Notes under the pieces: model-generated
What the model saw: only the letters and a program-made list of their open reading frames with translations
Told to the model about the DNA's origin: nothing
The model's database searches: none
Virus record (IMG/VR): IMGVR_UViG_3300033978_000437
From: a virus
Length of the DNA stretch: 64,000 nt
Direction: 5' to 3' (one strand)
Position numbers and translations under genes: made by a program
Part shown: positions 1-64,000 of the stretch, piece after piece
How positions within the stretch are numbered: the first letter of the stretch is position 1
How the letters are laid out: each line of letters begins with the position of its first letter

Positions 1-5533
<5,533 letters not shown>

Positions 5534-5547
5534 TGTTACTATTCCTC

Positions 5548-6564
5548 TTAAATTGTCTCAGACACAGTGGCATAAGAACATGTTTGTAAATCTTTTAAAT
5601 TAACATTTACGATTACAGTACTTTTTGCGTCGTTGGGAAATATAGACACACCTACACCGGCTAGCAGTGTCACGCTAGGCCCCTGCAACCCATTGATTGA
5701 GCGGAGTGTTTCATTACAGTAATAGTCCCCAGCTAATAAATTATTGCTTGTACCGATTGGTGGAGTTTCTTGCGGAAATAATTTGAATTCTGTGCAGGGT
5801 GCACCTAAGCCGGCATTTACTTTTGCTGCAAATTGAATGGTGTTGGTAGTTGAATTCTGTTTTATTTCCATGTTATAGCCGGACTGTAACCGCAAATCTC
5901 CTTGAAGGCACTCCCGCAGTACATAGCTTTGCCCAATTGGAAAAGCCCAAGAATTAGGAGCACAGTTAGAAGGGCGGGCTGCCCTTGTTCTGTCTGCATT
6001 TGAAATGTTTAAAGACACAACCTGACTTTGGTTTAAATTTTGAATTAATGCGGGTTCAACTATAGCTTCAGCATCTCCGCTTCGCACAATCGTCTCTCCA
6101 ATAAATAAACGAGATGTAACTGCCTCGAGTGGGCCTGTCACAAGATAACCAGACCAGTAAGGTTCTCCACATGTAACTATGGGAACTGAAATAGACAAGG
6201 AAAGAGATTGGCTAATTGGTTCATAAAACGGAACATCACTTTCTACGAATTCTGTTTGATAGATTGGATCAGTAATATCTCGTCTAAACAGTAAAAAACT
6301 ATTTACTAAATTAGGAGCATCTGAATGAAATTCGTACTCAATTATAGAGCTGCTGATTCTTGAAATTTTATAAAGGAAAACAGAATGAACTCCATCAATG
6401 AATCCAGATTCAGGTCCTAAGATAAAACCGCAGTCAGCAATAAAATTATCAGGTAATTGAAGCATTGTCACAGCACCACTAGTAGGAGTGTCTACGCCCA
6501 CAGTTGCCCGCTGAAAGGGGAAACTACGATTGATGTTTTCATTAAAAAAGTTAGGTGTTGCCAT
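5548..6564 (-). CDS. Cys-containing tail-periphery/fibre-associated protein, paralogue family member 5
   Basis: N-terminal [12 protein letters not shown]...LPDNFIAD and C-terminal LRSINGLQG motifs are shared with its neighbours; lies immediately upstream of the collagen gene. Confidence 0.55.
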
Positions 6565-6573
6565 ATTGTAACC

Positions 6574-7371
6574 TTAGGGTGCGGAGCCTTCTACATTTAT
6601 TACGATGCCTTCAGAAGTTGTACGAATTCGCAAAGCGGCATCGGGAGCTAGCGAATCATTCATTTGAATATTAAAATTACCTTGGGCATCGGGTAAACTG
6701 TCGTACACATTTGTGCCATTTACTATTCGAAGTACTCGAATAGGGTTAACTGGGGTAAATAAATTATCAGAGGTACACAGCCGCTGCAAATAAAGCGGAT
6801 CTCCCACTGCGTTTATTTGTAATGTAGTTACTGGATTGTTTTGTGAGTCTGTTGCAACCAAAGTAGATAAGACAACACCATCATCACCAACAAACCAGAC
6901 TTTACCACTTAATACTTCTCCAGTATCCAGTAGGAATCCAGTAACCCCAGGAGTCGGAATAGGCATTTGACAAGTAGCACAAAATTCTGTTTGATCTCTT
7001 TCAAATTCATGAATACCAATTCCCCATCCTGATAACAAGGATAGGCGGGTGGGGCTAGAAACCAGTATGCCGGCAGGTCGCCCATAATTATCTTGTAGTG
7101 GCACATTTGCAGTAGTTATAGGAAAGCTAACTTCACCATATATACTTTTAGGTGTAGTCTCATCCCCGATATAAATTGTAAATTTTCCCGACTCCACCAC
7201 TACTTCTGAGATGTAGTAACGAAAAAAACTTGTTGTATTGTATACATGAGCGTCTAAAAAAGTACCTTCCAACAATGAAACTTTACCATTGTTTAAAGTA
7301 GCTGTAGCTATAAATGGGTATTTAGTATTTTCTAGTGATGCTAAAAACTCTGGAAAACGAATAGCTGTCAT
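6574..7371 (-). CDS. Tail-periphery protein, paralogue family member 4
   Basis: N-terminal FLASLENTKYPF and C-terminal LRIVNG...PDAQGNFNI motifs. Confidence 0.55.
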   Translation of the reverse strand: MTAIRFPEFLASLENTKYPFIATATLNNGKVSLLEGTFLDAHVYNTTSFFRYYISEVVVESGKFTIYIGDETTPKSIYGEVSFPITTANVPLQDNYGRPAGILVSSPTRLSLLSGWGIGIHEFERDQTEFCATCQMPIPTPGVTGFLLDTGEVLSGKVWFVGDDGVVLSTLVATDSQNNPVTTLQINAVGDPLYLQRLCTSDNLFTPVNPIRVLRIVNGTNVYDSLPDAQGNFNIQMNDSLAPDAALRIRTTSEGIVINVEGSAP

Positions 7372-9155
7372 ATTGCAACTTCCTCCACTCGCCAGAAGGA
7401 AAAGTAACTGCGAGAGCGTCTAGCATAGACACCAGCATTACCTGCATCTGTTTGCCACAAATTAGCGGAGATTGAAGTAGAAAGTACTGTTGAAATAGTT
7501 GGGTCTGTGACACCAGTCAAAATAGCGGATAACTGCACACTAGTCTGCGTAATATTATTAGGAATAATAGCAAAACTAATACGATACCAGTCATTCACTT
7601 TCACTTTTGGAACTCCAGCTGTAACAAGGGGAGCAAGTACTAAACCATTAAAAAAATAAATGCCGAAAGTACTATTGTCAATGTCGAGAATTGCCACTAA
7701 ATAATTAACTACACTAGGTAATACTTGTCGATAATTTATAACAATTCCTGCATTTTTTTTGCTACCTAACTGCCCGCTAGTTATTTTAACATCTGTAGTA
7801 TATTTGCGGTACAGTGATTGAACATCCATTGTCCATATAGAAATGTTTGTTCGTGCTTGTGCATTTGGGTTTATTGTGGCATAGCTGCTTGCAATTTCTA
7901 TTTGTCTTATTATTGGGACAGTGGCTACAGAATAAGACACGGAATGAGACATAGAATTAGACAGAGAATTAGACAGAGAATTAGACAGAGAATAAGATAC
8001 ATCGTAGTCGATAGAAGAGGAGACCGAGATTGACATGTCACAACCATAGCCAGTTAAAGCCCCTACACAACAATCGTTTTCACCAGGACTGTCTTCAGAA
8101 ATAAAATCAAATAGTGAATCCCCCATGGGGTAAAAACCAACTGCTATCATCTCATCAAAAGTGTCGCAATAAGGTAAAGTTAATACCGTGCGTATCACTT
8201 CGCTAATGCTAACATCAGGCACAACTGGAGGAGTAGGAGGTCTTGTGGGAATAATAATAACTCGTGGGGATTCGCTTGGAAGCTTGCCGGTACTTAAGGT
8301 AGGTAGATAAGCGGGGGTGCAGCTGGCGGATAAACCTAAAGAACAATCGACAATAACTCCCCCATCTTTTGTATTTCTACCAACAACCGCACACCCTTGA
8401 AAATCTAAGGTAAGTACTCCAGAGCAGTCTGGTGCCACCCCGTTAATAAATTGAATGGGCTGTGGATCACTGCAAGTCTTAGCCCCAGATCGTTTACCGC
8501 AAAGCCCAGAAAAAGTAGAAAAAACTGAGTCAGTTGTTGTGGTTACTCCTGCAGTTTGTGCTTCTTCTTTTAAACGAAAAACAACAACATTAGAATATTC
8601 AACCCCATTAATAACACGAGTTTCTTTAACTAGCTGTAGAGGAGATACTGCAGTCAATTTTACTAGACCAGATAAAGCAACAGCATTATCTTCCACTTTG
8701 ATTGTGGGCACAGGAGGGAGTCGGCTAGACCTAGCTGCTCTAGGGGTAAGTAAAGACTGAGATGGGGAACTAAAACGGCCAGAATAGTTTTGATCTAAAT
8801 CGGCTCCAAATACAATGAATCCGCCAACTCCAGATTTAAAAGCAGTTAAGGCATAGGTTCTACCATTGATTATCTCTTCTTTGGGAAGAGTTATGCCAGC
8901 AATAAGCACTGAAGTACTTGGACTATTATCTAATGTGTTTGTAACTTCAATAAGTACAGTAATTAGGTTAGGAGTAATAGCTGCCGCACTAATAAAAGCA
9001 TAGCGACCATATTCGGTAGGCCAACAAAGTCGCATGTCCGAGAGTAAAGAGTTAGGTAATAAATCGCCATTGTCTGATCGTGCCGACGCTGTATCATCCA
9101 GCGGATAATAACGCTGTTCGTTAAGGTTGTACCAATGATTATTACGAATCGGCAT
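7368..9155 (-). CDS. Tail-periphery protein, paralogue family member 3, with Ser-alternating linker and a C-terminal ConA/lectin-like beta-sandwich (candidate receptor-binding protein)
   Basis: WYNLNEQRYYPL at the N-terminus; IQFINGVAPDCSG; SVSSSIDYDVSYSLSNSLSNSLSNSMSHSVSYSV; C-terminal NAGIVINYR...YLVAILD...FGIYFFNG...VNDWYRISF. Confidence 0.55.
   Translation of the reverse strand: MPIRNNHWYNLNEQRYYPLDDTASARSDNGDLLPNSLLSDMRLCWPTEYGRYAFISAAAITPNLITVLIEVTNTLDNSPSTSVLIAGITLPKEEIINGRTYALTAFKSGVGGFIVFGADLDQNYSGRFSSPSQSLLTPRAARSSRLPPVPTIKVEDNAVALSGLVKLTAVSPLQLVKETRVINGVEYSNVVVFRLKEEAQTAGVTTTTDSVFSTFSGLCGKRSGAKTCSDPQPIQFINGVAPDCSGVLTLDFQGCAVVGRNTKDGGVIVDCSLGLSASCTPAYLPTLSTGKLPSESPRVIIIPTRPPTPPVVPDVSISEVIRTVLTLPYCDTFDEMIAVGFYPMGDSLFDFISEDSPGENDCCVGALTGYGCDMSISVSSSIDYDVSYSLSNSLSNSLSNSMSHSVSYSVATVPIIRQIEIASSYATINPNAQARTNISIWTMDVQSLYRKYTTDVKITSGQLGSKKNAGIVINYRQVLPSVVNYLVAILDIDNSTFGIYFFNGLVLAPLVTAGVPKVKVNDWYRISFAIIPNNITQTSVQLSAILTGVTDPTISTVLSTSISANLWQTDAGNAGVYARRSRSYFSFWRVEEVAI
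7930..8001 (-). repeat. 12-nt coding repeat encoding (S-L-S-N)n-type units
   Basis: gaattagacaga x3 exact at 7954-7989, with imperfect flanking copies. Confidence 0.85.
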
Positions 9156-9167
9156 ACTAATATTCCA

Positions 9168-10844
9168 TTAAATAATCACATCAGCTTCAACACAATTGCA
9201 CCGGCGACAGAATGGGTTTGATTTATCACTAACTGTCAACGGAGTTATTTTTTCGTCTTTAATGTTTGTAGGTAAAGTCATTGCAGAAGCTTCCCAAATA
9301 CTTCGTACTTCTGCTGGAATTGTGGTATATTGCACGGCTGGAAACACACAAACTTCTCCAGTTGCAGGATTTTTAGCTACAGATTCCCAAGATATGCACA
9401 CATGTAATCTAAACTTTAACGCACCCTCAGGGTAGCTATTACAATCTGGGATACAATGCCGACCATATAAAGTTGTGACAGTTTGCGGATTGCTGTAGTC
9501 CCAATTAAACTTAGACACATTTCCGCGCACATTTGTTTGATCTGATACGATAGGGATTGGGCCATCACATTCAGCATCTCCCTCCAGCATAACAGGTAAA
9601 CAATCAAACTGAGGTCGTATGGGGTTATGAGGTACACCATTAAGATACTGAAGCCAAGTCAAATATACTGTGACATTATTAATACAGCATTTACTAGCGT
9701 TGCAGAATGCAATTCCCCACCTAATTTTACAATTACCATCTAGTGATATTCGAACTCTCAGCATGTTCGCTTCTCTTATTTGTTTTTGCGCTATCCATCG
9801 ATCTTTATTTTTTGCGTAGACATCTCGCACTTCTTCTGCGTTTATTGCTGTACTTTTAAATAGATACCACTGTCGCTTTAATCCTTGGTAAGTCTGTGCA
9901 AAGTAGAGGCAGTCACAACAATTGGTGCAATCATTACTAACAAGGATAGCAGAGCTGGCTTCTGCTTGTGTAAGTAGGCCCGCTGCGCTGTAGTTAAAAA
10001 TACGAGGGGAGGTAGAAGTTAGAGATACAGGTCGTTGTGTTCTTATGCAACCTTCGCTGTCATATATAAAATTTTGATGCACATTACTACGAACCAAATT
10101 GATTGTACGAATGACTTTTTCTTCGTCTACGCATCCTGGAAATACACCTAATCCAGCGGTAGGTGAAGACTCTATTAAAATCTTTTTTGTAAGTCGGGTT
10201 CCTTCTATCAGCGATTTTGTTGCAGATATTCCAGCTAAGTCAACATTAGCTGCAGCTAAGTCTACAACTTGAGAAATCTTTACATTATAACCTTCTGCAA
10301 AAGTTACACTACTTTTCTTAATTTGGGTTAATCCAACACGAAGCGATAACAATCTTTTAGGAAGTTTATACCATGTATCTGCTTGTAACTCACCCCGAGT
10401 AGGAACAATGTGATTGTCATAGCTACGAGACTGCCCATCAATAATGTCTGACTCTGTCCATTCTGTGTGTAGACTACATCGACATACATTATGTTCATTA
10501 GTCCATTCAAGAATTAATAATCGGTTATCCCATACCTCTGTAGTGAATCGAATTGCGGTAGTAGAATTAAACACTATGGCATTGTTTGCGTCTAGCACCA
10601 CAAGATCATGGGTATGCGTAGGCGAAGGCCAGCCCGCTGGAGGCGAAACGTTAACATTTCCAAACCCATACATCCAAGCAATACGCAGTGGATAAACAAC
10701 CTCGTCAGCAAGGTCATCAAACGAAACAAAGAAATCGGCTAATAAATATATAACATCATCGGAAGGAGATACAAACGGATAAGCAGAACCCCCACTAGGG
10801 GGCTGATTTAAACCAACCGGTTGTCTTCCTCGTGTGTTACTCAT
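9168..10844 (-). CDS. Very Cys-rich tail-periphery protein, paralogue family member 2
   Basis: SAYPFVS motif; VIRTINLV; NDCTNCCDC followed by a coiled-coil-like helix; C-terminal CRRCNC. Confidence 0.55.
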   Translation of the reverse strand: MSNTRGRQPVGLNQPPSGGSAYPFVSPSDDVIYLLADFFVSFDDLADEVVYPLRIAWMYGFGNVNVSPPAGWPSPTHTHDLVVLDANNAIVFNSTTAIRFTTEVWDNRLLILEWTNEHNVCRCSLHTEWTESDIIDGQSRSYDNHIVPTRGELQADTWYKLPKRLLSLRVGLTQIKKSSVTFAEGYNVKISQVVDLAAANVDLAGISATKSLIEGTRLTKKILIESSPTAGLGVFPGCVDEEKVIRTINLVRSNVHQNFIYDSEGCIRTQRPVSLTSTSPRIFNYSAAGLLTQAEASSAILVSNDCTNCCDCLYFAQTYQGLKRQWYLFKSTAINAEEVRDVYAKNKDRWIAQKQIREANMLRVRISLDGNCKIRWGIAFCNASKCCINNVTVYLTWLQYLNGVPHNPIRPQFDCLPVMLEGDAECDGPIPIVSDQTNVRGNVSKFNWDYSNPQTVTTLYGRHCIPDCNSYPEGALKFRLHVCISWESVAKNPATGEVCVFPAVQYTTIPAEVRSIWEASAMTLPTNIKDEKITPLTVSDKSNPFCRRCNCVEADVII

Positions 10845-10847
10845 AAT

Positions 10848-11801
10848 TTATTCGCAAGTTAAACAGCGGCGATCTCCAAGACGCGCCCCAAGCACAGTTG
10901 TGTCGAAGGTTGCAGTTTCTGCCGCTAACTGGTTAACAAAAAGCTCTAAAGCGTTTCGCTGCGTTGCAAAGCGTTCTAAATCCCTAGTAATTGCCTCTAA
11001 CTCTTCACAACCACAGCAAGGAGCACAGCAAGAATCTGCGACTTTAAGTCCATTTGTCACCGGAGCAAAACTGATACAGTCATCCCCCACAAAGTTAAAG
11101 TTACCCGCTGTGGTTGGACCTATTCCGTTAATAGTTTTAATGCAAGGAATGGCGACAGCTTCACCTGCGCACACGCATTTTTCAATAGTGCCTTCCCCGT
11201 CTAAAGCACTTATAATGATTTTAGTTTCTGACCCATTTATTGCGGTAGAAATTTGAATGTTAGTTCCGGCAACTAACTCAATATCTCCATATAGATTCTG
11301 GCTAGTGTCACCTGTACCTGAGGATATCCGCATTGCAGATATTCCTTTAATCATAGGGCGAATGGCTTGGGGCTCAATGTGTGTACCTTCAATAGTGAAG
11401 GAGAATAGACCGCTAGGCTGTTCTTGTATAGTATCTACGCGCCCAATAATTACTTTACCGCTTATGTCGGTATAAGCACCTATACCATTGATCGCAAAAA
11501 CTTTATTTCGAATAGGATTAGTTGTAGAGATTAACCCAGTGGCCACATCTATAAGGCTGTCCCCTGTGTCATACGAAATAATTAGTTGTATACCCGAAGA
11601 AAATAAACCAAGCTGGCGTATAAAGAATCTTCCAGTTTCCATGTCCATAGCAGGGGACACAGGTAAATCTAATCCTACAAGAAAATCGTCTGGGATTTCA
11701 AACGAAGCTGTAACATCTTGTTTAGTTGCTTCCGCCGTCAGCGGGTAACTACGCTGCGAATTATGATTTAGAAAATCTAAATTCCACTGTGATAATGGCA
11801 T
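10848..11801 (-). CDS. Tail-periphery protein, paralogue family member 1
   Basis: FLNHNSQRSYPL...IPDDFLV; CIKTINGIGPTTAGNFNF; DSCCAPCCGCEEL followed by a coiled-coil-like helix. Confidence 0.55.
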   Translation of the reverse strand: MPLSQWNLDFLNHNSQRSYPLTAEATKQDVTASFEIPDDFLVGLDLPVSPAMDMETGRFFIRQLGLFSSGIQLIISYDTGDSLIDVATGLISTTNPIRNKVFAINGIGAYTDISGKVIIGRVDTIQEQPSGLFSFTIEGTHIEPQAIRPMIKGISAMRISSGTGDTSQNLYGDIELVAGTNIQISTAINGSETKIIISALDGEGTIEKCVCAGEAVAIPCIKTINGIGPTTAGNFNFVGDDCISFAPVTNGLKVADSCCAPCCGCEELEAITRDLERFATQRNALELFVNQLAAETATFDTTVLGARLGDRRCLTCE

Positions 11802-11813
11802 CCTTGCCCTCCA

Positions 11814-13634
11814 TTATATTGCAGTCAATATTCCTGTTTGTTGCATGATACCTAATTCACCAGCATAAGTATCGGTAAGATCGGTAGGTGTACGCTGCAC
11901 CTTAACATAAATAATTGCCCCTGCGCTTACTTCAATTAATGAGCTGTTTGCTTCTACTGCTTGATTGGCTCCAACCAAAGCTATCGTATCAATTGTAAGA
12001 CTGGTATAACTTTGCACCACATTGACTGGAGTTGCTAGACCGGCAGTAGGTCTGGCAGAAATATAATAACTAACAGCAAGTTGAGGCAACGTACCCGCTG
12101 CCCTTCCAATTAAGCGTAGTCTAATTTTAAAGTTAGAATTAGAAGGAGCATCTGAAGGAACTTCAAATTTTACAACATAACTTGTAGTGATATCATTTGG
12201 CATCCCCAGATATAGCACAGGGTAGCTTTCTTCCGTGGCTCCGTCTAATCGTACAAGCTGACTAGCTAGTTCCTGCGTTGGCTGGCTTATTACACCGAGA
12301 CCAACTGGACCATGATAAATGGTGCGCCCAAGTGTATCTAATGTAGTGTAGGGGCTGGATAATACAACATTAGCAGAGTTAGCGTAAACTCCTTCAGCCA
12401 CAGGTCCTGCATTAAAAGTGTTAGTTACTGGATCAAATGTTTTAAAAACACGATACCCAGTTAGATTTTGACTACCAATCATGAACGCTAAATTTAAATC
12501 AATGTCTAAGTCCCCAGTTGATCCAGGAATAGTTTGCCCTGCGCAGTTTATAACTATACGAGGGTCTAAAGAGTTAAGACTAGTTACTGTAGAGACATCA
12601 GTAGCAAACCCAACTCGAGTGTAGTACAGCTTTAAAACATATGCACGGCCAGCAGGGGCACATTCGCTATAGCTGTTGCTTGCTGAACTATCTGTGTCGA
12701 GGTCTGTGGGCCAAGGTACTTCGTCATAGCAGTCACTCATCCACCAAATGCCATTCCTATCAATCACAACTAAGTCATCCATTAGTTGCTGCCCATACCA
12801 ACGATGTTCTGTGGCGGTGTCCCAGATGCTAGGTCGTTGCATCTGAATACAAGCTGATTGCAAAGGCACGGGAGGGTATAGATTTTTAAGCGATAAATCT
12901 TGAGACAAGTTATACCCAAACTTAGCTCCTACTGGGGCTAAGTTATTAAAGCTAACATGATCAGCAGGAAGCCAACCAGCGAGGTTCAAATCCGGATTTG
13001 TAATTACATGGGCTGCACCTACTGCGGGTGGGGTTACAGTACCGGAAGGAAGCATTGCTAACGAAAAAGCATAATGCCTATGATTCTCTAAGAAGTCTAC
13101 AAAACTTGGGTTTACATAGACCCCGCCATTGTTGTTAGTTTTACAAACAGGGATAGTGACTGGGGGAAGTTGACGAGTAAGCTTACCTGCACTCATGCCA
13201 GACAGATACCAAGTAGCCGCAGGAACAGCAGCTCCGGGAGCTAATGTTATGTCGAGAGCTTCTCGTATATCTATTTGGGCATAACCAAACAACAAGATGT
13301 CAGCTAGCGTAGCATTGTGCTTTATAGCCACAATACCCCATACCTGTGCTTGATCTGGGACTGTCAAATAGCCTGTAACAGTGTCAGACTCAGTAGACGC
13401 AAATGCAGCTTCAAACCGACTCGTAGTAGCATTAAAATAAACAGGTTGACCTACTTTTAAAGTAGTTTCAATTGTCTGTGCCCGTGCGTAGACTGTGGAG
13501 CCCAATGAAGCTGCTTGAATAATGCTCCACAGATACTGAATATTTTGGTCTAGTTGTTCTAGTGGTCGGTTAGCTGTACCAGGGGAGACTGGCTCTCCTT
13601 CCCTAATAAACTTAATAAAATGTTCTAAACTCAT
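11814..13634 (-). CDS. Putative proximal tail fibre / baseplate-attached structural protein
   Basis: N-terminal GEPVSPGTANRPLEQLDQNIQYL resembles tail-fibre attachment segments; beta-rich; directly downstream of the baseplate genes. Confidence 0.5.
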   Translation of the reverse strand: MSLEHFIKFIREGEPVSPGTANRPLEQLDQNIQYLWSIIQAASLGSTVYARAQTIETTLKVGQPVYFNATTSRFEAAFASTESDTVTGYLTVPDQAQVWGIVAIKHNATLADILLFGYAQIDIREALDITLAPGAAVPAATWYLSGMSAGKLTRQLPPVTIPVCKTNNNGGVYVNPSFVDFLENHRHYAFSLAMLPSGTVTPPAVGAAHVITNPDLNLAGWLPADHVSFNNLAPVGAKFGYNLSQDLSLKNLYPPVPLQSACIQMQRPSIWDTATEHRWYGQQLMDDLVVIDRNGIWWMSDCYDEVPWPTDLDTDSSASNSYSECAPAGRAYVLKLYYTRVGFATDVSTVTSLNSLDPRIVINCAGQTIPGSTGDLDIDLNLAFMIGSQNLTGYRVFKTFDPVTNTFNAGPVAEGVYANSANVVLSSPYTTLDTLGRTIYHGPVGLGVISQPTQELASQLVRLDGATEESYPVLYLGMPNDITTSYVVKFEVPSDAPSNSNFKIRLRLIGRAAGTLPQLAVSYYISARPTAGLATPVNVVQSYTSLTIDTIALVGANQAVEANSSLIEVSAGAIIYVKVQRTPTDLTDTYAGELGIMQQTGILTAI

Positions 13635-13665
13635 CCTTGAGCTCTCCCTTTTAAGCCATCCCTAG

Positions 13666-14250
13666 TTATTCTAAAGTTAGCACCCATTCGATGCCAACTT
13701 GACTAGTTGCAAGCTTTTGTTGCTGATCTTCTGCTGCAAAATAAAAACTGCTGAATAACAAGTCTCTAGTAGCATCCGTTGCGTCGATAAATGCCACAAG
13801 AGATGCACCGATTATAACAGAGTTAGAAGCATAAGAGAAAGGCTTACCATGTACCCCAGCTACTCCACCACTTCTAGCAAAGAATGTTATTTGGTTATTA
13901 GTTAACCCAGTTCCGGCAGAAGCCACTGGGCTAGCTGTCAAAGGAACCCGTAAATAGTCTTTAACGGCACTTCCAGATAAATTATTGTAGTAATCTACAT
14001 TACGAGTACGATTAAATGAAGGTATAGCCACGGTGTCGCCTGGGCTAGCTGTGTTTTCAAATTCCAAGTACAACCCGCCAATACGGAACCGACCATCCCC
14101 TGTTGTTAATAATTTTGCAGCAATTTCTGCCCATTGATATAACACAAGATTATGTTTATATTCTGTAAGTGCTGTCCAGTTGTCATCTGTCACATTGTAG
14201 GCACGCACCTTGCCACTAATGTTTTCACCGCCATTTAGATAATTGTTCAT
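13666..14250 (-). CDS. Putative baseplate/tail-fibre attachment protein
   Basis: NLVLYQWAEIAAKLL...RIGGLYLEF N-terminal pattern; position after the wedge gene. Confidence 0.4.
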   Translation of the reverse strand: MNNYLNGGENISGKVRAYNVTDDNWTALTEYKHNLVLYQWAEIAAKLLTTGDGRFRIGGLYLEFENTASPGDTVAIPSFNRTRNVDYYNNLSGSAVKDYLRVPLTASPVASAGTGLTNNQITFFARSGGVAGVHGKPFSYASNSVIIGASLVAFIDATDATRDLLFSSFYFAAEDQQQKLATSQVGIEWVLTLE

Positions 14251-14267
14251 ATAACATCCTTACTATT

Positions 14268-15824
14268 TCAAATGCAACGACCACCAATTATGGTAGCTCG
14301 TACTTGTTCAGACATATATAAAGCGGGTAGTAGGCTCTCTGCATTTACCATACATGGAAAAGAAGATAAATTCTCCTCATACCCTGCACTCGTTTCCGTA
14401 CCCAAGGTCTCCATGATAACATGAGTGTCGTCATAGACCAATTCAACATTTAATAACATTAAGGTATGTGGGGGCTGAATTTTGCGTAACTGGTCAGAAG
14501 GCACGAAAGGAAGTCGAGTTGTTCTAGAAATTCCAGCCTTAATTTTTACTACATAAGCGTTATTGCGTAAAACATTATCTGTAAGAAATTGTAGTGGGTT
14601 TATCATACCGGGGAGCATGGCAGCAGTTGGTTGCCCTATGGGGGTTGCTCGCCTATCTAAAAGCATGGCAAGCGTTTGATTTTTAGCTACCCCTGCTGCG
14701 TGCGTGTCGTCCCAAAACTTATCGGCATCAAATGGGAATCCACCAATTTTCCAAGATACCTTGGTAAATCCATCGACTCCAAGTTCAACAATTATAGGTG
14801 TTTCAATGTTTTCAAAGACTAATTCACCTTGGAACCCATAAGGTATAAGTCCTACTCCAGCCGAAAGTGCACCTATATCCTGCGGATCAATTTGTTTGCC
14901 TTGGTTAAACTCAAATACTTGGAGAAGATCTGTAAGACTATCCCCAGCTGTTACTTGCTGATGGATAAAGACGGTAGGTGTTGCTGTTAGAGGGAAACGA
15001 TAAACATGCTGATCTGTAAAGATATTAAGTTTATCTGCGTCTCTAATTATTCTTTCAACAACTTCTTTTGCCTCTATTACTAAAGGCACTCCAAAGGCAG
15101 CAGCTAAGGCTAGCTGTTGCGTGCGAATGCTTGTTCCGCTTACAAAAGCATCAAATATTGCATTAATGAATTGCTTATAGTTTTCGCTGGATTTTAATTG
15201 CAAGCGAAGAACATAGCCAAATTGCTTGTAAGTCGTGTACCAATCCCACTTTCCACGATACATCCACAATACTATTTCTTTATCTACAATTTCACCGCTA
15301 TCGTTTAATAAATCTCGTTTCGCTATTAGATTGTTTTTAAATGGATTCTCTCGAAAAACGATGGTTGTGTCTTCTAACCAATAGTCCACTCCTTGAACTA
15401 GTTCCACAGTAGGGTTTGTCAGCCGATTGAATATTAATTTTACTTCTACCAGCCCTCTAGGTTTAGTAAGCACAAAATAAGGAGTGGATAAAGCTTGACC
15501 ATAAGTTAGCGAATTATCGGAAATATAAGTTTGTGAAGTCTGCTCGTTATGCTTGGGCAGTAAGTTTGTATCTATATTTAAATCCGTCTCACGAAAACGC
15601 AAAGCATACCAGTTGTCTTGATGAAATATTGGTACCTTAAATCTAGATATGCTATTCACAAGCTCCATAAGTTGAGCATAGGTTTGCTGTGCCATTTGCC
15701 CTGTCACTTCGGTTAAATCCGAAATTAACTTATTACCTTGATAAGTTGTTGCCCAAAAACTTCCTAAAAGATTTAAAAGTAAATCGGCATTATCTAAATC
15801 ATTCTGTGGGTAGCGATATGCCAT
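14268..15824 (-). CDS. Putative baseplate wedge subunit
   Basis: 518 aa; LLGSFW...YKQFGYVL...YKQFINAIFDAF...LAAAFGVP pattern; synteny with baseplate J. Confidence 0.45.
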   Translation of the reverse strand: MAYRYPQNDLDNADLLLNLLGSFWATTYQGNKLISDLTEVTGQMAQQTYAQLMELVNSISRFKVPIFHQDNWYALRFRETDLNIDTNLLPKHNEQTSQTYISDNSLTYGQALSTPYFVLTKPRGLVEVKLIFNRLTNPTVELVQGVDYWLEDTTIVFRENPFKNNLIAKRDLLNDSGEIVDKEIVLWMYRGKWDWYTTYKQFGYVLRLQLKSSENYKQFINAIFDAFVSGTSIRTQQLALAAAFGVPLVIEAKEVVERIIRDADKLNIFTDQHVYRFPLTATPTVFIHQQVTAGDSLTDLLQVFEFNQGKQIDPQDIGALSAGVGLIPYGFQGELVFENIETPIIVELGVDGFTKVSWKIGGFPFDADKFWDDTHAAGVAKNQTLAMLLDRRATPIGQPTAAMLPGMINPLQFLTDNVLRNNAYVVKIKAGISRTTRLPFVPSDQLRKIQPPHTLMLLNVELVYDDTHVIMETLGTETSAGYEENLSSFPCMVNAESLLPALYMSEQVRATIIGGRCI

Positions 15825-16156
15825 TATTTACCCTGCTCTGGATGGTACAAACGTTTTAAAAACCAGTTTAATGCCATGCTCATCACTTGGTTTAAAAGGA
15901 AACTACCAATAAAGAAAAAGATAAGACCGCCTGTGATAAACTTAACAGCTTGTTTGCGTATTTGTTCTTCTGTGCCATTAGGATTAGCTTCATACGCTTT
16001 CCTTACTGCAAGTGCAACTCGACGAACATCTTCTCGCTTTTTTAGCAGATCGTGTGTGAGCCGTTTAGCTGCAAGAGTCACCCTAGTTTTAGGGAAATTA
16101 GACATTGCACAGCCTTGCTCATTGCAACATTCTTCTGTTAATTCTGTCCAGTTCAT
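15824..16156 (-). CDS. Small membrane protein (holin-like candidate)
   Basis: C-terminal hydrophobic helix FITGGLIFFFIGSFLLNQVMSMALNWFL; last gene of the protease cassette. Confidence 0.4.
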   Translation of the reverse strand: MNWTELTEECCNEQGCAMSNFPKTRVTLAAKRLTHDLLKKREDVRRVALAVRKAYEANPNGTEEQIRKQAVKFITGGLIFFFIGSFLLNQVMSMALNWFLKRLYHPEQGK

Positions 16157-16434
16157 TGGGGTTTCACTTTGATATTAATGGGAGAATAATCAATTTCAAC
16201 TTCCACGCCATCAGCCCCTGCAGTAAGAGAAGACATAGTAGTTCTTATGTTAAGGGGGCCGACCGCCATACTTACCTTAGCCGGAGGATTAAAAGTCATC
16301 ACCCCTTGTTTGATCTTAATGTCTTGCACTTCTGAAAAATCTAAACGTTTACCTTCGTGTTCCACTACACCTCGTTGCAGCAAACTGCGTAACAAGTCAT
16401 AAGCAAATGAAGGAATTTTGACTGGATAGTTCAT
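16153..16434 (-). CDS. Hypothetical protein (93 aa)
   Basis: Coupled to neighbours by 4-nt overlap; beta-rich; no recognisable motif. Confidence 0.6.
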   Translation of the reverse strand: MNYPVKIPSFAYDLLRSLLQRGVVEHEGKRLDFSEVQDIKIKQGVMTFNPPAKVSMAVGPLNIRTTMSSLTAGADGVEVEIDYSPINIKVKPQ

Positions 16435-16475
16435 ATGTTTCCATTAGAACCTAACTGGTTCTTTAGAGTTTAACT

Positions 16476-16874
16476 TCATTTACTTGGGGTACCAGTAGAT
16501 TGACGGACTGTGCTGCCTCTACGAAATAGCCCACGAGAAGTAGTCGAAGAAAAAGAAGGTTCGACTTCTACCGCTTCTCTAACTTCAATTAACTTAGGTG
16601 AGGTAGGAGCTACAATAGCAGGTTCTCCTACCAACCGATTTACATTTGCATCGATCTTTTGTAATATCATTTTCTGCTCGGTTAGCAGCTCTAACTGAGT
16701 CTTTTGATTGCTAAGGATAGCTTCATTTAAATCTTTATCAAAGCTAGCTTGTACGCTTGCGGGTAGCTCCGTAGATGTAGAAGCAGAGCTAATAGGTCGA
16801 AGAACTATAAAACTTATAAAGCAGATCAACCCAAATGCAAACGCATTAAGAATAACTGTTAATAGATTTTTCAT
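16476..16874 (-). CDS. Membrane-anchored coiled-coil protein (spanin-like candidate)
   Basis: N-terminal TM segment LLTVILNAFAFGLICFISFIVL followed by a heptad-rich helix (LNEAILSNQKTQLELLTEQKMILQKIDANV). Confidence 0.4.
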   Translation of the reverse strand: MKNLLTVILNAFAFGLICFISFIVLRPISSASTSTELPASVQASFDKDLNEAILSNQKTQLELLTEQKMILQKIDANVNRLVGEPAIVAPTSPKLIEVREAVEVEPSFSSTTSRGLFRRGSTVRQSTGTPSK

Positions 16875-17692
16875 TCTGGTTTTAACCTCATTTTGTAGTA
16901 AGGAGAATTATTATACCAATCAACTGGAACAGCTTCCTTGTTGCCCATCAACCCAATTGCAGCCGTATCTGAATACTCTATCATCTGTTTCCAAGCCTTG
17001 GGTGTAATCAAATAACCGCCATCTGCCCATGAGTTGGCAGCTCTAAGATTACCATCTTTGTCATAGCCTAAAACACACATTGCATGCCCACCGCCACTGC
17101 GTCGTGGTTGATAACTCCGCACAATTCGATCATCAGGTATATATCCATCGTAATAAGCAATACCAAAGTTAATTGCACCTCCGCCACCAATAAAATCTAA
17201 TACCTTGTCATGATCATCTGGAACTTCCCATAAAGACAGTGCCTTGTAAGGAAGTGCAGCTTCATAGTTGGCAGCGCTTAAAATAGCTTCTCGATCTGCC
17301 CTTCTAGGATAACCACTAGGATAACCAGTAAGAGATTCAGGACAACAGCCATATTCAAGACCAACTTGGCATCCTCCGGAGATAGTAGAGCCATCATCGG
17401 AGCCAAGAAGTCCATCTAATTTCTGAGAAGAAAGATAAGCAAAAATCTCAGATAGCTGTACAGTTTCACCTCGTACCAAGGCTAATCGTTCTAGCACTGA
17501 GCTAAGTGAATGACCTTGGCAACTTCCAATTTGTCCTTGGTCTTCGTTGCGATGCCACTTAATGTCTACTTCTGCGGGGCGGGCAAATGCTTTCCATAAA
17601 GGGGTAGACATGGGAACTCGAGAAAGACTACGAATAAAGCTGTAATCTTCTTTTTCTTTTTTCCAATTACCTGACATTTTTGTTTCACTCAT
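16871..17692 (-). CDS. Papain-family (C1A-like) cysteine peptidase
   Basis: Catalytic motifs DQGQIGSCQGHS (oxyanion Gln, Cys), GGGHAMCVLGY (His) and ANSW (Asn). Confidence 0.9.
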   Translation of the reverse strand: MSETKMSGNWKKEKEDYSFIRSLSRVPMSTPLWKAFARPAEVDIKWHRNEDQGQIGSCQGHSLSSVLERLALVRGETVQLSEIFAYLSSQKLDGLLGSDDGSTISGGCQVGLEYGCCPESLTGYPSGYPRRADREAILSAANYEAALPYKALSLWEVPDDHDKVLDFIGGGGAINFGIAYYDGYIPDDRIVRSYQPRRSGGGHAMCVLGYDKDGNLRAANSWADGGYLITPKAWKQMIEYSDTAAIGLMGNKEAVPVDWYNNSPYYKMRLKPE

Positions 17693-18045
17693 TTTGCATA
17701 GCTCCTTAATAGTTTTTCATGTGCCTTGGCAGACCATCCGCCTTGTTTGACAAAATAATCTTGTTCGCTTTTTGCTAGCTCTTTAAAGGCAGCTTTGCGG
17801 GCAGGTTCTTGTCCTGCTGCAATAAAATCCCAAGCTTCTTGTTCTGTCTTAATATCGCCAGAAGCCAGCTTGTCCGCTGCAGCTTGAGCATGGGCCCGCC
17901 ATAGCTGCTCATAGGTCGCAAATACTTGCTTAGGAGAGGCAACGGGGGTACTTGGAACAAATGCAGTTGAATCGCATTGAAAAGGCCCAATCAATAAGAA
18001 TAGCCCAAAAGCACCACTCAGCAGTCCTAGATAACGCAAAGACAT
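17689..18045 (-). CDS. Small exported or membrane-anchored helical protein
   Basis: Hydrophobic N-terminus LGLLSGAFGLFLLIGPFQC; helical remainder. Confidence 0.5.
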   Translation of the reverse strand: MSLRYLGLLSGAFGLFLLIGPFQCDSTAFVPSTPVASPKQVFATYEQLWRAHAQAAADKLASGDIKTEQEAWDFIAAGQEPARKAAFKELAKSEQDYFVKQGGWSAKAHEKLLRSYAK

Positions 18046-18060
18046 AGTAAGTCTCCTAAG

Positions 18061-18456
18061 TTAATTTTTTACTTCTTCAGGTTTAACGACATTAGGGGTA
18101 CAGTCATTGCGTCTAGCTAGTTTAGCTTCCGTAATGGCTACTTGTGCTTCTGTCATCTCGGCTTTCGCATACTCCCACCAAATGGAAGGATTAGCATTAG
18201 GTGAAGTCGCTTCAATAATTTTAAGAAACTCCCCAATACCTGCAGGTGCAGGGGCATCGCTATTGCGAGTTTTAGGAGCGGGGGTAGGTGCGGGAGGAAG
18301 AATGTTTGGAATATCAGAAACAAAGCGAGAGGTTAGCTCTTTAATCCAAGGAATTGCAAAAAAAACTATTCCAATAGCTAGCAGCACAATGGTTAAAATA
18401 GGTTTAACCCAAGGAATTAACCCTGCCAAATCTATTACAATTTCACCTATAATCAC
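18061..18456 (-). CDS. Single-TM membrane protein with Pro-rich linker
   Basis: KPILTIVLLAIGIVFFAIPWI, then PPAPTPAP. Confidence 0.55.
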   Translation of the reverse strand: MIIGEIVIDLAGLIPWVKPILTIVLLAIGIVFFAIPWIKELTSRFVSDIPNILPPAPTPAPKTRNSDAPAPAGIGEFLKIIEATSPNANPSIWWEYAKAEMTEAQVAITEAKLARRNDCTPNVVKPEEVKN

Positions 18457-18468
18457 AGGACACCTCCT

Positions 18469-19371
18469 TTAAACACAAGTGACAACTAATTTCTGCCCTT
18501 TGTGCAACTCTACGGCTAATGTATTTTTTGTTTCTTTCTTAACCCCTACTGCATTTTCATTTTTCCCATATAGTTTTTGAATGCGCTTAATATCATCATT
18601 ATCTTGGGGACCGCTTACAAAAGGGTTATAGTAGGGGGCCATCAGTGCCCCAGCATTCTTTGAGTGGTCTAACCCAAGAAGATGCCCAAATTCATGGCAA
18701 GCAACATTTAACATCATAACTCCACGATCCGTAGGCTGAGAAATCCAAGTTTCATCCAGATCGAACCGCATTGTTAGTTGTTGGTCATTCCCTTTTGGCA
18801 TATAAGCCCAAGCTAGCGTACCACCTCTCCCATCAAAATTATGCTGTATTCCCTTACCTGTAGCAATCGCAATGTCTGCTTTCTTTGCGTCTTTGATTCG
18901 GGTAATGTTTAAACCGCACACATCGTCCCAAGCTTTAAAGGCTGCAGCTAGTATTTTATCTTGCGTTGGCTTGCCTAGCCCTGTGACATACTGTTGAACA
19001 GCAAAAGTAAGCCCATTCTTATTCCATCGATTACGCTGCTTCTCCGCAACATCTTGAGCTTCCATAAACTGGATATGTTGTTTATTTTTAGGATCAAGCT
19101 TATCAGGGCAGCCACAACGAGGAGTTTCCATGGCTCGTAAAGTTTTAGGCCCAATAACCCCATCTACTTTCAAATTAAACATGCGTTGAAATGTTTTGAC
19201 TGCTGCTTCGAGCTTGGCATAGTCCATGTTCTGAAGCAAATCAATGGCGACATAACCAAAGAAAGTTAGGTAGTCCATCGCAAAGTGCATTGCTTGTGGA
19301 GAGTTTTTATCACTTCCATTTTTCTTAAATAAACGGATAGCTTCTACCCGCCCTTTTTGCTCTAGTGACAT
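18469..19371 (-). CDS. Matrixin/MMP-like (M10A) zinc metalloprotease with pro-domain and cysteine switch
   Basis: Pro-domain YLTFFGY...AVKTFQRMFNLKVDGVIGPKTLRAM; PRCGCPD; RWNKNGLTF; FDGRGGTLAWAY; FDLDETW; HEFGHLLGLDHS; Met-turn ALMAPY; DDIKRIQKLYG. SD GGAG upstream. Confidence 0.93.
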   Translation of the reverse strand: MSLEQKGRVEAIRLFKKNGSDKNSPQAMHFAMDYLTFFGYVAIDLLQNMDYAKLEAAVKTFQRMFNLKVDGVIGPKTLRAMETPRCGCPDKLDPKNKQHIQFMEAQDVAEKQRNRWNKNGLTFAVQQYVTGLGKPTQDKILAAAFKAWDDVCGLNITRIKDAKKADIAIATGKGIQHNFDGRGGTLAWAYMPKGNDQQLTMRFDLDETWISQPTDRGVMMLNVACHEFGHLLGLDHSKNAGALMAPYYNPFVSGPQDNDDIKRIQKLYGKNENAVGVKKETKNTLAVELHKGQKLVVTCV

Positions 19372-19385
19372 ATGTCAACTCCTAT

Positions 19386-21047
19386 TTATTTTGCCGTATA
19401 AATGGTCGAAACAATATTAACTGATACCTTAGAAATTTCTGTAAAAAACTGTACAGTTTTAGCCGTAACCATTTTAGCCGGTTGGTCTGGTATTATCAAC
19501 GAATCTGAATCTCTTAGATACTGCATTGTCCCATCTGGATTGCGTATGCGTCCAAACAAGTCTAAGCCAGTTACACTTAAACTATTTTGTAAAAATCCGT
19601 GTACTGCTTCAATAATTCGGGAACCGTCTAACCTACCTATAAAATCGGTGCTGTTCACTACATCCACAACAGCTGCCTTGATCGCTGCAATCGAAGGAGC
19701 AGTATCACCCGCTGTTTTATTAATGGTTAAAGTAACTTCAACAAAACAAGGAATAGGGGCTTTAACTAATGCGTCTGCAGCATAACTTCGCACATCCCGA
19801 CTTCCAATCAGTTCTTGAATTTGTCGGATAAAAGGTGTTCCCGTAACATCACAAAAATATTGAGCTGTTTGTCCTATTGTAAGTGTAGTAACAGAAGTGG
19901 AGGTATCTACAAAGCGTATAACTGTAGCTTGGAATGCCGAATAAGCACCTTCAGCTACCGTTGCGATATCTGGTAAAAAACCCGCTGCGGTTAAATCGTT
20001 AGAGCGGGTATCACTAATAGGTTCAAATCCGGAATTTAAACCTGCATCTATTACATTTTTTATTTTTGTAACTTCATAAAATCCAGGTACATCGTCCTTA
20101 CCTATTGAAAATTGCCAAGTGCTACTAGTTGCTGCAATTTCAACGCATACTGCTGTAACTAATAAGCGGGTACGCTGTAAAGGCAATTGACCTCGAATAT
20201 ACCAGTCTACCCTTCCACCATAACTAATGGGGAACACTGTATGCCTATCCCGTAGCATTTCTGCATCGCCATACCCAATGATAGATTGGTTAGTAACTGA
20301 ATCAAATGCGGGTATTGATCGTAGAAAAGATCGCATATTAGTGCGGTTAGATAAAGTTTTTGCAGCAATACCTAATTGAAGTTCTTGCAGCAATTCTGTA
20401 TTAGTTTCCGCCCCTGTGCCATCTAAGAAATTAGAAGTAACATAGCTAGTCACATAATTTGTAATAGATCGGGTAGGTACAATCGAATCACCAGCGTTTA
20501 ACTTGTAAGTAGCCCCAATGCTCTCTGCTTCCACCTCTATGGTAAATGCCCAATTACCATTGCTTAAAAGCTGTAATAATCGGTCAGTGTCTAAAGATAC
20601 TTGTGTGGTTACTGGCCGAGATGTAAATGTTTTGGTAGCAAAATATCGTTTACCATTAGACTCGAATGAAAAGTTAATTGGGATATTAATGGAGCGTGCT
20701 TGGTTCAACTCAATAGTAATGGACCCAATTGCTTTAGTTCCAATTTTACGAGTTATACCCCAGTTAGATAGCACTTCGTCTACTACGGTATCGTCCGCTA
20801 ATGTAGGGTCTATCTGAATCTGCTGTAAGCTTCTTGCAGATTGATAACGGCGTAAACTAGCACGGATTGAAGCCTCTAGCACGGCATGGTAATAGGCAAC
20901 AGTATCCTTAAATACCCCTCGCTTTAGATCCAGACTAGGATTTAATTCCTGCAGCTGAGTCGCAAGCCGGTCTAACAGCTGTTGCACATCTGCTGAATTT
21001 AATGAAGTTAGGCTGGACAAGTCTGCACTAGAAAAACTTAATGCCAT
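19386..21047 (-). CDS. Baseplate J-like wedge protein
   Basis: RGVFKD, DEVLSNWGITRKIGTKAIGSITI and DGTGAETNTELL patterns typical of Baseplate_J. Confidence 0.8.
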   Translation of the reverse strand: MALSFSSADLSSLTSLNSADVQQLLDRLATQLQELNPSLDLKRGVFKDTVAYYHAVLEASIRASLRRYQSARSLQQIQIDPTLADDTVVDEVLSNWGITRKIGTKAIGSITIELNQARSINIPINFSFESNGKRYFATKTFTSRPVTTQVSLDTDRLLQLLSNGNWAFTIEVEAESIGATYKLNAGDSIVPTRSITNYVTSYVTSNFLDGTGAETNTELLQELQLGIAAKTLSNRTNMRSFLRSIPAFDSVTNQSIIGYGDAEMLRDRHTVFPISYGGRVDWYIRGQLPLQRTRLLVTAVCVEIAATSSTWQFSIGKDDVPGFYEVTKIKNVIDAGLNSGFEPISDTRSNDLTAAGFLPDIATVAEGAYSAFQATVIRFVDTSTSVTTLTIGQTAQYFCDVTGTPFIRQIQELIGSRDVRSYAADALVKAPIPCFVEVTLTINKTAGDTAPSIAAIKAAVVDVVNSTDFIGRLDGSRIIEAVHGFLQNSLSVTGLDLFGRIRNPDGTMQYLRDSDSLIIPDQPAKMVTAKTVQFFTEISKVSVNIVSTIYTAK

Positions 21048-21057
21048 CTTATTATCC

Positions 21058-21546
21058 TCAGTTAGCTATAACACGAAGCGGGTAAATAACAGTACGAGAT
21101 TCTTCTGCCATGCTTTGTACTTGTATAGATAGCGTGGCAAAGTCACCAAGCAACGATGCAGCGAGTAGCGTAGCTTGTTTGTAGCATTCATCCGCAGGTT
21201 CATTTAGTTTATCTTCTTCCATTTTCAGAGTATTGCGTAATTCCAACTCAGCTGCATTAAAAACCGCAAACAATGACTGTGAAGTGTTGACCATGCCTGC
21301 CCGAATCTTAGTTATAAAAAATGTACCACGTTGTAGATCGTAGTGTAGTGAGCCCCGCTCAGTTAATAACTCTAGTAAAAACCTTTGAACTAGCTTTTCA
21401 ATCCCAGTAATTAAAGCCCCTGCCTGCCCTGGGAGCACTAGAGCTTGGGTTAATTGAGTATCCCCACTAGCCTTCATGTCTTCAAATGCTAAAAAATCAA
21501 CAGTGCGCCCCTCATACTGAGCCAGAGTTCCTGATAATTGTGTCAT
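21058..21546 (-). CDS. gp25/GPW-like baseplate wedge (sheath initiator)
   Basis: GIEKLVQRFLLELLTERGS motif; immediately precedes baseplate J. Confidence 0.7.
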   Translation of the reverse strand: MTQLSGTLAQYEGRTVDFLAFEDMKASGDTQLTQALVLPGQAGALITGIEKLVQRFLLELLTERGSLHYDLQRGTFFITKIRAGMVNTSQSLFAVFNAAELELRNTLKMEEDKLNEPADECYKQATLLAASLLGDFATLSIQVQSMAEESRTVIYPLRVIAN

Positions 21547-22301
21547 ACGCCCTCCCCTTCAGCTGATGCCCCTTGTTTTAATAGTAGTATAAAATAGTCT
21601 AAAGCTTGCCCTAAGAAAACACCGGTCGGCTGGCTGTGCCCCTTTTCCCTACTTGCAACATGGGCTAGCGTGCGAGGAAAGGTGTGTGTGGCACGGGATC
21701 GGTAAGCTCTTTCTGCCTGCGCCATATAATCGATTTGTAAAGGTAAAAGAATACCATCTGAAGAATTTCCAGGGTCACTTACATTATAAGTAGACATCAA
21801 TCTTTCTTCTGCTATCTGCGTTTCAAATGCAGCATGAATTGCGATTAAATCTGCTTCAGTCTGCAAGCTGCCCTCCCAAGTAACTTCTGCTGCTGCTACT
21901 GGTACTTTGTCAATCCCACGCTGATTCCAGTCTGCCGCAAGTTCTGCGTCTACTGGCACCATAAGTAGAGGAGACTCATTAGCAACAAAGCGATCTCCTT
22001 GGCTGTTTAAAGGTATATCAACACTAACAATACGCCCCTCTGCGTCAGTTGTAACATTTGCAACACATCTTTCGCCTGATTCTTTACTGGTTATAAAAAC
22101 TTGAAATGTTGTAGAAGGTGGACCATGCCCTACTATATCTTTTAAATTGTCAAAGTTTACTTTGACCAACCGCCCAACTACAGGACGAAACCATCCTACA
22201 GCCTTATTTTCCGTTCGGGCTGCAGCTGATTCTTTTTTTAAGGCAGCAAACTTCTTTAAAGTTCTTTCAACATTAGCATCAATAAGACCTTTTTGTGCCA
22301 T
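21543..22301 (-). CDS. Hypothetical protein in the baseplate module
   Basis: 252 aa ORF with SD; coupled to the gp25-like gene by 4-nt overlap. Confidence 0.6.
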   Translation of the reverse strand: MAQKGLIDANVERTLKKFAALKKESAAARTENKAVGWFRPVVGRLVKVNFDNLKDIVGHGPPSTTFQVFITSKESGERCVANVTTDAEGRIVSVDIPLNSQGDRFVANESPLLMVPVDAELAADWNQRGIDKVPVAAAEVTWEGSLQTEADLIAIHAAFETQIAEERLMSTYNVSDPGNSSDGILLPLQIDYMAQAERAYRSRATHTFPRTLAHVASREKGHSQPTGVFLGQALDYFILLLKQGASAEGEGV

Positions 22302-22304
22302 GAT

Positions 22305-23042
22305 TTACCTCGGAATAAAAGGAGACAATTTTTGTTCTTGATCCAGCAATTGCTGTATCTTAGTTTTACGCTGGGTAATAGCACCTGGGCTGCGATTAAG
22401 CTTGGCAGCAATTTCTTGATTTGATAGTTTTTTATTTCCACGCATTCCCAATGTCAGTTCCATGATGCGCTGGTCTAAAGGACTTAGCCCTTGATAAACT
22501 ACTTCACCCCATAGGTCTGCACTAGCTTGCTGGTTAGGAACTACACTTGGAGCACCTCCCGCTAATGGGTCAATTGCATCTAATCTTCCTGTGTTAACTC
22601 CGGGCTGATAGCTACGAATCTTTGCAAGACGGGGCATAGCTATCCCCAGCTTGTCTGATAGTTCTGCGTCAGTAGGATCTCGCCCAAGCTCGTCTGACAG
22701 CTCTTGTGTAGATCCGTGTAACCTTTGATTCTCTAGCAAGATGCGTTCAGGTACGCTTATTACTTGATGCTGCTGCTGGTTAATCCTACGAAGCCCTTGC
22801 ATCTGGGTTAACAAGTGCGACTGAAGGCGGGACCGCTTTGGATCGTACTTACGCACTGCGTCCAATGCTAACAGCTTGGCACGGCTAGACGTTAATGGAC
22901 TATCTGCACCATACATCTTGACCCCCTTTTGTACTATTGGATCAAGTGCTTTTAGTAAGGCAGCGTTGCCTTCTGGTGTTTGATTCTGCTGCCAGCTTTG
23001 AAATGCTGGTTTATATTCGTCTTCTAAATAATCGTCCATCAT
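22305..23042 (-). CDS. Sigma-70-family sigma factor (regions 2-4)
   Basis: AVRKYDPKR-SRLQSHL (region 2); ISVP...ELSDELGRDPTDAELSDKLGI (region 3); LSPLDQRIMELTLG...LSNQEIAAKLNRSPGAITQRK (region 4 HTH). Confidence 0.88.
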   Translation of the reverse strand: MMDDYLEDEYKPAFQSWQQNQTPEGNAALLKALDPIVQKGVKMYGADSPLTSSRAKLLALDAVRKYDPKRSRLQSHLLTQMQGLRRINQQQHQVISVPERILLENQRLHGSTQELSDELGRDPTDAELSDKLGIAMPRLAKIRSYQPGVNTGRLDAIDPLAGGAPSVVPNQQASADLWGEVVYQGLSPLDQRIMELTLGMRGNKKLSNQEIAAKLNRSPGAITQRKTKIQQLLDQEQKLSPFIPR

Positions 23043-23058
23043 GGCTAATTTCTCCTTG

Positions 23059-25029
23059 TTAAACTATTACAGTTTGTCCCGCTTCTCCAGGGTCGCTTAT
23101 AGGAAGTGGAAAGCCACCTCCTGTTTCCGCAGGGAGTGGAAAACCCCCACCGGTAATGGGTTCACCAGCTAAAGCTGGGTTATAAGGAGGAGCAGCCATT
23201 GATGGTCCAGCTCCAAGGTCTTCGATGCCTCCGGCTAGATCGTCTCCTGCGCTTGTCTCGTCTTCTTCCCCAGCAACTACCATGTCATTTGGAACCCCAA
23301 CTACAGCTACAGATTTTTTAGCTTTGGTAAGTGCAGGTACTAGCGGGGCATATTTGAAATAGTTTTCCATAAAGAATGGGTGTTCTATCATTGAAAACCT
23401 TTGTGATTCATTTTCTTTTGCTGTGCGTAGATTAGTTACCTCAAAAGCGGTAGTGGCCGAAGCTTGCTCCGCATTAATGGAAATATGCACCTTGGCTACG
23501 AATCCGTATAGATCTGTGGCTAGCGTGTCTACTCCTTCCGATAAATAGGTATCACCTCTAGCTTGAATCATCACAGTAGTGCCAGGAGCAATGTCAAATC
23601 GCAGCTTGCCAACTACCGTCCCTTCTCGCCCCGCCAGTGCATTGACGGCATACATCATTCGTGCGTATTGTTGCATCACGTTATTCCACTCAACCACTTC
23701 TGTGCCCGGCTCTCGTTTTATTGCGGGTTTATCCGCACCAGTGGCATCGTGGGAGGGTTGATTAAGTGTTTTGTTTATATCTGCATCTCCGGTTGCAGCT
23801 TCGGGATCAAAATTTGCCCAGTCGTCTATCCAAGCAGGGGCATTAACAAACAACCACATGCCATCGTTAAAGGGGTCACCCTCTTGGCTTTTAGCTACAA
23901 AAATAGCTCCTGCACAAAGCTTTGCATCTTCAGCCTTATTGATGGTCCCCATTTGATAATTACCAAGCACACCTACCCCGTACAGCGGGCGTTGGGATTG
24001 GGTAGTTAAATCAAAATCTACATATTCTTCTGCTTTAATTATTATTTGTGCATCGCTAGCCATAGTAAGAATAGGGGCTACAATCGCCCCCGAGGCCCAA
24101 GGAACAATACCGCAACCAAAGTTAGGTAAAATTGAACCAATTAGCATACCCCACATACTATTGCTAGCAAGTGATGCAGCAACTTGGTTTCCAATGAATG
24201 TAGCTGCTTTTTCATACCCATTACTTTGTATTTTAAGTGGATAATCTTTAACATACTTATCTACATCAGTGCCTTTCGCTAAATTAGAAATACCTTGCCA
24301 TTTACCTCCGTTACCATTTATTACCGCTGCCGCTCTTCCATTTGTTTCTGTGTTATTAATTGGAGCACCTGCAGGATTATTACCGCACCAAAACTCATGA
24401 TTGTGACTTTGAACTTGATTTTTCTGTGAAACCTCATCTAAAACTTTAAGCACACCTTTGCTAAAATCAGTTTGCATACCGACTGGTAAGTCCTCTGTAA
24501 ATTTTTCAGCGGCTGTCCCCGCAGCTCCTGCGCCCTCTGCATAAACAGACAACATTAAATCGTTAGGGGCTCCTGGCACCACATCTTTACTACCACCAGA
24601 AGAAAGAGCCAAATCTATTAATTGACCTACTAAATTTAAAACTAAACTGATCCTACCGGAAGAACGGCGATAGCTCATGCCTGCAACATACCCAATAAAT
24701 ATCGTGGCATCGTTTACAACTGGAAAAGATTCTTTAGCCCCATTATTTCCTTGAGGAGACCAGTCTCCTAATTCACCTCGAACAAATACCCGAACTGGAG
24801 CCATCTGCTTAATGACATTTACTTGCGAGTAGATAGGAGATTGCACACCTGTCCGAGCATTACGCCCTAGTGCTACGAGTGCAGTAGCTCTTGGAATATC
24901 GTTTAAGCCATAGCTCATACTAAATTGTGACATTGGAATTTCTGTTTCAGCTACATACAGAATTACTTCTGCTCCGCCTACTTTTGCAGACAAATCCACC
25001 ATTGCCCAGTTATTTGATTTATCTGCCAT
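23059..25029 (-). CDS. Baseplate hub (gp27/gp44-like) protein
   Basis: N-terminal SQFSMSYGLNDIPRATALV and C-terminal GKLRFDIAPGTTVMI...YGFVAKVHISI; acidic tail with TGGGFPLP x2. Confidence 0.6.
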   Translation of the reverse strand: MADKSNNWAMVDLSAKVGGAEVILYVAETEIPMSQFSMSYGLNDIPRATALVALGRNARTGVQSPIYSQVNVIKQMAPVRVFVRGELGDWSPQGNNGAKESFPVVNDATIFIGYVAGMSYRRSSGRISLVLNLVGQLIDLALSSGGSKDVVPGAPNDLMLSVYAEGAGAAGTAAEKFTEDLPVGMQTDFSKGVLKVLDEVSQKNQVQSHNHEFWCGNNPAGAPINNTETNGRAAAVINGNGGKWQGISNLAKGTDVDKYVKDYPLKIQSNGYEKAATFIGNQVAASLASNSMWGMLIGSILPNFGCGIVPWASGAIVAPILTMASDAQIIIKAEEYVDFDLTTQSQRPLYGVGVLGNYQMGTINKAEDAKLCAGAIFVAKSQEGDPFNDGMWLFVNAPAWIDDWANFDPEAATGDADINKTLNQPSHDATGADKPAIKREPGTEVVEWNNVMQQYARMMYAVNALAGREGTVVGKLRFDIAPGTTVMIQARGDTYLSEGVDTLATDLYGFVAKVHISINAEQASATTAFEVTNLRTAKENESQRFSMIEHPFFMENYFKYAPLVPALTKAKKSVAVVGVPNDMVVAGEEDETSAGDDLAGGIEDLGAGPSMAAPPYNPALAGEPITGGGFPLPAETGGGFPLPISDPGEAGQTVIV

Positions 25030-25810
25030 TATAAATTTCTTCCGTGCGGTAAATCATTGCAAGTACGATGCCACCTAATCGATAAGCAAACTCAGGATGT
25101 TTTTCCCAACAATTTCTAAAAGTGGCATAAGGCTCAGCAGAGGATGTTCCAAATAGCTGGAGTAAGTAAGGTTCTCCTATGCTATGTAATCCCTTTTCAA
25201 TTTCCGATAAGCTATTTTGTGGCCTAAGATATCCCTGTATCCGCCATGACACCGCTTCATCTGTTGTGTTGACACAAAATTTATAACCAGATAAAGGCAG
25301 TGCAAAATACGGGCTAAGGCCATCAGTTAAATCTAATAGATGTTGTACATCTATCAAAGGAAAGGTAAGGCGTTTTATCTGAATGTTTGGGTTAACTATA
25401 TTGATTTGGTAATCAAAGGTAGCTTTTCCCGAAGCATCGGGTTTAATTGGGGTGCCTGCTATTGTAAGGGTCTGTGCGGAAGTCCCACCTTGTCGAATAA
25501 CTTTAGGTAAAAATGTATTCTGCAAACTAAGTCTATTAATATTTAAGTCATAAGTAATGCGGGAGTCTAACGCAAGGATATGCGATTGCAACTCCGTAGC
25601 CTCAACCAATTGCAGTAACTGCCAAGACCGGTAATTTAACATAGCTCGATCAGGATCTGCACCGAAGAAACGAGATCGAAACACATCTAGGTAAGTAGGA
25701 AGTTCTAACTTTTGATAACCACCTGGGATTAATTCTTCACCAGGGCACTCAGGGAAATAACCTGGACCTCCATCTAAATTCAAAAGCAGTGTGCGTGCGT
25801 GATTAAACAT
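25019..25810 (-). CDS. Hypothetical baseplate-region protein
   Basis: 263 aa ORF between the tube-like protein and the hub. Confidence 0.55.
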   Translation of the reverse strand: MFNHARTLLLNLDGGPGYFPECPGEELIPGGYQKLELPTYLDVFRSRFFGADPDRAMLNYRSWQLLQLVEATELQSHILALDSRITYDLNINRLSLQNTFLPKVIRQGGTSAQTLTIAGTPIKPDASGKATFDYQINIVNPNIQIKRLTFPLIDVQHLLDLTDGLSPYFALPLSGYKFCVNTTDEAVSWRIQGYLRPQNSLSEIEKGLHSIGEPYLLQLFGTSSAEPYATFRNCWEKHPEFAYRLGGIVLAMIYRTEEIYNGR

Positions 25811-25821
25811 GATTAACCTTA

Positions 25822-26295
25822 TTATGTTGGGGGCAGCAGAGATATAGTTAGTTGAAAATTTATAGTTCTAGTCTGTGAGTCCTGTGCGTCGCCGGTCAAT
25901 GCCGTAACAAAACCTTGGAAAGATTTGTTAACCCCGATAGTCACTGTCACAGGCTCCTTACGCACTGAGATTCGGTTTAATTCATACCATTGGAACAGTT
26001 TTTCAAATCCATGTTCTGCCCCGTTTGAACCACAACTTTGCGCAAAGCTTATACCGTGTAAGTCTACTTGACCCATTCTGTCCCCAAAAACATAAACATA
26101 AACATCATTACCGATTGTATGCAGAAATTGAAAATTACCTGCAGCAGCGACACCAATGCGAGTAATAATAGTAGTGTGCTGTGTGTAAGTGATTGGGGAA
26201 TTACCAACTACTTTCCCCATTGATATTGCACCTTCAGCAACTGCATCATTAAGCATGAATACTCGCCCAGTATTTCTTGAAAAAATGACTGGCAT
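25822..26295 (-). CDS. Tail-tube-initiator-like baseplate protein
   Basis: 157 aa, beta-rich (FLHTIGNDVYVYVFGDRMGQVDLHG); directly follows the tape measure gene. Confidence 0.5.
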   Translation of the reverse strand: MPVIFSRNTGRVFMLNDAVAEGAISMGKVVGNSPITYTQHTTIITRIGVAAAGNFQFLHTIGNDVYVYVFGDRMGQVDLHGISFAQSCGSNGAEHGFEKLFQWYELNRISVRKEPVTVTIGVNKSFQGFVTALTGDAQDSQTRTINFQLTISLLPPT

Positions 26296-26306
26296 ATTTT
26301 ACTCCT

Positions 26307-29300
26307 TTAGCGTGTTGGGGCTAAAATGGTTTCACTCATATTGCCCTCGCCATTAACTGTGCCTTTGATTGTCAGTGTACCAGTTAACTTCATGGTCTTA
26401 TCTGCTTCTTTTTTAACATCTGCAGCAATATCTTGCGTACTAACTCGGCCTAAGGATTCTTTTAGATCTTTTTCCCCATACTTTCCTGGAGCCTTATCTT
26501 TCAGCCCCATAAACTCAGTCTTTTTCATCATACTGTCTAATGCGTCTTCAGACATACCATGCGTCTTTGCTAAAGCCTTCTTTTGCTCTGGAGTTTTAGC
26601 CTTAGCGTACTCGTCTGTGAGCATATCCAACTTATCAATAGCAGTAGCATCTTTACCCCCAATTGTGAGTTTGCCTACATCTTTAAGTACATTCGCAACC
26701 ATCTGTCTATTTCTATCGCCAGCAACACCCCCACTTTTTCCAAGATCTGCACTAAACTTTTGCCTATCTTCTTTAGTCGTCTTACCGAAAGCATCGGCTA
26801 GCGTGTTCATGGAATCACTGCCCAAGTCTTTATCCTTAGCTTCCTTGGCAATCTTTTGAGCATCTTTTTCTAAACCAGTCATAGTTCCAAGGTTCTTAAC
26901 AATGTCCGACTCGGACATACCACCAGCTCTCAGTTTTGTGGCTTCTGCTGTGTATTCCGCTTTTCGTTTTTCAAGCTGCTCTACCACACCTTGGTTGTTT
27001 AGGCGTTGTTCATACTTTTTAACATCTTCAGGTTTGTTGATGTCGAGTCCAGCTTCCTTCATCCGTGCTTCCTTAGAAGCAGTTTTCTTCTCAACAACCC
27101 CAGACAACCTTGCTACTTCTTGCTGTGCATTTGGGGAGTTTGGATTTCTAGCTAACATTTCTTTTGCGTTTGCTAGCTGGGTTTTTGATCCAGATAGTGA
27201 CGATTCATCTTGTCTTGCTGCTTGTAACTGTGCTTTAGCTGTCCCCTTTGTTGGATCATCTTTAAACATTTTAAGATTAGGATCGATCTCGCCACCTCTA
27301 ACCGCTTTTCGATAGTCTTCTTCTTTCATGCCCAAAGCTGCTGCATCTTTTGAGACATCTCTTGCGTCTTCTTTGGCCATCTTATCTAACGAGGTAATTT
27401 GATCTTTGTTTAACCCTGTTAAACCTTGCATGCCTTCTGCCGATTTGATTAGCTCTTTCTGTTCTGGGGTCATACCATCTGTATTAACTGGCTTACCCGC
27501 TGCGATTTGGTTGGTGATTGTTTTCAGATCTAGCCCAGCAGTAGCCTTCTTTAAATCCGTACCTTTTAAAGTGGCAGCCGAGCTTAAAGCTTGCAGCCCT
27601 TTTTCTTGTTCACTTGATGCGTCTTTACCTACCATTGTTTTTGCCAATGTCTTAGTTGCTTCTGTCGGCTTAAGCATATCTGCGTAGGTCTTATTGGCTG
27701 CTCCGGACATACCTTCTACGGAATCTTTCATGTTTCCAACTAAGTCTTTAGATTTAAGCGAAAGATAAGCAGCATAATCTTTTTCAGTAAGGTTACTTCC
27801 GCCAAACATGCCTGTGCCAACATCTTTACCAGCGGCTTTCAACCGCTCCGTTACTGTGGTCTTCTCTGCATCAGACAATTTATTGAAATCGGCTTTTACT
27901 TGGTCTTGCCCCTTCTTATCAAGAGCCACACCACCGCTGCTCACCATCTTGCCGACATCACCACCAAAATACTTATTTGCCATCGACTGCAGTTGTTCTT
28001 CAGACTCTTGACTTTGCTTAGCAGCTATTATTGCGCGTGCCCCACCACGGCTAACGGCTTTAGAGTCAGATAAGAATTCTCGTCTCATTTCTGAAAGACT
28101 GCCTATTCGAGATTCTGTATCTTGGGCCGCTCGCTTGCCCTCGGCAGAATCTGCGTAAGTGTTAGCTGCGTCCCGCTTCTTTGTGACATCTGCTTCGGTT
28201 TTTCCATAAAACTGTTCAATTTGTTTGTTGTCGATATACTTGCTAACAATTGCTGCTCTGTCTTCAGATTTGGCTGCAACTAAGTCTTTCTTCAATTGAG
28301 CTTTATCCGCCCCATCTAGACCCTTATATTTGGCAATATCTGCACCCTTACCGCTTAATTTTTCATCTGCTCCAAGCACACCGAGGCTGCGTAATTGATT
28401 TTCTGCAAGTAATTGATCTTCGGCTTTTTGAGTTAATTGTTTTTCACTGCTGTTGTAAGCTTTGAGAGCAGCTGGATCTAGGGCCTTTAACTCTTCTTTA
28501 GTTAATTTCTTTTGCCCCGCTGCTTCTGTTCGCATCAACTCTGTGCGTTCATCTACCGCCTTGGCAGTCGGCTTCAGCTCCACCCCACCTCGCCTACCTT
28601 GAATAATAGCATCTTGGGTTTTCTCATCCTTTAACCCCCCAACTGTTGCGTCTGCTCCAAGCTCTTCCCTCATCTCTTTAGCCCGAACATCTACGGAGAC
28701 TACATCACCCCGTAACTTTTCCTTTACTCGGGCACGCGCTGTTTCTTCATTAGCCCCGCTTTTAATCGCTTTGTCATAAACTGCTTTAGCTTCTGGGGAC
28801 AGATTTTTTATGGCACCAGCTGACAGCTTATCTGCTTCTTCTAATTGCTTAGTTCGATCCTTTTCCGCTAGTACTCGCATATCGCTGTCTGTAAGTTTTG
28901 TTGTTCCAGCATCTTTTCTTTCTTGCTTGGTTACTTCAGCAGTAGACCCAGCTGCCCGCACTTGTTCCATTCGGTTAAAGTGATCTAATTCTCGAGCAGC
29001 AGTTTTACCTTTAGCAATATCTGCTTGATTGAACTCCCCTTCTTTATCTGTGAGACCTAGACTATCTGACATCTCTCGGCTGGCTGTTACATGTTGCTTC
29101 AGCAATGCTGTTTCTTCTTTGATTTCCTTTTGAATTTTCTTTTTCTCTTCAGGGCTAGCACCTTGCAGTTTAGCGGTTAAACTTTCAATTTTAGACTGGC
29201 TTGCTCGTACACTTTCCAATGGTTTATTTAACTTAGCTGCGGCCTCATCCATATCTCCAGCAAACATATCTCCCATTAAAGTAGCTAAGTTAGCATCTTC

Positions 29301-31502
29301 TCCTTTATCCCCTTGCTTCTGTATTCCAGTAGACAATCGTTGTAAAATGCTACCTTTAGGTCCGAGCCCAGACATTGCTTCATTTAAACCAGCTCTTGCA
29401 CCCACTTCAGCTTGTTTCTCTTCTCGGCTTTCTCGCACAGCCTTACCATGCACTTGTGCGTAAGAAGTAGCATCCATTCCCAGCTTATTGCGTAGTACTG
29501 TCTCCCTCTGCCCAAAAGAAGTAGCAGCCATATTCTGAGCTTCTGCCTCACTTAAGACTACTCCACGGTTAGCCGCCTCTGCTTGTATTGCATCGGCAAT
29601 CGCTCGGTTTCTTTGTTTTGGATCTTGCAACTGTGCCATAGTCAATTCGTCAGTAGCATCCGTGGCCGCTTTACCAAGTGCAGCTGCAATTTCTGTGCGT
29701 TGCTTAGGATCTGCCACTTGTTCTTGAAGTGCTTTGCTTGACGATAGACGATTGCCGGTAGTTCTAGCAATTTGCTTTGCAATTTCAGCAGGCTGCTGTC
29801 TCATCGCAGCCTGTTGCCGCTCTTCATTAGTAGACAAAGCACGTAGGTTAGAAGTTCGATCCCCTAACATCATGTTAAAGTCCGAGGTGTTCATTCCATT
29901 CACAGCACCTCGCCCGACCATACTTCTAAATTCACCCTCTTTTGTTGGGGTGTTCTTTGTATGTGATTTACCTGAATCATCTACAAATGTGTAATTCGGT
30001 GCCCCAGAATCAGCGGCAGCTAATGCAGCTTTCATCTCTCGCCCAGCTTGATTCTCGGAAAAACCACCAGCTTCTTCGATGCGGGTTAAGGCTCCTAAAG
30101 AGTTAGCCATTTCAGAACCCATCCCACGAGAGAATAGGCCCATGGATGCCTGCTCTGCTTGTTCTCGGTTTAGTGCTCCAAATCCAGTAGCTCCACCATG
30201 CTCTGCAAAAGCCATACCTGTAGTAGTTCCAACCTTAAGCGATGTAGGATTAAAATGAACTCCATGACCCCCCATCATCTGAGTGTTCTGCGAGTTGGCA
30301 TATTGATTCATTGCAGTCAATTGATCGATACTTTTACCCGAAAGTTGAGACATGGCCTGCATATCTCGTACCATCGAAGTAAGCTGCCCTGGTGTAAATT
30401 TCTGCATCTGCCCCGAGGTCATGGCTTTAAGTGCATTTATTAATTTTGGAACAGGTGCGTTTGGATCTCCATTCTCACCGAACACCTCACGAATAGCCGA
30501 AAGCGATCCAACATAATTTTGTAGTTGGTCTGATATCTGCCTAGCGTCGTCCTTGCCCATTTTAGCTGAGACACCTGAATCTTTTCTCAGTTTAGATAAT
30601 TGTTCATTGGACAAGCTAGCAAGGTTGGTATCGTCTCCGATTTCAACTCCAACTTTTTTACCTATCGCTTTTAAATCCATCCCTTGTTCTCTACCTTCTT
30701 GTAAAGATTGAAGGGTGCGATCCCGCAAACTTCCGGTAGGACCAACCAAGCCTTCTGCGGATAATTGTCTATATGCTTGCCCCATATCTCCAGCCCGCAT
30801 CCCATTCATTTGGGCCATGTTGTCCCTAGAAAACATGTTTTCAAAAACATTATTAACTAAGTTTTTATTGGAGTCAGTGCTGTATCCCATTTTACCTGTG
30901 ATGGGGTCCGCTCGGTAGCGGTTTGCTTCCATCATCTGCCCAGCCATTGCTTGTACGCTGCCTTTTTCCCCAGAAATTGCATCCATGAAATCAGGAGCGA
31001 CCATTGATAAAGTAGGCCCAAGCGAAGAAATAGTATCCGCCATATTGCGTGCGGCTTCTCGTTGTCTACGATCAAAAGGAACGCCAGCTAAAGCAGCGGC
31101 TCCTCGGAAAGAACGATAAATACCCTCGGAGTCTTGCCCCGCCACCCCTGCACCTACTTCATTTTTCATCCGTAAGTGTTCACGAGTGCGGTGTGCTTGC
31201 ATGTAGGAACCAGCGTTACCCATAGGCATTAAGCCTTGCTGCTGCATCTGCTGAGATAAGTAAGCATTACCAGCACCCGCAGCTAGCATTCCACCTATGC
31301 CAAATTGTTGTAAGTTTAGAGGAGCTAAAGGAGATGTGTCGGGTAATGCATTACCTTGGATCGGAGAGGAATATCCTCGTGCCAACTGAGCTAAATACCC
31401 AGCACCCCCAGTGGGATGGGGACTAAATGCTCCACCTGGGAGCATCCCTAGTCCTTGTGTTGCATCTTGCATCCACTCTAATTGGCTGGGATCCATGGTC
31501 AT
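26307..31502 (-). CDS. Tape measure protein
   Basis: 1731 aa; helical and A/G/K/E/Q/M-rich; almost no Cys or Trp; follows the chaperone pair and precedes the baseplate genes. Confidence 0.85.
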   Translation of the reverse strand: MTMDPSQLEWMQDATQGLGMLPGGAFSPHPTGGAGYLAQLARGYSSPIQGNALPDTSPLAPLNLQQFGIGGMLAAGAGNAYLSQQMQQQGLMPMGNAGSYMQAHRTREHLRMKNEVGAGVAGQDSEGIYRSFRGAAALAGVPFDRRQREAARNMADTISSLGPTLSMVAPDFMDAISGEKGSVQAMAGQMMEANRYRADPITGKMGYSTDSNKNLVNNVFENMFSRDNMAQMNGMRAGDMGQAYRQLSAEGLVGPTGSLRDRTLQSLQEGREQGMDLKAIGKKVGVEIGDDTNLASLSNEQLSKLRKDSGVSAKMGKDDARQISDQLQNYVGSLSAIREVFGENGDPNAPVPKLINALKAMTSGQMQKFTPGQLTSMVRDMQAMSQLSGKSIDQLTAMNQYANSQNTQMMGGHGVHFNPTSLKVGTTTGMAFAEHGGATGFGALNREQAEQASMGLFSRGMGSEMANSLGALTRIEEAGGFSENQAGREMKAALAAADSGAPNYTFVDDSGKSHTKNTPTKEGEFRSMVGRGAVNGMNTSDFNMMLGDRTSNLRALSTNEERQQAAMRQQPAEIAKQIARTTGNRLSSSKALQEQVADPKQRTEIAAALGKAATDATDELTMAQLQDPKQRNRAIADAIQAEAANRGVVLSEAEAQNMAATSFGQRETVLRNKLGMDATSYAQVHGKAVRESREEKQAEVGARAGLNEAMSGLGPKGSILQRLSTGIQKQGDKGEDANLATLMGDMFAGDMDEAAAKLNKPLESVRASQSKIESLTAKLQGASPEEKKKIQKEIKEETALLKQHVTASREMSDSLGLTDKEGEFNQADIAKGKTAARELDHFNRMEQVRAAGSTAEVTKQERKDAGTTKLTDSDMRVLAEKDRTKQLEEADKLSAGAIKNLSPEAKAVYDKAIKSGANEETARARVKEKLRGDVVSVDVRAKEMREELGADATVGGLKDEKTQDAIIQGRRGGVELKPTAKAVDERTELMRTEAAGQKKLTKEELKALDPAALKAYNSSEKQLTQKAEDQLLAENQLRSLGVLGADEKLSGKGADIAKYKGLDGADKAQLKKDLVAAKSEDRAAIVSKYIDNKQIEQFYGKTEADVTKKRDAANTYADSAEGKRAAQDTESRIGSLSEMRREFLSDSKAVSRGGARAIIAAKQSQESEEQLQSMANKYFGGDVGKMVSSGGVALDKKGQDQVKADFNKLSDAEKTTVTERLKAAGKDVGTGMFGGSNLTEKDYAAYLSLKSKDLVGNMKDSVEGMSGAANKTYADMLKPTEATKTLAKTMVGKDASSEQEKGLQALSSAATLKGTDLKKATAGLDLKTITNQIAAGKPVNTDGMTPEQKELIKSAEGMQGLTGLNKDQITSLDKMAKEDARDVSKDAAALGMKEEDYRKAVRGGEIDPNLKMFKDDPTKGTAKAQLQAARQDESSLSGSKTQLANAKEMLARNPNSPNAQQEVARLSGVVEKKTASKEARMKEAGLDINKPEDVKKYEQRLNNQGVVEQLEKRKAEYTAEATKLRAGGMSESDIVKNLGTMTGLEKDAQKIAKEAKDKDLGSDSMNTLADAFGKTTKEDRQKFSADLGKSGGVAGDRNRQMVANVLKDVGKLTIGGKDATAIDKLDMLTDEYAKAKTPEQKKALAKTHGMSEDALDSMMKKTEFMGLKDKAPGKYGEKDLKESLGRVSTQDIAADVKKEADKTMKLTGTLTIKGTVNGEGNMSETILAPTR

Positions 31503-31993
31503 TTTATGCGTCCTTGCTGCCTAAGCCGCTTTAACCTTAAGTTTTCTAACTTGGTATAGAATGCGGTTTCCTTTCCTGCAGTTTCATCTTCAGCTTTTTT
31601 AATCCTATCTGACACGGCTGAAGCTAATCCTTCTATCTCTTTTTCCCATTTTGCTTTAGCTTCTGCATCGTCAGGATCAAAACCCGCTAGAGCTTTCCAT
31701 TGCTCTTTAAAATTTATAACATCCTTAGTATGACGATCTTCTGAAGATCGACCAAGCCAAGGCCGCAAACTTCCTTCTAAATCTGCAAAAAGTTCTTTAC
31801 ATTCTTTTTGTAATTTAGAAAAATCCTCTGAAGAAAGTTTTGAACTAGAAACTAATGACAGTTGGAATTCGTAGGCATGATATAAAAGTTTTTCTCGAGA
31901 ATCTTCCTCTAGTGCTCGAATTAAATATTTCCAACGAGTCCACCACATACTGCTATGTAAGTCTGCCTTACTGTAATCAATCATGCCACGCAT
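31499..31993 (-). CDS. Tail assembly chaperone, second ORF (probably the -1 frameshift extension of the upstream ORF)
   Basis: No SD before the ATG at 31993; the frame is open upstream to ~32047, across the slippery site. Confidence 0.7.
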   Translation of the reverse strand: MRGMIDYSKADLHSSMWWTRWKYLIRALEEDSREKLLYHAYEFQLSLVSSSKLSSEDFSKLQKECKELFADLEGSLRPWLGRSSEDRHTKDVINFKEQWKALAGFDPDDAEAKAKWEKEIEGLASAVSDRIKKAEDETAGKETAFYTKLENLRLKRLRQQGRIK

Positions 31994-32007
31994 CGCCGAC
32001 CGAACAG

Positions 32008-32952
32008 TTAAGACAGCTGCTCGATCCCGTTCATAAAATTTGGGTCGTCAACGCACACCTCCAGCTTGACAACTAAACGATTAAATTTACTGCAGCTGTG
32101 CGAAACAATACGATGTAGATGTTCTGTGCATAACACATTAGTAAGTATGTAATCTTTTATCTGTTCTATAAGACTTGGGCCGTTATCTGCTTCTTCCTTG
32201 TAGCAACCTTTTTCTTTTAAAAAAGTATCCCAGAAGGATTCTGCGTTAGGATGTGTTTCTTTAGTCAACCCATCTGGAAGCGTCATGTGTAACGAACTCT
32301 GCTGCGCAGACAGACTAGTAAGCTGAAGGTAAAGGCGTAATCGGTTTAAGTATTCGTAATAGTCATCCCTTGTTGCAATGACCCCCATCTTTGATGCTCT
32401 AAATGTTTCTTGGTAAAGTACATCAATTTCTCTTAAAGTTAACGAGCGGAAAGTTATGCGTAAATGTCCTGAATATAGTAGGTATCGCTTTGTAAAAACT
32501 TTTTGCCCTAACAGCATTTGTAGAAATCCAAGCTTGTCAATATGGCTCGGTTCTTCAATAACTGGCATATTATTATCCCACCCGCATTGGGGACAAATAT
32601 GTAAAACAGAACCTAATTCATCGTCATCTTTCTTGTCTTCTTCTACTTCTGTTTCCACAGCAGCGGGAGGCGGTGGAGGTGCAAAGTCGCTAGGTAAGTC
32701 GGGTACAACATCTACAATAGGTGCGTCAGTTTCTACTTGTAGTCGTAAAGGTGGTTCGAGCACCATTGGAGGTGTGTCAGCAGTGTCCTCTGTAGCGGCA
32801 ATACCTACAAATTCTATCTTTGCATCTTGCTTAGGTGGAGGTACATGCCCAAGAGAAATTAACGCTTCCTCTAAAGTTTGTCCTTTAGCTTTAGCCACTT
32901 CTTCTAATAGCTGTCGTTCTTCATCAGATATTCGGCTCAAATCTAGCATCAC
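32008..32952 (-). CDS. Tail assembly chaperone (gpG-like)
   Basis: Lies between spike and tape measure genes; contains CPQCGW and ITFRSLTLREID; ends ...DDPNF. Confidence 0.65.
   Translation of the reverse strand: MMLDLSRISDEERQLLEEVAKAKGQTLEEALISLGHVPPPKQDAKIEFVGIAATEDTADTPPMVLEPPLRLQVETDAPIVDVVPDLPSDFAPPPPPAAVETEVEEDKKDDDELGSVLHICPQCGWDNNMPVIEEPSHIDKLGFLQMLLGQKVFTKRYLLYSGHLRITFRSLTLREIDVLYQETFRASKMGVIATRDDYYEYLNRLRLYLQLTSLSAQQSSLHMTLPDGLTKETHPNAESFWDTFLKEKGCYKEEADNGPSLIEQIKDYILTNVLCTEHLHRIVSHSCSKFNRLVVKLEVCVDDPNFMNGIEQLS
32035..32041 (-). other. Programmed -1 ribosomal frameshift slippery heptamer A AAT TTT
   Basis: CCA AAT TTT ATG in frame 0 fits X XXY YYZ. The -1 frame opens at a TGA just upstream and joins 31499..31993. 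Confidence 0.75.
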
Positions 32953-32958
32953 TACTCC

Positions 32959-35766
32959 TTACATTGAATAATTTCCGTCACATACCCGTTCTTTCCATTG
33001 AGGAAAACTAGGCTCCTCATACTTTTTCGTATTATCTTTTCGACTTCTTGCCTTCTTAGTCTCAAACAATTTAAATTTGTTTTCATCGCTATACCCTAGG
33101 AATACTTTTTTAGTTACCCAGTTAATTTTGCCGGGCCATGGGTATAATTCTTTACCTTGATACTTCACCACCTTCTCTGTCCAAGTTCTACCGGCTGATG
33201 CTAGCATACCCATGCGTTCCAATTGTTGCCACCTAGTTTCTAATAAGAAAAACCCAGTTGCAGAATAACCATAAGCATTACCTCTAATCGAAGTATCTCG
33301 GTAAGAAAATCCAATTTGATTTCCAAGTAAATTACTGTTACCAGGTTGAGAAGGTTTCCAGTAAAAATTAGAGTAGAATCCTAAAAAAATAGGATTACCG
33401 TCTTTAATATGATCTCTAGCTGATTTTGTAAATTGAGCAATGGATTTAGAAAGTATTTCAGATAAATTACTCTTGGAGCTATCTCCAACTTTGGGGTAAC
33501 CGCCTTTACATGCCATCCCCCCAACAGATTGAATATCTCTTAGAGAGTATATGCCACCAGCTGCTGTAAGACTTCCACCATTAACAATTCCCACGTGACC
33601 TTCTATGACGGCTGGACCATGCACCTTAGCAAAGCCAGCACCAAAATAGTGAGAGGCTGTCATCTGCGTGGCCCCTTGACCAGAAGGTGAATGCCATATG
33701 CCAACCCCGCCAGTACAAAAAAAGTCAAACGATCTAGCATAAGAAACCATGCTAGAACGACCATTGGCACAGTCTATGATTAAATCGCCAGTGCTTTCTG
33801 GGTTACCTTCATCCACCCCAGTGCGAATGTAGGCAGTTTTTGACATAGTGTTTACAGAACCACCACGACTGAGCAGCGTAATACCTGTTGCCCTTACTTC
33901 TTCCCCAATAAGACCTTGATAAACTTGAGCTACTCCCTTCCCTTTCGATTCTAAAAGCATGCCACCGGCTCCAGAATTACCGGCAAGCAGCTGCATATTA
34001 CGCTCAGCTTTAATTCTAACATCGTATTCGTTTGAGGAAATATCTACGCTACCTCTTGCTCTAATTATCGCTTCGTTAGCTAATGTGACTACACGCGCAC
34101 CCGACATCAACATCACATCACCACCAGCTTCTAGCCTAATTTGTCCTCCGCCCATCAGCAACTGAGAACCATATCCATCTGCAATAACAATGCTTCCATC
34201 CTCTGCAATCGTAATAAATGCAGCGGTGTTATAGTAATTTACATCTTTATACCGTTCATCAATGAGAAGCTTTTGCGGTGTAACTTCAACATATGCTTTG
34301 GACATTTCCCCACGATAAAAACGAATCTCTGTTAATGGGCTCTTGTTATCCCCTTCTTCTGGGTAATCATAATCTTTTTTATGATAGAAAAAGGGATGAG
34401 TAGACTTCCAGTTATAATGATGTGTAAGTAAATCCATAATGCCAGCGGGGCGCAGTATATTTTTAAGGACAGCAACACTATCGTCTTTCCAGTCTAGAAC
34501 TACATGGTTTGGACCTCCTCCGAATTTACCGCTAAACTTATATTGGCCTCTGTTAGGTCTTTCTGTTAAATCTTCGCCTTGAGTATCTTCTGTTAATCGT
34601 TTGCGTCTAGGATTGGGGATTAGTGGATATTTAGCCAGCATAATCTGTTTAGCCGACCTCACCGAATAACTTCCATCTAATGCTATTAATTCTTGAAATA
34701 ACCCTATATCTTTATCTTTTGCAGCATCAGTCATTAATCTTTTGCCACTGTCTTTAGCTGGCTTAATTAATGTGCGGTTAAATCCTTGACCAAGATATCC
34801 CGTGTAATCAGTTAAACGATACAGTGGAGTTTGACTCTGATCTTGTACTTCCTCTAATCCAAACGGAAATAGCCTATCCATCTGAACTGCTTCTGCACTG
34901 TTAGTCTTAGTGAACTTTTCAAGGGGAGCATACATCCCAGCAGCTTCCCATGGATAAGTTGCATGTCCAATTAATGAGAAGTTTTCACCCTCATCGTACT
35001 GCTGTATATTGTGGGTACAATACGACATAATGTTTAAAGATAAGCCAGCTAGCTTAGTGTAATTATCAAAGTAGTTTAACCAGAGACCGCAAGTTTCATT
35101 CACACGCAGATAAGTTTGAAAAGAGTCAATTAAAAGGCCGATACCCGTTTCAGACATACGGACATATTCACCAATAGTCCCATCCATTGGCCGTCCGCAA
35201 GATTGAGAAACCCAACCATGCCCTCTTGCTGCTGTCCTTGGAATATTACGATAAGCATCTACTTTCTTAGGGCCGGAGTTGCCACCCTGTTGAATATGAT
35301 CTGACGCATTAAAGTCATCATGGAGCACAGGGGAAGGGAGCACTGCTAAGATGTAAGCTAACTCTGAGGAGGCTGGATTCCAAATCAACACATTAGAATT
35401 AGGTGCAATTACTTCGCCCGAGCGTACACCTAGCGGAGTGCGGGAATGATTAGAGGCAGAAGTTGCAATGCAAGTGCCTTGCCTTCCAGTTAATTGAACT
35501 TTGTAACAATGAACATATGGAAGAGCTAAAAGAACACGGCCTACCCGTAAAGGCGTGTCTGAGGCTAAAGGAGATGAGTGGTTGGCTGCGTTATTTTTTG
35601 AGTCGCTGACTTGACCGCCAGCTAGTAATTGATCCCAAGAGGAAGCCCCATCTAGTCTAGATCTGAGTGCAGAGATTAAACCAAGATCACCAGCATTAGC
35701 CCCTGTAGACTTTTCATTGTACACTGCTGGTTTACTATCAACAGAAGATCCTGGACTGTATGCCAT
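32959..35766 (-). CDS. Baseplate central spike (gp5/VgrG-like)
   Basis: N-terminal OB-fold-like VGRVLL...YKVQL...PNSNVLIW...YILAVLP; beta-helix-like repeats ITIAEDGSIVIADGYGSQLLMGGGQIRLEAGGDVMLMSG. Confidence 0.65.
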   Translation of the reverse strand: MAYSPGSSVDSKPAVYNEKSTGANAGDLGLISALRSRLDGASSWDQLLAGGQVSDSKNNAANHSSPLASDTPLRVGRVLLALPYVHCYKVQLTGRQGTCIATSASNHSRTPLGVRSGEVIAPNSNVLIWNPASSELAYILAVLPSPVLHDDFNASDHIQQGGNSGPKKVDAYRNIPRTAARGHGWVSQSCGRPMDGTIGEYVRMSETGIGLLIDSFQTYLRVNETCGLWLNYFDNYTKLAGLSLNIMSYCTHNIQQYDEGENFSLIGHATYPWEAAGMYAPLEKFTKTNSAEAVQMDRLFPFGLEEVQDQSQTPLYRLTDYTGYLGQGFNRTLIKPAKDSGKRLMTDAAKDKDIGLFQELIALDGSYSVRSAKQIMLAKYPLIPNPRRKRLTEDTQGEDLTERPNRGQYKFSGKFGGGPNHVVLDWKDDSVAVLKNILRPAGIMDLLTHHYNWKSTHPFFYHKKDYDYPEEGDNKSPLTEIRFYRGEMSKAYVEVTPQKLLIDERYKDVNYYNTAAFITIAEDGSIVIADGYGSQLLMGGGQIRLEAGGDVMLMSGARVVTLANEAIIRARGSVDISSNEYDVRIKAERNMQLLAGNSGAGGMLLESKGKGVAQVYQGLIGEEVRATGITLLSRGGSVNTMSKTAYIRTGVDEGNPESTGDLIIDCANGRSSMVSYARSFDFFCTGGVGIWHSPSGQGATQMTASHYFGAGFAKVHGPAVIEGHVGIVNGGSLTAAGGIYSLRDIQSVGGMACKGGYPKVGDSSKSNLSEILSKSIAQFTKSARDHIKDGNPIFLGFYSNFYWKPSQPGNSNLLGNQIGFSYRDTSIRGNAYGYSATGFFLLETRWQQLERMGMLASAGRTWTEKVVKYQGKELYPWPGKINWVTKKVFLGYSDENKFKLFETKKARSRKDNTKKYEEPSFPQWKERVCDGNYSM

Positions 35767-35805
35767 ATGTGTCTCACCTTAGGGTGCGTTTGGAGCTTAA
35801 AGCTC

Positions 35806-35836
35806 AAAAAACTGGCCCAACCTAAGTTGAGCCAGT
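35806..35836 (-). terminator. Rho-independent terminator after the tail tube gene
   Basis: ACTGGCTCAAC-TTAG-GTTGGGCCAGT followed by TTTTT on the minus strand. Confidence 0.85.
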
Positions 35837-35840
35837 CGGT

Positions 35841-35858
35841 TTAAAATCCGGATTTTAA
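35841..35858. promoter_or_regulatory. Perfect 18-bp palindrome TTAAAATCCGGATTTTAA (candidate operator or RNA hairpin)
   Basis: Sits between the tube stop codon and the terminator; related copies at 59906-59923 and 43911-43925. Confidence 0.5.
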
Positions 35859-35859
35859 C

Positions 35860-36396
35860 TTATGCTGTTTCACATGTTAGGTTTGCAAACATGAGTGTAA
35901 TATTTTCATTTACAAGCATGTCTTGCGATCCAACAGTAACGCTTAAGTTAGTCATTAAAGCACCCGTAATGGAATACTTTACTTTATTAAAGTTTGCTGC
36001 CCCTACTGCATTTTTAAAAGGCGCAGGTTTTGAGGTACCTGAAGCTGCGTCACACCCTCCTGCGAAGGTGAATGAAAAATCTTGAGGGGAACAAACATTA
36101 CCCATTTTGTTATAAAAATCACAAAGTGCACCAGACTGCGGTCCAAGTATTCGAGCAATCGTACCTTGTCCTTGAGTACGACCACCTACATAGAATACAG
36201 GAACAACACCACCTGCTGCCCCACCGCTACCACCATTTGAAACATCGTAGATGCGTGCAACTTGCTGAGAGAATGACATGTTGACGTTCTGTACGATGCC
36301 TACATTAGTAGGGGTGCCTGCAATTGTTAATGCAGCAACATCCGAGGCAAAAGCTCCGGCAAACTGCGTTCGTTGTCTTTGATAGATATCTGACAT
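35860..36396 (-). CDS. Tail tube protein
   Basis: 178 aa directly after the sheath; GIVQNVNMSFSQQVARIYDV...FYVGGRTQGQGTIARI; strong SD. Confidence 0.8.
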   Translation of the reverse strand: MSDIYQRQRTQFAGAFASDVAALTIAGTPTNVGIVQNVNMSFSQQVARIYDVSNGGSGGAAGGVVPVFYVGGRTQGQGTIARILGPQSGALCDFYNKMGNVCSPQDFSFTFAGGCDAASGTSKPAPFKNAVGAANFNKVKYSITGALMTNLSVTVGSQDMLVNENITLMFANLTCETA

Positions 36397-36407
36397 AGAA
36401 GTTACTC

Positions 36408-36434
36408 CTTGAAATTATAAAGCTATAAAGCCAC
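36408..36434 (-). promoter_or_regulatory. Candidate phage promoter GTGGCT-N10-ATAATTTCAAG upstream of the tube gene
   Basis: Same bipartite motif as 55880-55907; located just after the sheath terminator. Confidence 0.5.
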
Positions 36435-36456
36435 TTATAGCGGTTAGCCACTAGGG

Positions 36457-36486
36457 AAAATCTAGGGGGCTGGCAGGCCCCCTAGA
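36457..36486 (-). terminator. Rho-independent terminator after the tail sheath gene
   Basis: TCTAGGGGGC-CTGCCA-GCCCCCTAGA followed by TTTT. Confidence 0.8.
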
Positions 36487-36496
36487 AAAGGCCACA

Positions 36497-39304
36497 TTAA
36501 ACTACAAGGTGTAATTCAATGTTATTTAATGCGTATGGCACTTCCAAGGTAATGTAAGCGACATACCGATCTTTAAACACTTCTGAAATAAAGAAACGAT
36601 CAACGGTTGCGGTGATTAGCTGCCCGCCGAGTTGGGGAGTGGTCCGCTCTATTCGCAACGCACGAATTAGCCTATCCATCCCGCCAAGAATAATATCGCT
36701 CATTGTTGGGGTCACATTAGTAACACCAATAAAGGGAGCAAAGTAATCCTTGAACCGGTAGCTAATGCTGTCCACATTACGAGTCAGCATTTCTTCACGC
36801 TGGTTGATATCTGCATAGTCCCCAGTTGTTACAGCATGTCGAGTGTAAATTTGACCTGCTGCATCCTGTTGCACAACCCACACGCCAGCAAGAGCTAGAA
36901 TATCTCGCTGTGGCTTGTTGAACTTATCGTTTGTCCGTTGTGTGCTGGAAAAACCAGTAATTTCCACATTGGTCAAACCTTGTTGTGGAAGTACAGCGGA
37001 AGCCAAACCGGCAAGTGCTGCATTCAAAAAGTAACCCGATTGAATGGTACCTGAGGATTCGATTCGGTCAGGCCATGTGGCTCTAACACGTCGATCTCCA
37101 TAAGCACCAGCAGTCTTGGCAATTTCAACAGCTTCTTCACCAGCCGACAAAGTTCGCCAAACTTCAATTTTAGATGGAACCAACTGTTCTACAGCAGGAC
37201 CAGTCTTAACTCGAAGTTGACCTTCAGACTGAACTTCATCTACAACAAATTCGCTGTAAGTGTAGTTGCCAAAGCCGTCACCAGTGTACAACGCACGAAC
37301 GATGTCTCCAGGTCTTACGCCATTTTCTTCAAACCCAGCATTACCTGCGGGAACATAGCAAATGGTGTAGTCAACTGCAGTAGTAGTAGGATCAGCTTCA
37401 AATCTAGCTAAAACAACTTCTCCATCGGTGCTAGTTGCTTCCGTATGATTAGGTACGGTAGAACCGGCTGCTACGACTGGGATTTCAGGAATGCCGTGCA
37501 AGTTTGCCCAGAGCACTCGCCATAACCCTTCAGAAGCGGATGAACAACTATTAACATGAGCTTGGAATAACCCAAGTACTGTTGCATCGTTGGTCAATGG
37601 TACTAGATTGTAGGTGTCATCTCGGCTTAACAACACTTCTAGCACTTCATCCCAATAATTGACATCGTTAGGATCATTAACTGCAGTGTAAAGTACGGGA
37701 GTACCATTACTGTTTGATAATGCCTTAAACACGCCCCACTTAAGAGGATTGTCGGGAGTTAAAGAACCAGAAATATCATCAATGTTGCCAACATCGACAA
37801 TGCTGTTAACCTTGCCAGCCAAGTCGGGCAACCAAGCACGATACTCAACATACAACTCACCATAGCCTGCCTCGTCAGACGAGTAGACATCTAGTGCAGT
37901 AGCTGTGCCAATCTCAGCATCGTAAGCTACAATTCCGGATTTTACAGAAAGCTCAACATCAGACTGTTCCCAGTTGGTAAGAGGAGCCATACCTATACGA
38001 TTTGCAGTCACTTCAAGAAGTGGTTTGCGAATGTACAAATCAATGCCGACTTCTTCATTACCACCAAAGGTTTGATCTAAATTATTCCCAAGCACAATGG
38101 TACGAATTTCACCTTCGCTAGTGCCATTAGCTTGAACATAAAATCGATCACCTTTGCGTAAACCTGCAGTACTGATAAGCTTGAACGAAACACCACGAGT
38201 TCCGATAGGAAGACAAGTGTTATTAGCGATTACTGAAGGGCCACTTTGATCAACACCATCAGTGGTAGCAACAGAGATCTCAGGATAAGCACCCCAAGCA
38301 CCACCTTTAGTGACTGTTACAATATAGTTGGTGTCTGAGTTGCTTACATAAGTTCCGCAAGATGTCGAGGCAGGAGCATCGAACAATTGTGAAACTGTCA
38401 TGGTAAACACTTGACCAACAAGGATGTCCACATCGCTAACACCTGCTGCGGCAGAGGCTGCAACAGTACCTGCGTCAGGAGTGCTACCAAAAGTGACAAG
38501 CAAGCCACGGGTTCCAACTGCAGTTGCACCTGACAACGCCAAAGAGGACTGATTGTCAGTTCCACTTGCAGTAGTTACACGGAAACGAGCGGTAGTCAAG
38601 TCTCCGCCAATGGAACCATCGATAACCGTAAGCGTATAAACTTCATTAATTACACCAGAAGGTAACCCATTGTAGGTACCAGAAGGTGTGATAGTGATAG
38701 AGTTAGCAACACCAGTAGTGCGTACTGCGACAGAGACAGCAGCTTGGGAAGCACTATTAGTAGAAGCTGCGATAGGTGCATCAATGGAGGAGGCAACTAC
38801 GTTTGCAACAAACCCACGGACATAAGTCCATAAGGTAAGCACATCAGAAGTAGCCCCAGAACCATCTGCAACACCTCGTACTCGAACAATATCACCAATT
38901 TTTACATCTCGATTACCCAAAGCGGCATTACGAGCAAACCCACCATTAGACACAAAGTTCACAGTAGCTGATGCAACTCGGTTACGATACCCACTTACTA
39001 CCGTAATAGTAGAACCGCTAGTAGAGGGGTCAGAAAAATACTTTAACAAAGCATCTTTGATAAACAGCTTGGTGTAGCTTGCGTCAACCACGGCACCAGC
39101 TGGGCGCTCAGGCCAAGGGAAAGCCGAGTCAGTACCATTGTCATAAAAACCCAAGTTACCAAATTCTCTTTCGTTTTCATCGCTGTAACGAACGAGTTTG
39201 GCATGACCGCCAGAGATATGTGCTGACAGCGGGTTAGCTGCTGCAGCTGGTTGAATAGTAAAATCTTGGAAAACAAGAACTTGCGGAAGAACATAAGTTG
39301 CCAT
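36497..39304 (-). CDS. Contractile tail sheath protein
   Basis: 935 aa; N-terminal YVLPQVLVFQDF; C-terminal AALAGLASAVLPQQGLTN...EEMLTRNVDSISYRFKDYFAPFIG. Confidence 0.88.
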   Translation of the reverse strand: MATYVLPQVLVFQDFTIQPAAAANPLSAHISGGHAKLVRYSDENEREFGNLGFYDNGTDSAFPWPERPAGAVVDASYTKLFIKDALLKYFSDPSTSGSTITVVSGYRNRVASATVNFVSNGGFARNAALGNRDVKIGDIVRVRGVADGSGATSDVLTLWTYVRGFVANVVASSIDAPIAASTNSASQAAVSVAVRTTGVANSITITPSGTYNGLPSGVINEVYTLTVIDGSIGGDLTTARFRVTTASGTDNQSSLALSGATAVGTRGLLVTFGSTPDAGTVAASAAAGVSDVDILVGQVFTMTVSQLFDAPASTSCGTYVSNSDTNYIVTVTKGGAWGAYPEISVATTDGVDQSGPSVIANNTCLPIGTRGVSFKLISTAGLRKGDRFYVQANGTSEGEIRTIVLGNNLDQTFGGNEEVGIDLYIRKPLLEVTANRIGMAPLTNWEQSDVELSVKSGIVAYDAEIGTATALDVYSSDEAGYGELYVEYRAWLPDLAGKVNSIVDVGNIDDISGSLTPDNPLKWGVFKALSNSNGTPVLYTAVNDPNDVNYWDEVLEVLLSRDDTYNLVPLTNDATVLGLFQAHVNSCSSASEGLWRVLWANLHGIPEIPVVAAGSTVPNHTEATSTDGEVVLARFEADPTTTAVDYTICYVPAGNAGFEENGVRPGDIVRALYTGDGFGNYTYSEFVVDEVQSEGQLRVKTGPAVEQLVPSKIEVWRTLSAGEEAVEIAKTAGAYGDRRVRATWPDRIESSGTIQSGYFLNAALAGLASAVLPQQGLTNVEITGFSSTQRTNDKFNKPQRDILALAGVWVVQQDAAGQIYTRHAVTTGDYADINQREEMLTRNVDSISYRFKDYFAPFIGVTNVTPTMSDIILGGMDRLIRALRIERTTPQLGGQLITATVDRFFISEVFKDRYVAYITLEVPYALNNIELHLVV

Positions 39305-39335
39305 TAGTGGCCTCCTGCCTAAAAATGTATAAGAG

Positions 39336-40067
39336 TTATGGACCTTGGTACCGAGAGTTTAAACTAACTTGATCTCCGTCCAAGACACCAGTAAAAGAGA
39401 AACCCTGAGCCGGAAGTGAATCTCGTTTAAGCTGCCAGACATGCTCGTAAGCCCATCCAACAGTTATCGGAATCACATAATTCTCTGTGGACTCTTCAAG
39501 TTCTTGAATAGCCCCTACGTCGGTGACTGAGAAGTTTCTCAATCCAAGGTTCTGGCGAATCGGCCACATACAGGCAATTAAATGCCCCATGACTTCCGCA
39601 GCTAGAACCTCCGTTGAAGCACCCGTTCCATGGATGCAGAAAAGAGTGTGCGAACCAACAAACATGGTGGCATGTCGAGTAATCGCACCCTTTTCGTTTT
39701 CGTATGCCGCTTCTCCACCCCCAAAGATAAACCCGCCACCTAGACCAAGGGGCGTATCCCTAAAGGCATTGCGTTTTATCATTATAGCTGGCCGTTTTTC
39801 AACAAGATCAGGTCTATAACGATACACACTTTCAATGAGTATACCCGAGTTGACTTGTTCTTTCCAGATGTATTGCTTCATTTCTGGAGTAATAATATTT
39901 TCTGGATTAGACCATTGTCTTATAAGCAAATCACGAAGAAATCCGGTGATAAGAAGAGGTTGCCAGCCATTGTCACACAAATAGCTAGTGTCAATCGTAC
40001 TTTGTACTTTTGGAGCATCTCTCTCAGGAGGAGGGACGCTTGGGGGACACCAATTTGCTGTATTCAT
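39336..40067 (-). CDS. Putative tail terminator/completion protein
   Basis: Immediately before the sheath; EKRPAIMIKR...HTLFCI...VITVGWAYEH pattern. Confidence 0.5.
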   Translation of the reverse strand: MNTANWCPPSVPPPERDAPKVQSTIDTSYLCDNGWQPLLITGFLRDLLIRQWSNPENIITPEMKQYIWKEQVNSGILIESVYRYRPDLVEKRPAIMIKRNAFRDTPLGLGGGFIFGGGEAAYENEKGAITRHATMFVGSHTLFCIHGTGASTEVLAAEVMGHLIACMWPIRQNLGLRNFSVTDVGAIQELEESTENYVIPITVGWAYEHVWQLKRDSLPAQGFSFTGVLDGDQVSLNSRYQGP

Positions 40068-40293
40068 CGATATTTAACTCCTTATCTGTAATGTGTTTAT
40101 AAATTTTAGCTGCAGGGACATCAAATTTCATCATGCTTAATCGCCCTATTAGCGAACTTGACTTTCTCCCAGTAGATGGCTCAGGTTTAGTGTAAGGTAC
40201 AGTGGGCTTCTCTAAACTCGTGCGAGAAGGCGCACGAGGTACGCTACCAAAGTCAGGAGTGCTAGGAGATATAAATCTTGGTATGTATGGCAT
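40024..40293 (-). CDS. Small hypothetical protein
   Basis: 89 aa; overlaps the next gene by 44 nt. Confidence 0.45.
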   Translation of the reverse strand: MPYIPRFISPSTPDFGSVPRAPSRTSLEKPTVPYTKPEPSTGRKSSSLIGRLSMMKFDVPAAKIYKHITDKELNIDEYSKLVSPKRPSS

Positions 40294-40300
40294 AAGTATC

Positions 40301-41167
40301 TCAGGTTAATGATTGCAACCAGTCATCTTGCTGCGGTATCGCAATTTTGTAAACTATGTCTGAAAACGGAGCAGGGCGTAACACTACATTAGCAATTAAA
40401 GGAACGCCTCTTATTTCAGCAGTATGCTGAATAGACTGTATGTAGTAGCGGTCATCTGTTTTTCGGTTAACCCATACATCCTGTTCCCCAATTAAAGGCA
40501 GCATTAACATTCGTGCCGATACTTTAATGTCTTGAACTGTACCTCGCATGCCTTGGTCATCTATATTCATGTTTTGAGACTGAGGTGAAAAGTCCGCCCA
40601 AATGCAGCCAACCGGATAAAAATAACCACACTCTTTGCCAGTTCCCCAGCATTGAGGGCAATAAGGATCAAGAGTTTCTAATGTTTGAAAATCGGAGCAT
40701 ACGGGACAATTAGCTCCCATCACTCGACGCTTTAGCAAATAACCATCTTGTGAAATATGTTTAAATCGTAGCTTTTCTTTTCTTACAATTTCTTTTGCTA
40801 TTCTCCAGTCTCTAACAGACAGAATACCAGCTTTTGCAACTGGGTCGGAATAGTAAACTCCAACGGAAGTAGTCAGTTTGACTCGATAATAAATCGGTAA
40901 GGTTATAACGCTGTAGGTGTCTTGGCCGGGATCAACGGCATAACAAGCATTAACAAGAGGAAGCCCAACATTTTCCCAATCATCTGCAGTTGGGCTACCA
41001 CCATGCCCGACTTGTAGTTGAAAAGTCCAAGGGGTTGGATCTACAAAAGTGGGGAGCAATGACCACATAACATGGGTGCCCCCTCTTATTAGGTAGGAAA
41101 CATGCACCATATCGAAAACATTTTCGCAGGAAGGCGGGCATTGATCTGTTTCGCAGTTGTTGTACAT
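40301..41167 (-). CDS. Putative neck/head-closure protein with Zn-finger
   Basis: CPVC...CPQCWGTG motif; position between the adaptor and the tail terminator. Confidence 0.5.
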   Translation of the reverse strand: MYNNCETDQCPPSCENVFDMVHVSYLIRGGTHVMWSLLPTFVDPTPWTFQLQVGHGGSPTADDWENVGLPLVNACYAVDPGQDTYSVITLPIYYRVKLTTSVGVYYSDPVAKAGILSVRDWRIAKEIVRKEKLRFKHISQDGYLLKRRVMGANCPVCSDFQTLETLDPYCPQCWGTGKECGYFYPVGCIWADFSPQSQNMNIDDQGMRGTVQDIKVSARMLMLPLIGEQDVWVNRKTDDRYYIQSIQHTAEIRGVPLIANVVLRPAPFSDIVYKIAIPQQDDWLQSLT

Positions 41168-41183
41168 ATCAAGCTCCTCTGCG

Positions 41184-42134
41184 TTAATTATAGAATATGC
41201 CAGAATAACTTGAATTTAAGTTGCCAGAGAACAACCCAATATTAATTTCCATCTTCTTAGCACGGAGCATTTCTCTAAATTGCTGAGTTAGCTGATTGCT
41301 TGCTGCTCGGTATTGTTGTTCTTTATTCTTGTCATCAATAGATAACCCACCTGCGTTGTAGGCAAGCTGATTACGACGATAGTGGCTAGATACCATATCA
41401 AATAGATAAGACTGAATCCCAACCATCCACATCTCTCTAAAAGGAAATGTTTTTGTAGTAAGCAATGGTTGAATAGGAGGTGGAGTTTCATTCCAATACA
41501 TAATTGGGCGCAAAACTGCTTGTGTAATTTCAGCTGCATCAAACTCTACATCGTCTAACAAAGAGTTATCTGCTGGGCCATTATCTCGCATAGACAAGCG
41601 GATTTCTTCGATTGTAGGAGGCCCAAGCGTTCGCTTAGTCATGTCATCACTTACACCGAACAAACCGCGCCTTACAAACGCACAACTTTGATTACTAAAC
41701 AGCATGTTGCCATTAGAATCAAACACTGCCCACTCTTCTAAATACACTCCGGGATTTCGTACAATTTCGTCAGGAAGAGCGTCAGCTTTAACCAGTCCCG
41801 TAGCGGGGTTGATAATAGTAACATCTATGGAATGAATCGGGTCATTAGCTGGATCAACCCCTGTTAATTCCCTCATCCGCAAAGTAACGCCACAAGGTGG
41901 GTTACCCACATCGTCAAAGGAAACATTAGGCTGGCTGATTGCAGCACTATCGGAACAGCTTGCAACTGCGGATAAATCTACAAGTATTCCTTGTGGATCT
42001 TTCAAATTCCAAAGTAATCGAGCATATTGTCCCATTTGAATCTCATGACATTGGATTTTGGCAAGCACAGGGCAGCCATCGACCAAAGTCTGTTTGGGTC
42101 TAAGATTATTTTGATTAGTACTTTCATTCGGCAT
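41184..42134 (-). CDS. Putative head-tail adaptor (neck) protein
   Basis: C-terminal helical domain EEIRLSMRD...AVLRPIMYWNETPP...YRRNQLAYNAGGLSIDDKNK. Confidence 0.55.
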   Translation of the reverse strand: MPNESTNQNNLRPKQTLVDGCPVLAKIQCHEIQMGQYARLLWNLKDPQGILVDLSAVASCSDSAAISQPNVSFDDVGNPPCGVTLRMRELTGVDPANDPIHSIDVTIINPATGLVKADALPDEIVRNPGVYLEEWAVFDSNGNMLFSNQSCAFVRRGLFGVSDDMTKRTLGPPTIEEIRLSMRDNGPADNSLLDDVEFDAAEITQAVLRPIMYWNETPPPIQPLLTTKTFPFREMWMVGIQSYLFDMVSSHYRRNQLAYNAGGLSIDDKNKEQQYRAASNQLTQQFREMLRAKKMEINIGLFSGNLNSSYSGIFYN

Positions 42135-42156
42135 AGCAGGTACTCCTATTTATGTC

Positions 42157-42185
42157 ATTGTAATTTGTTACGCAAGAAATCTGAA
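42157..42185 (-). promoter_or_regulatory. Possible sigma70-type promoter (TTCAGA-N17-TACAAT) upstream of the neck gene
   Basis: -35 at 42180-42185 and -10 at 42157-42162, 17-nt spacer; partial consensus only. Confidence 0.3.
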
Positions 42186-42205
42186 TAGAAGTCCTAGGCT
42201 TCACC

Positions 42206-43426
42206 CTAAATATGCTGTAGGCCAGGGTGTCGCTGTCCTTTTAAAGCCACAAGCTCAAAACGTAAGAATTTAAGGTTATTATCTTTGTGGTAGTCCGAAG
42301 GAAACACTTCTAAACAATTAATCTGCTGAAATCTGCAATTAATCTTTCCATTAACTTTAGCGACATTTTTACGAGTGTATGGGGCCATGCTTATTGCACC
42401 AAAATGAGATTGCCACTCTACATCTCCATACCCCATTCCAGAATGCACCTCTGGCACAGTGATTGTCAAATATCCCCCAGGCACTAATGCAGTGTAAGCT
42501 GCGTTCATAAACTCTCTAACTTGCCGTCCCGTTAACCATTGCAATTCAGTATCTGCTTTAATGTGGCCGTAGTTATCAGCACCAAATCCTTGTAGCAGTT
42601 GCCTATCTGCGTCCCACCCGCTGGCTTTTAATTTAGTAATGTCTAGCGTGGGTAAGCTGTTTCGTTGCACCCAAGATTCGATTAAGGGTTGCACATATTT
42701 CTGGCGTAAGCTTAGGGTAGTGTCTTGAATTAATTGGTTTCGAGCCCACACTGTATTATGTGCAAACATTCGATATAGGTACTGACAACCACCTGTATGC
42801 TCAAAATTAGCCCCGCTTATGTATGTCTTAATCATCAACTCGTGATCATCGCAGACAGCTAACTCAGGATTGTGTCCGCCAGCTTTGTAATAAGCTTTTC
42901 GAGACCAACTTCTCACATGGTCGGGACAATAGTAAATCTCAGCTAAAGATCGAGGAGATATGGGAAAGCACCGAGTAGCCTTCAACTTATGCCCATACAC
43001 TTTGATCTCGTAATCTTGCCAGCCATGGTGGGAGGAGTAAGTAAATGGAGAAAAACCAATATTGTCCTTGTGCTTAAATACCGCAGTGTCCGAATAGACA
43101 AAGTCAGCTCCTTCATCAAACTTATCATGTATTTTCTGGAGGCTATCTCCAGGAACAAATAAATCATCATGATCAAATTCAACAAACACATCTCCGGTTG
43201 CCGCATCACAAGCACTGCGTTTTAAAGCTCCAATATTACTGGAGTTAGTTACATCAGCTATCAGCTTTACCCTTGAGTCTTTTCGTATAACTTCTGGTAT
43301 TTTAACATCTTTACCATTGGGCAAAATAACCCATTCCCAATCGGTAATTGTCTGCAATTTTAAAGAATTATAAGCTTCAACTAGATATGTAGGTTTGTGT
43401 GTTGGGGTGAACAAACTTAGTTTCAT
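42206..43426 (-). CDS. GT2-family glycosyltransferase with C-terminal methyltransferase-like domain
   Basis: LSLFTPTH...SLKLQTITDWEWVIL; GDVFVEFDHDD (DxD); CDDHELMIK; C-terminal REFMNAAYTALVPGGYLTITVP. Confidence 0.85.
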   Translation of the reverse strand: MKLSLFTPTHKPTYLVEAYNSLKLQTITDWEWVILPNGKDVKIPEVIRKDSRVKLIADVTNSSNIGALKRSACDAATGDVFVEFDHDDLFVPGDSLQKIHDKFDEGADFVYSDTAVFKHKDNIGFSPFTYSSHHGWQDYEIKVYGHKLKATRCFPISPRSLAEIYYCPDHVRSWSRKAYYKAGGHNPELAVCDDHELMIKTYISGANFEHTGGCQYLYRMFAHNTVWARNQLIQDTTLSLRQKYVQPLIESWVQRNSLPTLDITKLKASGWDADRQLLQGFGADNYGHIKADTELQWLTGRQVREFMNAAYTALVPGGYLTITVPEVHSGMGYGDVEWQSHFGAISMAPYTRKNVAKVNGKINCRFQQINCLEVFPSDYHKDNNLKFLRFELVALKGQRHPGLQHI

Positions 43427-43440
43427 AACTACTACTTTCT

Positions 43441-43482
43441 AAAATGAAAGATCGACCGGTCATATTGTAACCAGTCGATCTT
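43441..43482 (-). terminator. Terminator-like hairpin ending the capsid operon
   Basis: AAGATCGACTGGT-9nt-ACCGGTCGATCTT followed by TCATTTT. Confidence 0.65.
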
Positions 43483-43523
43483 AAATTGCACACTTTTATA
43501 GAAAGTTTTTCTAAGTAGATGTC

Positions 43524-43898
43524 TTAGCTATTGCCAGCTAAAACAGCCGCTTCATGGGCTTTCAAAGAAAGTATTGAGCTGTAAATAGCGGGGTCGTTAG
43601 CTAGATCATATGTTGCCTGCTTCACTGCAAAATCCTGTGCTTCTGGTGTAGAAGTTAAAGCAGCATTAAGACCAGCGACAGCAGAGCCAAAACGGCTATG
43701 GTCGGCAGCTTGCTTCTCAGGACTTTCAATGTGACGAAGTTGTCCAGCAAGTGCAAATAAGTCTGAGACTTCTGCTTCAGTACTAGGAACAATGCCGTAA
43801 CTGGCCAACTTGTTCAAAAATACTTGAGCATGCACATTGTTAAACAAATAGTTGTAAGCATCATTAGGATTAGGTAGACCGTTTGAATTCGCAGACAT
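43524..43898 (-). CDS. Small head-associated protein
   Basis: Follows the capsid gene; carries NKLAS, EKQAA and VKQAT motifs. Confidence 0.55.
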   Translation of the reverse strand: MSANSNGLPNPNDAYNYLFNNVHAQVFLNKLASYGIVPSTEAEVSDLFALAGQLRHIESPEKQAADHSRFGSAVAGLNAALTSTPEAQDFAVKQATYDLANDPAIYSSILSLKAHEAAVLAGNS

Positions 43899-43927
43899 GT
43901 TAATTTCTCCAATTCTGGATTTTAAGA

Positions 43928-43959
43928 TAAGTTAGCCCCACAAATGTAGGGCTAACTTA
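43928..43959 (-). terminator. Stem-loop after the major capsid gene
   Basis: AAGTTAGCCC...GGGCTAACTT inverted repeat; poor U-tract. Confidence 0.55.
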
Positions 43960-43968
43960 AACCTATGT

Positions 43969-44916
43969 TTAGGTAAAGTCAACCCTAGCAAGACCAGAGG
44001 TATGACCAATGGTGCCACCTAAGGTTTCATAAGCAAAGAATTCGATAAAATACGCTTCACGACGGATGTACATCGTGGTGTCTTCTATCAGGTAGCTCTT
44101 GCCGATAAATTTAGGGTCAGCGAAATGATACATCGTACCAGTTGGGACAAGTCCCTTCTTAATAGTGATGATCCACTGAACACCCATAAATTCGCTGTAG
44201 GTCCAACCATTACGCATAATCTCTTCACTAAGATCGCCACCCATATCATTACGATTGAGTTTGGCAACTTCTTTGATAGTGATGTTATTAAGCAAAACGG
44301 AATGAACTTCAAGATTAGAAGGAGTGCCTGGCATAATCTTAAAGCTGTCCCACAGGTTGCTGCGGGTTACCCCACCGCTAAGCTGTTTGTACTGGATTAC
44401 TCCAGAAGTAGGAACAGTTGTTCCTGCGCCAACAAGAGCAGTGTTGACCGCAGAAATAAATTTGCCATCTTCTTCCGCTAACATATCCTTAATGGCATTA
44501 TCGGATAGGATTTGTCTGATATCCATATGCCATGTGCGAAGTTCATCCACATCCTTCGTGAATTTAGGGGTCACGATGCGGTCAAAGGTAACTCGGTACC
44601 TATCACCACGGATGTACAAGTTGGTAGGAAGCGTGGCAAAAGGAATTGAGATTGCTGCTGGAGAATCTGGTTCCTTGTCCACGATCTTTACAGGCTTGTC
44701 CGTGTCAACTTGACGATCAAGATCGTCGTTGCTGAGTGGGATTGGTGGCATAATACGTCTGTAGAAGCCATCTTCACGCATCTTAGTCCTAGTGAAGTCG
44801 TTGACAGCGTCAACAGCTTGCTTTTCTAGGTTAGAGTCACGGGAAGCCAATTTTTCAAAAATTGTCTGACTAAGAAGTTTGCTTTCTTCTTGAGTCATGA
44901 TACTAGAATTAGCCAT
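43969..44916 (-). CDS. Major capsid protein (HK97-type fold inferred)
   Basis: 315 aa; strong SD AAGGAGG; FTRTKMREDGFYRRIMPP, RVTFDRIVTPKFTKDVDEL, DNAIKDMLAEEDGKF, IEFFAYETLGGTIG; follows scaffold and decoration genes. Confidence 0.8.
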   Translation of the reverse strand: MANSSIMTQEESKLLSQTIFEKLASRDSNLEKQAVDAVNDFTRTKMREDGFYRRIMPPIPLSNDDLDRQVDTDKPVKIVDKEPDSPAAISIPFATLPTNLYIRGDRYRVTFDRIVTPKFTKDVDELRTWHMDIRQILSDNAIKDMLAEEDGKFISAVNTALVGAGTTVPTSGVIQYKQLSGGVTRSNLWDSFKIMPGTPSNLEVHSVLLNNITIKEVAKLNRNDMGGDLSEEIMRNGWTYSEFMGVQWIITIKKGLVPTGTMYHFADPKFIGKSYLIEDTTMYIRREAYFIEFFAYETLGGTIGHTSGLARVDFT

Positions 44917-44985
44917 TTATAAGAACCTCCTTGTTATACCAGTCAAGCTTGCGGCTTGACTGAGTCAAGATTAAGAGAAAAGTTA

Positions 44986-45516
44986 TTAAGCAGTAGGGAA
45001 CACAGGGCAAGGCCAGAATGCCAAAGCATTCTTGCCGTAACCATTGTCCACAACGCCACGGGAAACAAGACCAACAATCATGTTGGTGTACATTGTGCCT
45101 GCAGAAAGCTTGCCTGCGTTACCACCACTGGTAGCAGAGGTTAAAGCAGCATTGGGGGCATAAGAACCAGATACATACGAAGTCGTTACCAACTCATATG
45201 CACCAGTTGCAACCAACGCTAATGCTTGGCCGGTGGGGCCAATTGGGATGAATACACCCTTAACAGTGGAGGCATCGCCACCATCGTTAACAATATCTGG
45301 GTCATCAGAATTGGCGAAGAGAAACATAGGCATAACCTTAAGGTTGCCAACGCCAAGAATGAATTTACCAGAAGAATTCAAAGAAACGACAGAACCTGCA
45401 GGAACAACAGAAGTTACACTAGCATCGAATGCTGCGGTGTAATCTACTGCGTTCATCTGTGGCCAACCCTTCAACGCATTGAGAGTGTTGGCAGTCATTT
45501 GCCGTGGAGCAGCCAT
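44986..45516 (-). CDS. Head decoration/cement protein
   Basis: 176 aa, small beta-rich (VPAGSVVSLN...ALVATGAYELVTT...YAPNAALT); between scaffold region and capsid gene; SD GGAGG. Confidence 0.6.
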   Translation of the reverse strand: MAAPRQMTANTLNALKGWPQMNAVDYTAAFDASVTSVVPAGSVVSLNSSGKFILGVGNLKVMPMFLFANSDDPDIVNDGGDASTVKGVFIPIGPTGQALALVATGAYELVTTSYVSGSYAPNAALTSATSGGNAGKLSAGTMYTNMIVGLVSRGVVDNGYGKNALAFWPCPVFPTA

Positions 45517-45572
45517 AATTGTCCTCCTAAGACCAAATTAAGACTCATAACGAGTCTTTAGTGTTAAAGTAG

Positions 45573-46013
45573 TTAAGAACGAGGGGCGTCCATAACCGCC
45601 CAAATTGCCACATCCGATGCCTTCTTTTCAGAAGTACGTCGGCCTACATACGGATCATTTAAACTGGTACGGCCTTTGAGACCGGGCTTAATGCCTGCCT
45701 CTCTGTCCGAAACAGCTTGTCCAAGGTCAGAGCCAGTCTTCTCAGCAGCAGTTTTAAACTGATACATTTTGTCAACGGCATTGACCAACAAGTCTAAACT
45801 TTGGGCATGATTGCTCAACATCGCAACAGCTGCCTGTTTTTGATGGGGAGCAACACAACCAGTCCGCTCTAACTGAGCAAGAACAGCAGACTGCTTATCG
45901 GCAGCTTGCTTATCTTGCACATAGCGTGCTTTTGCGTGCTTCAATAATCGATCATTTAATGTCGAGGTGACAGCAATGTATTCGATCATCTGAGCTGCTA
46001 ACTTTGTGTTCAC
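45573..46013 (-). CDS. Head-associated helical protein
   Basis: GTG start with SD GGAGG; several KxA motifs (TKLAA, DKQAA, QKQAA, FKTAA, KKAS). Confidence 0.6.
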   Translation of the reverse strand: MNTKLAAQMIEYIAVTSTLNDRLLKHAKARYVQDKQAADKQSAVLAQLERTGCVAPHQKQAAVAMLSNHAQSLDLLVNAVDKMYQFKTAAEKTGSDLGQAVSDREAGIKPGLKGRTSLNDPYVGRRTSEKKASDVAIWAVMDAPRS

Positions 46014-46049
46014 TGTATAAATCCTCCAAGAATAGATTTTAAAGAAAGA

Positions 46050-47255
46050 TTAACGGCGGGAACGTTCTAGAACTTCTTGAATGTAATCCCGCACATTTTT
46101 ATTAGCTGCACCTTTTTTAGCTGCTGCTTGTTTATAAGCGGCTTCAACTTCCATGTTAGGGGCAGCATTAGCCATCTCTGGAGGAGCACCACCGCCCATG
46201 GAAGGATCCATAGGAGAAGCGCCACCTTCACCACCTTCAGAACCTTGGCCGGCCATGGCCGCTTCTAGTTCTTCGGGAGAAATGCCAAGTTGGTCTAAAA
46301 CAGCTGCTAACTGCTCTACATCGTCGCCACCTTCGCCCTCTGGAGCTGCGCCACCGCCCATGGCACCAGCCATGGCAGCTTCGTCACCACCACTCGCAGG
46401 AGTCATACCACCAGCAGAAGGATCCATCTCTGGAGGCATTTCTTCGCCTTCAGCTTGCTTACGCAATTCATTTTGATAACTGTGTAAGTAAACTGCGGCT
46501 TTGTCTGCATCGTCATTAGCAGTCTTGATGATTTCGCTCAAAGTAGAATACACAAGGGAGTCAGCAGCTCGTTTATCGAACTGACCACTCAATAATCCTG
46601 CAAGTTCCCAGCCAGCTTGGCCAGCAAGATCTACTGCACCTTTTTCTTCCATTATGTCAGATGCAGAGTCAGAATCTGAATCAGATTTGCGGGCTTCTTC
46701 GTCATCATCGTGGAATTCTGCGTTCTTTGTCAAAGAGACAAGAACACGGTTTCCAAGATCATTAGAAAGCTTGTGCAATTCTGCAGTGGACATAGATGCA
46801 TATTTATTGCCATCTAATTCACTATTGTCAGTGCTAGCAGGATGTGAAGTTTCCACATCGTCTTTTTCAGCTTTTACTGAAGAGGTTTCCACTGAAGGAT
46901 CCTCTCCGGTTGGTTGCTTATTCGTGCCAATCTGCAGCTGATCATCTGCAGCAGATCCAGTAGGATCCTTTTCAGCAGCCCACTTATTTGCAGAAGCTCG
47001 CTTCTTAGCTGCAGCTTTTTTAGCATTTTCAACAGATGCTGGGCCTTGGTCGGCCTTTACATCTGCTGTGTTTTCTGCAGAACGTGCACCTTCTGATGCA
47101 TCTTCTGTAGAATCATCCACGTCTTTCACAGGGTGGGTGGTTTCTCCGCCAATGCTGCCTGCTTCTGTATTAGCCGCTGCATTCTTTTCGGAATAACCAA
47201 CCGCCTTTAGAAAGCGATCAATAGAGTCTATTTGATTCTTAACTGTTGTCGCCAT
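46050..47255 (-). CDS. Putative capsid scaffolding protein
   Basis: Highly acidic, low-complexity, many KxA motifs, C-terminal basic helix VRDYIQEVLERSRR; located between protease and capsid genes. Confidence 0.65.
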   Translation of the reverse strand: MATTVKNQIDSIDRFLKAVGYSEKNAAANTEAGSIGGETTHPVKDVDDSTEDASEGARSAENTADVKADQGPASVENAKKAAAKKRASANKWAAEKDPTGSAADDQLQIGTNKQPTGEDPSVETSSVKAEKDDVETSHPASTDNSELDGNKYASMSTAELHKLSNDLGNRVLVSLTKNAEFHDDDEEARKSDSDSDSASDIMEEKGAVDLAGQAGWELAGLLSGQFDKRAADSLVYSTLSEIIKTANDDADKAAVYLHSYQNELRKQAEGEEMPPEMDPSAGGMTPASGGDEAAMAGAMGGGAAPEGEGGDDVEQLAAVLDQLGISPEELEAAMAGQGSEGGEGGASPMDPSMGGGAPPEMANAAPNMEVEAAYKQAAAKKGAANKNVRDYIQEVLERSRR

Positions 47256-47296
47256 TTAAAAATACTCCTTACAAAACGGCACCGAGTTTCGATGAC

Positions 47297-48775
47297 CTAG
47301 TTAAATATTCGATTCTGACGCAGACTTAACTTAACTGTTGAGGTAAAGTCATTGTCTGTTGCAGCTAGCCTCCACAATCCTGCTAGCTTATACATTGCAT
47401 ATTCTTTGGCTAGGCTTTCACCTTCCAAATTACATGCAGCTGCTTTTTGACGAATCACAGGGGCAGCCTGCCCCCGGATACAACTCAAGAAACTTCGGTC
47501 TTCAACCGCAGATCGATGAAGCGAATGACTCGCAGTCAAAGTAGCGGCGAATGCCTTAGAACTTTCATTAGCTGTCTTGTCAATAAATGAACATGCACCA
47601 CGTTCAATCTCAATAGGCAAAGATTCATCCGCAGCCATTCTTGTATATATTTCTGGAAGTATTAAAGCTGCAGATTTCATATGCTCTTCGTGTCCTGCCA
47701 ATCGTGCATAATCAAATAATGTTAAAAATATTTTATTATCTGCCAACGCAGCTAACTGTTTGCTGCATTGCTCCGAACCTAGTTTCGCCAGCCTTTCTAT
47801 AGGGAAAGCTGAGGTTGCTACCGCTCGATAAGTACCAGCATCTCCCATCTCAGCAAATTTTTCAAGAGCAGCTAGCCCATATCCTAATTTAACTTGAGCA
47901 GTATTTTTCTCTGACCATAAACCATTTCTTCCCGATTGATAAAGAATTACATCCAGCGGAGCGGTAGAGGCAGAAGCCAACTTAATATAATCTTGCAATT
48001 CAAATATGCCGGAATCTGCTGCAGCTTTTGTTAAGTAATCCGCCCTAGCCCCATAAGCAATACGATCCGCAGGCCGAAATACTCGGCTAATATCGAACCA
48101 TACAGGGTTAGGATTGTCTACATGTAGGTGATGCACATCGCTGCCTACTTTTACTAATCTAGTAAGATTATCCTTACAGCCACCTGCTGCACACTTTTCT
48201 CTTGTGCAGTATTCCTCCCTAGTCTTAGCTGCGTGTTTGCAGAAGGAACAAACATCATGAGGAACACGGCAAGCCATGCTCACTGGAATGTCATCTCCCT
48301 TTGCAATCTTTTCTAATTCTGTGTCTGCAACAAAACCACCATTTCGATCTGCTGCAGATTTACTAGCATTCAACGCACAAAGCAACTCCACTCGACGCAT
48401 ATCTTCGTTGTAGGCAGAAGCTTTAACAACCCCATAGAAAGGGTCGCCTCGTTCTGCTTTGTTTTTATGATTGCGGAAGAACTTGGCAAATTTAACAAAG
48501 GTAGCATGATGATCTCGGCAAGTGGCTTCTTTAAAACCATCACCATTGCGGTTAGGGCCATAAGCTTCACTAGCACCTAATGCAATCAAATGCACAGGAA
48601 CCTCATCTTTGGCAAACTTGACATTGTCTAACTGAGGTAAGAAGGTATGACTAGCCCGCTTTAAAAAATCTTGTCGATCATTACCAATCAACCCACGACT
48701 GCTCACCTTGATCGGTGAAACGATTTGTTCTGCAAAATCCCAACCAGACGGAGAAACAAATTTAATCAGTGCCAT
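47297..48775 (-). CDS. Putative prohead (capsid maturation) protease
   Basis: NRNGDGF, FFRNHKNK (candidate His), RRVELL, PVSMAC (candidate Ser) followed by a CSFC...C...C cluster; upstream of scaffold and capsid genes. Confidence 0.65.
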   Translation of the reverse strand: MALIKFVSPSGWDFAEQIVSPIKVSSRGLIGNDRQDFLKRASHTFLPQLDNVKFAKDEVPVHLIALGASEAYGPNRNGDGFKEATCRDHHATFVKFAKFFRNHKNKAERGDPFYGVVKASAYNEDMRRVELLCALNASKSAADRNGGFVADTELEKIAKGDDIPVSMACRVPHDVCSFCKHAAKTREEYCTREKCAAGGCKDNLTRLVKVGSDVHHLHVDNPNPVWFDISRVFRPADRIAYGARADYLTKAAADSGIFELQDYIKLASASTAPLDVILYQSGRNGLWSEKNTAQVKLGYGLAALEKFAEMGDAGTYRAVATSAFPIERLAKLGSEQCSKQLAALADNKIFLTLFDYARLAGHEEHMKSAALILPEIYTRMAADESLPIEIERGACSFIDKTANESSKAFAATLTASHSLHRSAVEDRSFLSCIRGQAAPVIRQKAAACNLEGESLAKEYAMYKLAGLWRLAATDNDFTSTVKLSLRQNRIFN

Positions 48776-48787
48776 AGTTATTCTCCA

Positions 48788-49909
48788 TTACTGCATTGTG
48801 TTAGCTGTTTGATCGGGCATGACTAGTGCATTTAATACATCTTTAGCACTGTTGCGATTTGCATCACCTTGTCTGTAGTGGTTACGTATGATTCCGCTTC
48901 CAACGCCCCAACCACCAGCTAACAATCCTAGTAAACCTAATTTCCCAGGTCGTAGCTTCCCGAGTGCATTACGCATCCCCGTTACTTTAGAGGCTTCTAT
49001 AATTTCTTTAGCTGCTGCATCGCCCATGGCCGATTGTAATTTAGTGTTCAACAAACCTGGAGCTACACCTGGAATTAAACTTTTAGGCAACATTGCCCTA
49101 ATCTCATCAACGGTTAAACTAGCTGGTTTTCCCGTACTCGGAAACACCTTCTGAAATCGAGCAGTGTCTATTAGAGGGGGACCGGAAGTGCCAGCGGCAG
49201 ACCCCTTAGGAGGCGGTCCTAAAGTTTGCAATCTTGCACTTATGTTTTCTGCAGCTGCGGTAGGATCATATACTCCCTTAGCGGCTACATAAGCCCCAGC
49301 CCCACCAGCTGCCGCTGTGTTTAGCCCATGTGCAGTGTAGTTGACAATTTCTGGCATACTACTTTCTGCGGTGTTTTGTAATTCGTTTATTTCATTTAAT
49401 TGTTCAGCTGGTGACTTGCTTTTAATGTGAGCGGCTATTTGTCTGGATTTAGAAGCATCAGGAGGAAGGGCAGAAGTTAGCCCAGGCTTTTTTTCAAAGT
49501 GTAAAGCTTTGCCTAGTGCATCCGGATTAAATGCCAACCCAAGACCACCACCTAGCGCACCACCAGCCAACCCACCTTGCAATGCTTTCCAGCCTGCACC
49601 TTCTTCGCCATTCAATAAAGCAGAGGCTCCGCCTGCACCTGCCCCAAGACCTGCTCCAGCTAGCCCAGATAGCAGAACATTACGAGTAGAGTCGTCCATT
49701 CCGCCAAATCCGGATTTTAAAGAATCAAGCAATCCAGATTCTGCAAGCTTTTCTATGTAGTCAGCACCGATATCTCTTAAAGGAAAAGAAGTAGCCATAG
49801 CCTCTTTGGACATACGCTGAATATGCCCAGAGTCTAAAGCTTGCTTCCTAGCAGCCAATAGCTGCAAACCTTGGGAATAAGTAATGTTACTTAGAGTTAT
49901 CGGTGTCAT
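48788..49909 (-). CDS. Putative internal head/ejection protein with glycine-zipper helices
   Basis: GLAGAGLGAGAGG, GGLAGGALGGGLG, GLLGLLAGGWGVGSG; IEKLAES motif. Confidence 0.5.
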   Translation of the reverse strand: MTPITLSNITYSQGLQLLAARKQALDSGHIQRMSKEAMATSFPLRDIGADYIEKLAESGLLDSLKSGFGGMDDSTRNVLLSGLAGAGLGAGAGGASALLNGEEGAGWKALQGGLAGGALGGGLGLAFNPDALGKALHFEKKPGLTSALPPDASKSRQIAAHIKSKSPAEQLNEINELQNTAESSMPEIVNYTAHGLNTAAAGGAGAYVAAKGVYDPTAAAENISARLQTLGPPPKGSAAGTSGPPLIDTARFQKVFPSTGKPASLTVDEIRAMLPKSLIPGVAPGLLNTKLQSAMGDAAAKEIIEASKVTGMRNALGKLRPGKLGLLGLLAGGWGVGSGIIRNHYRQGDANRNSAKDVLNALVMPDQTANTMQ

Positions 49910-51266
49910 TTTTTGCCTTTACTCTTTGTGCTTGGTTGGAAATATTAGAGTCACTTTGAGTATCTTTAAGACTTCCTTCCATTTTAAGCAATTCAGCAAC
50001 TTCGAAAGGTTCTGTGTTGCCTATCATACGCTTGTTCAACAATGGCCCAATACCCCCAGACTGATCGGCTAGACGAGGAGACAGCTGAACCATTTCATTA
50101 TATTTACTTAGCACATCCTCAGGATCATACTGACTTAAAGGGTTATCAGGATCACTCATTAACTGAGTAAGTACTGTCTGTGCCCTAATCTTACGCAGTT
50201 CATTTACATGCTCAGGGCTATCTAACTTATTTATTTGGCGTTCCACATCTTTGTCATGCTCGCCACCTACGCCCTCTGCTAGATTGCGTGCTAACCCAAA
50301 CCCAGCTCCGCTAGCAAACATACCTGAGGCCGTACCCCCTTGTTTTTCTCCCATAATATTAGAATGGAGAGGCAAACAAGGTTCGCTATTAGAGTACGGC
50401 TGGTAAAAAGAAGCTGTAAGCTCTTTGGCTTCTGCTAATTTAATTTCGGCTTTTTGCAAAGCTTCTGAAGCTTTGTAATAGTCTTTAGCTTGTTTTATCG
50501 TGGCATCGATTAAGGTGTAGGGTTCTTTTTTCCAATCTGCTTCTTGTTGAAACCCTGCCCAACTAGCTTTGTGATCTGATGCTCTTTTTTCTTTCGTAAA
50601 CTGCCCTGCAACATGGTCCATAAGCGACTTGCCTACAGCACCACGACAGACAGAAACTGCGTGTTCTACTTGTGCTAAGGGCAAGCGATCTTGAGCAAAC
50701 TTACGGAAGTAGCTTTCCAACAAATGAAGCTTAAGGTTTAGCCTATCTTCATTTGCTGACTTTTCTCGTCTAGCTTCTTCAGCCATTCGACGACAGTAGT
50801 CAAAGTTTGAATAGCTTTTTGCAATTTTATTGGTGGCATGTTCTGCTGCTGCTAGCGGGTGAGGTTCCACCTCTGCTGCTGATTTCTCTAATGTACTTAA
50901 ATCCATGCTAAGCAATTGCTGTCTTGCTTGCTCTTCATACGAAGCAAAAGTAGGAGGAAAAAAAGATACTGAAGCAACTTTCTCTACCTTTTGCCCCCAG
51001 ATCTGATCATGAACAGTAGCGTAGTCCGCTAGACTAAAACTAGCGAGCTTATCCAGCACGGAATCATTAGCGTTCCATTGTGCTAGCTGTCTCCCAGTAT
51101 TAAAAGCGTTGCAAGCTGCTTTTAAAAAGCCTGGGGAAAACTGCATATGTTTAGCTACCTTGTGCATGGCATCATTAGGCAGCATGTTTTGGTTATCCAC
51201 CAAATCCACGGCCATTTTAACGCCATCCAGTAGCTGCTGTTCGTCTGACTTACTTAGTGCTTGCAT
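49887..51266 (-). CDS. Putative internal head protein (helical)
   Basis: Start reassigned to ATG 51266 (SD GGAGGAG); DKLAS, EKVAS, EKSAA and EKRAS motifs. Confidence 0.55.
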   Translation of the reverse strand: MQALSKSDEQQLLDGVKMAVDLVDNQNMLPNDAMHKVAKHMQFSPGFLKAACNAFNTGRQLAQWNANDSVLDKLASFSLADYATVHDQIWGQKVEKVASVSFFPPTFASYEEQARQQLLSMDLSTLEKSAAEVEPHPLAAAEHATNKIAKSYSNFDYCRRMAEEARREKSANEDRLNLKLHLLESYFRKFAQDRLPLAQVEHAVSVCRGAVGKSLMDHVAGQFTKEKRASDHKASWAGFQQEADWKKEPYTLIDATIKQAKDYYKASEALQKAEIKLAEAKELTASFYQPYSNSEPCLPLHSNIMGEKQGGTASGMFASGAGFGLARNLAEGVGGEHDKDVERQINKLDSPEHVNELRKIRAQTVLTQLMSDPDNPLSQYDPEDVLSKYNEMVQLSPRLADQSGGIGPLLNKRMIGNTEPFEVAELLKMEGSLKDTQSDSNISNQAQRVKAKNDTDNSK

Positions 51267-52272
51267 TTTTTTCTGGCTCCTCCCGTTTGTAAACATCAAC
51301 ACCTGTATCGTGTTCCAATACGGGTAAATTAGTTCCAGCTGCGATCAAAATAGCTTCTTCTGAATTCAACTCAACTGGTCCCATATCATACTTACCAACA
51401 GGGGTTCCTTGATATAACTGTTCCCCGTTTTTCCCAATACTCCAAGGAATTTCTAACATCATTGCACTGACATTCTTCTCGAACTCATTGTGCCTTACTT
51501 CTTGGCTCTTATCCGATCTTTGCAATTCCATCAGCCTTACATGTGTGTTGAGCAATTCCATCACATTGTACTTGTTCACTTCAAACTGACCCGCTGCTTG
51601 TGCACTGCGGCGCTGTACTTGAAGAGTGAGCTGGCTGTTAAAGAACTCCGATAAATTATCTGTATTTAATACATGATTATTACGACGAAATCCACTAATC
51701 ATTACATCGCACACCAAGGGTCCGCCAAAATATGCAAAGAATTTTAAAGGTAAGTCTAACTGTGATCGCATAAGCCCAGCAGCGATAATTGGCTGAGATG
51801 CTTCATCACTGTCATGTGGTGCCTGCTCCACAAATCGGTCGGATGCGGGCAGAAGCACATTCTTTACAATCCAATCATGATGAGACAAGAAATCAGATAC
51901 ATTAAAGAATAATCGCTCATACCATTGGATAGTTTCAGGTATAGTTTTGCAATCATTAGCTATGCTCTCGATAGATGCCCCAGCTAGCAGTCTAGCCTCG
52001 ATCATCAATGTCAACTCAGGTTCAACAGCTAATCGGTCATACAAACTATAGGCAAAGTATAAGCCAGGGTTTTCATAGAGAAGCTTCTCTCTATGCCCTT
52101 CACCTTTGTTCCAGAAAAACAAGAACTTCTTATATTCTTGAATCCACTGATCATCAAATCGTTTACATCGCTCGGGAGGAACACTTCGAAGCATACGAAG
52201 TACCCGCTCATGCCTCCAGTAGGGGCGAAGAAATGGGTCAGCGAGGCGTACGTCCTTGTAACTTTTCAACAC
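51250..52272 (-). CDS. Helix-turn-helix-containing protein (possible DNA-binding or packaging protein)
   Basis: EARLLAGASIESIANDCKTIPETIQWYERLFF resembles an HTH. Confidence 0.4.
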   Translation of the reverse strand: MLKSYKDVRLADPFLRPYWRHERVLRMLRSVPPERCKRFDDQWIQEYKKFLFFWNKGEGHREKLLYENPGLYFAYSLYDRLAVEPELTLMIEARLLAGASIESIANDCKTIPETIQWYERLFFNVSDFLSHHDWIVKNVLLPASDRFVEQAPHDSDEASQPIIAAGLMRSQLDLPLKFFAYFGGPLVCDVMISGFRRNNHVLNTDNLSEFFNSQLTLQVQRRSAQAAGQFEVNKYNVMELLNTHVRLMELQRSDKSQEVRHNEFEKNVSAMMLEIPWSIGKNGEQLYQGTPVGKYDMGPVELNSEEAILIAAGTNLPVLEHDTGVDVYKREEPEKNASTK

Positions 52273-52278
52273 TAACTC

Positions 52279-53097
52279 CTAATCAACGCTATTAGTTTTG
52301 CAGGTGTAAGCAACTTCCCATCCCAACGCTATATTAGGATCTAGGGCATCCGCTGTAAATTCTAACCAGAGACCTGTATGGCGGCTTCGTAGATTGATGT
52401 CTTGGTTATCTTTGTTCTCATATCCACGATTTAAATCAAATGCTTGAAAAGTTGTTCCAGCAGTTACAGTGCCGGCATAGACTAGGCTAGTTGGTGGGGA
52501 AGTTCTTGGGTTAAATGGTGTTGTCTGCCATACCCCTGTAGTAATCGCAGCGGTTGAAGCAGCAGAAACGGAAACAGTTACAGCAACAGAAGAAGTTACG
52601 CTAGTGACTGTATATGTGGTGTTATATGCAGCAATATCGCAGTCTTTGATCGAAAATGAAGATCCTACTTTTAAACCATGTGCTGTGCTAAAAACTATAC
52701 TGGCCGGTGTGCTAATAGGGGTCGCTTCCCAATATTCTGTACCTGGGGCATAACCTGTATTTGGGCCAAGTAGCCTACGCCACAAAACACCAGCATAAGA
52801 TACAATGTCCCCAATACTGTAATCAGCGCCACCAGCATATTCCCCGAGAAAAAGATTACTAGTTACAGTTATTGACGAAACAGTTCCCGAGTTTTCCACA
52901 TTAAGATCAGTCAATCCAATACACGCAGATCTGCGGTCATAAACTTTGAAGGTACCGCTACCAGTATTACTTGCAGGGCTAGTCTGCGTAATAATAAAGC
53001 GGTCCAGCGTTCCATAAGATGGAGCAGGGAGTTCCAAAGTTTGGATCGCATTTGAGTTGCCAGAAAATGCAACCACACGAGAATATTCTGAAGCCAT
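52279..53097 (-). CDS. Virion surface protein with CBM5/12-like carbohydrate-binding insert
   Basis: DYSIGDIVSYAGVLW...TGYAPGTEYW; TAHGLKVG...YNTTYTVTSV beta-barrel-like segment. Confidence 0.55.
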   Translation of the reverse strand: MASEYSRVVAFSGNSNAIQTLELPAPSYGTLDRFIITQTSPASNTGSGTFKVYDRRSACIGLTDLNVENSGTVSSITVTSNLFLGEYAGGADYSIGDIVSYAGVLWRRLLGPNTGYAPGTEYWEATPISTPASIVFSTAHGLKVGSSFSIKDCDIAAYNTTYTVTSVTSSVAVTVSVSAASTAAITTGVWQTTPFNPRTSPPTSLVYAGTVTAGTTFQAFDLNRGYENKDNQDINLRSRHTGLWLEFTADALDPNIALGWEVAYTCKTNSVD

Positions 53098-53100
53098 GTT

Positions 53101-55632
53101 TTAGTTCCTTGAAACTTCGTCTAAGTTAATGTCACCTTTATCAAATGATGACTCAATAGTCTTCTCTTTCAAGAAGAGTGTAATATCACCAAGAGATTCA
53201 AAGGCATTCCGTAAACTATCTTCTAATTCTGGAAGATCACTTTTACCATATCTATCTTCAAATTCTTCTTGATGCCAGTAGAAATTCATCAACAACCGGC
53301 CTAGCGAATCCAAGGCTGCCATTAAGTCGCCCAAGTGGCGGTCTACCAGTGAATCTTGTCTTACTGTTTTTAACATACCTGCCATCATTGAAACATCAAA
53401 TACTTCTTTCTGACCATCTTTGCCAGCAGTTTGTGCTGATTGCAGATTTTGTTGAAAATCTTTAGCTTCAAAGTTCTGCCAGTTGTCCCACTTGGATCTA
53501 TTTGTATTCTTACCACTCATTGAGGGTATAGGTGAATTCTTTTCCGTAGGATAGCGAGTCAAGGCAGATGTGCTTGGCCCAAATGTCTCGCTACCACGAT
53601 CCCCAGAAGTGTCCGTATCAAGGGGGAACGAAGGACCTCCAGCTAACACACTAGTATTAGGTGCAGCTTGTTTCTCTGTGCCATAGCCAGCAGCATACAG
53701 CACACGATAAATTGCATGCCCTGACTTCTCTGCTTTTTGCAGCATATCCATAGCAACTTTTTCACGAAGTCCATGTGTGTCTACCAACCGGCATAATGCT
53801 GCTTTTTTGCTTAATTGAACGGCACCGATTACAGAGTCTAAGTACACATCGGTGCCGTTATTGAATATTTTGAGCCTAGCTGTCTTTTCAACTAATAAGC
53901 GTTTGATGTCAGATAAGCCACCTAACTTAATAGGATTTGATTCATCGTCAAAAGGTGAACAGCCACACCCACCAAAGATGCTGGAAGAAGAACCATCCGA
54001 CAATTTGATGAACTTGAAAGAAGCTGGCACACGAAGTTGCCCGGAGACAGGTCTAAGTCTAAGGCCGCTCTTATCTTCTTTGCCAATGATTAGAGTAGCC
54101 CCATAATTACTATTACTATTGAAAGAACTTATTAGATTAGCACCTGCTGCCATGCCCCGCCTAGAAGGAGCATACCGATCTTGTATCTTAGGCATCAGCT
54201 CGCTACGTGAAGCTGAATAATCTTTATTCGTGCGAAAATCTACTTTGTACTCACCATCACCCATGTCCGTAGTTACACGGAAAGGCGCAGTAGCCGAACG
54301 ACTGTAGTTTATAGCGATATATTCTGCATCCTCGTCTAAGTCTGTGTCAGAGGATAAGCCGTCAAACCAATCTTTCCATTCGTCTTTGTCCGAAACTTGT
54401 GTAGCAAAAACTGATGTGCTGTCGGCATTTAACCAGCTTTTATTAGCTCCATCCTTTTTATCTATCCGTACAACTGTGGTCATGGACTCTGCTCCACGAC
54501 TGCTGATACCATTCAAGACCACCAGCATTTTGCTAAATTCACCAGAGCTTTCTAAAACAGAATATAATTCAGTTTCAGAGGGGTTAGTGAGGCTAATATC
54601 ATTTTCAGTGGTGTAAAGCTTACTTACTTCTGTATCTTCTCTACGATCTTTGATGACTACTTTGCCTTGCAGCAATTTCTCTCGGTCTGAAGTGCCCAAA
54701 TCAGATTTGTTCGTAACCACCGATGCGGACATATAGATCTCTAACTTACCTTCTTTAATGTGATCGGTAATAGGCTGGGGCTGGGAGAGCGTACCCAGCA
54801 AGGTAGTAGGCACAAGTGTGACGGTAGTAGGCGTAGGAAGAATGCTGCTAGCCTGCTTGATTGTGTTACTTCGAAGTTCTTTAGCCCAGCGGGAAAAACA
54901 ATCAACACCATAAAAGTCACTAGTAGCTTTTTTAATGGTGGGATAGCGTTCTGCTAAGTCGTAAGCTGCTTCAAGTAATGCCAAGCTTTTAGGGAGCACT
55001 TGGTTAAAATCCAGATTTGAAGCTGTCTTTGCTAGCGCCGCTTCAAATGGCACTTGGACAACTGCCTTTTGATCCAACTTGCGATTACCTGCGCCACGAT
55101 ACAAGGATCCGGCAAATTTTACTTTGAAGGCGGCAAGCATAGGAAGCACAGGTGCTAGCCAATGAGAATCACTTGCGTGCTTGTTGCCTTGGGGCGAAAT
55201 AGACAAAGAGTTAATGTCAGGGGCAATGCCTCCGAGCTCTTGTAATTTGCCTACAGAAGGTTCTCCTAAAATATGAGGTTTCCGGCTCATAAGATAGTTG
55301 ATCCAATTTTCTTTCATTGGAACAAATGAATCATTATTTTTTATGTAGAGTAGCTCGTGTCCTTTTAAATCACCATTTAAGAAAAAGACAGGAGCATACA
55401 ACCACTGCTTACCGATTTGAAAGCCAAAAACACCAATAGCTTTAGTATTGTCTTCATTACGATCAATTAGCTGGAAGCCCAACATATAATCAAGAAGTCT
55501 TGGTGCCTTATCTTTTAGATAAGCATAGGCTAAGCTAGAGAAAGCTTGTTCAAATTCTGTTTCTCCTCCCTTACCGCCGATACTAGCATTCTTCAATAAA
55601 TTATTTTTTCTAGACATTTTCATGAGCCACAT
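53101..55632 (-). CDS. Large head-associated protein of unknown function
   Basis: 843 aa (start may be 55623); KNAS, KHAS, KTAS, KQAS and EKQAA motifs. Confidence 0.6.
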   Translation of the reverse strand: MWLMKMSRKNNLLKNASIGGKGGETEFEQAFSSLAYAYLKDKAPRLLDYMLGFQLIDRNEDNTKAIGVFGFQIGKQWLYAPVFFLNGDLKGHELLYIKNNDSFVPMKENWINYLMSRKPHILGEPSVGKLQELGGIAPDINSLSISPQGNKHASDSHWLAPVLPMLAAFKVKFAGSLYRGAGNRKLDQKAVVQVPFEAALAKTASNLDFNQVLPKSLALLEAAYDLAERYPTIKKATSDFYGVDCFSRWAKELRSNTIKQASSILPTPTTVTLVPTTLLGTLSQPQPITDHIKEGKLEIYMSASVVTNKSDLGTSDREKLLQGKVVIKDRREDTEVSKLYTTENDISLTNPSETELYSVLESSGEFSKMLVVLNGISSRGAESMTTVVRIDKKDGANKSWLNADSTSVFATQVSDKDEWKDWFDGLSSDTDLDEDAEYIAINYSRSATAPFRVTTDMGDGEYKVDFRTNKDYSASRSELMPKIQDRYAPSRRGMAAGANLISSFNSNSNYGATLIIGKEDKSGLRLRPVSGQLRVPASFKFIKLSDGSSSSIFGGCGCSPFDDESNPIKLGGLSDIKRLLVEKTARLKIFNNGTDVYLDSVIGAVQLSKKAALCRLVDTHGLREKVAMDMLQKAEKSGHAIYRVLYAAGYGTEKQAAPNTSVLAGGPSFPLDTDTSGDRGSETFGPSTSALTRYPTEKNSPIPSMSGKNTNRSKWDNWQNFEAKDFQQNLQSAQTAGKDGQKEVFDVSMMAGMLKTVRQDSLVDRHLGDLMAALDSLGRLLMNFYWHQEEFEDRYGKSDLPELEDSLRNAFESLGDITLFLKEKTIESSFDKGDINLDEVSRN

Positions 55633-55648
55633 TCCTCGATTGTATTAC

Positions 55649-55867
55649 TTACTGATTATTAGAGTGCATCTGCTGTCTAAGTAAAGAAAGGCGCGCATTT
55701 ACAATGGCATTACCCAAGGCTGCTGCCACCTTTTCAACATCCGTTTCTTCTTCCTCTAGTGGCGTTTTCTTTTTCTTTTTCTTCATGGTAGTTGGAGGCA
55801 ACAAGTATGCTGCAGCATATTTTATGTCAAGCCCACCAAGCAATGGTTTATTCCACATAATATTCAC
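55649..55867 (-). CDS. Small charged protein (K6 then E4 blocks)
   Basis: 72 aa; SD AGGTGA; IKYAA and EKVAA motifs. Confidence 0.5.
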   Translation of the reverse strand: MNIMWNKPLLGGLDIKYAAAYLLPPTTMKKKKKKTPLEEEETDVEKVAAALGNAIVNARLSLLRQQMHSNNQ

Positions 55868-55879
55868 CTAAATTTAAAA

Positions 55880-55907
55880 CTTGAAATTATTAGACTAGTT
55901 TAGCCAC
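55880..55907 (-). promoter_or_regulatory. Candidate phage promoter GTGGCT-N11-ATAATTTCAAG
   Basis: Matches 36408-36434; lies just downstream of the hairpin at 55914-55933. Confidence 0.5.
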
Positions 55908-55913
55908 ACAAGG

Positions 55914-55933
55914 GCTTGTACCGCAATACAAGC
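55914..55933 (-). terminator. Stem-loop after the beta'-C gene
   Basis: GCTTGTA-TTGCGG-TACAAGC; weak U-tract. Confidence 0.5.
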
Positions 55934-55945
55934 ACTCAACTAATA

Positions 55946-58900
55946 TCATTTAGAACTTTCTGCCCATCCTCGATACTCCGCTAGATCTTCATTGTTAGTT
56001 CTCAATTGGGATTCTAGTTTCGCCCTTTGTTCTGGCGGAAGAGAAGTATCTCGAAGTTGTGCTTCAACTGCCACAATGTTTTCTTTAAGCCCATTAACTC
56101 GATTACGCATGTCCGTGCTAAACAAGCCCTTACCTGAAGAACCACCCTCTCGCTCGTAAGTACCCATCATCTGCTTACGCTGTGCCTGTCTATTTAATAA
56201 CTGCTCCTGCCTTGCTTGCCCCCCTGCGTCTAGCTCCCCCTTAGCTTTTAACTCTGCTAGTTCTGTGTCCGCAGCTGTAACCGAATTTTGCATGGCATCA
56301 CGGAATTTGTGTCCGCCACTACCAAACCAATTTTGTTGGCCTAGTCTCCAGTTAGCTGTTTCATCCGCTGTATTTCCTTGTCTAGTTTTAGCGTCTTGTA
56401 TTTGTGCTTTTAAATCTGCAGTACCTTCTAAATTCTGCGGTTTAGTCAAAGCTAATTGTGCTTCTAGACCTTTTTGCTTTTCTACTTCCATTGCATTAAC
56501 TTGCGTTTTGTCTGCCACCGAGGCACGGGAACGAGCATCAGTTCCAGTTACTTTGTCACGAATAGCTTCACCGGCCATCCCAGCCTGCTCCCCAAGCATC
56601 CCCGCTGTCTGAGTTGCACCCCCAGCTATTAGCTGCGCATTAGCCACTGGGTTAAGAGCTTGTGCAGGGGCTTGCCATGCTGTATGCAGCCCATCTTTAA
56701 ACGAAAGAATGTCTCTCCAGTTTTGTGCTGCATCATTGGTTGTATTATCCCAACCTTTATCTACTATGTCTGAACCAACGCTATAAGCTTCCATACCTGC
56801 ACCAAGGAATGGCAGAGCTTTTCCTACTCCTTTAGTAAGTGCTGAAAATCCTTTACCTACATAACCTGCAGGTGCTTTAGGTAATGGGGGTGGACCTTTA
56901 GGCAATGGCGGGGGGCTACCAGGCACAGGTGGTGGAGTTGTAGGAAAGGGGGGCGGGCTTCCGGGTATAGGAGGCGGAGTGGTAGGAAATGCAGGTGGTT
57001 TAGGTGCCATAATTGTATTTTTTATACCATTGTAGCCAATTGGAGCAGCATACCCAAATGCTGTACCTGTATCTGGACCCGAGCGGGCTGCTGGTTTTTC
57101 CTCTGTAGGCGAGTCTACTGTAGGAGCAGATGCTGTAGGGGCACTAGGCTGGGAACCGCCACCAAACATATTAAGCATGCTATTCCACATCCCACCTTGG
57201 TTTGCAGCTGGGGTAGGACTGCTGCTAGGTGCATTAGATTGCGGGCTTTGGTTTAAATTTTGTTGTCCTTGTCCGCTGTTGTTTTGGGCACCACCCCCAA
57301 ACATATTAAGCATATTACCCCACAACCCATTATTATTACTTGTAGCTAATCCTTGTGAGGGTCTCGAATTAAATAGCTGTTGAAAATTACCACCACCAGC
57401 CATCCCACCTAACATCATAAGCCCCATTAAAGGATTTTGATTTAACATCTGCCCAGCTTGCCCTGCAAAATTAGAATTATTTTGCATCAAATAATTAAAG
57501 TGATTAAATTGATCCGAATTTGAGGTTGGGGTAGGTGTAGATGCGGGCGGAGGGGCTAAAGCAGAAGTGCCCTGATCGCCCTTTGCGTCAGTATCTTTGT
57601 ATGTGTCATACAGTGATGGGGCGGGGGCAGGAGTAGGTGCAGGCGCAGGAGTAGGTGCAGGGGTAGGTGGCAGAGCTGGCATGATATTTGGGCTAAGGTC
57701 AGCTGCTGGGGTATAAGGATGAGGTTCAGTATTATTACGAGGGGCAACCCCGCCTTCCATATGTTCTGGGGAATTTGACCCATTCCTTGGGGCTGGTCCG
57801 CCCATATATTCTGTAGCAGGGGTATTGGGTATCGGTTTAGAGACGGCAGGAGGCTTAGAAACGGAAGGTGGTTTAGAAACATCTGGAACAGAGTCCATCG
57901 CAAGCTTAGTTTGGCCAGGGGTAAAACGACCGCCAAAAAAAGGAGCGTTGCTAGGTGCTATAGGCTTTAATGCAGGAGGAGTAGGAGTTGCAGGTAGCTC
58001 ATAGCTAGGTTTAGGTTTTATTACCGCATGGTCTTTACCTTCTCCAAAATCAAGACCCATTGCTAAACTAGGAACAAAGCTTGTACCTCGTTCTTCGCTG
58101 ATAGCCCCATGAGTCACAGAATCTAAGAAACTTTTCTTTAAACCAGACCCATACATTTGAGTCATCCAGTCAGGATCATGCTGCATTTGATACAAACCAC
58201 GAACCATGTGGGGCTCAAATGGCGGAGGGTTCTTGTGTACTGGAATTTCATTGATTTCAAAATCTTGAAAATTCTTAAGCATAGAAGGTCGAATTTTAGT
58301 ACCAATAGTGTAATGCAGTATAGGTCGTTCAAGATATTGACCTAGTGCTCGCTTAGGAGTTAATCGCTGGTGGTCTTCTCGTGGTTTGTAAGTGTGCTCA
58401 AGCGTAGAGTAAGGAACAATATCGTCAGGTACATGGTCATCTGTTTCTTCTGTCAGCCTTACATGGTTAATAAGACCTCGAGCTAATACCTCTATGTTTC
58501 GTCTGTGCCCGAACATTCCGCTGTCACCCATTGCCTTACGAAACTCATTAACAAAATAGCGTCTTCCTTCGCCTACCCCTTTGTGCTCTGTAATAGTAGC
58601 AGGGTTAGGAATTCCTGAGCTAATTACATCCCCAGCCTCTACCTCGTCTCCTTTTTTTACTTTAAGATCAAACCCAGCCCCTACATAATGTTGTTTATCT
58701 CCAATGGTTACATAGCTACCACCCGCAGGAGCTTCCTCAATACGCTGTACTACTCCATCTTTTAGTGCATGCGCTGCCCCGCCTTGCATCTTCTTTGGAA
58801 CTTGCACTAATTGGTTTAAATACTGGAAACCGCTGACAGCTTTTTCTTGACCTGCCACTCCACCCGAATGTTTTGCAGATAGCTGACCTTGGCTAATCGG

Positions 58901-59878
58901 TTCACTTAAAGCATGTGCAGCCTGTAACCCAACTTGCTCGCCAAGCCCTGGAAGCTTTCCAGTTTCCCGAATACCTACATCCCTAGAATAAACACCACCA
59001 TCGGGAGATCCACCTACGAGGGCAGATCGTACTAAGATTTTAGATGTGCCAAGCCGTTTTAAATGATTCAGTATTTTCGGAGTAAGGGGAGTGTTTCGAG
59101 CATAAGGGCCAACAGCCCGAGCTAGCAGTGCTCCTTCGTTATCTGCGTCATCAGTGTCTACTACCAATCCTCGAATAGGTGCATCTTCTGCCTCTTCGGC
59201 ATCTTCTCCGGTTACCACTAATCTATGGCTAGTTTGATTAAGTTGTTTGTTAAAAAATCCGGCATCTTGTGTGGCAAACTTAGTTGCCATAATACCTTTA
59301 CGTGCCCCATAGGTTCCGGCCCAATACTCGGCAGGGGACAACCCTTCGCTGTAGCTACGCAGTACAGGGATTGGAATCACATCATCCCGCTGATCCGAAT
59401 ACAGCATGTCTGAACCTAACAAACTAGTTAAATTCATAGACTTACCGCGCGTACCTGACATTACCTGCATCCCAAGCGGATTCTTATTTAGCAATGCCTC
59501 TGCAAGTACTTGTTTTTGTTGTTCTGGACTTTCTTTACCAACGGCACGAATAATCTGCTCATTTCGCTGCTGATCTGTCAAAGATTCGTCAGATAGAATG
59601 TTGGTAAGTGTTGCTCTAACTTTCTGGCGAGAAGCTAATGCCGCTTTGCTTACTTGCAAATGGCGAAGACCAAAAGACATGCCACCCTGCTCTTGAGCCA
59701 TGCTTTGGCCAAGACCACTTAGCTTAAAAGAAATGTCTTTATAACGCTCTGGGTGTTGTTGTGCCACTTGCTGTAATAAAGATTGCAGCCCTTTTTTATC
59801 TAGCACACGATGAGAGTCTCTCAACTCTTCCGGAAGGACATCATTAATTAACAGTTGTCCAACGGTCGTATTCAACAT
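55946..59878 (-). CDS. rpoC: RNA polymerase beta' C-terminal half (~610 aa) fused to a ~700 aa low-complexity/helical extension
   Basis: NTTVG; SGTRG; bridge helix EYWAGTYGARKGIMATKFATQDAGFFNKQL; trigger loop GEQVGLQAAHALSEPISQGQLSAKHSGG; HRRNIEVLARGL; then Pro-rich, Q/N/G/M-rich and amphipathic segments. Confidence 0.92.
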   Translation of the reverse strand: MLNTTVGQLLINDVLPEELRDSHRVLDKKGLQSLLQQVAQQHPERYKDISFKLSGLGQSMAQEQGGMSFGLRHLQVSKAALASRQKVRATLTNILSDESLTDQQRNEQIIRAVGKESPEQQKQVLAEALLNKNPLGMQVMSGTRGKSMNLTSLLGSDMLYSDQRDDVIPIPVLRSYSEGLSPAEYWAGTYGARKGIMATKFATQDAGFFNKQLNQTSHRLVVTGEDAEEAEDAPIRGLVVDTDDADNEGALLARAVGPYARNTPLTPKILNHLKRLGTSKILVRSALVGGSPDGGVYSRDVGIRETGKLPGLGEQVGLQAAHALSEPISQGQLSAKHSGGVAGQEKAVSGFQYLNQLVQVPKKMQGGAAHALKDGVVQRIEEAPAGGSYVTIGDKQHYVGAGFDLKVKKGDEVEAGDVISSGIPNPATITEHKGVGEGRRYFVNEFRKAMGDSGMFGHRRNIEVLARGLINHVRLTEETDDHVPDDIVPYSTLEHTYKPREDHQRLTPKRALGQYLERPILHYTIGTKIRPSMLKNFQDFEINEIPVHKNPPPFEPHMVRGLYQMQHDPDWMTQMYGSGLKKSFLDSVTHGAISEERGTSFVPSLAMGLDFGEGKDHAVIKPKPSYELPATPTPPALKPIAPSNAPFFGGRFTPGQTKLAMDSVPDVSKPPSVSKPPAVSKPIPNTPATEYMGGPAPRNGSNSPEHMEGGVAPRNNTEPHPYTPAADLSPNIMPALPPTPAPTPAPAPTPAPAPSLYDTYKDTDAKGDQGTSALAPPPASTPTPTSNSDQFNHFNYLMQNNSNFAGQAGQMLNQNPLMGLMMLGGMAGGGNFQQLFNSRPSQGLATSNNNGLWGNMLNMFGGGAQNNSGQGQQNLNQSPQSNAPSSSPTPAANQGGMWNSMLNMFGGGSQPSAPTASAPTVDSPTEEKPAARSGPDTGTAFGYAAPIGYNGIKNTIMAPKPPAFPTTPPPIPGSPPPFPTTPPPVPGSPPPLPKGPPPLPKAPAGYVGKGFSALTKGVGKALPFLGAGMEAYSVGSDIVDKGWDNTTNDAAQNWRDILSFKDGLHTAWQAPAQALNPVANAQLIAGGATQTAGMLGEQAGMAGEAIRDKVTGTDARSRASVADKTQVNAMEVEKQKGLEAQLALTKPQNLEGTADLKAQIQDAKTRQGNTADETANWRLGQQNWFGSGGHKFRDAMQNSVTAADTELAELKAKGELDAGGQARQEQLLNRQAQRKQMMGTYEREGGSSGKGLFSTDMRNRVNGLKENIVAVEAQLRDTSLPPEQRAKLESQLRTNNEDLAEYRGWAESSK

Positions 59879-59905
59879 GGATAGTTCTCAGCGTGTGCAA
59901 ATTAT

Positions 59906-59923
59906 TTAAAATCTGGATTTTAG
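59906..59923. promoter_or_regulatory. Near-perfect palindrome TTAAAATCTGGATTTTAG upstream of the beta'-C gene
   Basis: 16 of 18 positions identical to 35841-35858; overlaps the stop codon of 59920..60489. Confidence 0.45.
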
Positions 59924-60489
59924 TCGTCACTATCGTCACCACCAAAGGCGGCTTCGATATCTTTAAGAGTAATTTCTTCACTCTTGCCACGCTTTGCTTT
60001 CTTACGAGATGGCTTAGGTTCATCTTGTATAATAGCAGCCGCCTCTGGCATACTCTCAACAACTTTGACTACTTCTTCTTTAATAGCTTCAGGAGCTAGT
60101 ATAGAAAAAGATATGGAGTCTGCCTGATCACGGGTTAATTCTCCCCGTCCAACCGACATGTCTACAACGATTTGCAGCTGTGTAATTATATATTCAGTGG
60201 CCTTCACTGTGATAAGCGTGGCTCCGTTTTCAAATTCAGCTTGTATGGCTGCGAGCCCATAGCAATTATCAAGTATTTCTAACTCTACTTCTTTTTTTGG
60301 AGGAAGTTGAAGTTTAGCAATAAGAGGGGCATCTTCTAATATAGGTAGTGACATCTCGGCATAATACTTATTATTAGAAGAGTTTAAGTTAGAAGATTGT
60401 TGATAAGTAGGAGCAGGGATAGCTGTAAGGCTAACCTCTGGTTTTCGGTCTCGATAGTAGCAGTCAGAAGATCGTAAAGAATCGTCCAT
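59920..60489 (-). CDS. Hypothetical acidic protein between the RNAP genes
   Basis: 189 aa ORF, co-oriented, 1-nt gap to its neighbour. Confidence 0.6.
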   Translation of the reverse strand: MDDSLRSSDCYYRDRKPEVSLTAIPAPTYQQSSNLNSSNNKYYAEMSLPILEDAPLIAKLQLPPKKEVELEILDNCYGLAAIQAEFENGATLITVKATEYIITQLQIVVDMSVGRGELTRDQADSISFSILAPEAIKEEVVKVVESMPEAAAIIQDEPKPSRKKAKRGKSEEITLKDIEAAFGGDDSDD

Positions 60490-60490
60490 A

Positions 60491-60715
60491 TTACACCTGT
60501 ATCTTAGTAGAAATAACGGTTTCGTTAATACCTAGTTTACGCAAATTATCATTGAAACTGGCATCTTCACAATGAGACACCATAACGCTGGAAGAACCAC
60601 CAAAAAGTGCAGCTACGCTAACTGGAGTACCATCTAGCATACGCACTACAACCTGAGAAGCAGGTATCCTAAGTGGAGGTTTACCAATACTTTCAAGTAC
60701 CTCCACGATAAACAT
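60491..60715 (-). CDS. Small beta-rich hypothetical protein between the RNAP genes
   Basis: 74 aa, co-oriented. Confidence 0.6.
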   Translation of the reverse strand: MFIVEVLESIGKPPLRIPASQVVVRMLDGTPVSVAALFGGSSSVMVSHCEDASFNDNLRKLGINETVISTKIQV

Positions 60716-60727
60716 ATAATAAATCCC

Positions 60728-61462
60728 TTACTTGTTATTATTACGCATTAAAAGTGCAGTAGCCAACGCTGCTACACTGCCACTTTTAACAGAAGTATGT
60801 TGAGGGTAATAATCCGCAGGCAAGCTGAAAGCTGTACCACTTTCCCACGCCTCCGCTGACTTCATAGGAGCAATAGGTTGAATCTGCCCAAGACCACCAC
60901 CCGACTTACCATCGGGAGTAGCTGCCGCTAATCCTGGCCCACCTTGTGCAATCTGGTTTAAGTCTTCAGGTGTTACCACCATATCAGACACAGGTACATG
61001 GATGCCAAGTGCATCAATAATCTTAGCAAGCATTTTCTTAATCTGTACGATTTCGACATTGATGTCAATTTTAGGTTTAAGACCGGGGCCTGCGCCTTGT
61101 GGTTGCCCGCCACCATTAGCTGACATTGCTTGTTGCACTGCCTGTTGAACCATCGGCATTATTGCTGCCATGGGGTCCATAGGGGGAGGAGGTGGAGCAC
61201 CGCCACCCATAGAAGGATCCATAGGAGGAGGTGGGGCACCACCGCCCATAGAAGGATCCATAGGAGGAGCACCGCCCATTGAAGGGTCAGGAGGTGGAGC
61301 ACCACCGCCCATAGAAGGATCCATAGGAGGAGCACCGCCAGAAGGCATAGGAGCCCCCATAGCAGGATCGCCTGCCGCAACAAATGCATATTTAGATAGG
61401 TGTCGTTTTCCTACATGTTGTCGGGCCATCTTTAACAATTCCAAATTAACTGCCATAAACAT
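60728..61462 (-). CDS. Pro/Met/Gly-rich protein with (PPMDPSMGGG)n repeats
   Basis: SD AAGGAG; about 5 imperfect repeats at 61170-61370; SKYAF motif precedes the repeats. Confidence 0.7.
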   Translation of the reverse strand: MFMAVNLELLKMARQHVGKRHLSKYAFVAAGDPAMGAPMPSGGAPPMDPSMGGGAPPPDPSMGGAPPMDPSMGGGAPPPPMDPSMGGGAPPPPPMDPMAAIMPMVQQAVQQAMSANGGGQPQGAGPGLKPKIDINVEIVQIKKMLAKIIDALGIHVPVSDMVVTPEDLNQIAQGGPGLAAATPDGKSGGGLGQIQPIAPMKSAEAWESGTAFSLPADYYPQHTSVKSGSVAALATALLMRNNNK

Positions 61463-61528
61463 ACTCCTTGTGTGATCTCATCTTATGATTCTAAGTTCTA
61501 ATCAAAATCTAGGATAGAGATATATTGC

Positions 61529-64000
61529 CTAACCATTTAAAATTCGTACGGGATCGTTGATCGAAATATCTCCACGTGCATGCGCTCGTCTTACATCCTG
61601 TATATTCTGGAAAATCCTTAATGGTCGATCAGATTTACGAGAAGGATCTGTACCCATAAATAAACCACCAATGTACTCATTAGCAGGGGCATGCATTACA
61701 GACTTCATATCACCCACACTAAAAAGATTACGACTTGGCAATAAGCGGTCAAATGCTTCTTGCCTAGCTTTTTCCGTACTTGGCACATGATAGTTCATGG
61801 TGTCGCCATCAAAGTCAGCACCAAATCCCTTCACGATCAAAGGACTTACTTGTAGGGTATTCCCTTTAGTCAATCTTGGCCTCATCGCCATAATCCCAAA
61901 CTTATGCAAAACAGGAGCACGACTAATATATACAGGACGATGCTCCATCTCTTCAAGCAAGAATTTGCGTGCTACCGGAGTCTTATCTTCTAATTGAGTA
62001 CGAGCCTGCAGCATCGACATGCCTTGTCGCACCAATCTTCTAGTAACAAATTTCTCATAGACCTTAAATGCTTTATCTTCGGGCAGCCCTACCGAGTCCA
62101 TGTCCAATTCCGGATTTGGAGTAATTACCGCTCGACCTACATTGTCTACCGTAGACGAAATCAGTTTGCGTTGTACAACCCCGAACTTAGGGCTTGCACC
62201 AAACACATTTTTTAAAGCCCCACGAACATTCTTCTCTTGGCTTTTTGCACTAATAGGATCACCTAACCCAGTCACCGCTTTAAATGCTTGATAGGTAGAA
62301 AGACGCTCCGATCCCGAAGCTTCTTCCCCTACTTCTTGCTGCATTTTGCTAAAATTCTGATTAGCCTCAAACAGTTCTTTATAAAGGTGATTAGCGTCGT
62401 TAACCAATGGCATGCCATTGCTCATCAAGCTAACTGGACGAAACATTGGAGGAAGAACTGGCACTTTGGTCAGCATGTAGTCCGCAGGCTTCAGCCCTAG
62501 TTTATGTGCAGATTTAAAATAGCTAAGCTTACGAATTGCGGCATCTCGTTGCGCCCCTCGCCCTGCGGCTATCATAGCTCGAGCTTTAGGGATTTCTGCT
62601 TCTGGATTAAGATTCTCTAATGCCTTTTGTAAAGCTTTCGTACCGGTGCCATATTTCTCTAAAAATTCTGTACCTGCCACAATGCCTTCAAACTTTTTCT
62701 GTGTTAGCCCAAGCATATGACGAATAGGTTCTTCCATTACTGGGTTAGGTAAAGGTTCGTGCAAACGCATAAACGACCAACGAGTGCCCCCGTGTCCACC
62801 AGTTTTAGCCTTGTCAAATAAGCCACCATTAATCTCTTTAAGCTGATTTCCCCATTCTACTCCGTCTGCGCTGCTAAGCTCACGATCCCCAGCTAAGTTG
62901 TCAATGTCCTTGTCCGTCAATGCCATGATTTGAGTCTGCGTTCCTTGCTTAACCACATTAACTCCAGCAGATTGCAGCTGGGCTACAAACTTCTGATAAG
63001 CAAAAGGAACTTTAGTAACCTTAGGGTTATACCCAGACATGTACTGCATCCAATAATCATCATTCTTCTGCCTACGAATTGTAAAAATGTCCTGCAGTGT
63101 GTCCGTAGCTCCGTGAGAAAGTAATGCGTTGGCATCCATTAGCCCAATACGCTTAGAACCTTCAACACCACCTTTAGCCGGTGCATCTTCCATCGTGTAA
63201 GCTCCACCACTTCTACCTTGTCCTTTAGACTCAGAGGTGTGATGCAGTTTCATGAAGAAACGATTACCCGTTGCCACATTTTTAATTTTTTGATCTTTAG
63301 ATGGGTCTATAATGTCTTCTAAGTCCGACAAACCTTCCTTAGCTAATTCTTGCATAACCCATTGAGTCATATCTTTTTTAGTGTCAAAATCATCCACCTT
63401 AATAGGCATGCCACGCTTAGCTGCTATTTTACCTAGAAACAATTCAGACATTTGAGCTGGGTTGGTTCGGCTAATAATCCCAAGAGGATTAAGAAGCACT
63501 TCAAAAGGTTGTTTATTTGAATCATGGGGCATTTCGCTATCTGGGATGATGTCAGCAATAACACCTTTATCCCCATAACGACCCGACAGCTTATCTCCAA
63601 CCTGCGTTGGCGATTCTGCCTTAACTACAACGACTGGACCTTTCTTACCCATTACCACATCAGTAACAACACCACTATCGTGATGCTGCCAAAGTACTGC
63701 TGCGTCGTTGAATCCAGATTGACCCTTCTTATGCACTTTGTTGTATACATTTTCCTTTTGTGTGATCCCCAATACCAAAGGATCTCCAAAGTTAACTACT
63801 GTACCAGGCTTGACCACTCCTTGATCGTCTATGTTCGCTAATATGTCTTTTTTAAAGGTAGCTGGAAATGCTTGAATAAATTGTCTTTTACCGACTTGTG
63901 TTTTGTCATCCACTTCCAACTCATGCTGGTACATATGGGAAGAAGCTGTCTTCTTTGCAAAGCTTTCTGAGATAACAACCGCATCTTCAAAGTTTTTACC
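61529..64000 (-). CDS. rpoB-rpoC fusion: RNA polymerase beta (C-terminal part visible) fused to beta' N-terminal half; 5' end beyond window
   Basis: The frame is open to base 64000 (GKNFEDAVVISES). Beta motifs: GDKLSGRYGDKGVI, LLNPLGIISRTN, FFMKLHH, GSKRIGLMD. Beta' motifs: VPVLPPMFRP, VDNVGRAVI, SRAPVLHK, and catalytic GADFDGDTMNYHVP. Confidence 0.95.
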   Translation of the reverse strand, partial: GKNFEDAVVISESFAKKTASSHMYQHELEVDDKTQVGKRQFIQAFPATFKKDILANIDDQGVVKPGTVVNFGDPLVLGITQKENVYNKVHKKGQSGFNDAAVLWQHHDSGVVTDVVMGKKGPVVVVKAESPTQVGDKLSGRYGDKGVIADIIPDSEMPHDSNKQPFEVLLNPLGIISRTNPAQMSELFLGKIAAKRGMPIKVDDFDTKKDMTQWVMQELAKEGLSDLEDIIDPSKDQKIKNVATGNRFFMKLHHTSESKGQGRSGGAYTMEDAPAKGGVEGSKRIGLMDANALLSHGATDTLQDIFTIRRQKNDDYWMQYMSGYNPKVTKVPFAYQKFVAQLQSAGVNVVKQGTQTQIMALTDKDIDNLAGDRELSSADGVEWGNQLKEINGGLFDKAKTGGHGGTRWSFMRLHEPLPNPVMEEPIRHMLGLTQKKFEGIVAGTEFLEKYGTGTKALQKALENLNPEAEIPKARAMIAAGRGAQRDAAIRKLSYFKSAHKLGLKPADYMLTKVPVLPPMFRPVSLMSNGMPLVNDANHLYKELFEANQNFSKMQQEVGEEASGSERLSTYQAFKAVTGLGDPISAKSQEKNVRGALKNVFGASPKFGVVQRKLISSTVDNVGRAVITPNPELDMDSVGLPEDKAFKVYEKFVTRRLVRQGMSMLQARTQLEDKTPVARKFLLEEMEHRPVYISRAPVLHKFGIMAMRPRLTKGNTLQVSPLIVKGFGADFDGDTMNYHVPSTEKARQEAFDRLLPSRNLFSVGDMKSVMHAPANEYIGGLFMGTDPSRKSDRPLRIFQNIQDVRRAHARGDISINDPVRILNG

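Follow-up and report, generated by a model that had tools for sequence, protein, structure and literature searches.

To our knowledge, peptidoglycan hydrolases carry out lysis in every well-studied tailed phage of walled bacteria, and entry usually relies on a second such enzyme. The lysis enzyme of P1, the SAR endolysin Lyz, is redox-caged by a disulfide before its activation. Matrixins cleave ordinary L-peptide bonds, and we know of none that cuts peptidoglycan. In animals, the minimal-domain pro-MMPs (proMMP-7, or matrilysin, and the pro plus catalytic parts of MMP-1, -3, -9 and -10) are built from a three-helix prodomain, a PRCGxPD switch, an HExxHxxGxxH motif and a Met-turn. Karilysin of Tannerella forsythia, one of the bacterial matrixins (M10A), is secreted via a signal peptide; its propeptide is very short and lacks a cysteine switch. 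Among viruses, the papain-like cathepsin of baculoviruses (V-CATH) works with ChiA as a latent protease that destroys proteinaceous host barriers late in infection, allowing progeny to spread (PMC9965964), and an MMP gene has been noted in granuloviruses (PMC3496565, PMC4500397). The locus described here belongs to a phage family in which no peptidoglycan hydrolase was detected and whose baseplate operon holds, always at the same site, an MMP zymogen of the animal type.

Organisation of the locus

The window, i.e., the whole 64,000-nt stretch of DNA that was analysed, is part of a near-complete phage genome of 178.7 kb, its completeness being judged from synteny with the complete relative G003. 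Seven minus-strand ORFs (g1–g7) occupy exactly nt 15824–19371, flanked on one side by a Baseplate_J gene and on the other by a conserved tail gene.

19386–21047, minus strand: Baseplate_J-like wedge gene, 553 aa, upstream flank (phrog_6, E = 1.7e-19; Pfam Baseplate_J)
18469–19371, minus strand: g1, pro-MMP zymogen, 300 aa (Pfam, profile match, structure model)
18061–18456, minus strand: g2, bitopic membrane protein, 131 aa (hydropathy, alignment)
17689–18045, minus strand: g3, small protein with N-terminal signal-anchor, 118 aa (hydropathy, alignment)
16871–17692, minus strand: g4, papain-like (C1) cysteine peptidase, 273 aa (catalytic residues, profile match)
16476–16874, minus strand: g5, bitopic membrane protein, 132 aa (hydropathy, alignment)
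16153–16434, minus strand: g6, soluble beta-rich orphan, 93 aa (conservation, structure model)
15824–16156, minus strand: g7, tail-anchored membrane protein, 110 aa (hydropathy, alignment)
14268–15824, minus strand: conserved tail/baseplate-region gene, 518 aa, downstream flank (orthologues in family loci)

By these coordinates, gaps of 14, 12, 15 and 41 nt separate Baseplate_J from g1, g1 from g2, g2 from g3 and g5 from g6, respectively, while g3/g4, g4/g5 and g6/g7 overlap by 4 nt and g7 overlaps the 518-aa gene by 1 nt. No terminator-like site was found on the coding strand within the g1–g7 block, and promoter-like sites were no more frequent there than in shuffled sequences. ORF coordinates and spacing thus agree with the initial annotation, which had described seven tightly coupled genes within a baseplate operon, and the gene content it had listed (the MMP, a papain-family protease, four membrane or exported proteins and one hypothetical protein) is also upheld. 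Hydropathy places hydrophobic spans at the N-termini of g2, g3 and g5 and at the C-terminus of g7, and transmembrane proteins account for four of the seven cassette genes as against 18 of the 205 other ORFs of the genome (Fisher one-sided p = 0.0025).

Features of the encoded proteins

Pfam matches of g1 were to Peptidase_M10 (E = 3e-36) and PG_binding_1 (E = 3e-10), and its score for PF00413 is 125 bits with a cut-off of 24. The protein comprises a prodomain (residues ~25–81), the cysteine switch PRCGCPD (84–90) and a catalytic domain (115–269) with the zinc motif HEFGHLLGLDHS (HExxHxxGxxH type, residues 226–236) and the Met-turn ALMAPYY, followed by a poorly conserved C-terminal tail of 30 aa. 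Neither a signal peptide nor a hydrophobic span is present at the N-terminus; a recognisable attachment domain was not found, and the hemopexin domain is absent. The g1 profile matched proMMP-1 (1SU3) with an E-value of 7e-44 across both the pro and the catalytic parts, and the best fold matches of the structure model (pLDDT 79.8) were likewise pro-forms, those of proMMP-9, -3 and -10 (target-normalised TM 0.81–0.84). The PG_binding_1 match was considered as separate evidence of wall binding and rejected, as the profile and fold matches show this part to be an ordinary MMP prodomain; PHROG 'endolysin' matches in the cassette are confined to the prodomain-like segment (residues 36–140).

In an alignment of 121 homologues, R-C-G-x-x-D (R85, C86, G87 and D90) and HExxHxxGxxH are invariant, with H226, E227, H230 and H236 conserved in 100% and M244 in 99% of the sequences. 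Judged from this conservation, selection strongly maintains the g1-type MMP as an active zymogen. Of the 121 homologues, 93% have the second cysteine of RCGCPD, as do 24 of the 56 phage copies; none of the cellular MMP homologues found, which are at most 32% identical to g1, carries it, and they have RCG[V/M/H] instead. The structural zinc site, formed in MMP-1 by His, Asp, His and His, appears incomplete in g1 as read from the alignment. Two of the four ligands are replaced, the HMMER alignment to 1SU3 showing LAH of MMP-1 as LAW and DAH as TMR. A 19-sequence alignment shows no variation at W188 and F203 of this site and hardly any at M201.

The papain Gln/Cys/His/Asn set is represented in g4 by Q52, C58, H203 and N220, all invariant in 22 homologues, and the g4 profile matches a solved C1 protease (PDB 3OIS) over residues 46–222 (E = 8e-22). 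The protein has a conserved N-terminal extension of 45 aa and no signal peptide. A PF00112 match was not obtained for g4 itself at E ≤ 0.1; a precomputed PF00112 assignment exists for two close homologues and for 54–98% of the members of the nearest ESM Atlas clusters, and the relatives are mostly viral. The gene occurs at 8 of the 12 family loci.

The remaining products are small. In g2, which is confined to one clade and whose homologues number just 26, none of them named or assigned a Pfam domain, an N-terminal hydrophobic span is followed by a conserved C-terminal domain of ~55 aa. Two of the products, g3 and g5, are helical proteins with an N-terminal anchor: in g3, which shares a start/stop overlap with g4 and has ~50 unnamed homologue clusters, a signal-anchor precedes a conserved helical domain, while g5 has an N-terminal transmembrane segment, a coiled-coil-like middle and a basic C-terminus, and varies in length among relatives. 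The transmembrane segment of g7 is C-terminal, giving a tail-anchored protein. The soluble g6 is conserved in seven relatives, and its model (pLDDT 79.7) returned no fold match in PDB or BFVD. The initial annotation had seen a holin/spanin-like layout in these genes, a view that profile matching did not support: g2, g3, g5 and g7 gave no Pfam or PHROG holin match at E ≤ 0.1 (holins are very diverse, and a holin function is still conceivable), none of the cassette membrane proteins matched a spanin profile, and a lipobox is present in no cassette gene. The cysteine that follows the hydrophobic span of g3 is lost in relatives, according to the alignment, and g3 was rejected as an o-spanin-type lipoprotein for this reason.

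Peptidoglycan hydrolase search and conservation of the MMP

A Pfam scan of all contig ORFs of at least 100 aa found no canonical peptidoglycan hydrolase. Six-frame searches of this genome and four relatives, two of them 100% complete, gave no endolysin-family match (Phage_lysozyme, SLT, Amidase_2/3, GH19, GH25, GH108, M15_4, VanY, NlpC/P60 and CHAP), and matches to M23 were all sub-threshold and lay inside proteins of more than 1000 aa. The genes specific to G003 added no such enzyme, the cassette itself encodes none with a peptidoglycan hydrolase domain (Pfam, PHROG), and no such domain was found in the tape measure, the hub or any tail gene. The earlier statement that the cassette has no muramidase, amidase or peptidoglycan endopeptidase therefore holds, and can be extended to the whole contig and the four relatives. 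A whole-genome search for an endolysin had been set beforehand as the test of the lysis reading, which survives, as none was found in any of these genomes. Most ORFs of the phage are without any Pfam hit, and an unrecognised muralytic fold could exist because its structural and unknown proteins are very divergent. Elsewhere in the genome, a 117-aa tail-anchored membrane protein is encoded that could be a holin.

The family phages have genomes of ~180–235 kb and come from lakes and seas. Directly after Baseplate_J, all 16 distinct family loci examined carry the MMP (12 of 12 IMG/VR loci, together with L014, L015, L017 and L019). The slot behind it varies from one to six genes and is filled by three different gene sets: g2–g7; a large exported CxxCH protein with a PSCyt1 protein and a protein of ~150 aa; or one exported protein of 114 aa. 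Orthologues of the 518-aa gene, 40–91% identical, close the slot in every family locus. Checking cassette conservation, as the initial annotation had advised, showed that the cassette is not conserved as a whole, since the MMP alone is fixed and g2–g7 are one of at least three alternative sets. The MMP is core to the family, not variable. More than 400 MMP relatives were found in metagenomes, while GenBank phage records returned only two marginal matches, both on apparently mislabelled bacterial DNA.

Of the 56 phage MMP ORFs, 15 from other lineages start with Tat-like signals, RRx[F/I][L/F], and these paralogues are shorter than g1. Going by their signals, they must act outside the cytoplasm and be no part of the virion. 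Small membrane or exported proteins repeatedly flank phage MMPs, and one such neighbour matches a holin family. These sequence features point to an envelope action for the related phage MMPs. In the other lineages, the MMP does not adjoin baseplate genes; a neighbouring family of 529–553 aa was considered as Baseplate_J and proved unrelated by hhalign.

Possible roles and comparison with known systems

The reading preferred here, tentatively, is that the block is a lysis or egress protease module, and the proteases may be the route by which the phage breaches the host envelope. Its organisation would have two layers, a core consisting of g1, latent via its cysteine switch and lacking a signal peptide, and behind it the variable slot. 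Given the gene coupling and the lack of terminators, the block is probably transcribed late with the baseplate genes, and both proteases, whose motifs are evident, would build up inactive in the reducing cytoplasm. The inner membrane would then be permeabilised by at least one of the membrane proteins, or by a holin encoded elsewhere. In the oxidising periplasm, oxidation of the Cys-Gly-Cys pair of the switch would free the zinc and, where g4 is present, g4 may also clip the prodomain. The active proteases would finally cut envelope proteins (wall proteins, tethers, surface layer), thereby bringing about or completing lysis. Of the role first proposed, the envelope-directed part gains support from the Tat-like signals of related MMPs and from the clustered membrane proteins, while the idea of one conserved seven-gene system has to be given up. 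Further points in favour of the module are the failure to detect a canonical peptidoglycan hydrolase, the constraint on the MMP, the second switch cysteine that cellular homologues lack, the small membrane or exported proteins beside phage MMPs (one of them with a holin-family match) and the enrichment of transmembrane proteins in the cassette. The genes g2–g7, which include conserved soluble domains, are absent from many family members, and family-wide lysis therefore cannot depend on them. Attack on a proteinaceous wall would be one possibility; weak hints suggest a host among the Planctomycetota, which would count against the reading in so far as planctomycetes do possess peptidoglycan (PMC4432640).

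The fixed position of the MMP after Baseplate_J suggests a structural link and counts against a lysis module, as does the fact that no matrixin is known to cut peptidoglycan. It is possible, although doubtful, that g1, perhaps with g4, is a virion-borne entry enzyme that sits latent on the baseplate, becomes active once outside the cell and digests a proteinaceous host surface layer at adsorption or penetration, replacing the tail-associated lysin that is absent from the family. The constant gene order, the 14-nt junction with Baseplate_J without a terminator, the missing signal peptide and the lack of a peptidoglycan hydrolase domain in tape measure, hub and tail genes would all fit such a role. 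However, a sigma-factor gene is equally fixed in the same module, so that position alone is no proof of a structural role; an attachment domain could not be recognised in g1, whose C-terminal tail shows little conservation; the Tat-like signals of related phage MMPs preclude a place for these in the virion; and in other lineages the MMP is not beside baseplate genes. The slot may instead be a recombination hot spot that gathers unrelated, envelope-directed accessory genes without a common task (e.g., for superinfection exclusion, for remodelling of the surface, or for exoenzymes that are released and used later), with an endolysin and holin of unrecognised fold encoded elsewhere. Three gene sets in the same slot, the restriction of g2 to one clade, the many ORFs without Pfam matches and the 117-aa candidate holin are in its favour, yet we regard it as unlikely: endolysin domains are among the most readily detected phage functions, and eleven families plus a full Pfam scan gave none in five genomes, and the MMP itself is family core.

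Processing of the phage's own tail proteins by g1 and/or g4 appears very improbable. A giant collagen-like fibre encoded 10 kb downstream would be one such substrate (collagen-repeat ORF of more than 1844 aa at window nt 2–5533; Pfam Collagen, E = 2e-132), the complete relative G003 has two collagen-repeat ORFs, and collagenases are among the matrixins. Against this, only one of five MMP-bearing phages of other lineages showed a collagen match above the cut-off, cleavage of triple-helical collagen by MMPs requires the hemopexin domain that g1 lacks, and Tat-exported homologues cannot process cytoplasmic virion proteins. Returning to the envelope-directed module, its broadest form, which is rather unlikely as a whole, would be that a widespread, uncultured aquatic jumbo phage family has dropped peptidoglycan hydrolases and lyses or enters by a redox-gated MMP, its Cys-Gly-Cys switch opening in the oxidising periplasm alone, helped clade-wise by g4 and membrane proteins, through the protein-rich envelope of hosts that are maybe Planctomycetota. 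Should the protease do the envelope work, lysis or entry would proceed by a novel chemistry, the gating of a lytic enzyme by a cysteine switch that opens on oxidation would likewise be new, and the family could supply enzymes that act on the protein-rich envelopes of bacteria; if the protease is not responsible, the family hides an unrecognised endolysin fold. The finding also bears on how matrixins evolved beyond the animals and plants.

Like canonical holin-endolysin-spanin cassettes, the block combines a late hydrolase without a classical signal (lateness being presumed here) with small membrane proteins, but it has no peptidoglycan hydrolase domain, holin or spanin match or lipoprotein partner, and its membrane genes are not conserved together with the enzyme. 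By analogy, the activation of P1 Lyz resembles the mechanism proposed for g1. The bacterial C1 protease PDB 3OIS, which we take to be xylellain of Xylella fastidiosa, shares with g4 the papain catalytic set and a short N-terminal extension replacing the long propeptide, whereas g4 is phage-encoded and falls below the Pfam reporting threshold for PF00112. In function, the closest counterpart to a viral pairing of an MMP with a C1 protease is offered by baculovirus V-CATH/ChiA and the stromelysin-like MMP of betabaculoviruses, although the baculovirus proteins pass through the secretory pathway and act on insect tissues instead of bacterial envelopes. Karilysin and g1 have the matrixin catalytic domain in common (PDB 2XS4/4R3V, E ~2e-32), but g1 retains the full animal-type prodomain and switch. 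With the animal minimal-domain pro-MMPs, g1 shares the fold and the whole series of elements from prodomain to Met-turn; it differs from them in having no signal peptide or hemopexin domain, in having other residues in place of two of the four that bind the structural zinc in MMP-1, in a C-G-C switch whose second cysteine is seen in phage copies only, and in being encoded within a phage baseplate operon.

Organisation of the locus and its variable slot

The window is taken from a 178,753-bp IMG/VR viral contig (positions 114690-178689, minus strand). Seven minus-strand ORFs (g1-g7) fill the interval 15824-19371 exactly, and are flanked by two conserved genes:

19386-21047, Baseplate_J-type gene, upstream flank
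18469-19371, minus strand, g1, pro-matrix-metalloprotease (MMP, a matrixin)
18061-18456, minus strand, g2, predicted membrane protein
17689-18045, minus strand, g3, predicted membrane protein
16871-17692, minus strand, g4, papain-like (C1) cysteine peptidase
16476-16874, minus strand, g5, predicted membrane protein
16153-16434, minus strand, g6, orphan
15824-16156, minus strand, g7, predicted membrane protein
14268-15824, conserved 518-aa gene, other flank

Neighbouring ORFs are separated by 12-15 nt or share 4-nt start/stop overlaps. The sole sizeable gap in the block (41 nt, between g5 and g6, nt 16435-16475) holds a short inverted repeat (GAACC-AGTTA-GGTTC) that was not called as a terminator by terminator scoring. 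Because the spacing is tight, no terminator-like sites were found on the coding strand of the block, and promoter-like sites occur there no more often than in shuffled sequence, the simplest reading is that g1-g7 belong to the late baseplate transcript.

Metagenomes contain 432 homologues of the MMP. The gene order of the phage family is tape measure, 157-aa, 263-aa, 656-aa, sigma-like, 252-aa, 162-aa, Baseplate_J, MMP, a variable slot, 518-aa, 194-aa, 606-aa and 317-aa. The MMP directly follows Baseplate_J in all 12 IMG/VR loci and in four more loci from other collections, while the slot is occupied by one of three alternative gene sets:

Set 1, g2-g7 or most of them
Set 2, an exported protein of 520-716 aa whose SCxxCH motif is invariant, a PSCyt1-domain protein and a second exported protein, about 150 aa long
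Set 3, a lone 114-aa exported protein

The C1 peptidase is found in 8/12 IMG/VR family loci. The initial annotation had treated the seven coupled genes as one cassette; since only the MMP is fixed, the block is instead a fixed MMP gene joined to the form that a variable accessory slot takes in one clade. A conserved position in the baseplate module is not enough to mark a protein as structural, as a sigma-70 region-3-like gene (nt 22305-23042; orthologues in loci L014-L017) is equally fixed inside this module in all relatives. GC content within this one syntenic phage family (L099-L110, L139, L014, L015, L017, L019) ranges from 41 to 67%, implying hosts of very different base composition.

Peptidases and small membrane proteins

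In the 300-aa g1 protein, profile searches detect Peptidase_M10 (E 3e-36) together with PG_binding_1 (E 3e-10). A profile of 19 g1 relatives aligns with human proMMP-1 over the prodomain and catalytic domain (E 7e-44), and the closest structures to the AlphaFold model (pLDDT 79.8) are the pro-forms of MMP-9, MMP-3 and MMP-10 (target-normalised TM 0.81-0.84). The R-C-G-x-x-D switch, the HExxHxxGxxH motif and the Met-turn are invariant across 121 homologues. By profile and fold, the PG_binding_1 segment is the ordinary prodomain of proMMP-1/-3/-9, and so provides no separate evidence for wall binding; it is the only PG_binding_1 match in the genome. From cellular matrixins g1 differs in three respects: it lacks a signal peptide, two structural-zinc ligands out of four are substituted (according to the profile alignment), and its switch holds a further cysteine (C-G-C) that 93% of the 121 homologues share, whereas switch-bearing cellular homologues have RCG[V/M/H]. 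It is a new and distinctive member of a known enzyme family.

The g4 protein (273 aa) has the papain Gln/Cys/His/Asn set, invariant across 22 homologues, and by profile it is matched to 3OIS, a bacterial C1 protease (E 8e-22). It also lacks a signal peptide. About 200 relatives were found, mostly viral, and the best GenBank phage match, from Burkholderia phage FLC9, reaches only 28%. An obligate role in activating the MMP is contradicted by the absence of C1 from 4/12 IMG/VR family loci, and also from L014 and L017.

Single hydrophobic spans are N-terminal in g2, g3 and g5 and C-terminal in g7, so that span-bearing genes make up 4/7 of the block and 18/205 of the genes elsewhere in the genome (p = 0.0025). 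Family profile searches with g2-g7 returned no holin or spanin match. The soluble domains of g2 and g3 are well conserved; g2 has 26 homologues, all within this phage clade, and g3 has homologues in about 50 unnamed clusters. The g3 protein was considered as an o-spanin lipoprotein and rejected, as the cysteine after its hydrophobic span varies among relatives. For g6 a fold is predicted with confidence, and the model has no match in PDB or BFVD. Outside the block, about 9.4 kb past the window end, lies an alternative holin candidate (G000:C1:104970-105323 of the source contig), a coiled-coil protein of 117 aa that is tail-anchored by a C-terminal TM segment. In a pooled scan, neither this protein nor a 194-aa protein from the same group of genes gave a wall-hydrolase family.

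Endolysin searches and the host

The contig breaks inside a giant collagen-like fibre gene (nt 2-5533 of the window and G000:C1:1-2500 at the contig start). Synteny with a complete relative (G003, 204,794 bp) joins the contig end to its start and shows the genome to be almost complete, although CheckV estimates 83%. No wall-hydrolase family was detected on the contig when every ORF of at least 100 aa was scanned against Pfam (one part of the scan covering the best 25 of 29 families, the rest being weaker than E 1e-4), nor was one seen in 25 of the 33 families found among genes specific to the complete relative. Eleven endolysin families, sought in all six frames, gave no match either in this genome or in four relatives (194-235 kb), of which two are rated 100% complete and one has terminal repeats; the searches for GH19 and GH108 are weaker, as control genomes were silent for both. 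M23 gave only sub-threshold matches, all within proteins longer than 1000 aa, the RNA polymerase subunit among them. The initial observation that the block carries no classical wall hydrolase therefore holds, and the searches turned up no standard endolysin/holin pair elsewhere on the contig, the finding that would have told against the initial reading.

The best match in genome collections lay on a contig of 25.6 kb that had been assigned to a Nanopelagicales MAG. This contig is itself a member of the phage family (50.6% GC) and was probably misbinned; this lead to a host was set aside. Weak hints, partly from other phages, point to Planctomycetota: a PSCyt1 domain in the slot gene of one family member (23.9 bits against a cut-off of 22), two PSCyt1 matches and one to DUF1501 in proteins encoded near the MMPs of other lineages, an ESM Atlas bacterial cluster nearest g4 that is mostly Planctomycetota, and homologues of the SCxxCH family in sampled genomes (Planctomycetota 5/201, Pseudomonadota 2/201, Bacteroidota 0/201, Verrucomicrobiota 0/201). 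A planctomycete host for this phage can be proposed only tentatively. Planctomycetes were long assumed to have protein walls, yet peptidoglycan is present (PMC4432640), so that such a host alone would not explain the missing hydrolase.

Phage matrixins and possible roles of the module

About 45 further matrixin-bearing IMG/VR loci belong to unrelated lineages. Among 56 phage MMP ORFs, 15 are forms of about 200 aa (L127, L128, L129, L131, L132, L133, L141-L143, L145-L148, L153, L156) that start with RRx[F/I][L/F] and a hydrophobic stretch, resembling a Tat signal, followed by a short remnant of the cysteine-switch peptide. Judged by these signals, they would form an exported class among phage metalloproteases, acting outside the cytoplasm and not buildable into virions. 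Small membrane proteins repeatedly flank phage MMPs, for example a 93-aa tail-anchored protein before and a 70-aa N-anchored protein after an MMP, or four small TM proteins following one. A pooled scan gave a holin-family match for 1/125 MMP-neighbour proteins, ten candidate small proteins tested in order to trace it gave none, and a candidate in locus L155 has no GenBank phage match. The commonest neighbour across lineages is an exported family of 430-716 aa with an invariant, haem-c-like S-C-x-x-C-H motif and no Pfam match (alignment A9: L117:10156-12072, L116:3807-5642, L107:9951-11720, L109:9882-11456, L017:8923-10833 and six more). Comparison by hhalign separates a 529-553-aa neighbour family of other lineages from Baseplate_J, p518 and p162 (probability below 1%).

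No cultured relative was found, by DNA or MMP match, in 50,697 GenBank phage records, and no description of phage matrixins or M10 endolysins was found in the literature. The sole GenBank 'phage' matrixin match, 'Acinetobacter phage MD-2021a' (CAKLQH020000026.1:4171-14329), carries a pair of 'Matrixin' genes in a neighbourhood with dnaK, grpE, mltB and purK; the record resembles bacterial chromosome deposited under a phage name and was rejected as a real phage source.

The initial annotation proposed non-canonical lysis or egress by proteases acting on a proteinaceous envelope. In a form centred on the MMP, we tentatively favour this: g1 and its partners may be an envelope-directed proteolytic module for the end of infection. 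The motifs are observed, and all subsequent steps are inferred from them. Both proteases, lacking signal peptides, would build up as latent enzymes until g2, g5 or g7, or another holin, permeabilised the membrane and let them reach the periplasm. Oxidation of the C-G-C switch there would release the zinc, the C1 enzyme, where present, might also clip the MMP prodomain, and the active proteases would then cleave envelope proteins. There are two precedents for such gating: animal proMMPs are activated by oxidation and by thiol modification, and the SAR endolysin of phage P1 is caged by a disulfide.

The main rival, that the MMP is an entry enzyme carried on the baseplate, gains from its fixed position after Baseplate_J and from the failure to find a tail lysin of any sort; the sigma-factor gene is just as fixed in the same module, however, and exported MMP paralogues exist, and we regard this role as unlikely. 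Somewhat less probable still is that g2-g7 are unrelated accessory genes of a hot spot, in which case a hidden endolysin is expected; a muralytic enzyme of unrecognised fold among the many orphan ORFs is possible. The least likely reading, and a very improbable one, is processing of the collagen-like fibre of the phage itself, the link between MMP and collagen being weak (collagen is above cut-off in only 1/5 other MMP phages).

If confirmed, the proteolytic system would add a new variant to the lytic machinery of phages. Baculoviruses use the papain-like V-CATH, joined in granuloviruses by an MMP, to liquefy the host and so release virus (PMC9965964, PMC3496565), and this pair is the nearest functional analogue of the proposed phage module of MMP and C1 peptidase.

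Follow-up and report, generated by a model that had tools for sequence, protein, structure and literature searches.

A cysteine-switch matrixin zymogen encoded behind the baseplate genes of uncultured lake phages

Why would a bacteriophage keep, among its late genes, a matrix metalloproteinase (MMP) together with its inhibitory pro-domain, and what could such an enzyme do in an infected bacterium? The gene that raises this question belongs to a freshwater phage of roughly 200 kb, represented by an IMG/VR virus record of 178,753 bp that is estimated to be 83% complete. We analyzed a window of 64,000 nucleotides, the minus strand of record bases 114,690-178,689. Among the window genes, all on the minus strand, are those of a split multisubunit RNA polymerase, a sigma-like gene, baseplate genes, and one for a protein longer than 1843 aa with collagen repeats (PF01391, 3.3e-132). 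Many metagenomes of lake water, from 2020 to 2024, contain the same phage. Its nearest cultured relatives, with ~30% RNA polymerase identity, are Vibrio phages D181, D148, and D69 and Salmonella phage Arash, which have the baseplate gene order in common with it but lack the MMP.

Domain architecture and departures from canonical MMPs

The open reading frame (ORF) of the pro-MMP runs from an ATG at 19371 to a TAA at 18469-18471, with AGGAG 8 nt 5' of the ATG, within the 14-nt gap that follows the baseplate-J gene (Table 1). An earlier note on this DNA had read the protein as an MMP with a helical pro-domain, and this architecture was borne out by Pfam, which detected both Matrixin and PG_binding_1, and by matches of its sequence and its predicted fold to proenzymes in the PDB. 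The Matrixin profile PF00413 was matched from position 1 to 159 of 159 by residues 115-269 (3.3e-36; 125 bits, the cut-off being 24, and 126.9 bits when the genome was searched). In a phmmer search of PDB sequences, pro-MMP-9 (5ue3) was the top match at 2.7e-30 over residues 30-269, with PRCGCPD aligned over PRCGVPD. An AlphaFold2 model built on 121 homologues had a mean pLDDT of 89.4 and a pTM of 0.85. When it was compared with the PDB by Foldseek, the proenzymes of MMP-3, -9, -10, -1, and -7 ranked above isolated catalytic domains, the best structural matches being the proenzymes 1slm, 8k5v, 9csx, 5ue3, and 1su3 over ~250 columns. Two further helices occupy pro-domain residues 1-33, ahead of the PG_binding_1-type core.

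Table 1. Features of the pro-MMP gene and its neighbors, in window coordinates
Feature	Coordinates	Strand	Evidence or description
Baseplate J-like wedge protein, 553 aa	19386..21047	-	PF04865 1.4e-9, phrog_6 1.7e-19; directly upstream of pro-MMP
Pro-MMP gene	18469..19371	-	300 aa, no signal peptide; Pfam, PDB, AlphaFold2
PG_binding_1-type helical pro-domain core, residues 34-81	19129..19272	-	PF01471 3.3e-10; AlphaFold2 helices; pro-MMP alignment
Cysteine switch PRCGCPD, residues 84-90	19102..19122	-	R85, C86, G87, D90 invariant in 121 sequences
Linker helix, residues 97-119	19015..19083	-	Switch to catalytic domain; holds KQRNR and invariant W116
Matrixin catalytic domain, residues 115-269	18565..19029	-	Pfam; pro-MMP-9 alignment
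Catalytic zinc motif HEFGHLLGLDH, residues 226-236, then Ser237	18664..18696	-	H226, E227, H230, G233, H236 invariant
Met-turn ALMAP, residues 242-246	18634..18648	-	Nearly invariant
C-terminal 31-residue tail	18472..18564	-	Low-confidence fold; conserved strand-like GQxLxVxC at end
131-aa protein	18061..18456	-	N-terminal membrane segment, Pro-rich linker, C-terminal domain
118-aa helical protein	17689..18045	-	N-terminal signal-like segment
Papain-like (C1) cysteine peptidase, 273 aa	16871..17692	-	PDB 3ois 4.6e-14; no signal peptide

The latency motif PRCGCPD lies exactly where the earlier note had placed it, and the HExxHxxGxxH motif and Met-turn were likewise found as described. In solved pro-MMPs the cysteine equivalent to C86 caps the catalytic zinc, whose ligands correspond to H226, H230, and H236 of the phage protein, and by analogy Cys86 is presumed to be the zinc-capping thiol here. 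The absence of a signal peptide was confirmed: the N-terminus is hydrophilic and helical, with a top 19-residue Kyte-Doolittle mean of 1.16. PHROG endolysin families match residues 36-118 only, that is, the PG_binding_1 module; the catalytic domain belongs to M10 and not to a recognized murein hydrolase family. From its conserved motifs, we predict that the pro-MMP is a catalytically intact M10A-type (matrixin) metalloendopeptidase, and it is close to certain that the gene encodes a cysteine-switch matrixin zymogen, real and selectable, that is made without an export signal.

The protein has much in common with animal and plant pro-MMPs (MEROPS M10A; pro-MMP-9, pro-MMP-3, and the minimal pro-MMP-7), to which it is 30-38% identical: the three-helix PG_binding_1-fold pro-domain, PRCGxPD, HExxHxxGxxH followed by Ser, the Met-turn, and the overall fold. 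Like MMP-7, it has no hemopexin domain. It differs from these enzymes in having no signal peptide, two extra N-terminal pro-domain helices, a longer helical linker, replaced structural-zinc ligands, a short C-terminal tail, and a gene in a baseplate operon. The second, structural zinc of MMPs is coordinated by His, Asp, His, and His of the S-loop region; in the pro-MMP-9 alignment these four positions hold K173, I175, W188, and M201, and all four ligands are thus replaced. The motif FDGxGGTLAxA is present as the earlier note had it, but where MMPs have a zinc-binding His it carries Trp188, and Trp occupies this position in 117 of 136 family representatives. The pro-domain, switch, zinc motif, and Met-turn of an MMP are therefore all in place, whereas the structural-zinc site is absent, so the protein represents a variant rather than a copy of the animal MMP architecture. 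Relative to pro-MMP-9, ~14 residues are added between switch and catalytic domain, in a segment with a predicted helical fold. This segment contains the basic junction KQRNR, which had been singled out before; the residues are there, but on a predicted helix and loosely conserved (R113 in 57 and R/K115 in 94 of 121 sequences), and a furin-type site is therefore not supported.

Distribution, phylogeny, and selection

A tblastn search (E<=1e-5) of 50,697 deposited phage records returned no relative of the pro-MMP, and a megablast search of the same records with a 10-kb query gave no match. IMG/VR, in contrast to these records, holds ~25 contigs of 37-408 kb encoding the same ~300-aa architecture. 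The earlier view that such an enzyme is an oddity in a phage late operon does not stand, since closely related pro-MMPs, which the note itself had named as a refuting outcome if routine in phage tail modules, are routine behind baseplate-J across this uncultured clade, for all their absence from deposited records. Among 185,579 prokaryotic species, one genome each, the single close match was a phage contig binned into a metagenome-assembled genome (MAG). No true bacterial homologue exceeds 32% identity to the pro-MMP; several such homologues also carry RCGxPD. Animal MMPs that have hemopexin domains, 35-38% identical, were the only longer relatives found. Full-text literature searches gave no description of phage pro-MMPs.

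A 90%-identity database contained 432 relatives. The best 120 of these are all ~300 aa long, and each has RCG..D and the zinc motif; a precomputed Pfam table lists Matrixin in 120 of 120 and PG_binding_1 in most. RCG..D and the zinc motif do not vary in 121 sequences whose identity spans 43-93%. An exhaustive phmmer search of 1.84 billion cluster representatives (50% identity) gave 202 matches at E<=1e-30 and 2560 at E<=1e-10. Among the best 50%-identity representatives, 136 in the alignment, 133 have the switch Cys, and the other three are N-terminally truncated. In the wider family the Gly after the switch Cys is variable. About half of the members have a second Cys (CGC); no Cys positions co-vary, and we retain a CGC redox pair as a minor possibility only.

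The gene is under strong purifying selection. Against two close relatives its dN/dS was 0.04 and 0.08, and in the pro-domain alone 0.017-0.074. Independent runoff and freshwater assemblies differ from our record at 3 and 11 positions in a 3.5-kb stretch, and six of the seven natural single-nucleotide polymorphisms (SNPs) inside the pro-MMP ORF are synonymous. Strong purifying selection together with the conserved switch Cys indicates that the latch is under selection and is not a relic. As judged from these sequence comparisons, a near-universal Cys in a gene so constrained supports real latency, and thus the zymogen part of the earlier proposal; its "timed activation" is an inference.

The phylogeny that had been called for was obtained with animal and bacterial sequences, as a quick, unrooted maximum-likelihood tree of 63 rows that excluded plant and insect-virus sequences. 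A branch with 99% SH-aLRT support divides the phage family, along with a sister group of phage mini-MMPs, from the animal sequences and the bacterial ones sampled. The mini-MMPs carry twin-arginine (Tat) export signals directly before the Cys switch, and phage MMPs of this lineage thus do act outside the cytoplasm. We conclude that the pro-MMP is a vertically inherited core late gene of uncultured 150-235-kb phages that have their own multisubunit RNA polymerase, and that it represents a variant, specific to phages, of an enzyme family already known.

Matrixins are known from other microbial and viral sources. The structurally characterized bacterial MMP karilysin, of Tannerella forsythia, is secreted, keeps the structural zinc, and has a short propeptide latched by Asp, not a PG_binding_1 domain with Cys. 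It places a matrixin domain in a prokaryote, and it matched the phage protein over the catalytic domain only (PDB 2xs4, E 2e-22). The top matches in a viral structure library were the MMPs of insect double-stranded DNA viruses (granuloviruses, ascoviruses, entomopoxviruses, iridoviruses, and nudiviruses), virus-encoded matrixins that are 20-27% identical to the phage protein; their viruses are eukaryotic and their targets lie in tissue matrix. Secretion is usual among insect-virus MMPs, and most of them have no cysteine switch.

MMP evolution is under active debate. In a 2025 phylogeny (PMC12587646) the root is left unresolved, and microbial MMPs, which serve there for clock calibration, are viewed as a means of feeding on animal matrix; phages and viruses are absent from its text. 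The metallopeptidases listed in a comparative jumbo-phage survey (PMC7824862) include neither a metzincin nor an MMP. The present family is large and phage-borne and keeps the full cysteine-switch pro-domain with no obvious animal substrate. Some of the metagenomic "microbial" MMP signal is accordingly viral, the zymogen design is not a eukaryotic invention, and the phage pro-MMP offers a testable origin for the pro-domain fold.

Two observations touch on habitat and host. The phage contig in the MAG mentioned above is 25.6 kb long, encodes a 54%-identical relative, and was binned into a 'Candidatus Nanopelagicales' MAG of 50.6% GC; we treat this as a weak lead and claim no host. Four estuary metatranscriptome contigs of 151-198 nt matched the 3.5-kb stretch, three identically and one with differences at 10 of 154 positions, and one of the four touches the pro-MMP ORF, over its last 11 nt only. 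We rejected them as evidence of expression or habitat, as they may be DNA carry-over.

Neighboring genes and recognizable lysins

In 16 related loci on 150-235-kb phage contigs, the baseplate-J gene ends between an 11-nt overlap and 19 nt before the pro-MMP start. The conserved order is baseplate-J, pro-MMP, a variable island, and a conserved 518-aa protein. In the window, the gene for the 131-aa protein begins 12 nt past the pro-MMP stop, behind AGGAGG. Together with the pro-MMP, this membrane protein, the 118-aa signal-peptide protein, and the C1 peptidase, which comes last, form a four-gene cassette that is kept in eight contigs of a sub-clade with 49-96% MMP identity.

The gene just downstream encodes a product with a hydrophobic segment at its N-terminus in 11 of 12 distinct clade members; the genome-wide share of such ORFs is 4.5%. 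These products belong to at least two unrelated families. Members of family A, which includes the 131-aa window protein, are membrane-anchored, Pro-rich, and 115-140 aa long. Family B proteins (524-638 aa) have a signal peptide and an invariant CxxCH, resemble PSCyt1-type cytochrome c domain proteins, and adjoin the pro-MMP also at loci with no detectable baseplate-J upstream. PHROG and Pfam searches assigned no families to the downstream partners or to the neighbors of distant pro-MMP loci, and a 589-aa partner had no match among PDB sequences.

We then asked which recognizable lysins these genomes encode. No domain of a cell-wall hydrolase, be it lysozyme, transglycosylase, amidase, M15, M23, NlpC/P60, CHAP, or another, emerged from targeted searches of the 178.7-kb record or from a Pfam scan of it, which took in ORFs from 95 aa upwards beyond the window and from 100 aa upwards within it, with whole-protein cut-offs between E<=1e-4 and 1e-2. 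For ~60% of the ORFs Pfam gives no match, and an unrecognized lysin may therefore exist. Vibrio phage D181 has an annotated 130-aa endolysin, which as a query gave no match in this genome, and gp8 of Arash, a tail-module structural protein, carries a Phage_lysozyme domain. Phage_lysozyme, SLT, and Amidase_2 were not found in five relatives, four at least 93% complete and one, of 204.8 kb, 100% complete with terminal repeats. PG_binding_1 domains occur exactly once per genome in six of six genomes, and the protein that carries the domain is always the pro-MMP.

Possible functions of the latched peptidase

The reading that we favor, although we give it only an even chance of being right, is that the pro-MMP is a cytoplasmically made, thiol-latched envelope or lysis peptidase. 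Because the protein has no signal peptide, it would be synthesized in the host cytoplasm, late in infection, and the thiol-zinc latch would keep a broad endopeptidase harmless while virions are built. Once the membrane is breached, the enzyme would reach the host envelope and act at or near lysis, possibly with the adjacent exported or membrane protein as a partner at the breach. The pro-domain could have a double role, as inhibitor and as peptidoglycan-targeting module. The latch may open without a furin-type cut, either through thiol oxidation outside the reducing environment or through displacement of the pro-domain when it docks on the wall; both routes are speculation, consistent with MMP chemistry. 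Candidate substrates are murein peptide stems or cross-links and wall-anchoring or surface-layer proteins.

Several observations lead us to favor this envelope or lysis role. The pro-MMP is the only recognizable wall-related protein in six genomes, and an exported or membrane partner is coupled to it as holins are to endolysins. A protease made in the cytoplasm needs latency until the membrane is breached, the Tat-exported sister group places the action of the family outside the cytoplasm, and the distant cultured relatives have ordinary lysins in place of the MMP. There is also a precedent in the phage-derived metzincin that sensitizes the Listeria wall to lysis (PMC8235301). Against these points, the downstream membrane proteins, at most putative holins, have no PHROG or Pfam match, and a virion enzyme would suit the position of the pro-MMP in the baseplate operon just as well. 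Peptidoglycan cleavage is known for no M10 enzyme, and the animal MMP pro-domain, which has the same fold, is not known to bind murein.

Known lysis systems offer partial parallels. An N-terminal PG_binding_1 domain on a late, signal-less enzyme of a large phage is found in endolysins of the phiKZ gp144 and EL gp188 type, and cysteine-based latency until exit from the cytoplasm is known endolysin logic from the thiol-regulated P1 Lyz. The pro-MMP differs from these enzymes in being a metzincin and not a glycosidase, transglycosylase, amidase, or M15/M23 peptidase, and its muralytic action is only putative. Its closest functional precedent is Listeria Mtz/Tim (PMC8235301), a phage-derived metzincin paired with a TIMP-like lipoprotein; expression of the metzincin alters the wall and enhances phage-mediated lysis. 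Both loci place a phage-associated metzincin beside a small exported protein, a likeness that involves no demonstrated homology between the partner proteins; Mtz, unlike the pro-MMP, is secreted, is encoded in a prophage remnant controlled by a CI/Cro switch, and lacks the PG_binding_1/Cys-switch zymogen design.

A more specific and tentative proposal, which we consider possible rather than probable, is that the pro-MMP is the lysin of this clade and that a true peptidoglycan-binding domain doubles as the cysteine-switch inhibitor, opening outside the cytoplasm upon wall docking. If so, the MMP zymogen architecture began as a microbial or phage wall-directed peptidase, the "peptidoglycan-binding" fold of animal MMP pro-domains is explained, and phages become plausible vehicles for inter-kingdom MMP gene transfers. 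A clade of abundant lake phages with no recognizable lysozyme, transglycosylase, or amidase may lyse or enter cells by means of a latched protease, which, if true, would constitute a new class of lysin or lysis accessory.

The virion itself is another place where the enzyme could be used. The zymogen might be carried in or on the baseplate, possibly through its C-terminal strand-like tail, be unlatched outside the cell or at the wall, cut a proteinaceous surface layer or murein peptides for tail passage, and so stand in for the tail lysozyme of related phages. The constant position of baseplate-J directly before the pro-MMP in the 16 loci suggests as much, as does the Phage_lysozyme domain in the Arash tail module, for which the pro-MMP clade has no counterpart, and latency would shield virion proteins during assembly. 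Gene order alone cannot separate entry from lysis. On distant phage contigs, however, the pro-MMP has no detectable adjoining baseplate-J yet retains an exported neighbor, and the Tat-exported sister group works from inside the infected cell. We regard the entry proposal, the main rival of the lysis reading, as possible rather than probable. It is unlikely that the four-gene cassette is a protease-based lysis module in which the pro-domain is cut off by the adjacent C1 peptidase. MMPs are classically activated by such proteolysis, and the block is kept in eight contigs, but the C1 peptidase itself has no signal peptide, and its gene is missing from the flanks of several loci (L002, L003/L088, L016, L082, and L090), all of which have the switch Cys. 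The C1 peptidase is therefore not a general activator, and on co-occurrence we reject it as a universal one; such a cascade is compatible with the envelope or lysis role, as a possible activation route in one sub-clade only.

Somewhat less probable still is a protease released by lysis that acts on non-wall proteins (extracellular matrix, debris, or the receptors of competitors) or that processes the collagen-like fibers of the phage. Collagen and gelatin are classical targets of MMPs, a protein with collagen repeats is encoded in the window, and collagen-like genes occur in four of five relatives. The fifth, however, a near-complete genome (G004, 93% complete), has the pro-MMP and no collagen repeat, which makes fiber processing less likely and rules out an obligate link between the two. 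A benefit that comes after lysis is also hard to select in a lytic phage, and neither the PG_binding_1 module nor the exported neighbor would be explained. Finally, we regard it as highly improbable that the gene is a recent capture from an animal, or assembly contamination, with no adapted phage function. The animal MMPs are indeed the only longer relatives found, but phage genes lie on both sides of the pro-MMP in one contig, near-identical copies occur in independent lake, runoff, and freshwater assemblies, and purifying selection is strong. The large, deeply diverged phage clade lies beyond the 99% SH-aLRT branch from the animal sequences, and recent capture is thus contradicted by both tree and synteny.

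Other matrixins with cysteine-switch-type motifs

Analysis of bacterial MAG contigs identified M10 homologues carrying an RCGxPD pro-domain on L018, L019, L020, L025 and L026, at 24-32% identity. These contigs derive from Acidimicrobiales, Poriferihabitaceae, Blastocatellia, a betaproteobacterium and Bryobacterales, and no signal peptide was obvious in the homologues, so far as their start codons are reliable. The presence of RCGxPD pro-domains in these proteins demonstrates that the cysteine-switch zymogen design is not confined to eukaryotes.

Phage MMPs of a second class, each 195-225 aa long, were found at loci L109-L143; in the tree this class falls on the phage side. In these proteins a twin-arginine-type signal (RRxFL) lies upstream of the catalytic domain, and in many of them a cysteine-switch-like PRCGVKD follows within approximately 10 residues of the signal and precedes that domain. 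The contigs bearing these genes are phage; on one, a large terminase is located 1.3 kb from the MMP, and others carry glycosyltransferase morons.

Genes adjoining the zymogen

In the window, the pro-MMP gene is followed by genes for a membrane protein, a signal-peptide protein and, last, a papain-like (C1) cysteine peptidase, an order that is kept in 8 related contigs. The peptidase had no Pfam match and lacks a signal peptide; at 4.6e-14 it matches 3ois, a cysteine protease of Xylella.

Other lineages have, next after the pro-MMP, a gene for a signal-peptide protein of 524-638 aa with an invariant CxxCH (c-type heme) motif. Among named Atlas clusters, those closest to this protein are PSCyt1 cytochrome c domain proteins. 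Such a secreted heme protein, adjoining a thiol-latched zymogen, might serve as an oxidative activator. No homologue of it is present in the whole phage record, G000.

Features and their coordinates
Feature	Location	Strand	Details
Collagen-repeat protein, giant (>1843 aa)	window 2-5533, continues beyond window	-	PF01391, 3.3e-132
C1 cysteine peptidase, 273 aa	window 16871-17692	-	Q/C/H/N-W motifs; 3ois match
Sigma-70-like gene	window 22305-23042	-	Sigma70_r3, 1.4e-5; weak region 4 and HTH matches
CxxCH signal-peptide proteins	L003:6996-8762; L090:4882-6453; L097:3807-5639; L098:5156-7069; L100:5173-6885		next after pro-MMP
Second-class phage MMPs (examples)	L110:3905-4552; L114:3971-4585; L121:3863-4504

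Cell wall opening and other gene content

No Pfam-recognizable murein hydrolase was detected in the whole of G000, and the five related genomes (four of them near-complete) lack Phage_lysozyme, SLT and Amidase_2 domains. The pro-MMP may be what opens the cell wall in these phages.

The sigma-70-like gene is embedded midway through the baseplate module. The relatives keep it at that position, as does Salmonella phage Arash, whose counterpart is annotated as a sigma factor. The collagen-repeat gene lies at the distal end of the tail-fiber region, and collagen-like genes occur in four of the five relatives. Outside the window (L011-L015), G000 encodes a tubulin/FtsZ-family protein, SET and SNF2 domains, PhoH, ribonucleotide reductase, a C5 DNA methylase, numerous glycosyltransferases and sulfotransferases, and a DNA polymerase A fused to a uracil-DNA-glycosylase-family domain.

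Follow-up and report, generated by a model that had tools for sequence, protein, structure and literature searches.

The central question raised by this locus is whether the displaced chain boundaries of its bacterial-type multisubunit RNA polymerase genes are genuine, and what kind of enzyme such chains could form. The window analysed here, a stretch of 64,000 nucleotides, comes from IMG/VR record IMGVR_UViG_3300033978_000437, which represents an uncultured lake phage, spans approximately 179 kb (178.7 kb) and is estimated to be 83% complete. An earlier note on this DNA assigned positions 55946-64000 to the polymerase genes. Both genes are present there on the minus strand, but they are not adjacent, as ORFs of 244, 74 and 189 aa lie between them. 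The first, 61529-64000 (-), is the 3' portion, 823 codons long, of a gene of 1488 codons that crosses the window edge, with its first 665 codons outside the window and its start at G000:C1:112695. Retrieving the upstream part of beta, a check proposed in the same note, yielded the full 1488-aa ORF in the genome record (G000:C1:112695-117161, equivalent to L001:7696-12162), in which beta is complete. The second gene, 55946-59878 (-), encodes 1310 aa and begins MLNTTVGQ.

The larger chain is a fusion of beta with the N-terminal part of beta'. Within the in-window ORF, Pfam places Rpb2_6 ahead of Rpb1_1 and Rpb1_2 in one frame; the full-length protein also contains Rpb2_3, with E-values of 3.7e-50 for Rpb2_6 and 1.2e-23 for Rpb1_2. 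Alignments were made against Salmonella RpoB and RpoC, whose lengths of 1342 and 1407 aa are the same as those of E. coli. By hhalign profile alignment, fusion residues 11-1019 correspond to beta 9-1342 (probability 100%) and residues ~1020-1488 to beta' ~18-555, the beta C-terminus being joined head-to-tail to beta'-N with zero linker. The junction aligns with Salmonella beta' 1-264 at an hhalign probability of 98.8%, and in an AF2 model (pLDDT 77.3) model residues 88-93, equivalent to fusion 1016-1021, align to beta' residues 5-20. The same beta'-N model can be followed to E. coli residue 553 or cyanobacterial gamma 558-561 (Z about 22), while the fusion protein matches positions 157-533 of the NCBIfam rpoC model. 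In the window, the beta part occupies 62939..64000 (-; fusion residues 666-1019, by Rpb2_6 and hhalign), followed by the beta'-N part at 61529..62938 (-; residues 1020-1488 and the TAG stop, by hhalign, AF2 and NCBIfam rpoC).

The principal catalytic elements of this chain are retained. The stretch GDKLSGRYGDKG, aligned to E. coli 1063-1074, carries the beta catalytic lysines, and K802 and K810 are invariant among relatives. The catalytic Mg-binding motif GADFDGD, at 61802..61822 (-; fusion residues 1392-1398), aligns to NADFDGD at beta' 458-464 and differs from it only in the replacement of the first Asn by Gly. Its three Asp residues are invariant, and A1393, D1394, D1396, G1397 and D1398 are unchanged in nine relatives, including the cultured phages Arash and D69. 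The beta portion is complete yet minimal, without the proteobacterial insertions, and the clamp-helix region of beta' is present in the alignment. With an intact beta and a beta'N bearing the GADFDGD barrel on the same chain, both double-psi barrels belong to one polypeptide.

The second chain supplies the remainder of beta'. It matches Pfam Rpb1_5 and positions 548-1061 of the NCBIfam rpoC model (E 8e-56), and its residues 1-618 correspond by hhalign to Salmonella beta' 569-1406, with beta' ~952-1174 missing. This core lies at 58025..59878 (-) and contains the bridge helix at residues 182-218, in which GARKG is retained, and a trigger loop without the SI3 insertion. The His aligned to H936 is kept in the trigger-loop N arm, and the C arm aligns poorly. 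Its start, MLNTTVGQ, pairs with 569-LKDTTVGR of beta', although no clear Shine-Dalgarno sequence was found at this predicted start. Both rearrangements described in the earlier note are therefore borne out: the head-to-tail fusion at the beta/beta' junction by Pfam domain order, the hhalign map and the AF2 model, and the split just before TTVG by this pairing.

Beyond its core, beta'C carries a lineage-specific tail of ~690 residues. Sequence inspection shows a low-complexity extension rich in Pro, Ala, Gly, Ser, Asn and Gln (residues ~619-1010; 56849..58024, -), followed by a helix-rich C-terminal domain (residues ~1011-1310 and the stop; 55946..56848, -) that is conserved solely in the close relatives L023, L024 and L026. 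The beta'C proteins of relatives are mostly 612-660 aa long, and long tails of similar composition but unrelated sequence occur in L027, L059, L079, L083 and L084. The C-terminal domain matches no Pfam family except for a weak coiled-coil match and was not found as a stand-alone protein, its other matches being six fragments on short contigs from close relatives. Cleavage by a head protease at E-K-x-A sites was considered and rejected: one such site occurs at beta'C residue 927 and none in the fusion, and because L023, L024 and L026 do not conserve it, it is not meaningful in beta'C.

Both structural zinc sites of beta' are lost. The N-terminal zinc ribbon (E. coli 65-98, Cys70/72/85/88) is deleted, with hhalign gaps at Salmonella beta' 65-79 and 82-98, and TGGHGGTR stands in its place at 62780..62803 (-). 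At the Zn2 site (Cys814/888/895/898), all four cysteines are replaced in beta'C. The two chains contain no cysteine in 2798 residues, compared with 1.24% in the other proteins of the phage (P about 8e-17), which in itself implies the loss of both sites. The polymerase chains of relatives contain 0-2 Cys, and the cysteine-free composition is shared with another giant protein of the tail region.

The surroundings of the polymerase genes comprise small ORFs and genes for virion proteins. Directly after the fusion gene, the 244-aa ORF (60728..61462, -) has a low-complexity region rich in Pro, Gly and Met and a short C-terminal part, and ~45 of 80 related loci carry a homologue in the gap separating the two polymerase genes. 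It has no significant Pfam, PHROG or NCBIfam match, and the Atlas places it in unnamed viral clusters only. The 74-aa ORF (60491..60715, -) is kept in the close relatives L023-L026 and L079, occurs as an 80-108-aa form in L027, L037, L059, L083 and L084, and matches no Pfam or PHROG family. The 189-aa ORF (59920..60489, -), which has an acidic C-terminus and is confined to the closest relatives, has no significant match in Pfam, PHROG or NCBIfam. Directly downstream of beta'C, an 843-aa protein (53101..55632, -) aligns over residues 590-823, in its C-terminal part, with residues 429-610 of the Arash virion structural protein Gp218 (hhalign 97.8%), and its homologue follows beta'C in ~60 of 80 loci. 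ESM Atlas look-ups for the 843-aa and 244-aa proteins gave nothing usable, and PHROG scans of the neighbouring large proteins were empty. Further downstream, a major capsid protein homologue (43969..44916, -) matches Arash gp226, the major capsid protein, by tblastn (29% identity, E 3e-33) and has a weak PHROG major-head match. By the position of this homologue, the polymerase genes stand at the start of the virion module; together with the Gp218-like protein it confirms their position beside virion genes, and they lie inside that module in all relatives examined.

Conservation of the two boundaries decides whether the arrangement is real. One fused ORF with the same stop position is found in 76 of 80 related viral contigs, and a separate beta'C ORF begins at the same start residue in 67 of 80 loci. 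The best 150 of 1.84 billion cluster representatives all match the fusion with 43-69% identity (E <= 3e-153), and each single-stretch match that covers the query C-terminus ends no more than about 20 residues from its own C-terminus. Alternatively, the fusion or the split could stem from an assembly error or a frameshift, or a mobile element bringing in the three small ORFs could recently have interrupted beta'. This view draws on the position of these ORFs between the two halves, and on the homing endonucleases or extra breaks found in the polymerase genes of some relatives. It is nevertheless extremely improbable. The same stop and the same beta'C start are held from 97% to about 30% identity across independent assemblies and cultured phage genomes, and the gap varies from 0.9 to 6 kb in extent and content while the boundaries stay fixed. 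Pfam, PHROG and NCBIfam searches gave no mobile-element family for the three ORFs. An intron, intein or homing element was accordingly rejected as the cause of the split, and the fused ORF in 76 of 80 contigs, with the matches of the 150 best representatives, rules out the assembly artefacts that the earlier note had named as grounds for abandoning its proposal. Two entries were discarded as comparisons: GenBank 'Bacteriophage sp.' MT836236, considered as a possible unsplit phage relative, turned out to be a piece of bacterial rpoBC with 45-47% identity to Salmonella, and Ralstonia phage RP13 carries small phiKZ-like pieces.

The phage encodes one sigma70-family factor of 245 aa (22305..23042, -), likely the promoter-specificity subunit. 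It matches Arash Gp10 (phmmer 2e-14) and Pfam Sigma70_r3 at 25.5 bits against a cut-off of 25.3, with a weak r4 match, and the best 50 PDB matches of its AF2 model (pLDDT 76.8) are all sigma-factor chains. Its homologues number 175, of ~245 aa, mostly with PF04539. The earlier note mentions neither this sigma factor, nor that both zinc sites are lost, nor that beta'C has a long tail. The lack of a recognisable alpha or omega gene, reported there for the region, extends to the whole 178.7-kb record (~83% complete), in which profile searches for alpha (PF01000, PF01193) and omega (PF01192) gave no match at E <= 10; positive controls for this search matched in 14 of 14 genomes. An upstream 264-aa ORF, considered as a hidden alpha, was rejected for its hydrophobic, membrane-like segments. 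No second multisubunit polymerase was detected with beta/beta' models including phiKZ-type PHROG profiles, which match in one place only, the latter being confined to the fusion ORF. A search for a T7-type polymerase, whose control was uninformative, gave no match. Enrichment of k-mers in 62 intergenic regions revealed no conserved promoter motif; it brought out only a hairpin word resembling a terminator and a repeat from within a collagen-like gene.

Comparison with cellular enzymes clarifies which features of the layout are shared. In the Helicobacter/Wolbachia rpoBC fusion (NCBIfam PRK09603, PRK14844), the beta C-terminus is directly attached to the beta' N-terminus as it is here, and the phage fusion matches these models in four stretches. 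There, the fused chain contains the whole of beta' with its zinc sites, and the enzyme has alpha and omega, whereas the phage chain has a conserved stop at beta' ~555. Cyanobacterial and plastid RpoC1 (gamma) and RpoC2 are likewise cut after the catalytic barrel of beta', and phage beta'N aligns to cyanobacterial gamma over 460 residues (Z 22). The cyanobacterial cut lies about 55-60 gamma residues later, beta is separate, and SI3 and the zinc sites are present. Since alignment to the RpoC2 model begins only at residue 23 of the phage protein beta'C and the fold alignment ends at gamma 558-561 of 615-617, the phage split is slightly N-terminal to the cyanobacterial one. Polymerases of the phiKZ/AR9 type, too, are encoded by phages and have neither alpha nor omega; their beta' is divided after the barrel, and one of their sets is packaged in the virion (PMC7598289). 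In those phages, beta and beta' each occur in two to three pieces and are never fused, with two paralogous sets and no sigma70 homologue (PMC7598289), while the phage studied here has one set, an intact beta fused to beta'N, a sigma70-type factor and far less divergence. The distinctions drawn in the earlier note from all three systems are thus upheld.

The mReC clade (multi-subunit RNAP-encoding Caudovirales) has members that resemble the present phage, being large tailed phages known without culture, whose compact beta (~1000 aa) and beta' are bacterial-like and can be detected by HMMs (Weinheimer and Aylward 2020, PMC7481178). Its polymerase genes also lie among virion genes, and the clade is deep-branching and distinct from bacteria (PMC7481178). 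Going by the tables of that paper, this phage differs from mReC, in which beta and beta' are different proteins of at least 800 aa each, with NADxDGD in beta'; here the motif sits on the chain that also contains beta. The paper's text nowhere uses the words split, sigma or virion, and it speaks of fusion solely in connection with crAssphage (PMC7481178). Relatives of the present phage come from some metagenomes also used for mReC (3300017987, 3300017991, 3300018080).

The closest cultured relatives are Salmonella phage Arash, with Gp206, Gp216 and the sigma factor Gp10 (OQ632216), and Vibrio phages D69, D148 and D181. They carry the same beta::beta'N fusion of 1525 and 1527 aa, with 29-30% identity over about 95% of the length. 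As in this phage, their beta'C is a protein of its own (606-609 aa), and they encode a homologue of the sigma factor. Arash also has the same gene order of RNAP, Gp218-like structural protein, capsid, tail and sigma. Overall identity between these phages and the present one is only 25-30%, and their beta'C lacks the ~690-residue tail. Arash has a helicase gene right after beta'C, a portal gene just upstream and other genes between the polymerase genes. In the Arash paper the proteins are named just beta and beta', with no description of how they are fused and split or of the lost zinc sites (PMC10585845). The novelty that the earlier note attached to the exact architecture consequently holds in part. 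The two-chain layout is already deposited in GenBank for cultured phages (Arash gp206/gp216, D69/D148/D181) and is common to hundreds of metagenomic phages; a literature search for a description of the combined fusion and split found none.

Taken together, these features make it probable that the two chains are the catalytic chains of the only recognisable phage RNA polymerase, one that would be free of alpha and omega, guided by sigma and packed into the virion for early transcription. Chain 1 (1488 aa) would contribute a minimal complete beta with the first ~490 beta' residues, including the clamp helices and the GADFDGD barrel. Chain 2 would contribute the rest of beta', namely the bridge helix, the SI3-free trigger loop and the C-terminal clamp and jaw parts. 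The two chains most likely assemble without alpha or omega, the covalent beta-beta' link replacing part of the scaffolding role of alpha, and the 245-aa sigma70-type factor would direct the enzyme to promoters. Such an enzyme would probably be synthesised late and packaged in the capsid, to be delivered alongside the DNA and start early transcription independently of the host polymerase. Packaging is the most likely fate by analogy with Arash, a relative only 25-30% identical and covered by one proteomics study, in which Gp206, Gp216, Gp10 and Gp218 were detected in purified virions by mass spectrometry (PMC10585845). Chains wholly free of cysteine and zinc sites, with a long disordered tail on chain 2, would suit packing and passage through the phage tail. 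A stronger version, less likely than not, proposes a self-sufficient three-protein machine of beta::beta'N, beta'C and sigma, without alpha, omega or zinc, which is packed in the capsid and threaded out with the DNA. The cysteine- and zinc-free chains and disordered beta'C tails would then be adaptations to packing, unfolding and ejection, and the beta-beta' link would take over the assembly role of alpha.

Whether the enzyme enters the virion depends largely on how the Arash proteomics is read. The Arash authors themselves note that abundant enzymes may have co-purified with virions, and their virion list also holds metabolic enzymes such as ribonucleotide reductases (PMC10585845). The polymerase could instead be synthesised after infection from a gene transcribed by the host polymerase, and transcribe middle or late genes like the non-virion polymerases of phiKZ and AR9, with the Arash virion signal being carry-over of an abundant protein. 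The single polymerase set fits this reading, as phiKZ-type phages that package one set also encode a second. It is nonetheless considered unlikely, given that Gp206 has the most spectra of all Arash virion proteins (3516), above the major capsid protein, with 1149 for Gp218 (PMC10585845), that the genes keep their place within the virion module, and that a giant tail-region protein shares the cysteine-free composition. Still less probable is a core that forms only with the alpha dimer and omega of the host, or with a phage-encoded stand-in that escaped recognition, and is not truly minimal. Cellular multisubunit polymerases all need an alpha-like platform (PMC7598289), the record is 83% complete, and the 244-aa ORF is conserved between the genes in more than half of the relatives. 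Against this, phiKZ and AR9 possess non-virion polymerases that work in the absence of both alpha and omega (PMC7598289), and with only about 25% identity to their bacterial counterparts, the phage subunits need not have kept the surfaces that bind alpha. In addition, neither alpha nor omega profiles match here, low-complexity sequence makes up most of the 244-aa ORF, and the 264-aa ORF upstream resembles a membrane protein. Pfam profiles and a record of this completeness nevertheless leave room for a divergent or non-homologous assembly subunit, for instance the 244-aa ORF, or for recruited host alpha and omega.

All multisubunit RNA polymerases of cells rely on a platform like alpha, on omega and on structural zinc. 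A widespread enzyme with bacterial-type catalytic elements and a sigma70 factor, but without alpha, omega or zinc, would define the minimal needs for polymerase assembly and sigma-dependent initiation, and the presence of both catalytic barrels on one chain is part of its unusualness. It would also offer a compact polymerase, probably rifampicin-insensitive, for structural and synthetic work. The matter is open to direct testing, since cultures exist of Arash and of several Vibrio phages that share this layout. If the enzyme is packaged, it would represent a third independent route to host-independent early transcription in phages, besides N4 and phiKZ.

The two genes almost certainly encode the phage's single, sigma-paired bacterial-type polymerase, distributed over two chains and predicted to be catalytically competent. 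The fusion protein contains the Pfam domains Rpb2_3, Rpb2_6, Rpb1_1, and Rpb1_2, in that order, and the 1310-aa beta'C contains Rpb1_5. PDB and NCBIfam searches returned bacterial beta with E values of 1e-69 to 1e-90; for beta' or cyanobacterial gamma, E was ~1e-44 to 1e-51. Boundaries come from an alignment of Salmonella RpoB and RpoC, whose lengths are those of E. coli, with a profile built from the phage family. Beta 9-1342, the whole subunit, corresponds to fusion residues 11-1019, with segments 232-352, 380-408, 945-1044, and 1126-1179, mostly proteobacterial insertions, absent; beta' ~18-555 corresponds to fusion residues ~1020-1488, and beta' 569-1406 to beta'C residues 1-618, with beta' ~952-1174 (the SI3 insertion of the trigger loop) absent. 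The fusion has no linker, since the beta end (…QSAGVNVVKQG) is followed immediately by the first beta' strand (TQIMALTDKDI), and the AlphaFold model of residues 929-1488 (pLDDT 77.3) forms a confident hairpin at this junction. In that model, fusion residue 1016-1021 pairs with beta' residue 5-20 in many solved polymerases, and the alignment reaches E. coli residue 553 or cyanobacterial gamma residue 558-561 of 615-617 (Z ~22). The beta'C start, MLNTTVGQ, matches beta' 569-LKDTTVGR, and cyanobacterial RpoC2 begins at residue 23 of phage beta'C. From this mapping, the earlier note was therefore correct in proposing a beta/beta'N fusion, on which Pfam order, profile alignment, and model agree, a beta' split before TTVG, and a split position slightly N-terminal to the cyanobacterial one.

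In the genome record, the window corresponds to the reverse strand of G000:C1:114690-178689, which is part of a single viral contig of 178,753 bp, classed as linear by IMG/VR and estimated by CheckV as 83% complete, with almost all genes in one orientation. The two sequences differ in two adjacent bases (window 958-959), far from the polymerase genes. Both contig ends (G000:C1 1-100 and 178650-178753) fall in collagen-like Gly-X-Y repeats, and a repeat is therefore the probable point at which the assembly broke; a collagen-like gene region at window ~2850-4220 contains a ~237-bp repeated unit. The word GGTAAGT is enriched intergenically (e.g. G000:C1:7420-7470 and 46430-46460), where it makes up the 3' arm of GC-rich hairpins; T-runs follow these hairpins, and the structures resemble intrinsic terminators. 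Five minus-strand ORFs occupy window 55946-64000: a 5'-open ORF (61529-64000), which is complete at 1488 aa in the genome record (C1:112695-117161, equal to L001:7696-12162 of the phage's own locus), beta'C (55946-59878), and between them ORFs of 244, 74, and 189 aa. The 74- and 189-aa ORFs have no family matches. The 244-aa ORF is largely low complexity, and its third codon, an ATG with AAGGAG 7 nt 5' of it, is probably the start (window 61450-61470); no clear Shine-Dalgarno was found at the beta'C start. Upstream, a 264-aa ORF (L001:6881-7675, G000:C1:111880-112674), conserved in ~23 relatives, stops 20 nt short of the fusion gene; it has three hydrophobic segments and resembles a membrane protein. 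At ~3.7 kb upstream of the polymerase gene (L001:1739-4018, G000:C1:106738-109017), the phage encodes a 759-aa ribonucleotide reductase, which carries an ATP-cone and a B12-type insertion domain.

The first IMG/VR scan recovered the same two genes in ten relatives at 42-97% identity, and a profile scan gave 362 stretches, of which the best 80 were analyzed. A single fusion ORF covers residues ~30-1486 in 76 of these 80 loci, stopping 0-10 residues from a shared position, and a separate beta'C ORF in 67 of 80 starts at residues 1-4 of this phage's beta'C. No fusion ORF among the 80 continues into beta'C, and one further break in the fusion gene, at residue ~473/499 or ~945, occurs in three (L083, L084, and L076). 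The shared stop and start reject the explanation of the fusion and split as artefacts; judged from these loci, the two-chain layout is widespread and not an artefact. Relatives' beta'C, typically 612-660 aa long, is found 0.9-6 kb downstream of the fusion gene, homologues of the 244-aa ORF occur between both genes in ~45 of the 80 loci, and homologues of an 843-aa ORF directly follow beta'C in ~60. Against 1.84 billion cluster representatives, the 150 best matches to fusion residues 900-1488 have E <= 3e-153 and 43-69% identity, and among them all single-stretch matches covering the query C-terminus end within ~20 residues of their own C-terminus. Many relatives reach 1800-3350 aa with interrupted matches (1800-2358 aa in loci L065, L067, L069-L074, L078, L092, L097, and L098), consistent with inteins or other insertions.

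The fusion protein retains the Mg loop GADFDGD, and the two beta lysines, bridge helix, trigger-loop N arm, and clamp-helix region are also present; these elements are invariant in relatives where checked. The beta' N-terminal zinc ribbon (residues 65-98) is cleanly deleted, and at the second zinc site other residues stand in place of all four cysteines. Neither chain contains cysteine (0 of 2798 residues, against 1.24% in the remaining predicted proteome; P ~8e-17), and relatives have 0-2 in ~1480 residues. Rifampicin-pocket residues are diverged, from which we infer that the enzyme would be insensitive to rifampicin. Beyond its 618-residue core, beta'C carries ~390 low-complexity residues rich in Pro/Ala/Gly/Ser/Asn/Gln, including polyproline runs, and ends in a ~300-residue helix-rich domain. 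This tail is common only to the closest relatives (L023, L024, and L026), and tails of other lineages are unrelated in sequence and similar in composition; as a guess, it may be a packaging or ejection handle.

Arash, a cultured Salmonella phage, has an annotated sigma factor, Gp10, with one homologue here, a 245-aa ORF at window 22305-23042. It reaches the Pfam Sigma70_r3 cut-off with a weak region 4 match, matches many NCBIfam sigma models, all below their cut-offs, and has 175 same-size homologues, most with PF04539; the 50 best PDB matches to its AlphaFold model (pLDDT 76.8) are all sigma70-family chains. Together these support its prediction as a sigma70-family factor. Alpha (PF01000 and PF01193) and omega (PF01192) models found nothing in the whole record, with controls positive in 14/14 genomes, and the polymerase likely functions without both, judging by these negative profile searches. 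The fusion ORF is the only match to beta/beta' models, including phiKZ-type PHROG profiles, which points to one polymerase set in this phage.

The best GenBank phage matches to the fusion protein are Vibrio phages D181, D148, and D69 and Arash (29-30% identity over ~95%), each with a separate ~606-609-aa beta'C; a homing endonuclease is annotated inside the matched stretch of D181 and D148. Arash Gp206 and Gp216 are named beta and beta', their layout being undescribed there (PMC10585845). A paper on multi-subunit RNAP-encoding Caudovirales tabulates beta and beta' as different proteins, e.g. 1364 and 1005 aa, and the words split, sigma, and virion are absent from its text (PMC7481178). Reviewed jumbo-phage polymerases are of phiKZ/AR9 type only, without sigma, whereas this phage carries a sigma70-type gene. 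Full-text literature search found no description of the two-chain design, and its novelty is tempered by the same fusion and split in the GenBank phages. The enzyme is best placed, as a variant, among phage multisubunit RNA polymerases, a kind already known, and the phage joins a large clade that has cultured representatives and is apparently undescribed in the literature. The earlier observation of fusion and split thus stands, and its interpretation is upheld in part.

This phage and Arash arrange their genes in the same order: polymerase, Gp218-like structural protein, capsid, tail proteins, sigma, and baseplate region. In purified Arash virions, Gp206 yielded the most spectra, with Gp216, sigma Gp10, helicase Gp217, and Gp218 among the other proteins detected; co-purification of abundant enzymes was considered possible by the authors (PMC10585845). 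A 1731-aa tail-region protein (window 26307-31502, minus strand) is Cys-free like the polymerase chains; it has no match in a PHROG scan and could serve as a tape measure or in ejection. Another Cys-free protein, of 975 aa, is encoded at G000:C1:80296-83223. Because of the Arash proteomics, the position in the virion gene module, and the Cys-free composition, the polymerase would be packaged in the virion for early transcription. The whole reading, a two-chain, sigma-paired enzyme working without alpha and omega and carried in the virion for early transcription, is somewhat favored.

Follow-up and report, generated by a model that had tools for sequence, protein, structure and literature searches.

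A predicted accessory protein of large phages, fused to or encoded directly behind the RNA polymerase beta'-C subunit

Why does a phage gene for one half of an RNA polymerase subunit continue in frame for ~650-690 residues beyond the polymerase homology? The gene lies in the window analyzed here, a stretch of 64,000 nucleotides from the IMG/VR record IMGVR_UViG_3300033978_000437. A first-pass annotation had described the extra part as a low-complexity tail of about 700 aa, either a cleavable tag that carries the polymerase into the capsid or a condensate-forming tail loosely analogous to the C-terminal domain (CTD) of Pol II. The phages concerned belong to a little-studied group of large phages that have Arash, D181, RP13, and Carin-5 as relatives.

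The polymerase core and its seam with the tail

The ORF and the features of its polymerase half are as follows:
55946-59878, minus strand: whole ORF, beta'-C plus fused tail protein, 1310 aa in a single frame; the fused frame is kept in relatives
58031-59878, minus strand: beta'-C polymerase core, aa 1-616, delimited by PF04998 and PHROG RNAP matches, the end of the Arash/D181 outgroup proteins, and a dN/dS of 0.036
57902-58030, minus strand: extension of the beta'-C C terminus specific to the clade, aa 617-659, carrying conserved PSYELP (57992-58009) and FFGG[RK]F (57929-57940)
57896-57910, minus strand: seam T657-K-L-A660, then M661; at this point, beta'-C of split relatives stops, and the tail gene starts with its ATG after a 2-4 nt spacer

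The first 616 residues constitute beta'-C, one half of the beta' subunit in a phage multisubunit RNA polymerase. Pfam RNA_pol_Rpb1_5 (PF04998) matches the ORF (1.4e-18, 67.7 bits against a curated cut-off of 28.5) over aa 179-364 and beyond, that is, in the Rpb1 domain 5/trigger-loop region by which the C-terminal half of beta' is recognized. Pfam and PHROG RNAP matches are confined to the first ~500 aa, and similarity to the beta'-C proteins of phages Arash and D181 (606-609 aa) stops at aa ~614-616. The Arash protein is ~26% identical to the window beta'-C and carries no tail. The 179-kb record contains only one set of RNAP genes, in which beta is fused to beta'-N and beta'-C forms a chain of its own.

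The long tail reported in the first-pass annotation is real, since the fused frame recurs in more than 20 independently assembled relatives with dN/dS below 0.3 throughout. The frame spans the whole protein in three IMG/VR relatives at 57-83% identity, is also present in further metagenome loci and in 14 further database proteins, and extends across deep divergence, to about 25-30% identity over the last ~350 aa of the tail. A sequencing or assembly error hiding a stop near aa 610-660, a caveat raised in the earlier annotation, could be imagined for a metagenome-derived viral contig of 83% estimated completeness, the more so as split forms occur in nature. The junction FFGGRFTPGQTK[LI]AM[DE] is, however, identical or near-identical in the independent assemblies P0035, P0048, and P0050, fused ORFs come from different samples (L004, L005, L006, and more than 15 others), and the split forms require a frame change in addition to a stop. 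These data refute the caveat, and we give an artifact a negligible chance.

The earlier annotation had also proposed looking for relatives that encode the tail separately. Seven related contigs do so, directly behind beta'-C. In these contigs, beta'-C retains the PSYELP/FFGG extension, ends in '..MFFGGKF.VG..K-stop', and is followed after a 2-4 nt spacer by the ATG of an 'MD..' gene, the product of which (616-813 aa) matches the window tail from end to end. Because the arrangement of stop, spacer, and ATG is common to seven independent contigs, it is unlikely that the split genes are assembly frameshifts. The boundary between the two products coincides exactly with TKLA (aa 657-660, 57899-57910) and the ATG directly after it (M661), which had been flagged as lying near the junction. 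No Shine-Dalgarno-like purine run precedes this ATG, and only the closest relatives retain the Met, so that internal initiation at M661 was rejected. We also rejected programmed frameshifting as a means of joining the split genes, given that no slippery heptamer was found before the stop by inspection.

Gene order around fused and split loci is identical. In the tree, the split forms make up one clade (98/97 support) nested among fused forms, and a single event thus accounts for the difference; an AU test of the fused forms as one clade, which bears on the direction of change (fusion versus fission), gave a borderline p of 0.05. In all 31 representatives with informative context, the tail gene is either fused to this type of beta'-C or located directly behind it. 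Overall, comparison of these loci indicates that the ORF joins two adjacent genes of the phage transcription/head module, that the second of these encodes an accessory protein not described previously, and that the tail is a separable module.

It is conceivable that the second gene encodes an ordinary head-internal or ejection protein, and that its fusion to beta'-C was a neutral accident among co-expressed late genes with no functional tie. The gene does lie at the border of the RNAP genes and the head module, one event suffices for all fused and split forms, and a cut at the seam would render the fusion harmless. We consider this explanation improbable, however, because the tail gene occurs only beside this type of beta'-C, because the PSYELP/FFGG extension travels with the tail and is missing in the tail-less Arash and D181, and because the fusion has persisted over the divergence given above.

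Composition and conservation of the tail

The tail consists of the following parts:
56849-57898, minus strand: low-complexity region, aa 661-1010, indel-rich and probably disordered (P 20%, G 11%, A 10%, S 9%, N 9%; charged residues 9%)
57677-57688, minus strand: N-I-M-P short linear motif, aa 731-734, conserved in tails
57155-57517, minus strand: Q/N/G/M-rich block, aa 788-908, lineage-specific (N 18%, G 17%, Q 12%, M 9%)
57002-57016, minus strand: T-I-M-A-P, a degenerate second copy of N-I-M-P
56906-56989, minus strand: FPTTPPPxPGSPPP, two tandem units at aa 964 and 978 (42-nt period, 2.2 copies)
56549-56848, minus strand: middle segment, aa 1011-1110, a moderately hydrophobic Gly/Ala-rich helix followed by GWD...LHT...NPV motifs
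55949-56548, minus strand: C-terminal helical bundle, aa 1111-1310, based on profile search, pLDDT 83-97, and dN/dS 0.09-0.17

All sequence features named in the first-pass annotation (TKLA, W-x-x-MLNMFGGG, the FPTTPPP repeats, and helices) are present where it had placed them. The polymerase part has a dN/dS of 0.036, compared with 0.22-0.29 for the low-complexity part and 0.09-0.17 for the C-terminal domain, and every indel in the low-complexity part is in frame. This pattern of substitutions and indels indicates that the tail is translated and under selection.

Across the tail family, the low-complexity region is rich in Pro, Ala, Gln, and Asn but evolves fast, and its sequence is not conserved. 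Of 19 aligned tails, 16 have N-I-M-P, as do 14/14 further fused forms, and the motif occurs once in the predicted proteome of 56,484 aa; this single occurrence led us to reject the motif as a general proteome-wide protease site. The Q/N/G/M block contains two copies of W-x-x-MLNMFGGG, at aa 853 (57290-57322) and aa 898 (57155-57187). This block, termed prion-like in the earlier annotation, has 30% Q+N over 121 aa but is confined to the three closest genomes (the window, L004, and L005); elsewhere, different low-complexity stretches take its place. A search with TRF found no tandem array in the tail, only repeats of 1.9-2.4 copies.

These properties bear on the proposal that the tail stays attached and, by self-association of its low-complexity part, concentrates the polymerase in a condensate, by analogy to the Pol II CTD. 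The composition of the block (30% Q+N, 17% G, 9% M) with its repeated MFGGG, the low charge and high Pro/Gly content, and a pLDDT below 50 for the modeled stretch aa 961-1110 are all compatible with such a tail. Like the Pol II CTD, the window tail is a low-complexity, Pro-rich, and probably disordered C terminus of a largest-subunit homolog. It differs from the Pol II CTD, which is defined by a long tandem array of a short consensus repeat, in that it has no heptad array, an unconserved sequence, a folded end domain, and a covalent attachment that is dispensable. With two-copy repeats only and a free-standing tail throughout the sister clade, the analogy is not supported. Moreover, the block is limited to three genomes, and conservation is best in a four-residue peptide and the folded helical domain rather than in low-complexity composition. 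We therefore regard a condensate-forming tail as quite improbable.

Toward the C terminus, the middle segment is kept even in lineages without the helical end domain. An exhaustive profile search identified 31 representative relatives of the C-terminal domain, which has an invariant loop D-E-T-x-x-W-x-L-G-x-Q...G-G-H-K-F-R-D-A and the end motif Y-R-x-W-A. This domain is missing in two lineages and thus cannot be essential to the core role of the tail. In the relative P0021, a polyvalent-protein-type InPase domain (PF18823, 5e-56) is located inside the tail.

We built two AlphaFold models. Long helices are predicted for the last ~200 aa (pLDDT 83-97), and the middle segment remained below a pLDDT of 50 even with an alignment of 30 sequences. 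Searches with Foldseek against PDB and BFVD and with VIA-align against 48,161 chains returned generic helical hairpins only, the best PDB matches having a Foldseek E of at least 0.1 and a VIA Z of at most 7.7 over 59-93 residues. Scans of the window tail against Pfam, PHROG, and PADLOC yielded nothing above noise and no effector or enzyme domain; none of 50,697 phage records was a real match to the C-terminal domain by tblastn; the complete genomes of Arash and D181 yielded no tail homolog in a profile search; and blastp among the phage's own ORFs detected no paralog. A cluster look-up of the tail returned 'hypothetical protein' names only. The tail family is a previously unannotated one, with no Pfam, PHROG, or fold match. 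A transmembrane helix or pore-forming ejection protein was rejected based on the maximum Kyte-Doolittle mean over 19 residues (0.94 in the window, 0.74-1.58 in 19 homologs).

Could the tail protein be a transcription factor, such as a promoter-specificity or initiation subunit tethered to beta'-C or co-expressed with it, rather than a device for packaging or ejection? Jumbo-phage RNAPs provide a precedent, as they use an unrelated fifth subunit, for example, gp68 of the phiKZ non-virion RNAP (PMC7598289). Strict adjacency to beta'-C, the 2-4 nt spacer suggestive of coupled translation, and repeated fusion fit this role, and the record contains no convincing sigma factor, the sole Sigma70_r2 match (17 bits, below cut-off) being in a 51-aa frame with a stop. 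By contrast, searches of the PDB revealed neither a fold nor a sequence resembling sigma, gp68, or AR9 gp226, and Arash and D181 have the same RNAP architecture without a homolog of the tail. The net charge of the helical domain varies from -7 to +6 among homologs, so that a conserved basic, nucleic-acid-binding surface was rejected. The domain is completely missing in two lineages, a disordered spacer of 350 aa would be unusual for an initiation factor, and we judge this role improbable. A consensus scan just downstream of the gene identified neither a sigma-70-type promoter nor an intrinsic terminator.

Head genes and a candidate cleavage motif

The ORF is on the same strand as the head genes and directly upstream of them. 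A neighboring protein of 843 aa is the ortholog of the Arash virion protein gp218, and a major-head-protein PHROG match is located at 43969-44916. In Arash, both RNAP chains (gp206 and gp216) are among the five virion proteins most detected by mass spectrometry (PMC10585845). Since the Arash proteome list of 116 proteins includes obvious non-structural enzymes (PMC10585845), carry-over is possible. The polyvalent InPase-type domain, found here in one relative, has been described as virion-packaged (PMC5512222).

At the seam, K-x-A-x-[D/E] follows FFGG in 14/14 further fused proteins and at most loci; in two fused lineages, the seam reads K-L-G or K-M-S instead of K-x-A. K-x-A is enriched in the adjacent head-cluster proteins (z 3-6.7), with z 3.2-5.7 compared with shuffles for those of 401, 492, 471, 843, and 146 aa, and in six orthologs of the 843-aa neighbor, K and A are invariant at eight sites with a variable x. 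The 401- and 492-aa proteins are encoded at 46050-47255 and 47297-48775, and a further head-cluster protein of 373 aa at 48788-49909. In the beta'-C-tail protein itself, K-x-A is not enriched (5 observed, 6.9 expected). K-x-A is thus a motif that lies at the module boundary and is common to other head proteins, as looked for in a recognition motif. There was no Pfam or PHROG match to a protease in the head cluster. In phiKZ-like phages, the pieces removed by the head protease are almost all N-terminal propeptides (PMC10052503), unlike the candidate piece in the window, which is a C-terminal module of ~650 aa.

Based on the gene arrangement and the distribution of the motif, we lean somewhat toward an explanation in which the polymerase is packaged, with a cut at the seam in fused forms and the tail serving as a delivery helper or co-injected cargo. 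The polymerase would be produced late, alongside the head proteins, and enter the capsid. In fused phages, a head protease would cut after A660 of T657-K-L-A660, yielding a beta'-C that ends in ..GQTKLA and a tail protein that starts with MD.., the same pair that split phages produce without a cut. The two products would act jointly and in equal amounts, and the tail protein would then be a packaging or ejection helper or a co-injected cargo for the polymerase.

A more specific version, which we put forward tentatively and consider rather unlikely, makes the tail a dedicated delivery module. The N-I-M-P sequences would be docking peptides on a disordered thread and, together with the helical domain, would load the RNAP into the prohead and lead it unfolded through the tail channel, the module being made either as a fusion cut at K-x-A or from a coupled gene. 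To our knowledge, delivery of this kind has not been reported for any multisubunit virion RNAP.

Relation to known systems and implications

The virion RNAPs of phiKZ, SPN3US, and AR9, like the polymerase of the window, are composed of bacterial-type beta/beta' homologs in unusual pieces that are encoded with late or structural genes. Those of phiKZ-like phages are located inside the head and presumed to be ejected for early-gene transcription (PMC7598289, PMC10052503). The head proteins of phiKZ-like phages are matured by a protease with the three-residue motif A/S/G-x-E, whereas the candidate motif here is K-x-A. By comparison with phiKZ-like phages, the window has beta fused to beta'-N, a separate beta'-C, and a single RNAP set. 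We know of no phiKZ-type subunit with a disordered-plus-helical C-terminal module of ~650 aa.

Coliphage N4 gp50 is a single-subunit T7-like enzyme that is packaged unprocessed. This virion RNAP is carried in the capsid, and a non-catalytic terminal region is needed for its encapsidation (PMC5512222); it has no sequence or fold in common with the window tail. Like the tail protein, polyvalent proteins of phages and conjugative elements (Iyer et al. 2017; PMC5512222) are long chains of several modules for which packaging and delivery along with the DNA are predicted, and one tail relative, P0021, has the polyvalent-type InPase domain. The window tail does not fall among proteins with at least two recognizable effector or enzyme domains, and it accompanies a core polymerase subunit, whereas polyvalent proteins string together conflict effectors. 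In T4 internal proteins and Alt, and in giant-phage head proteins, a short protease motif, different in sequence, marks proteins targeted to the head, comparable to K-x-A in the window. The T4 and giant-phage cuts remove N-terminal targeting peptides or propeptides, whereas the cut in the window would part two large proteins. Natural splits and fusions of rpoB and rpoC, such as cyanobacterial rpoC1/rpoC2 and Helicobacter rpoB-rpoC, occur at domain boundaries with retention of function. These involve polymerase parts only; the window joins a non-polymerase protein to beta'-C.

Phages that carry an RNAP, phiKZ-like ones among them, pose the unsolved question of how a multisubunit enzyme of well over 200 kDa gets into the capsid and out through the tail. 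The clade identified here offers a natural handle on this problem: a new protein family genetically welded to beta'-C, either fused to it or encoded 2-4 nt downstream, with a four-residue peptide conserved within disordered sequence that otherwise varies freely. Comparing fused with split forms fixes construct boundaries and allows a clean test of K-x-A as a protease code. Even if the tail proved unrelated to delivery, it would still be a new factor associated with the polymerase in these relatives of Arash, D181, RP13, and Carin-5.

The beta'-C frame and its extension

The window corresponds, in minus-strand view, to bases 114690-178689 of a 178,753-bp IMG/VR viral contig of 83% estimated completeness, and the record holds one set of RNA polymerase (RNAP) genes. 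The gene considered here is:

55946-59878, (-): beta'-C plus tail, single open frame of 1310 codons

Residues 179-364 of its product match RNA_pol_Rpb1_5 (Pfam, 1.4e-18), and residues 65-495 match RNAP families in PHROGs. The gene upstream of beta'-C, from 61529 to past the window edge, carries Rpb2_6 followed by Rpb1_1 and Rpb1_2 (Pfam) and is therefore beta fused to beta'-N; in the full record this frame is open for 1488 aa. Among cultured phages, Salmonella phage Arash and Vibrio phage D181 come closest by beta'-C (26-29% identity). Because their beta'-C proteins, of 606 and 609 aa, end in alignment with aa ~616, the residues beyond aa 616 are extra.

Three small genes (244, 74 and 189 aa; 59920-61462 (-)) separate beta-beta'N from beta'-C. 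The split relatives L007 and L008 keep these genes in order and size; the genes have no family match in Pfam or PHROG, and their products could be further polymerase subunits. Cysteine is absent from the 1310-aa protein and from nearly all fused and free relatives. Hint-type inteins lie inside beta'-C of some relatives (P0028 and P0034, the latter apparently with two and with a Pfam match to Hom_end_hint). Phage-record matches place Ralstonia phage RP13 and Cobetia phage Carin-5, both treated in the literature on phages with T-hypermodified DNA, among the more distant beta'-C relatives.

The tail features listed in the first-pass annotation, including the TKLA at aa 657-660 and the ATG after it, were all found where it had placed them. 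The fused frame is continuous in three IMG/VR relatives (1239, 1206 and 1060 aa) and in more than 20 further forms of 1202-1342 aa from metagenome contigs and two protein databases, with near-identical junctions recurring among independent assemblies. Tail lengths differ between relatives in frame without exception. Computed by region against the relatives L004 and L005, dN/dS was 0.036 in the polymerase core, 0.22-0.29 in the low-complexity part of the tail, 0.24-0.27 in its middle segment and 0.09-0.17 in its last 200 aa. The fused frame in independent assemblies, the in-frame indels and the low dN/dS exclude a frameshift or a hidden stop near the junction, the latter named by the annotation as a possible refutation; that a sequencing or assembly error joined the tail to beta'-C is thus extremely improbable.

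Fused and split forms of the tail

A profile of the tail's last 300 aa, searched exhaustively, matched 31 representative proteins, in which the end domain is always C-terminal; some are beta'-C fusions and others are proteins of 616-748 aa beginning "MD..". Contig look-ups and metagenome loci yielded seven split cases behind beta'-C, answering the annotation's question of whether relatives encode the tail separately. All share one layout, in which a beta'-C of 658-673 aa ends "..MFFGGKF.VG..K" and is followed by a stop, a 2-4-nt spacer and the tail gene's ATG. The window has FFGGRFTPGQT-K659-L-A660-M661-D662 at this position. TKLA and the following ATG thus mark the exact seam of two gene products. 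Residues 617-659 (~43 residues), with conserved PSYELP and FFGG[RK]F motifs, are clade-specific and absent from Arash and D181; they belong to beta'-C.

Gene order in the split loci is that of the window: beta-beta'N, the three small genes, beta'-C, tail, an ~840-aa protein, and then proteins of ~215, 340 and ~480 aa. A tail kept beside beta'-C in this way could also be a polymerase-specific transcription factor, a role that we consider unlikely. In a tree of beta'-C, the split forms whose beta'-C is full-length, four in all, make up a single clade (support 98/97) within the fused forms, so one event, either a fission or a fusion, explains the distribution; the AU test does not separate the two directions (p 0.05).

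K-x-A motifs at the seam and in the head module

The beta'-C-tail gene lies directly upstream of the head module on the same strand, where a weak major-head-protein match is found at 43969-44916. Just downstream of the gene, several ORFs are enriched in K-x-A.

K-x-A counts, observed and expected from 300 composition-preserving shuffles per protein
401-aa ORF, 46050-47255: 14 observed, 4.2 expected
492-aa ORF: 15 observed, 4.7 expected
471-aa ORF: 12 observed, 4.4 expected
843-aa ORF, 53101-55632 (-): 11 observed, 4.7 expected
146-aa ORF: 6 observed, 2.0 expected

Over-representation is 3-4x (z up to 6.7) in the 146-, 401-, 492- and 471-aa ORFs (window 45573-51302 (-)) and in a 392-aa ORF elsewhere (genome 17880-19058), all of which lack Pfam and PHROG matches. 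The site consensus is hydrophobic-E-K-x-A-[A/S]-D. In the 843-aa protein, K and A are invariant at eight sites, with x varying, across six orthologues of 56-96% identity, and 6 of the 11 sites fall within the first 260 residues. In giant phages, portal and head proteins carry long N-terminal propeptides that are cut several times (PMC10052503); the pattern here is similar, and the 843-aa protein may be portal-like with such a propeptide. It is, on N- and C-terminal similarity, an orthologue of Arash gp218, a virion protein detected by MS, and of a 622-aa protein of D181.

Over its full length, the beta'-C-tail protein shows no excess of the motif (5 observed, 6.9 expected). Almost all fused forms carry K-x-A-x-[D/E] after FFGG, in the variants KLAMD, KIAME, KFAAD, KLAEE, KLAVD, KRAVE, KQAEE and KTAAP; K-L-G and K-M-S, once each, deviate. 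If the fused protein were cut after the seam alanine, its tail product would begin x-[D/E].., much as the free tail proteins begin "MD..", and its beta'-C would exceed the free form by two residues. Judged from sequence, the seam as a putative K-x-A cleavage site would thus make a coherent picture; Pfam and PHROG scans of the head cluster found no protease for it. The tail might also be an unrelated head-internal protein whose fusion to beta'-C is neutral, which again seems improbable to us.

A small gene (55649-55867 (-)) separates the tail gene from the 843-aa gene; it encodes a ~70-aa product with a Lys run, conserved at the protein level in the fused relatives L004, L005 and L006. Just upstream of it lies a conserved DNA block, GTG.TTG..TTGCG...GGCTAAACT; a consensus scan of this region found no sigma-70 promoter or intrinsic terminator.

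The tail family and its possible role

The tail has four parts. The first (270-500 aa) is rich in P/A/S/T/Q/N/G, poor in charges and freely variable in sequence and length. Its Q/N/G/M block with the MLNMFGGG duplication is confined to the window, L004 and L005, which argues against a permanently attached, condensate-forming tail, a reading to which we give still less credence than to the two above. The proposed analogy with the Pol II CTD fails on repeat structure, on conservation and on the existence of the split clade. Embedded in this part is a second, the peptide [N/S/T]-N-I-M-P, 20-45 residues from the N terminus of free proteins and, in fused ones, 43-117 residues past FFGG, often in two copies. 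Of 19 aligned tails, 16 contain it, as do all 14 additional fused proteins, and the phage's predicted proteome (56,484 residues) has N-I-M-P only once; this pattern is the signature of a putative docking or recognition peptide.

The third part consists of a moderately hydrophobic helix rich in Gly and Ala and, after it, GWD, LHT and NPV motifs; it is poorly predicted (pLDDT <50 in structure models), and its hydrophobicity is too low for a membrane span. The two lineages that lost the fourth part retain it. The fourth is a predicted ~200-aa bundle of long helices (pLDDT 83-97) with an invariant aromatic/glycine loop, D-E-T-x-x-W-x-L-G-x-Q..G-G-H-K-F-R-D-A, and a conserved end motif, Y-R-x-W-A. 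It has no family match in Pfam, PHROG or PADLOC, no meaningful structural neighbour, no homologue among 50,697 phage records, none in the complete genomes of Arash and D181, and no paralogue among the phage's own ORFs. In two fused lineages, L006:6001-9183 and P0023, nothing follows the middle segment; the L006 genome (94% complete) also holds no separate copy of the helical domain.

In one relative, P0021, the tail contains, directly after the N-I-M-P and K-L-A motifs, an inserted inorganic pyrophosphatase domain of the polyvalent-protein type (PF18823, 5e-56). Iyer et al. predicted that this domain type, in phage polyvalent proteins, is packaged and injected, and put forward pyrophosphate removal for early transcription as a possible function (PMC5512222).

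Source databases name members of the tail family 'hypothetical protein' only, and the literature searched yielded no description of it; in the databases examined, the family is unannotated. Already known are the capsid-carried polymerase of N4, with its non-catalytic delivery or encapsidation part, and the virion multisubunit RNAPs of phiKZ-like phages. In Arash virion MS, the beta-beta'N chain was the most-detected protein and beta'-C the fifth, in a list of 116 proteins that includes ribonucleotide reductases and other enzymes, with carry-over possible (PMC10585845). Together with the place of the gene beside the head module, the single RNAP set and the pyrophosphatase domain of P0021, this suggests, indirectly, that the polymerase of this phage may also lie inside the virion. 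On balance we lean toward a fusion of two genes whose products cooperate in equal amounts: polymerase and tail protein would both enter the prohead, a cut at K-x-A would divide the fused form, and the tail protein would aid packaging or ejection of the polymerase or accompany it as cargo.
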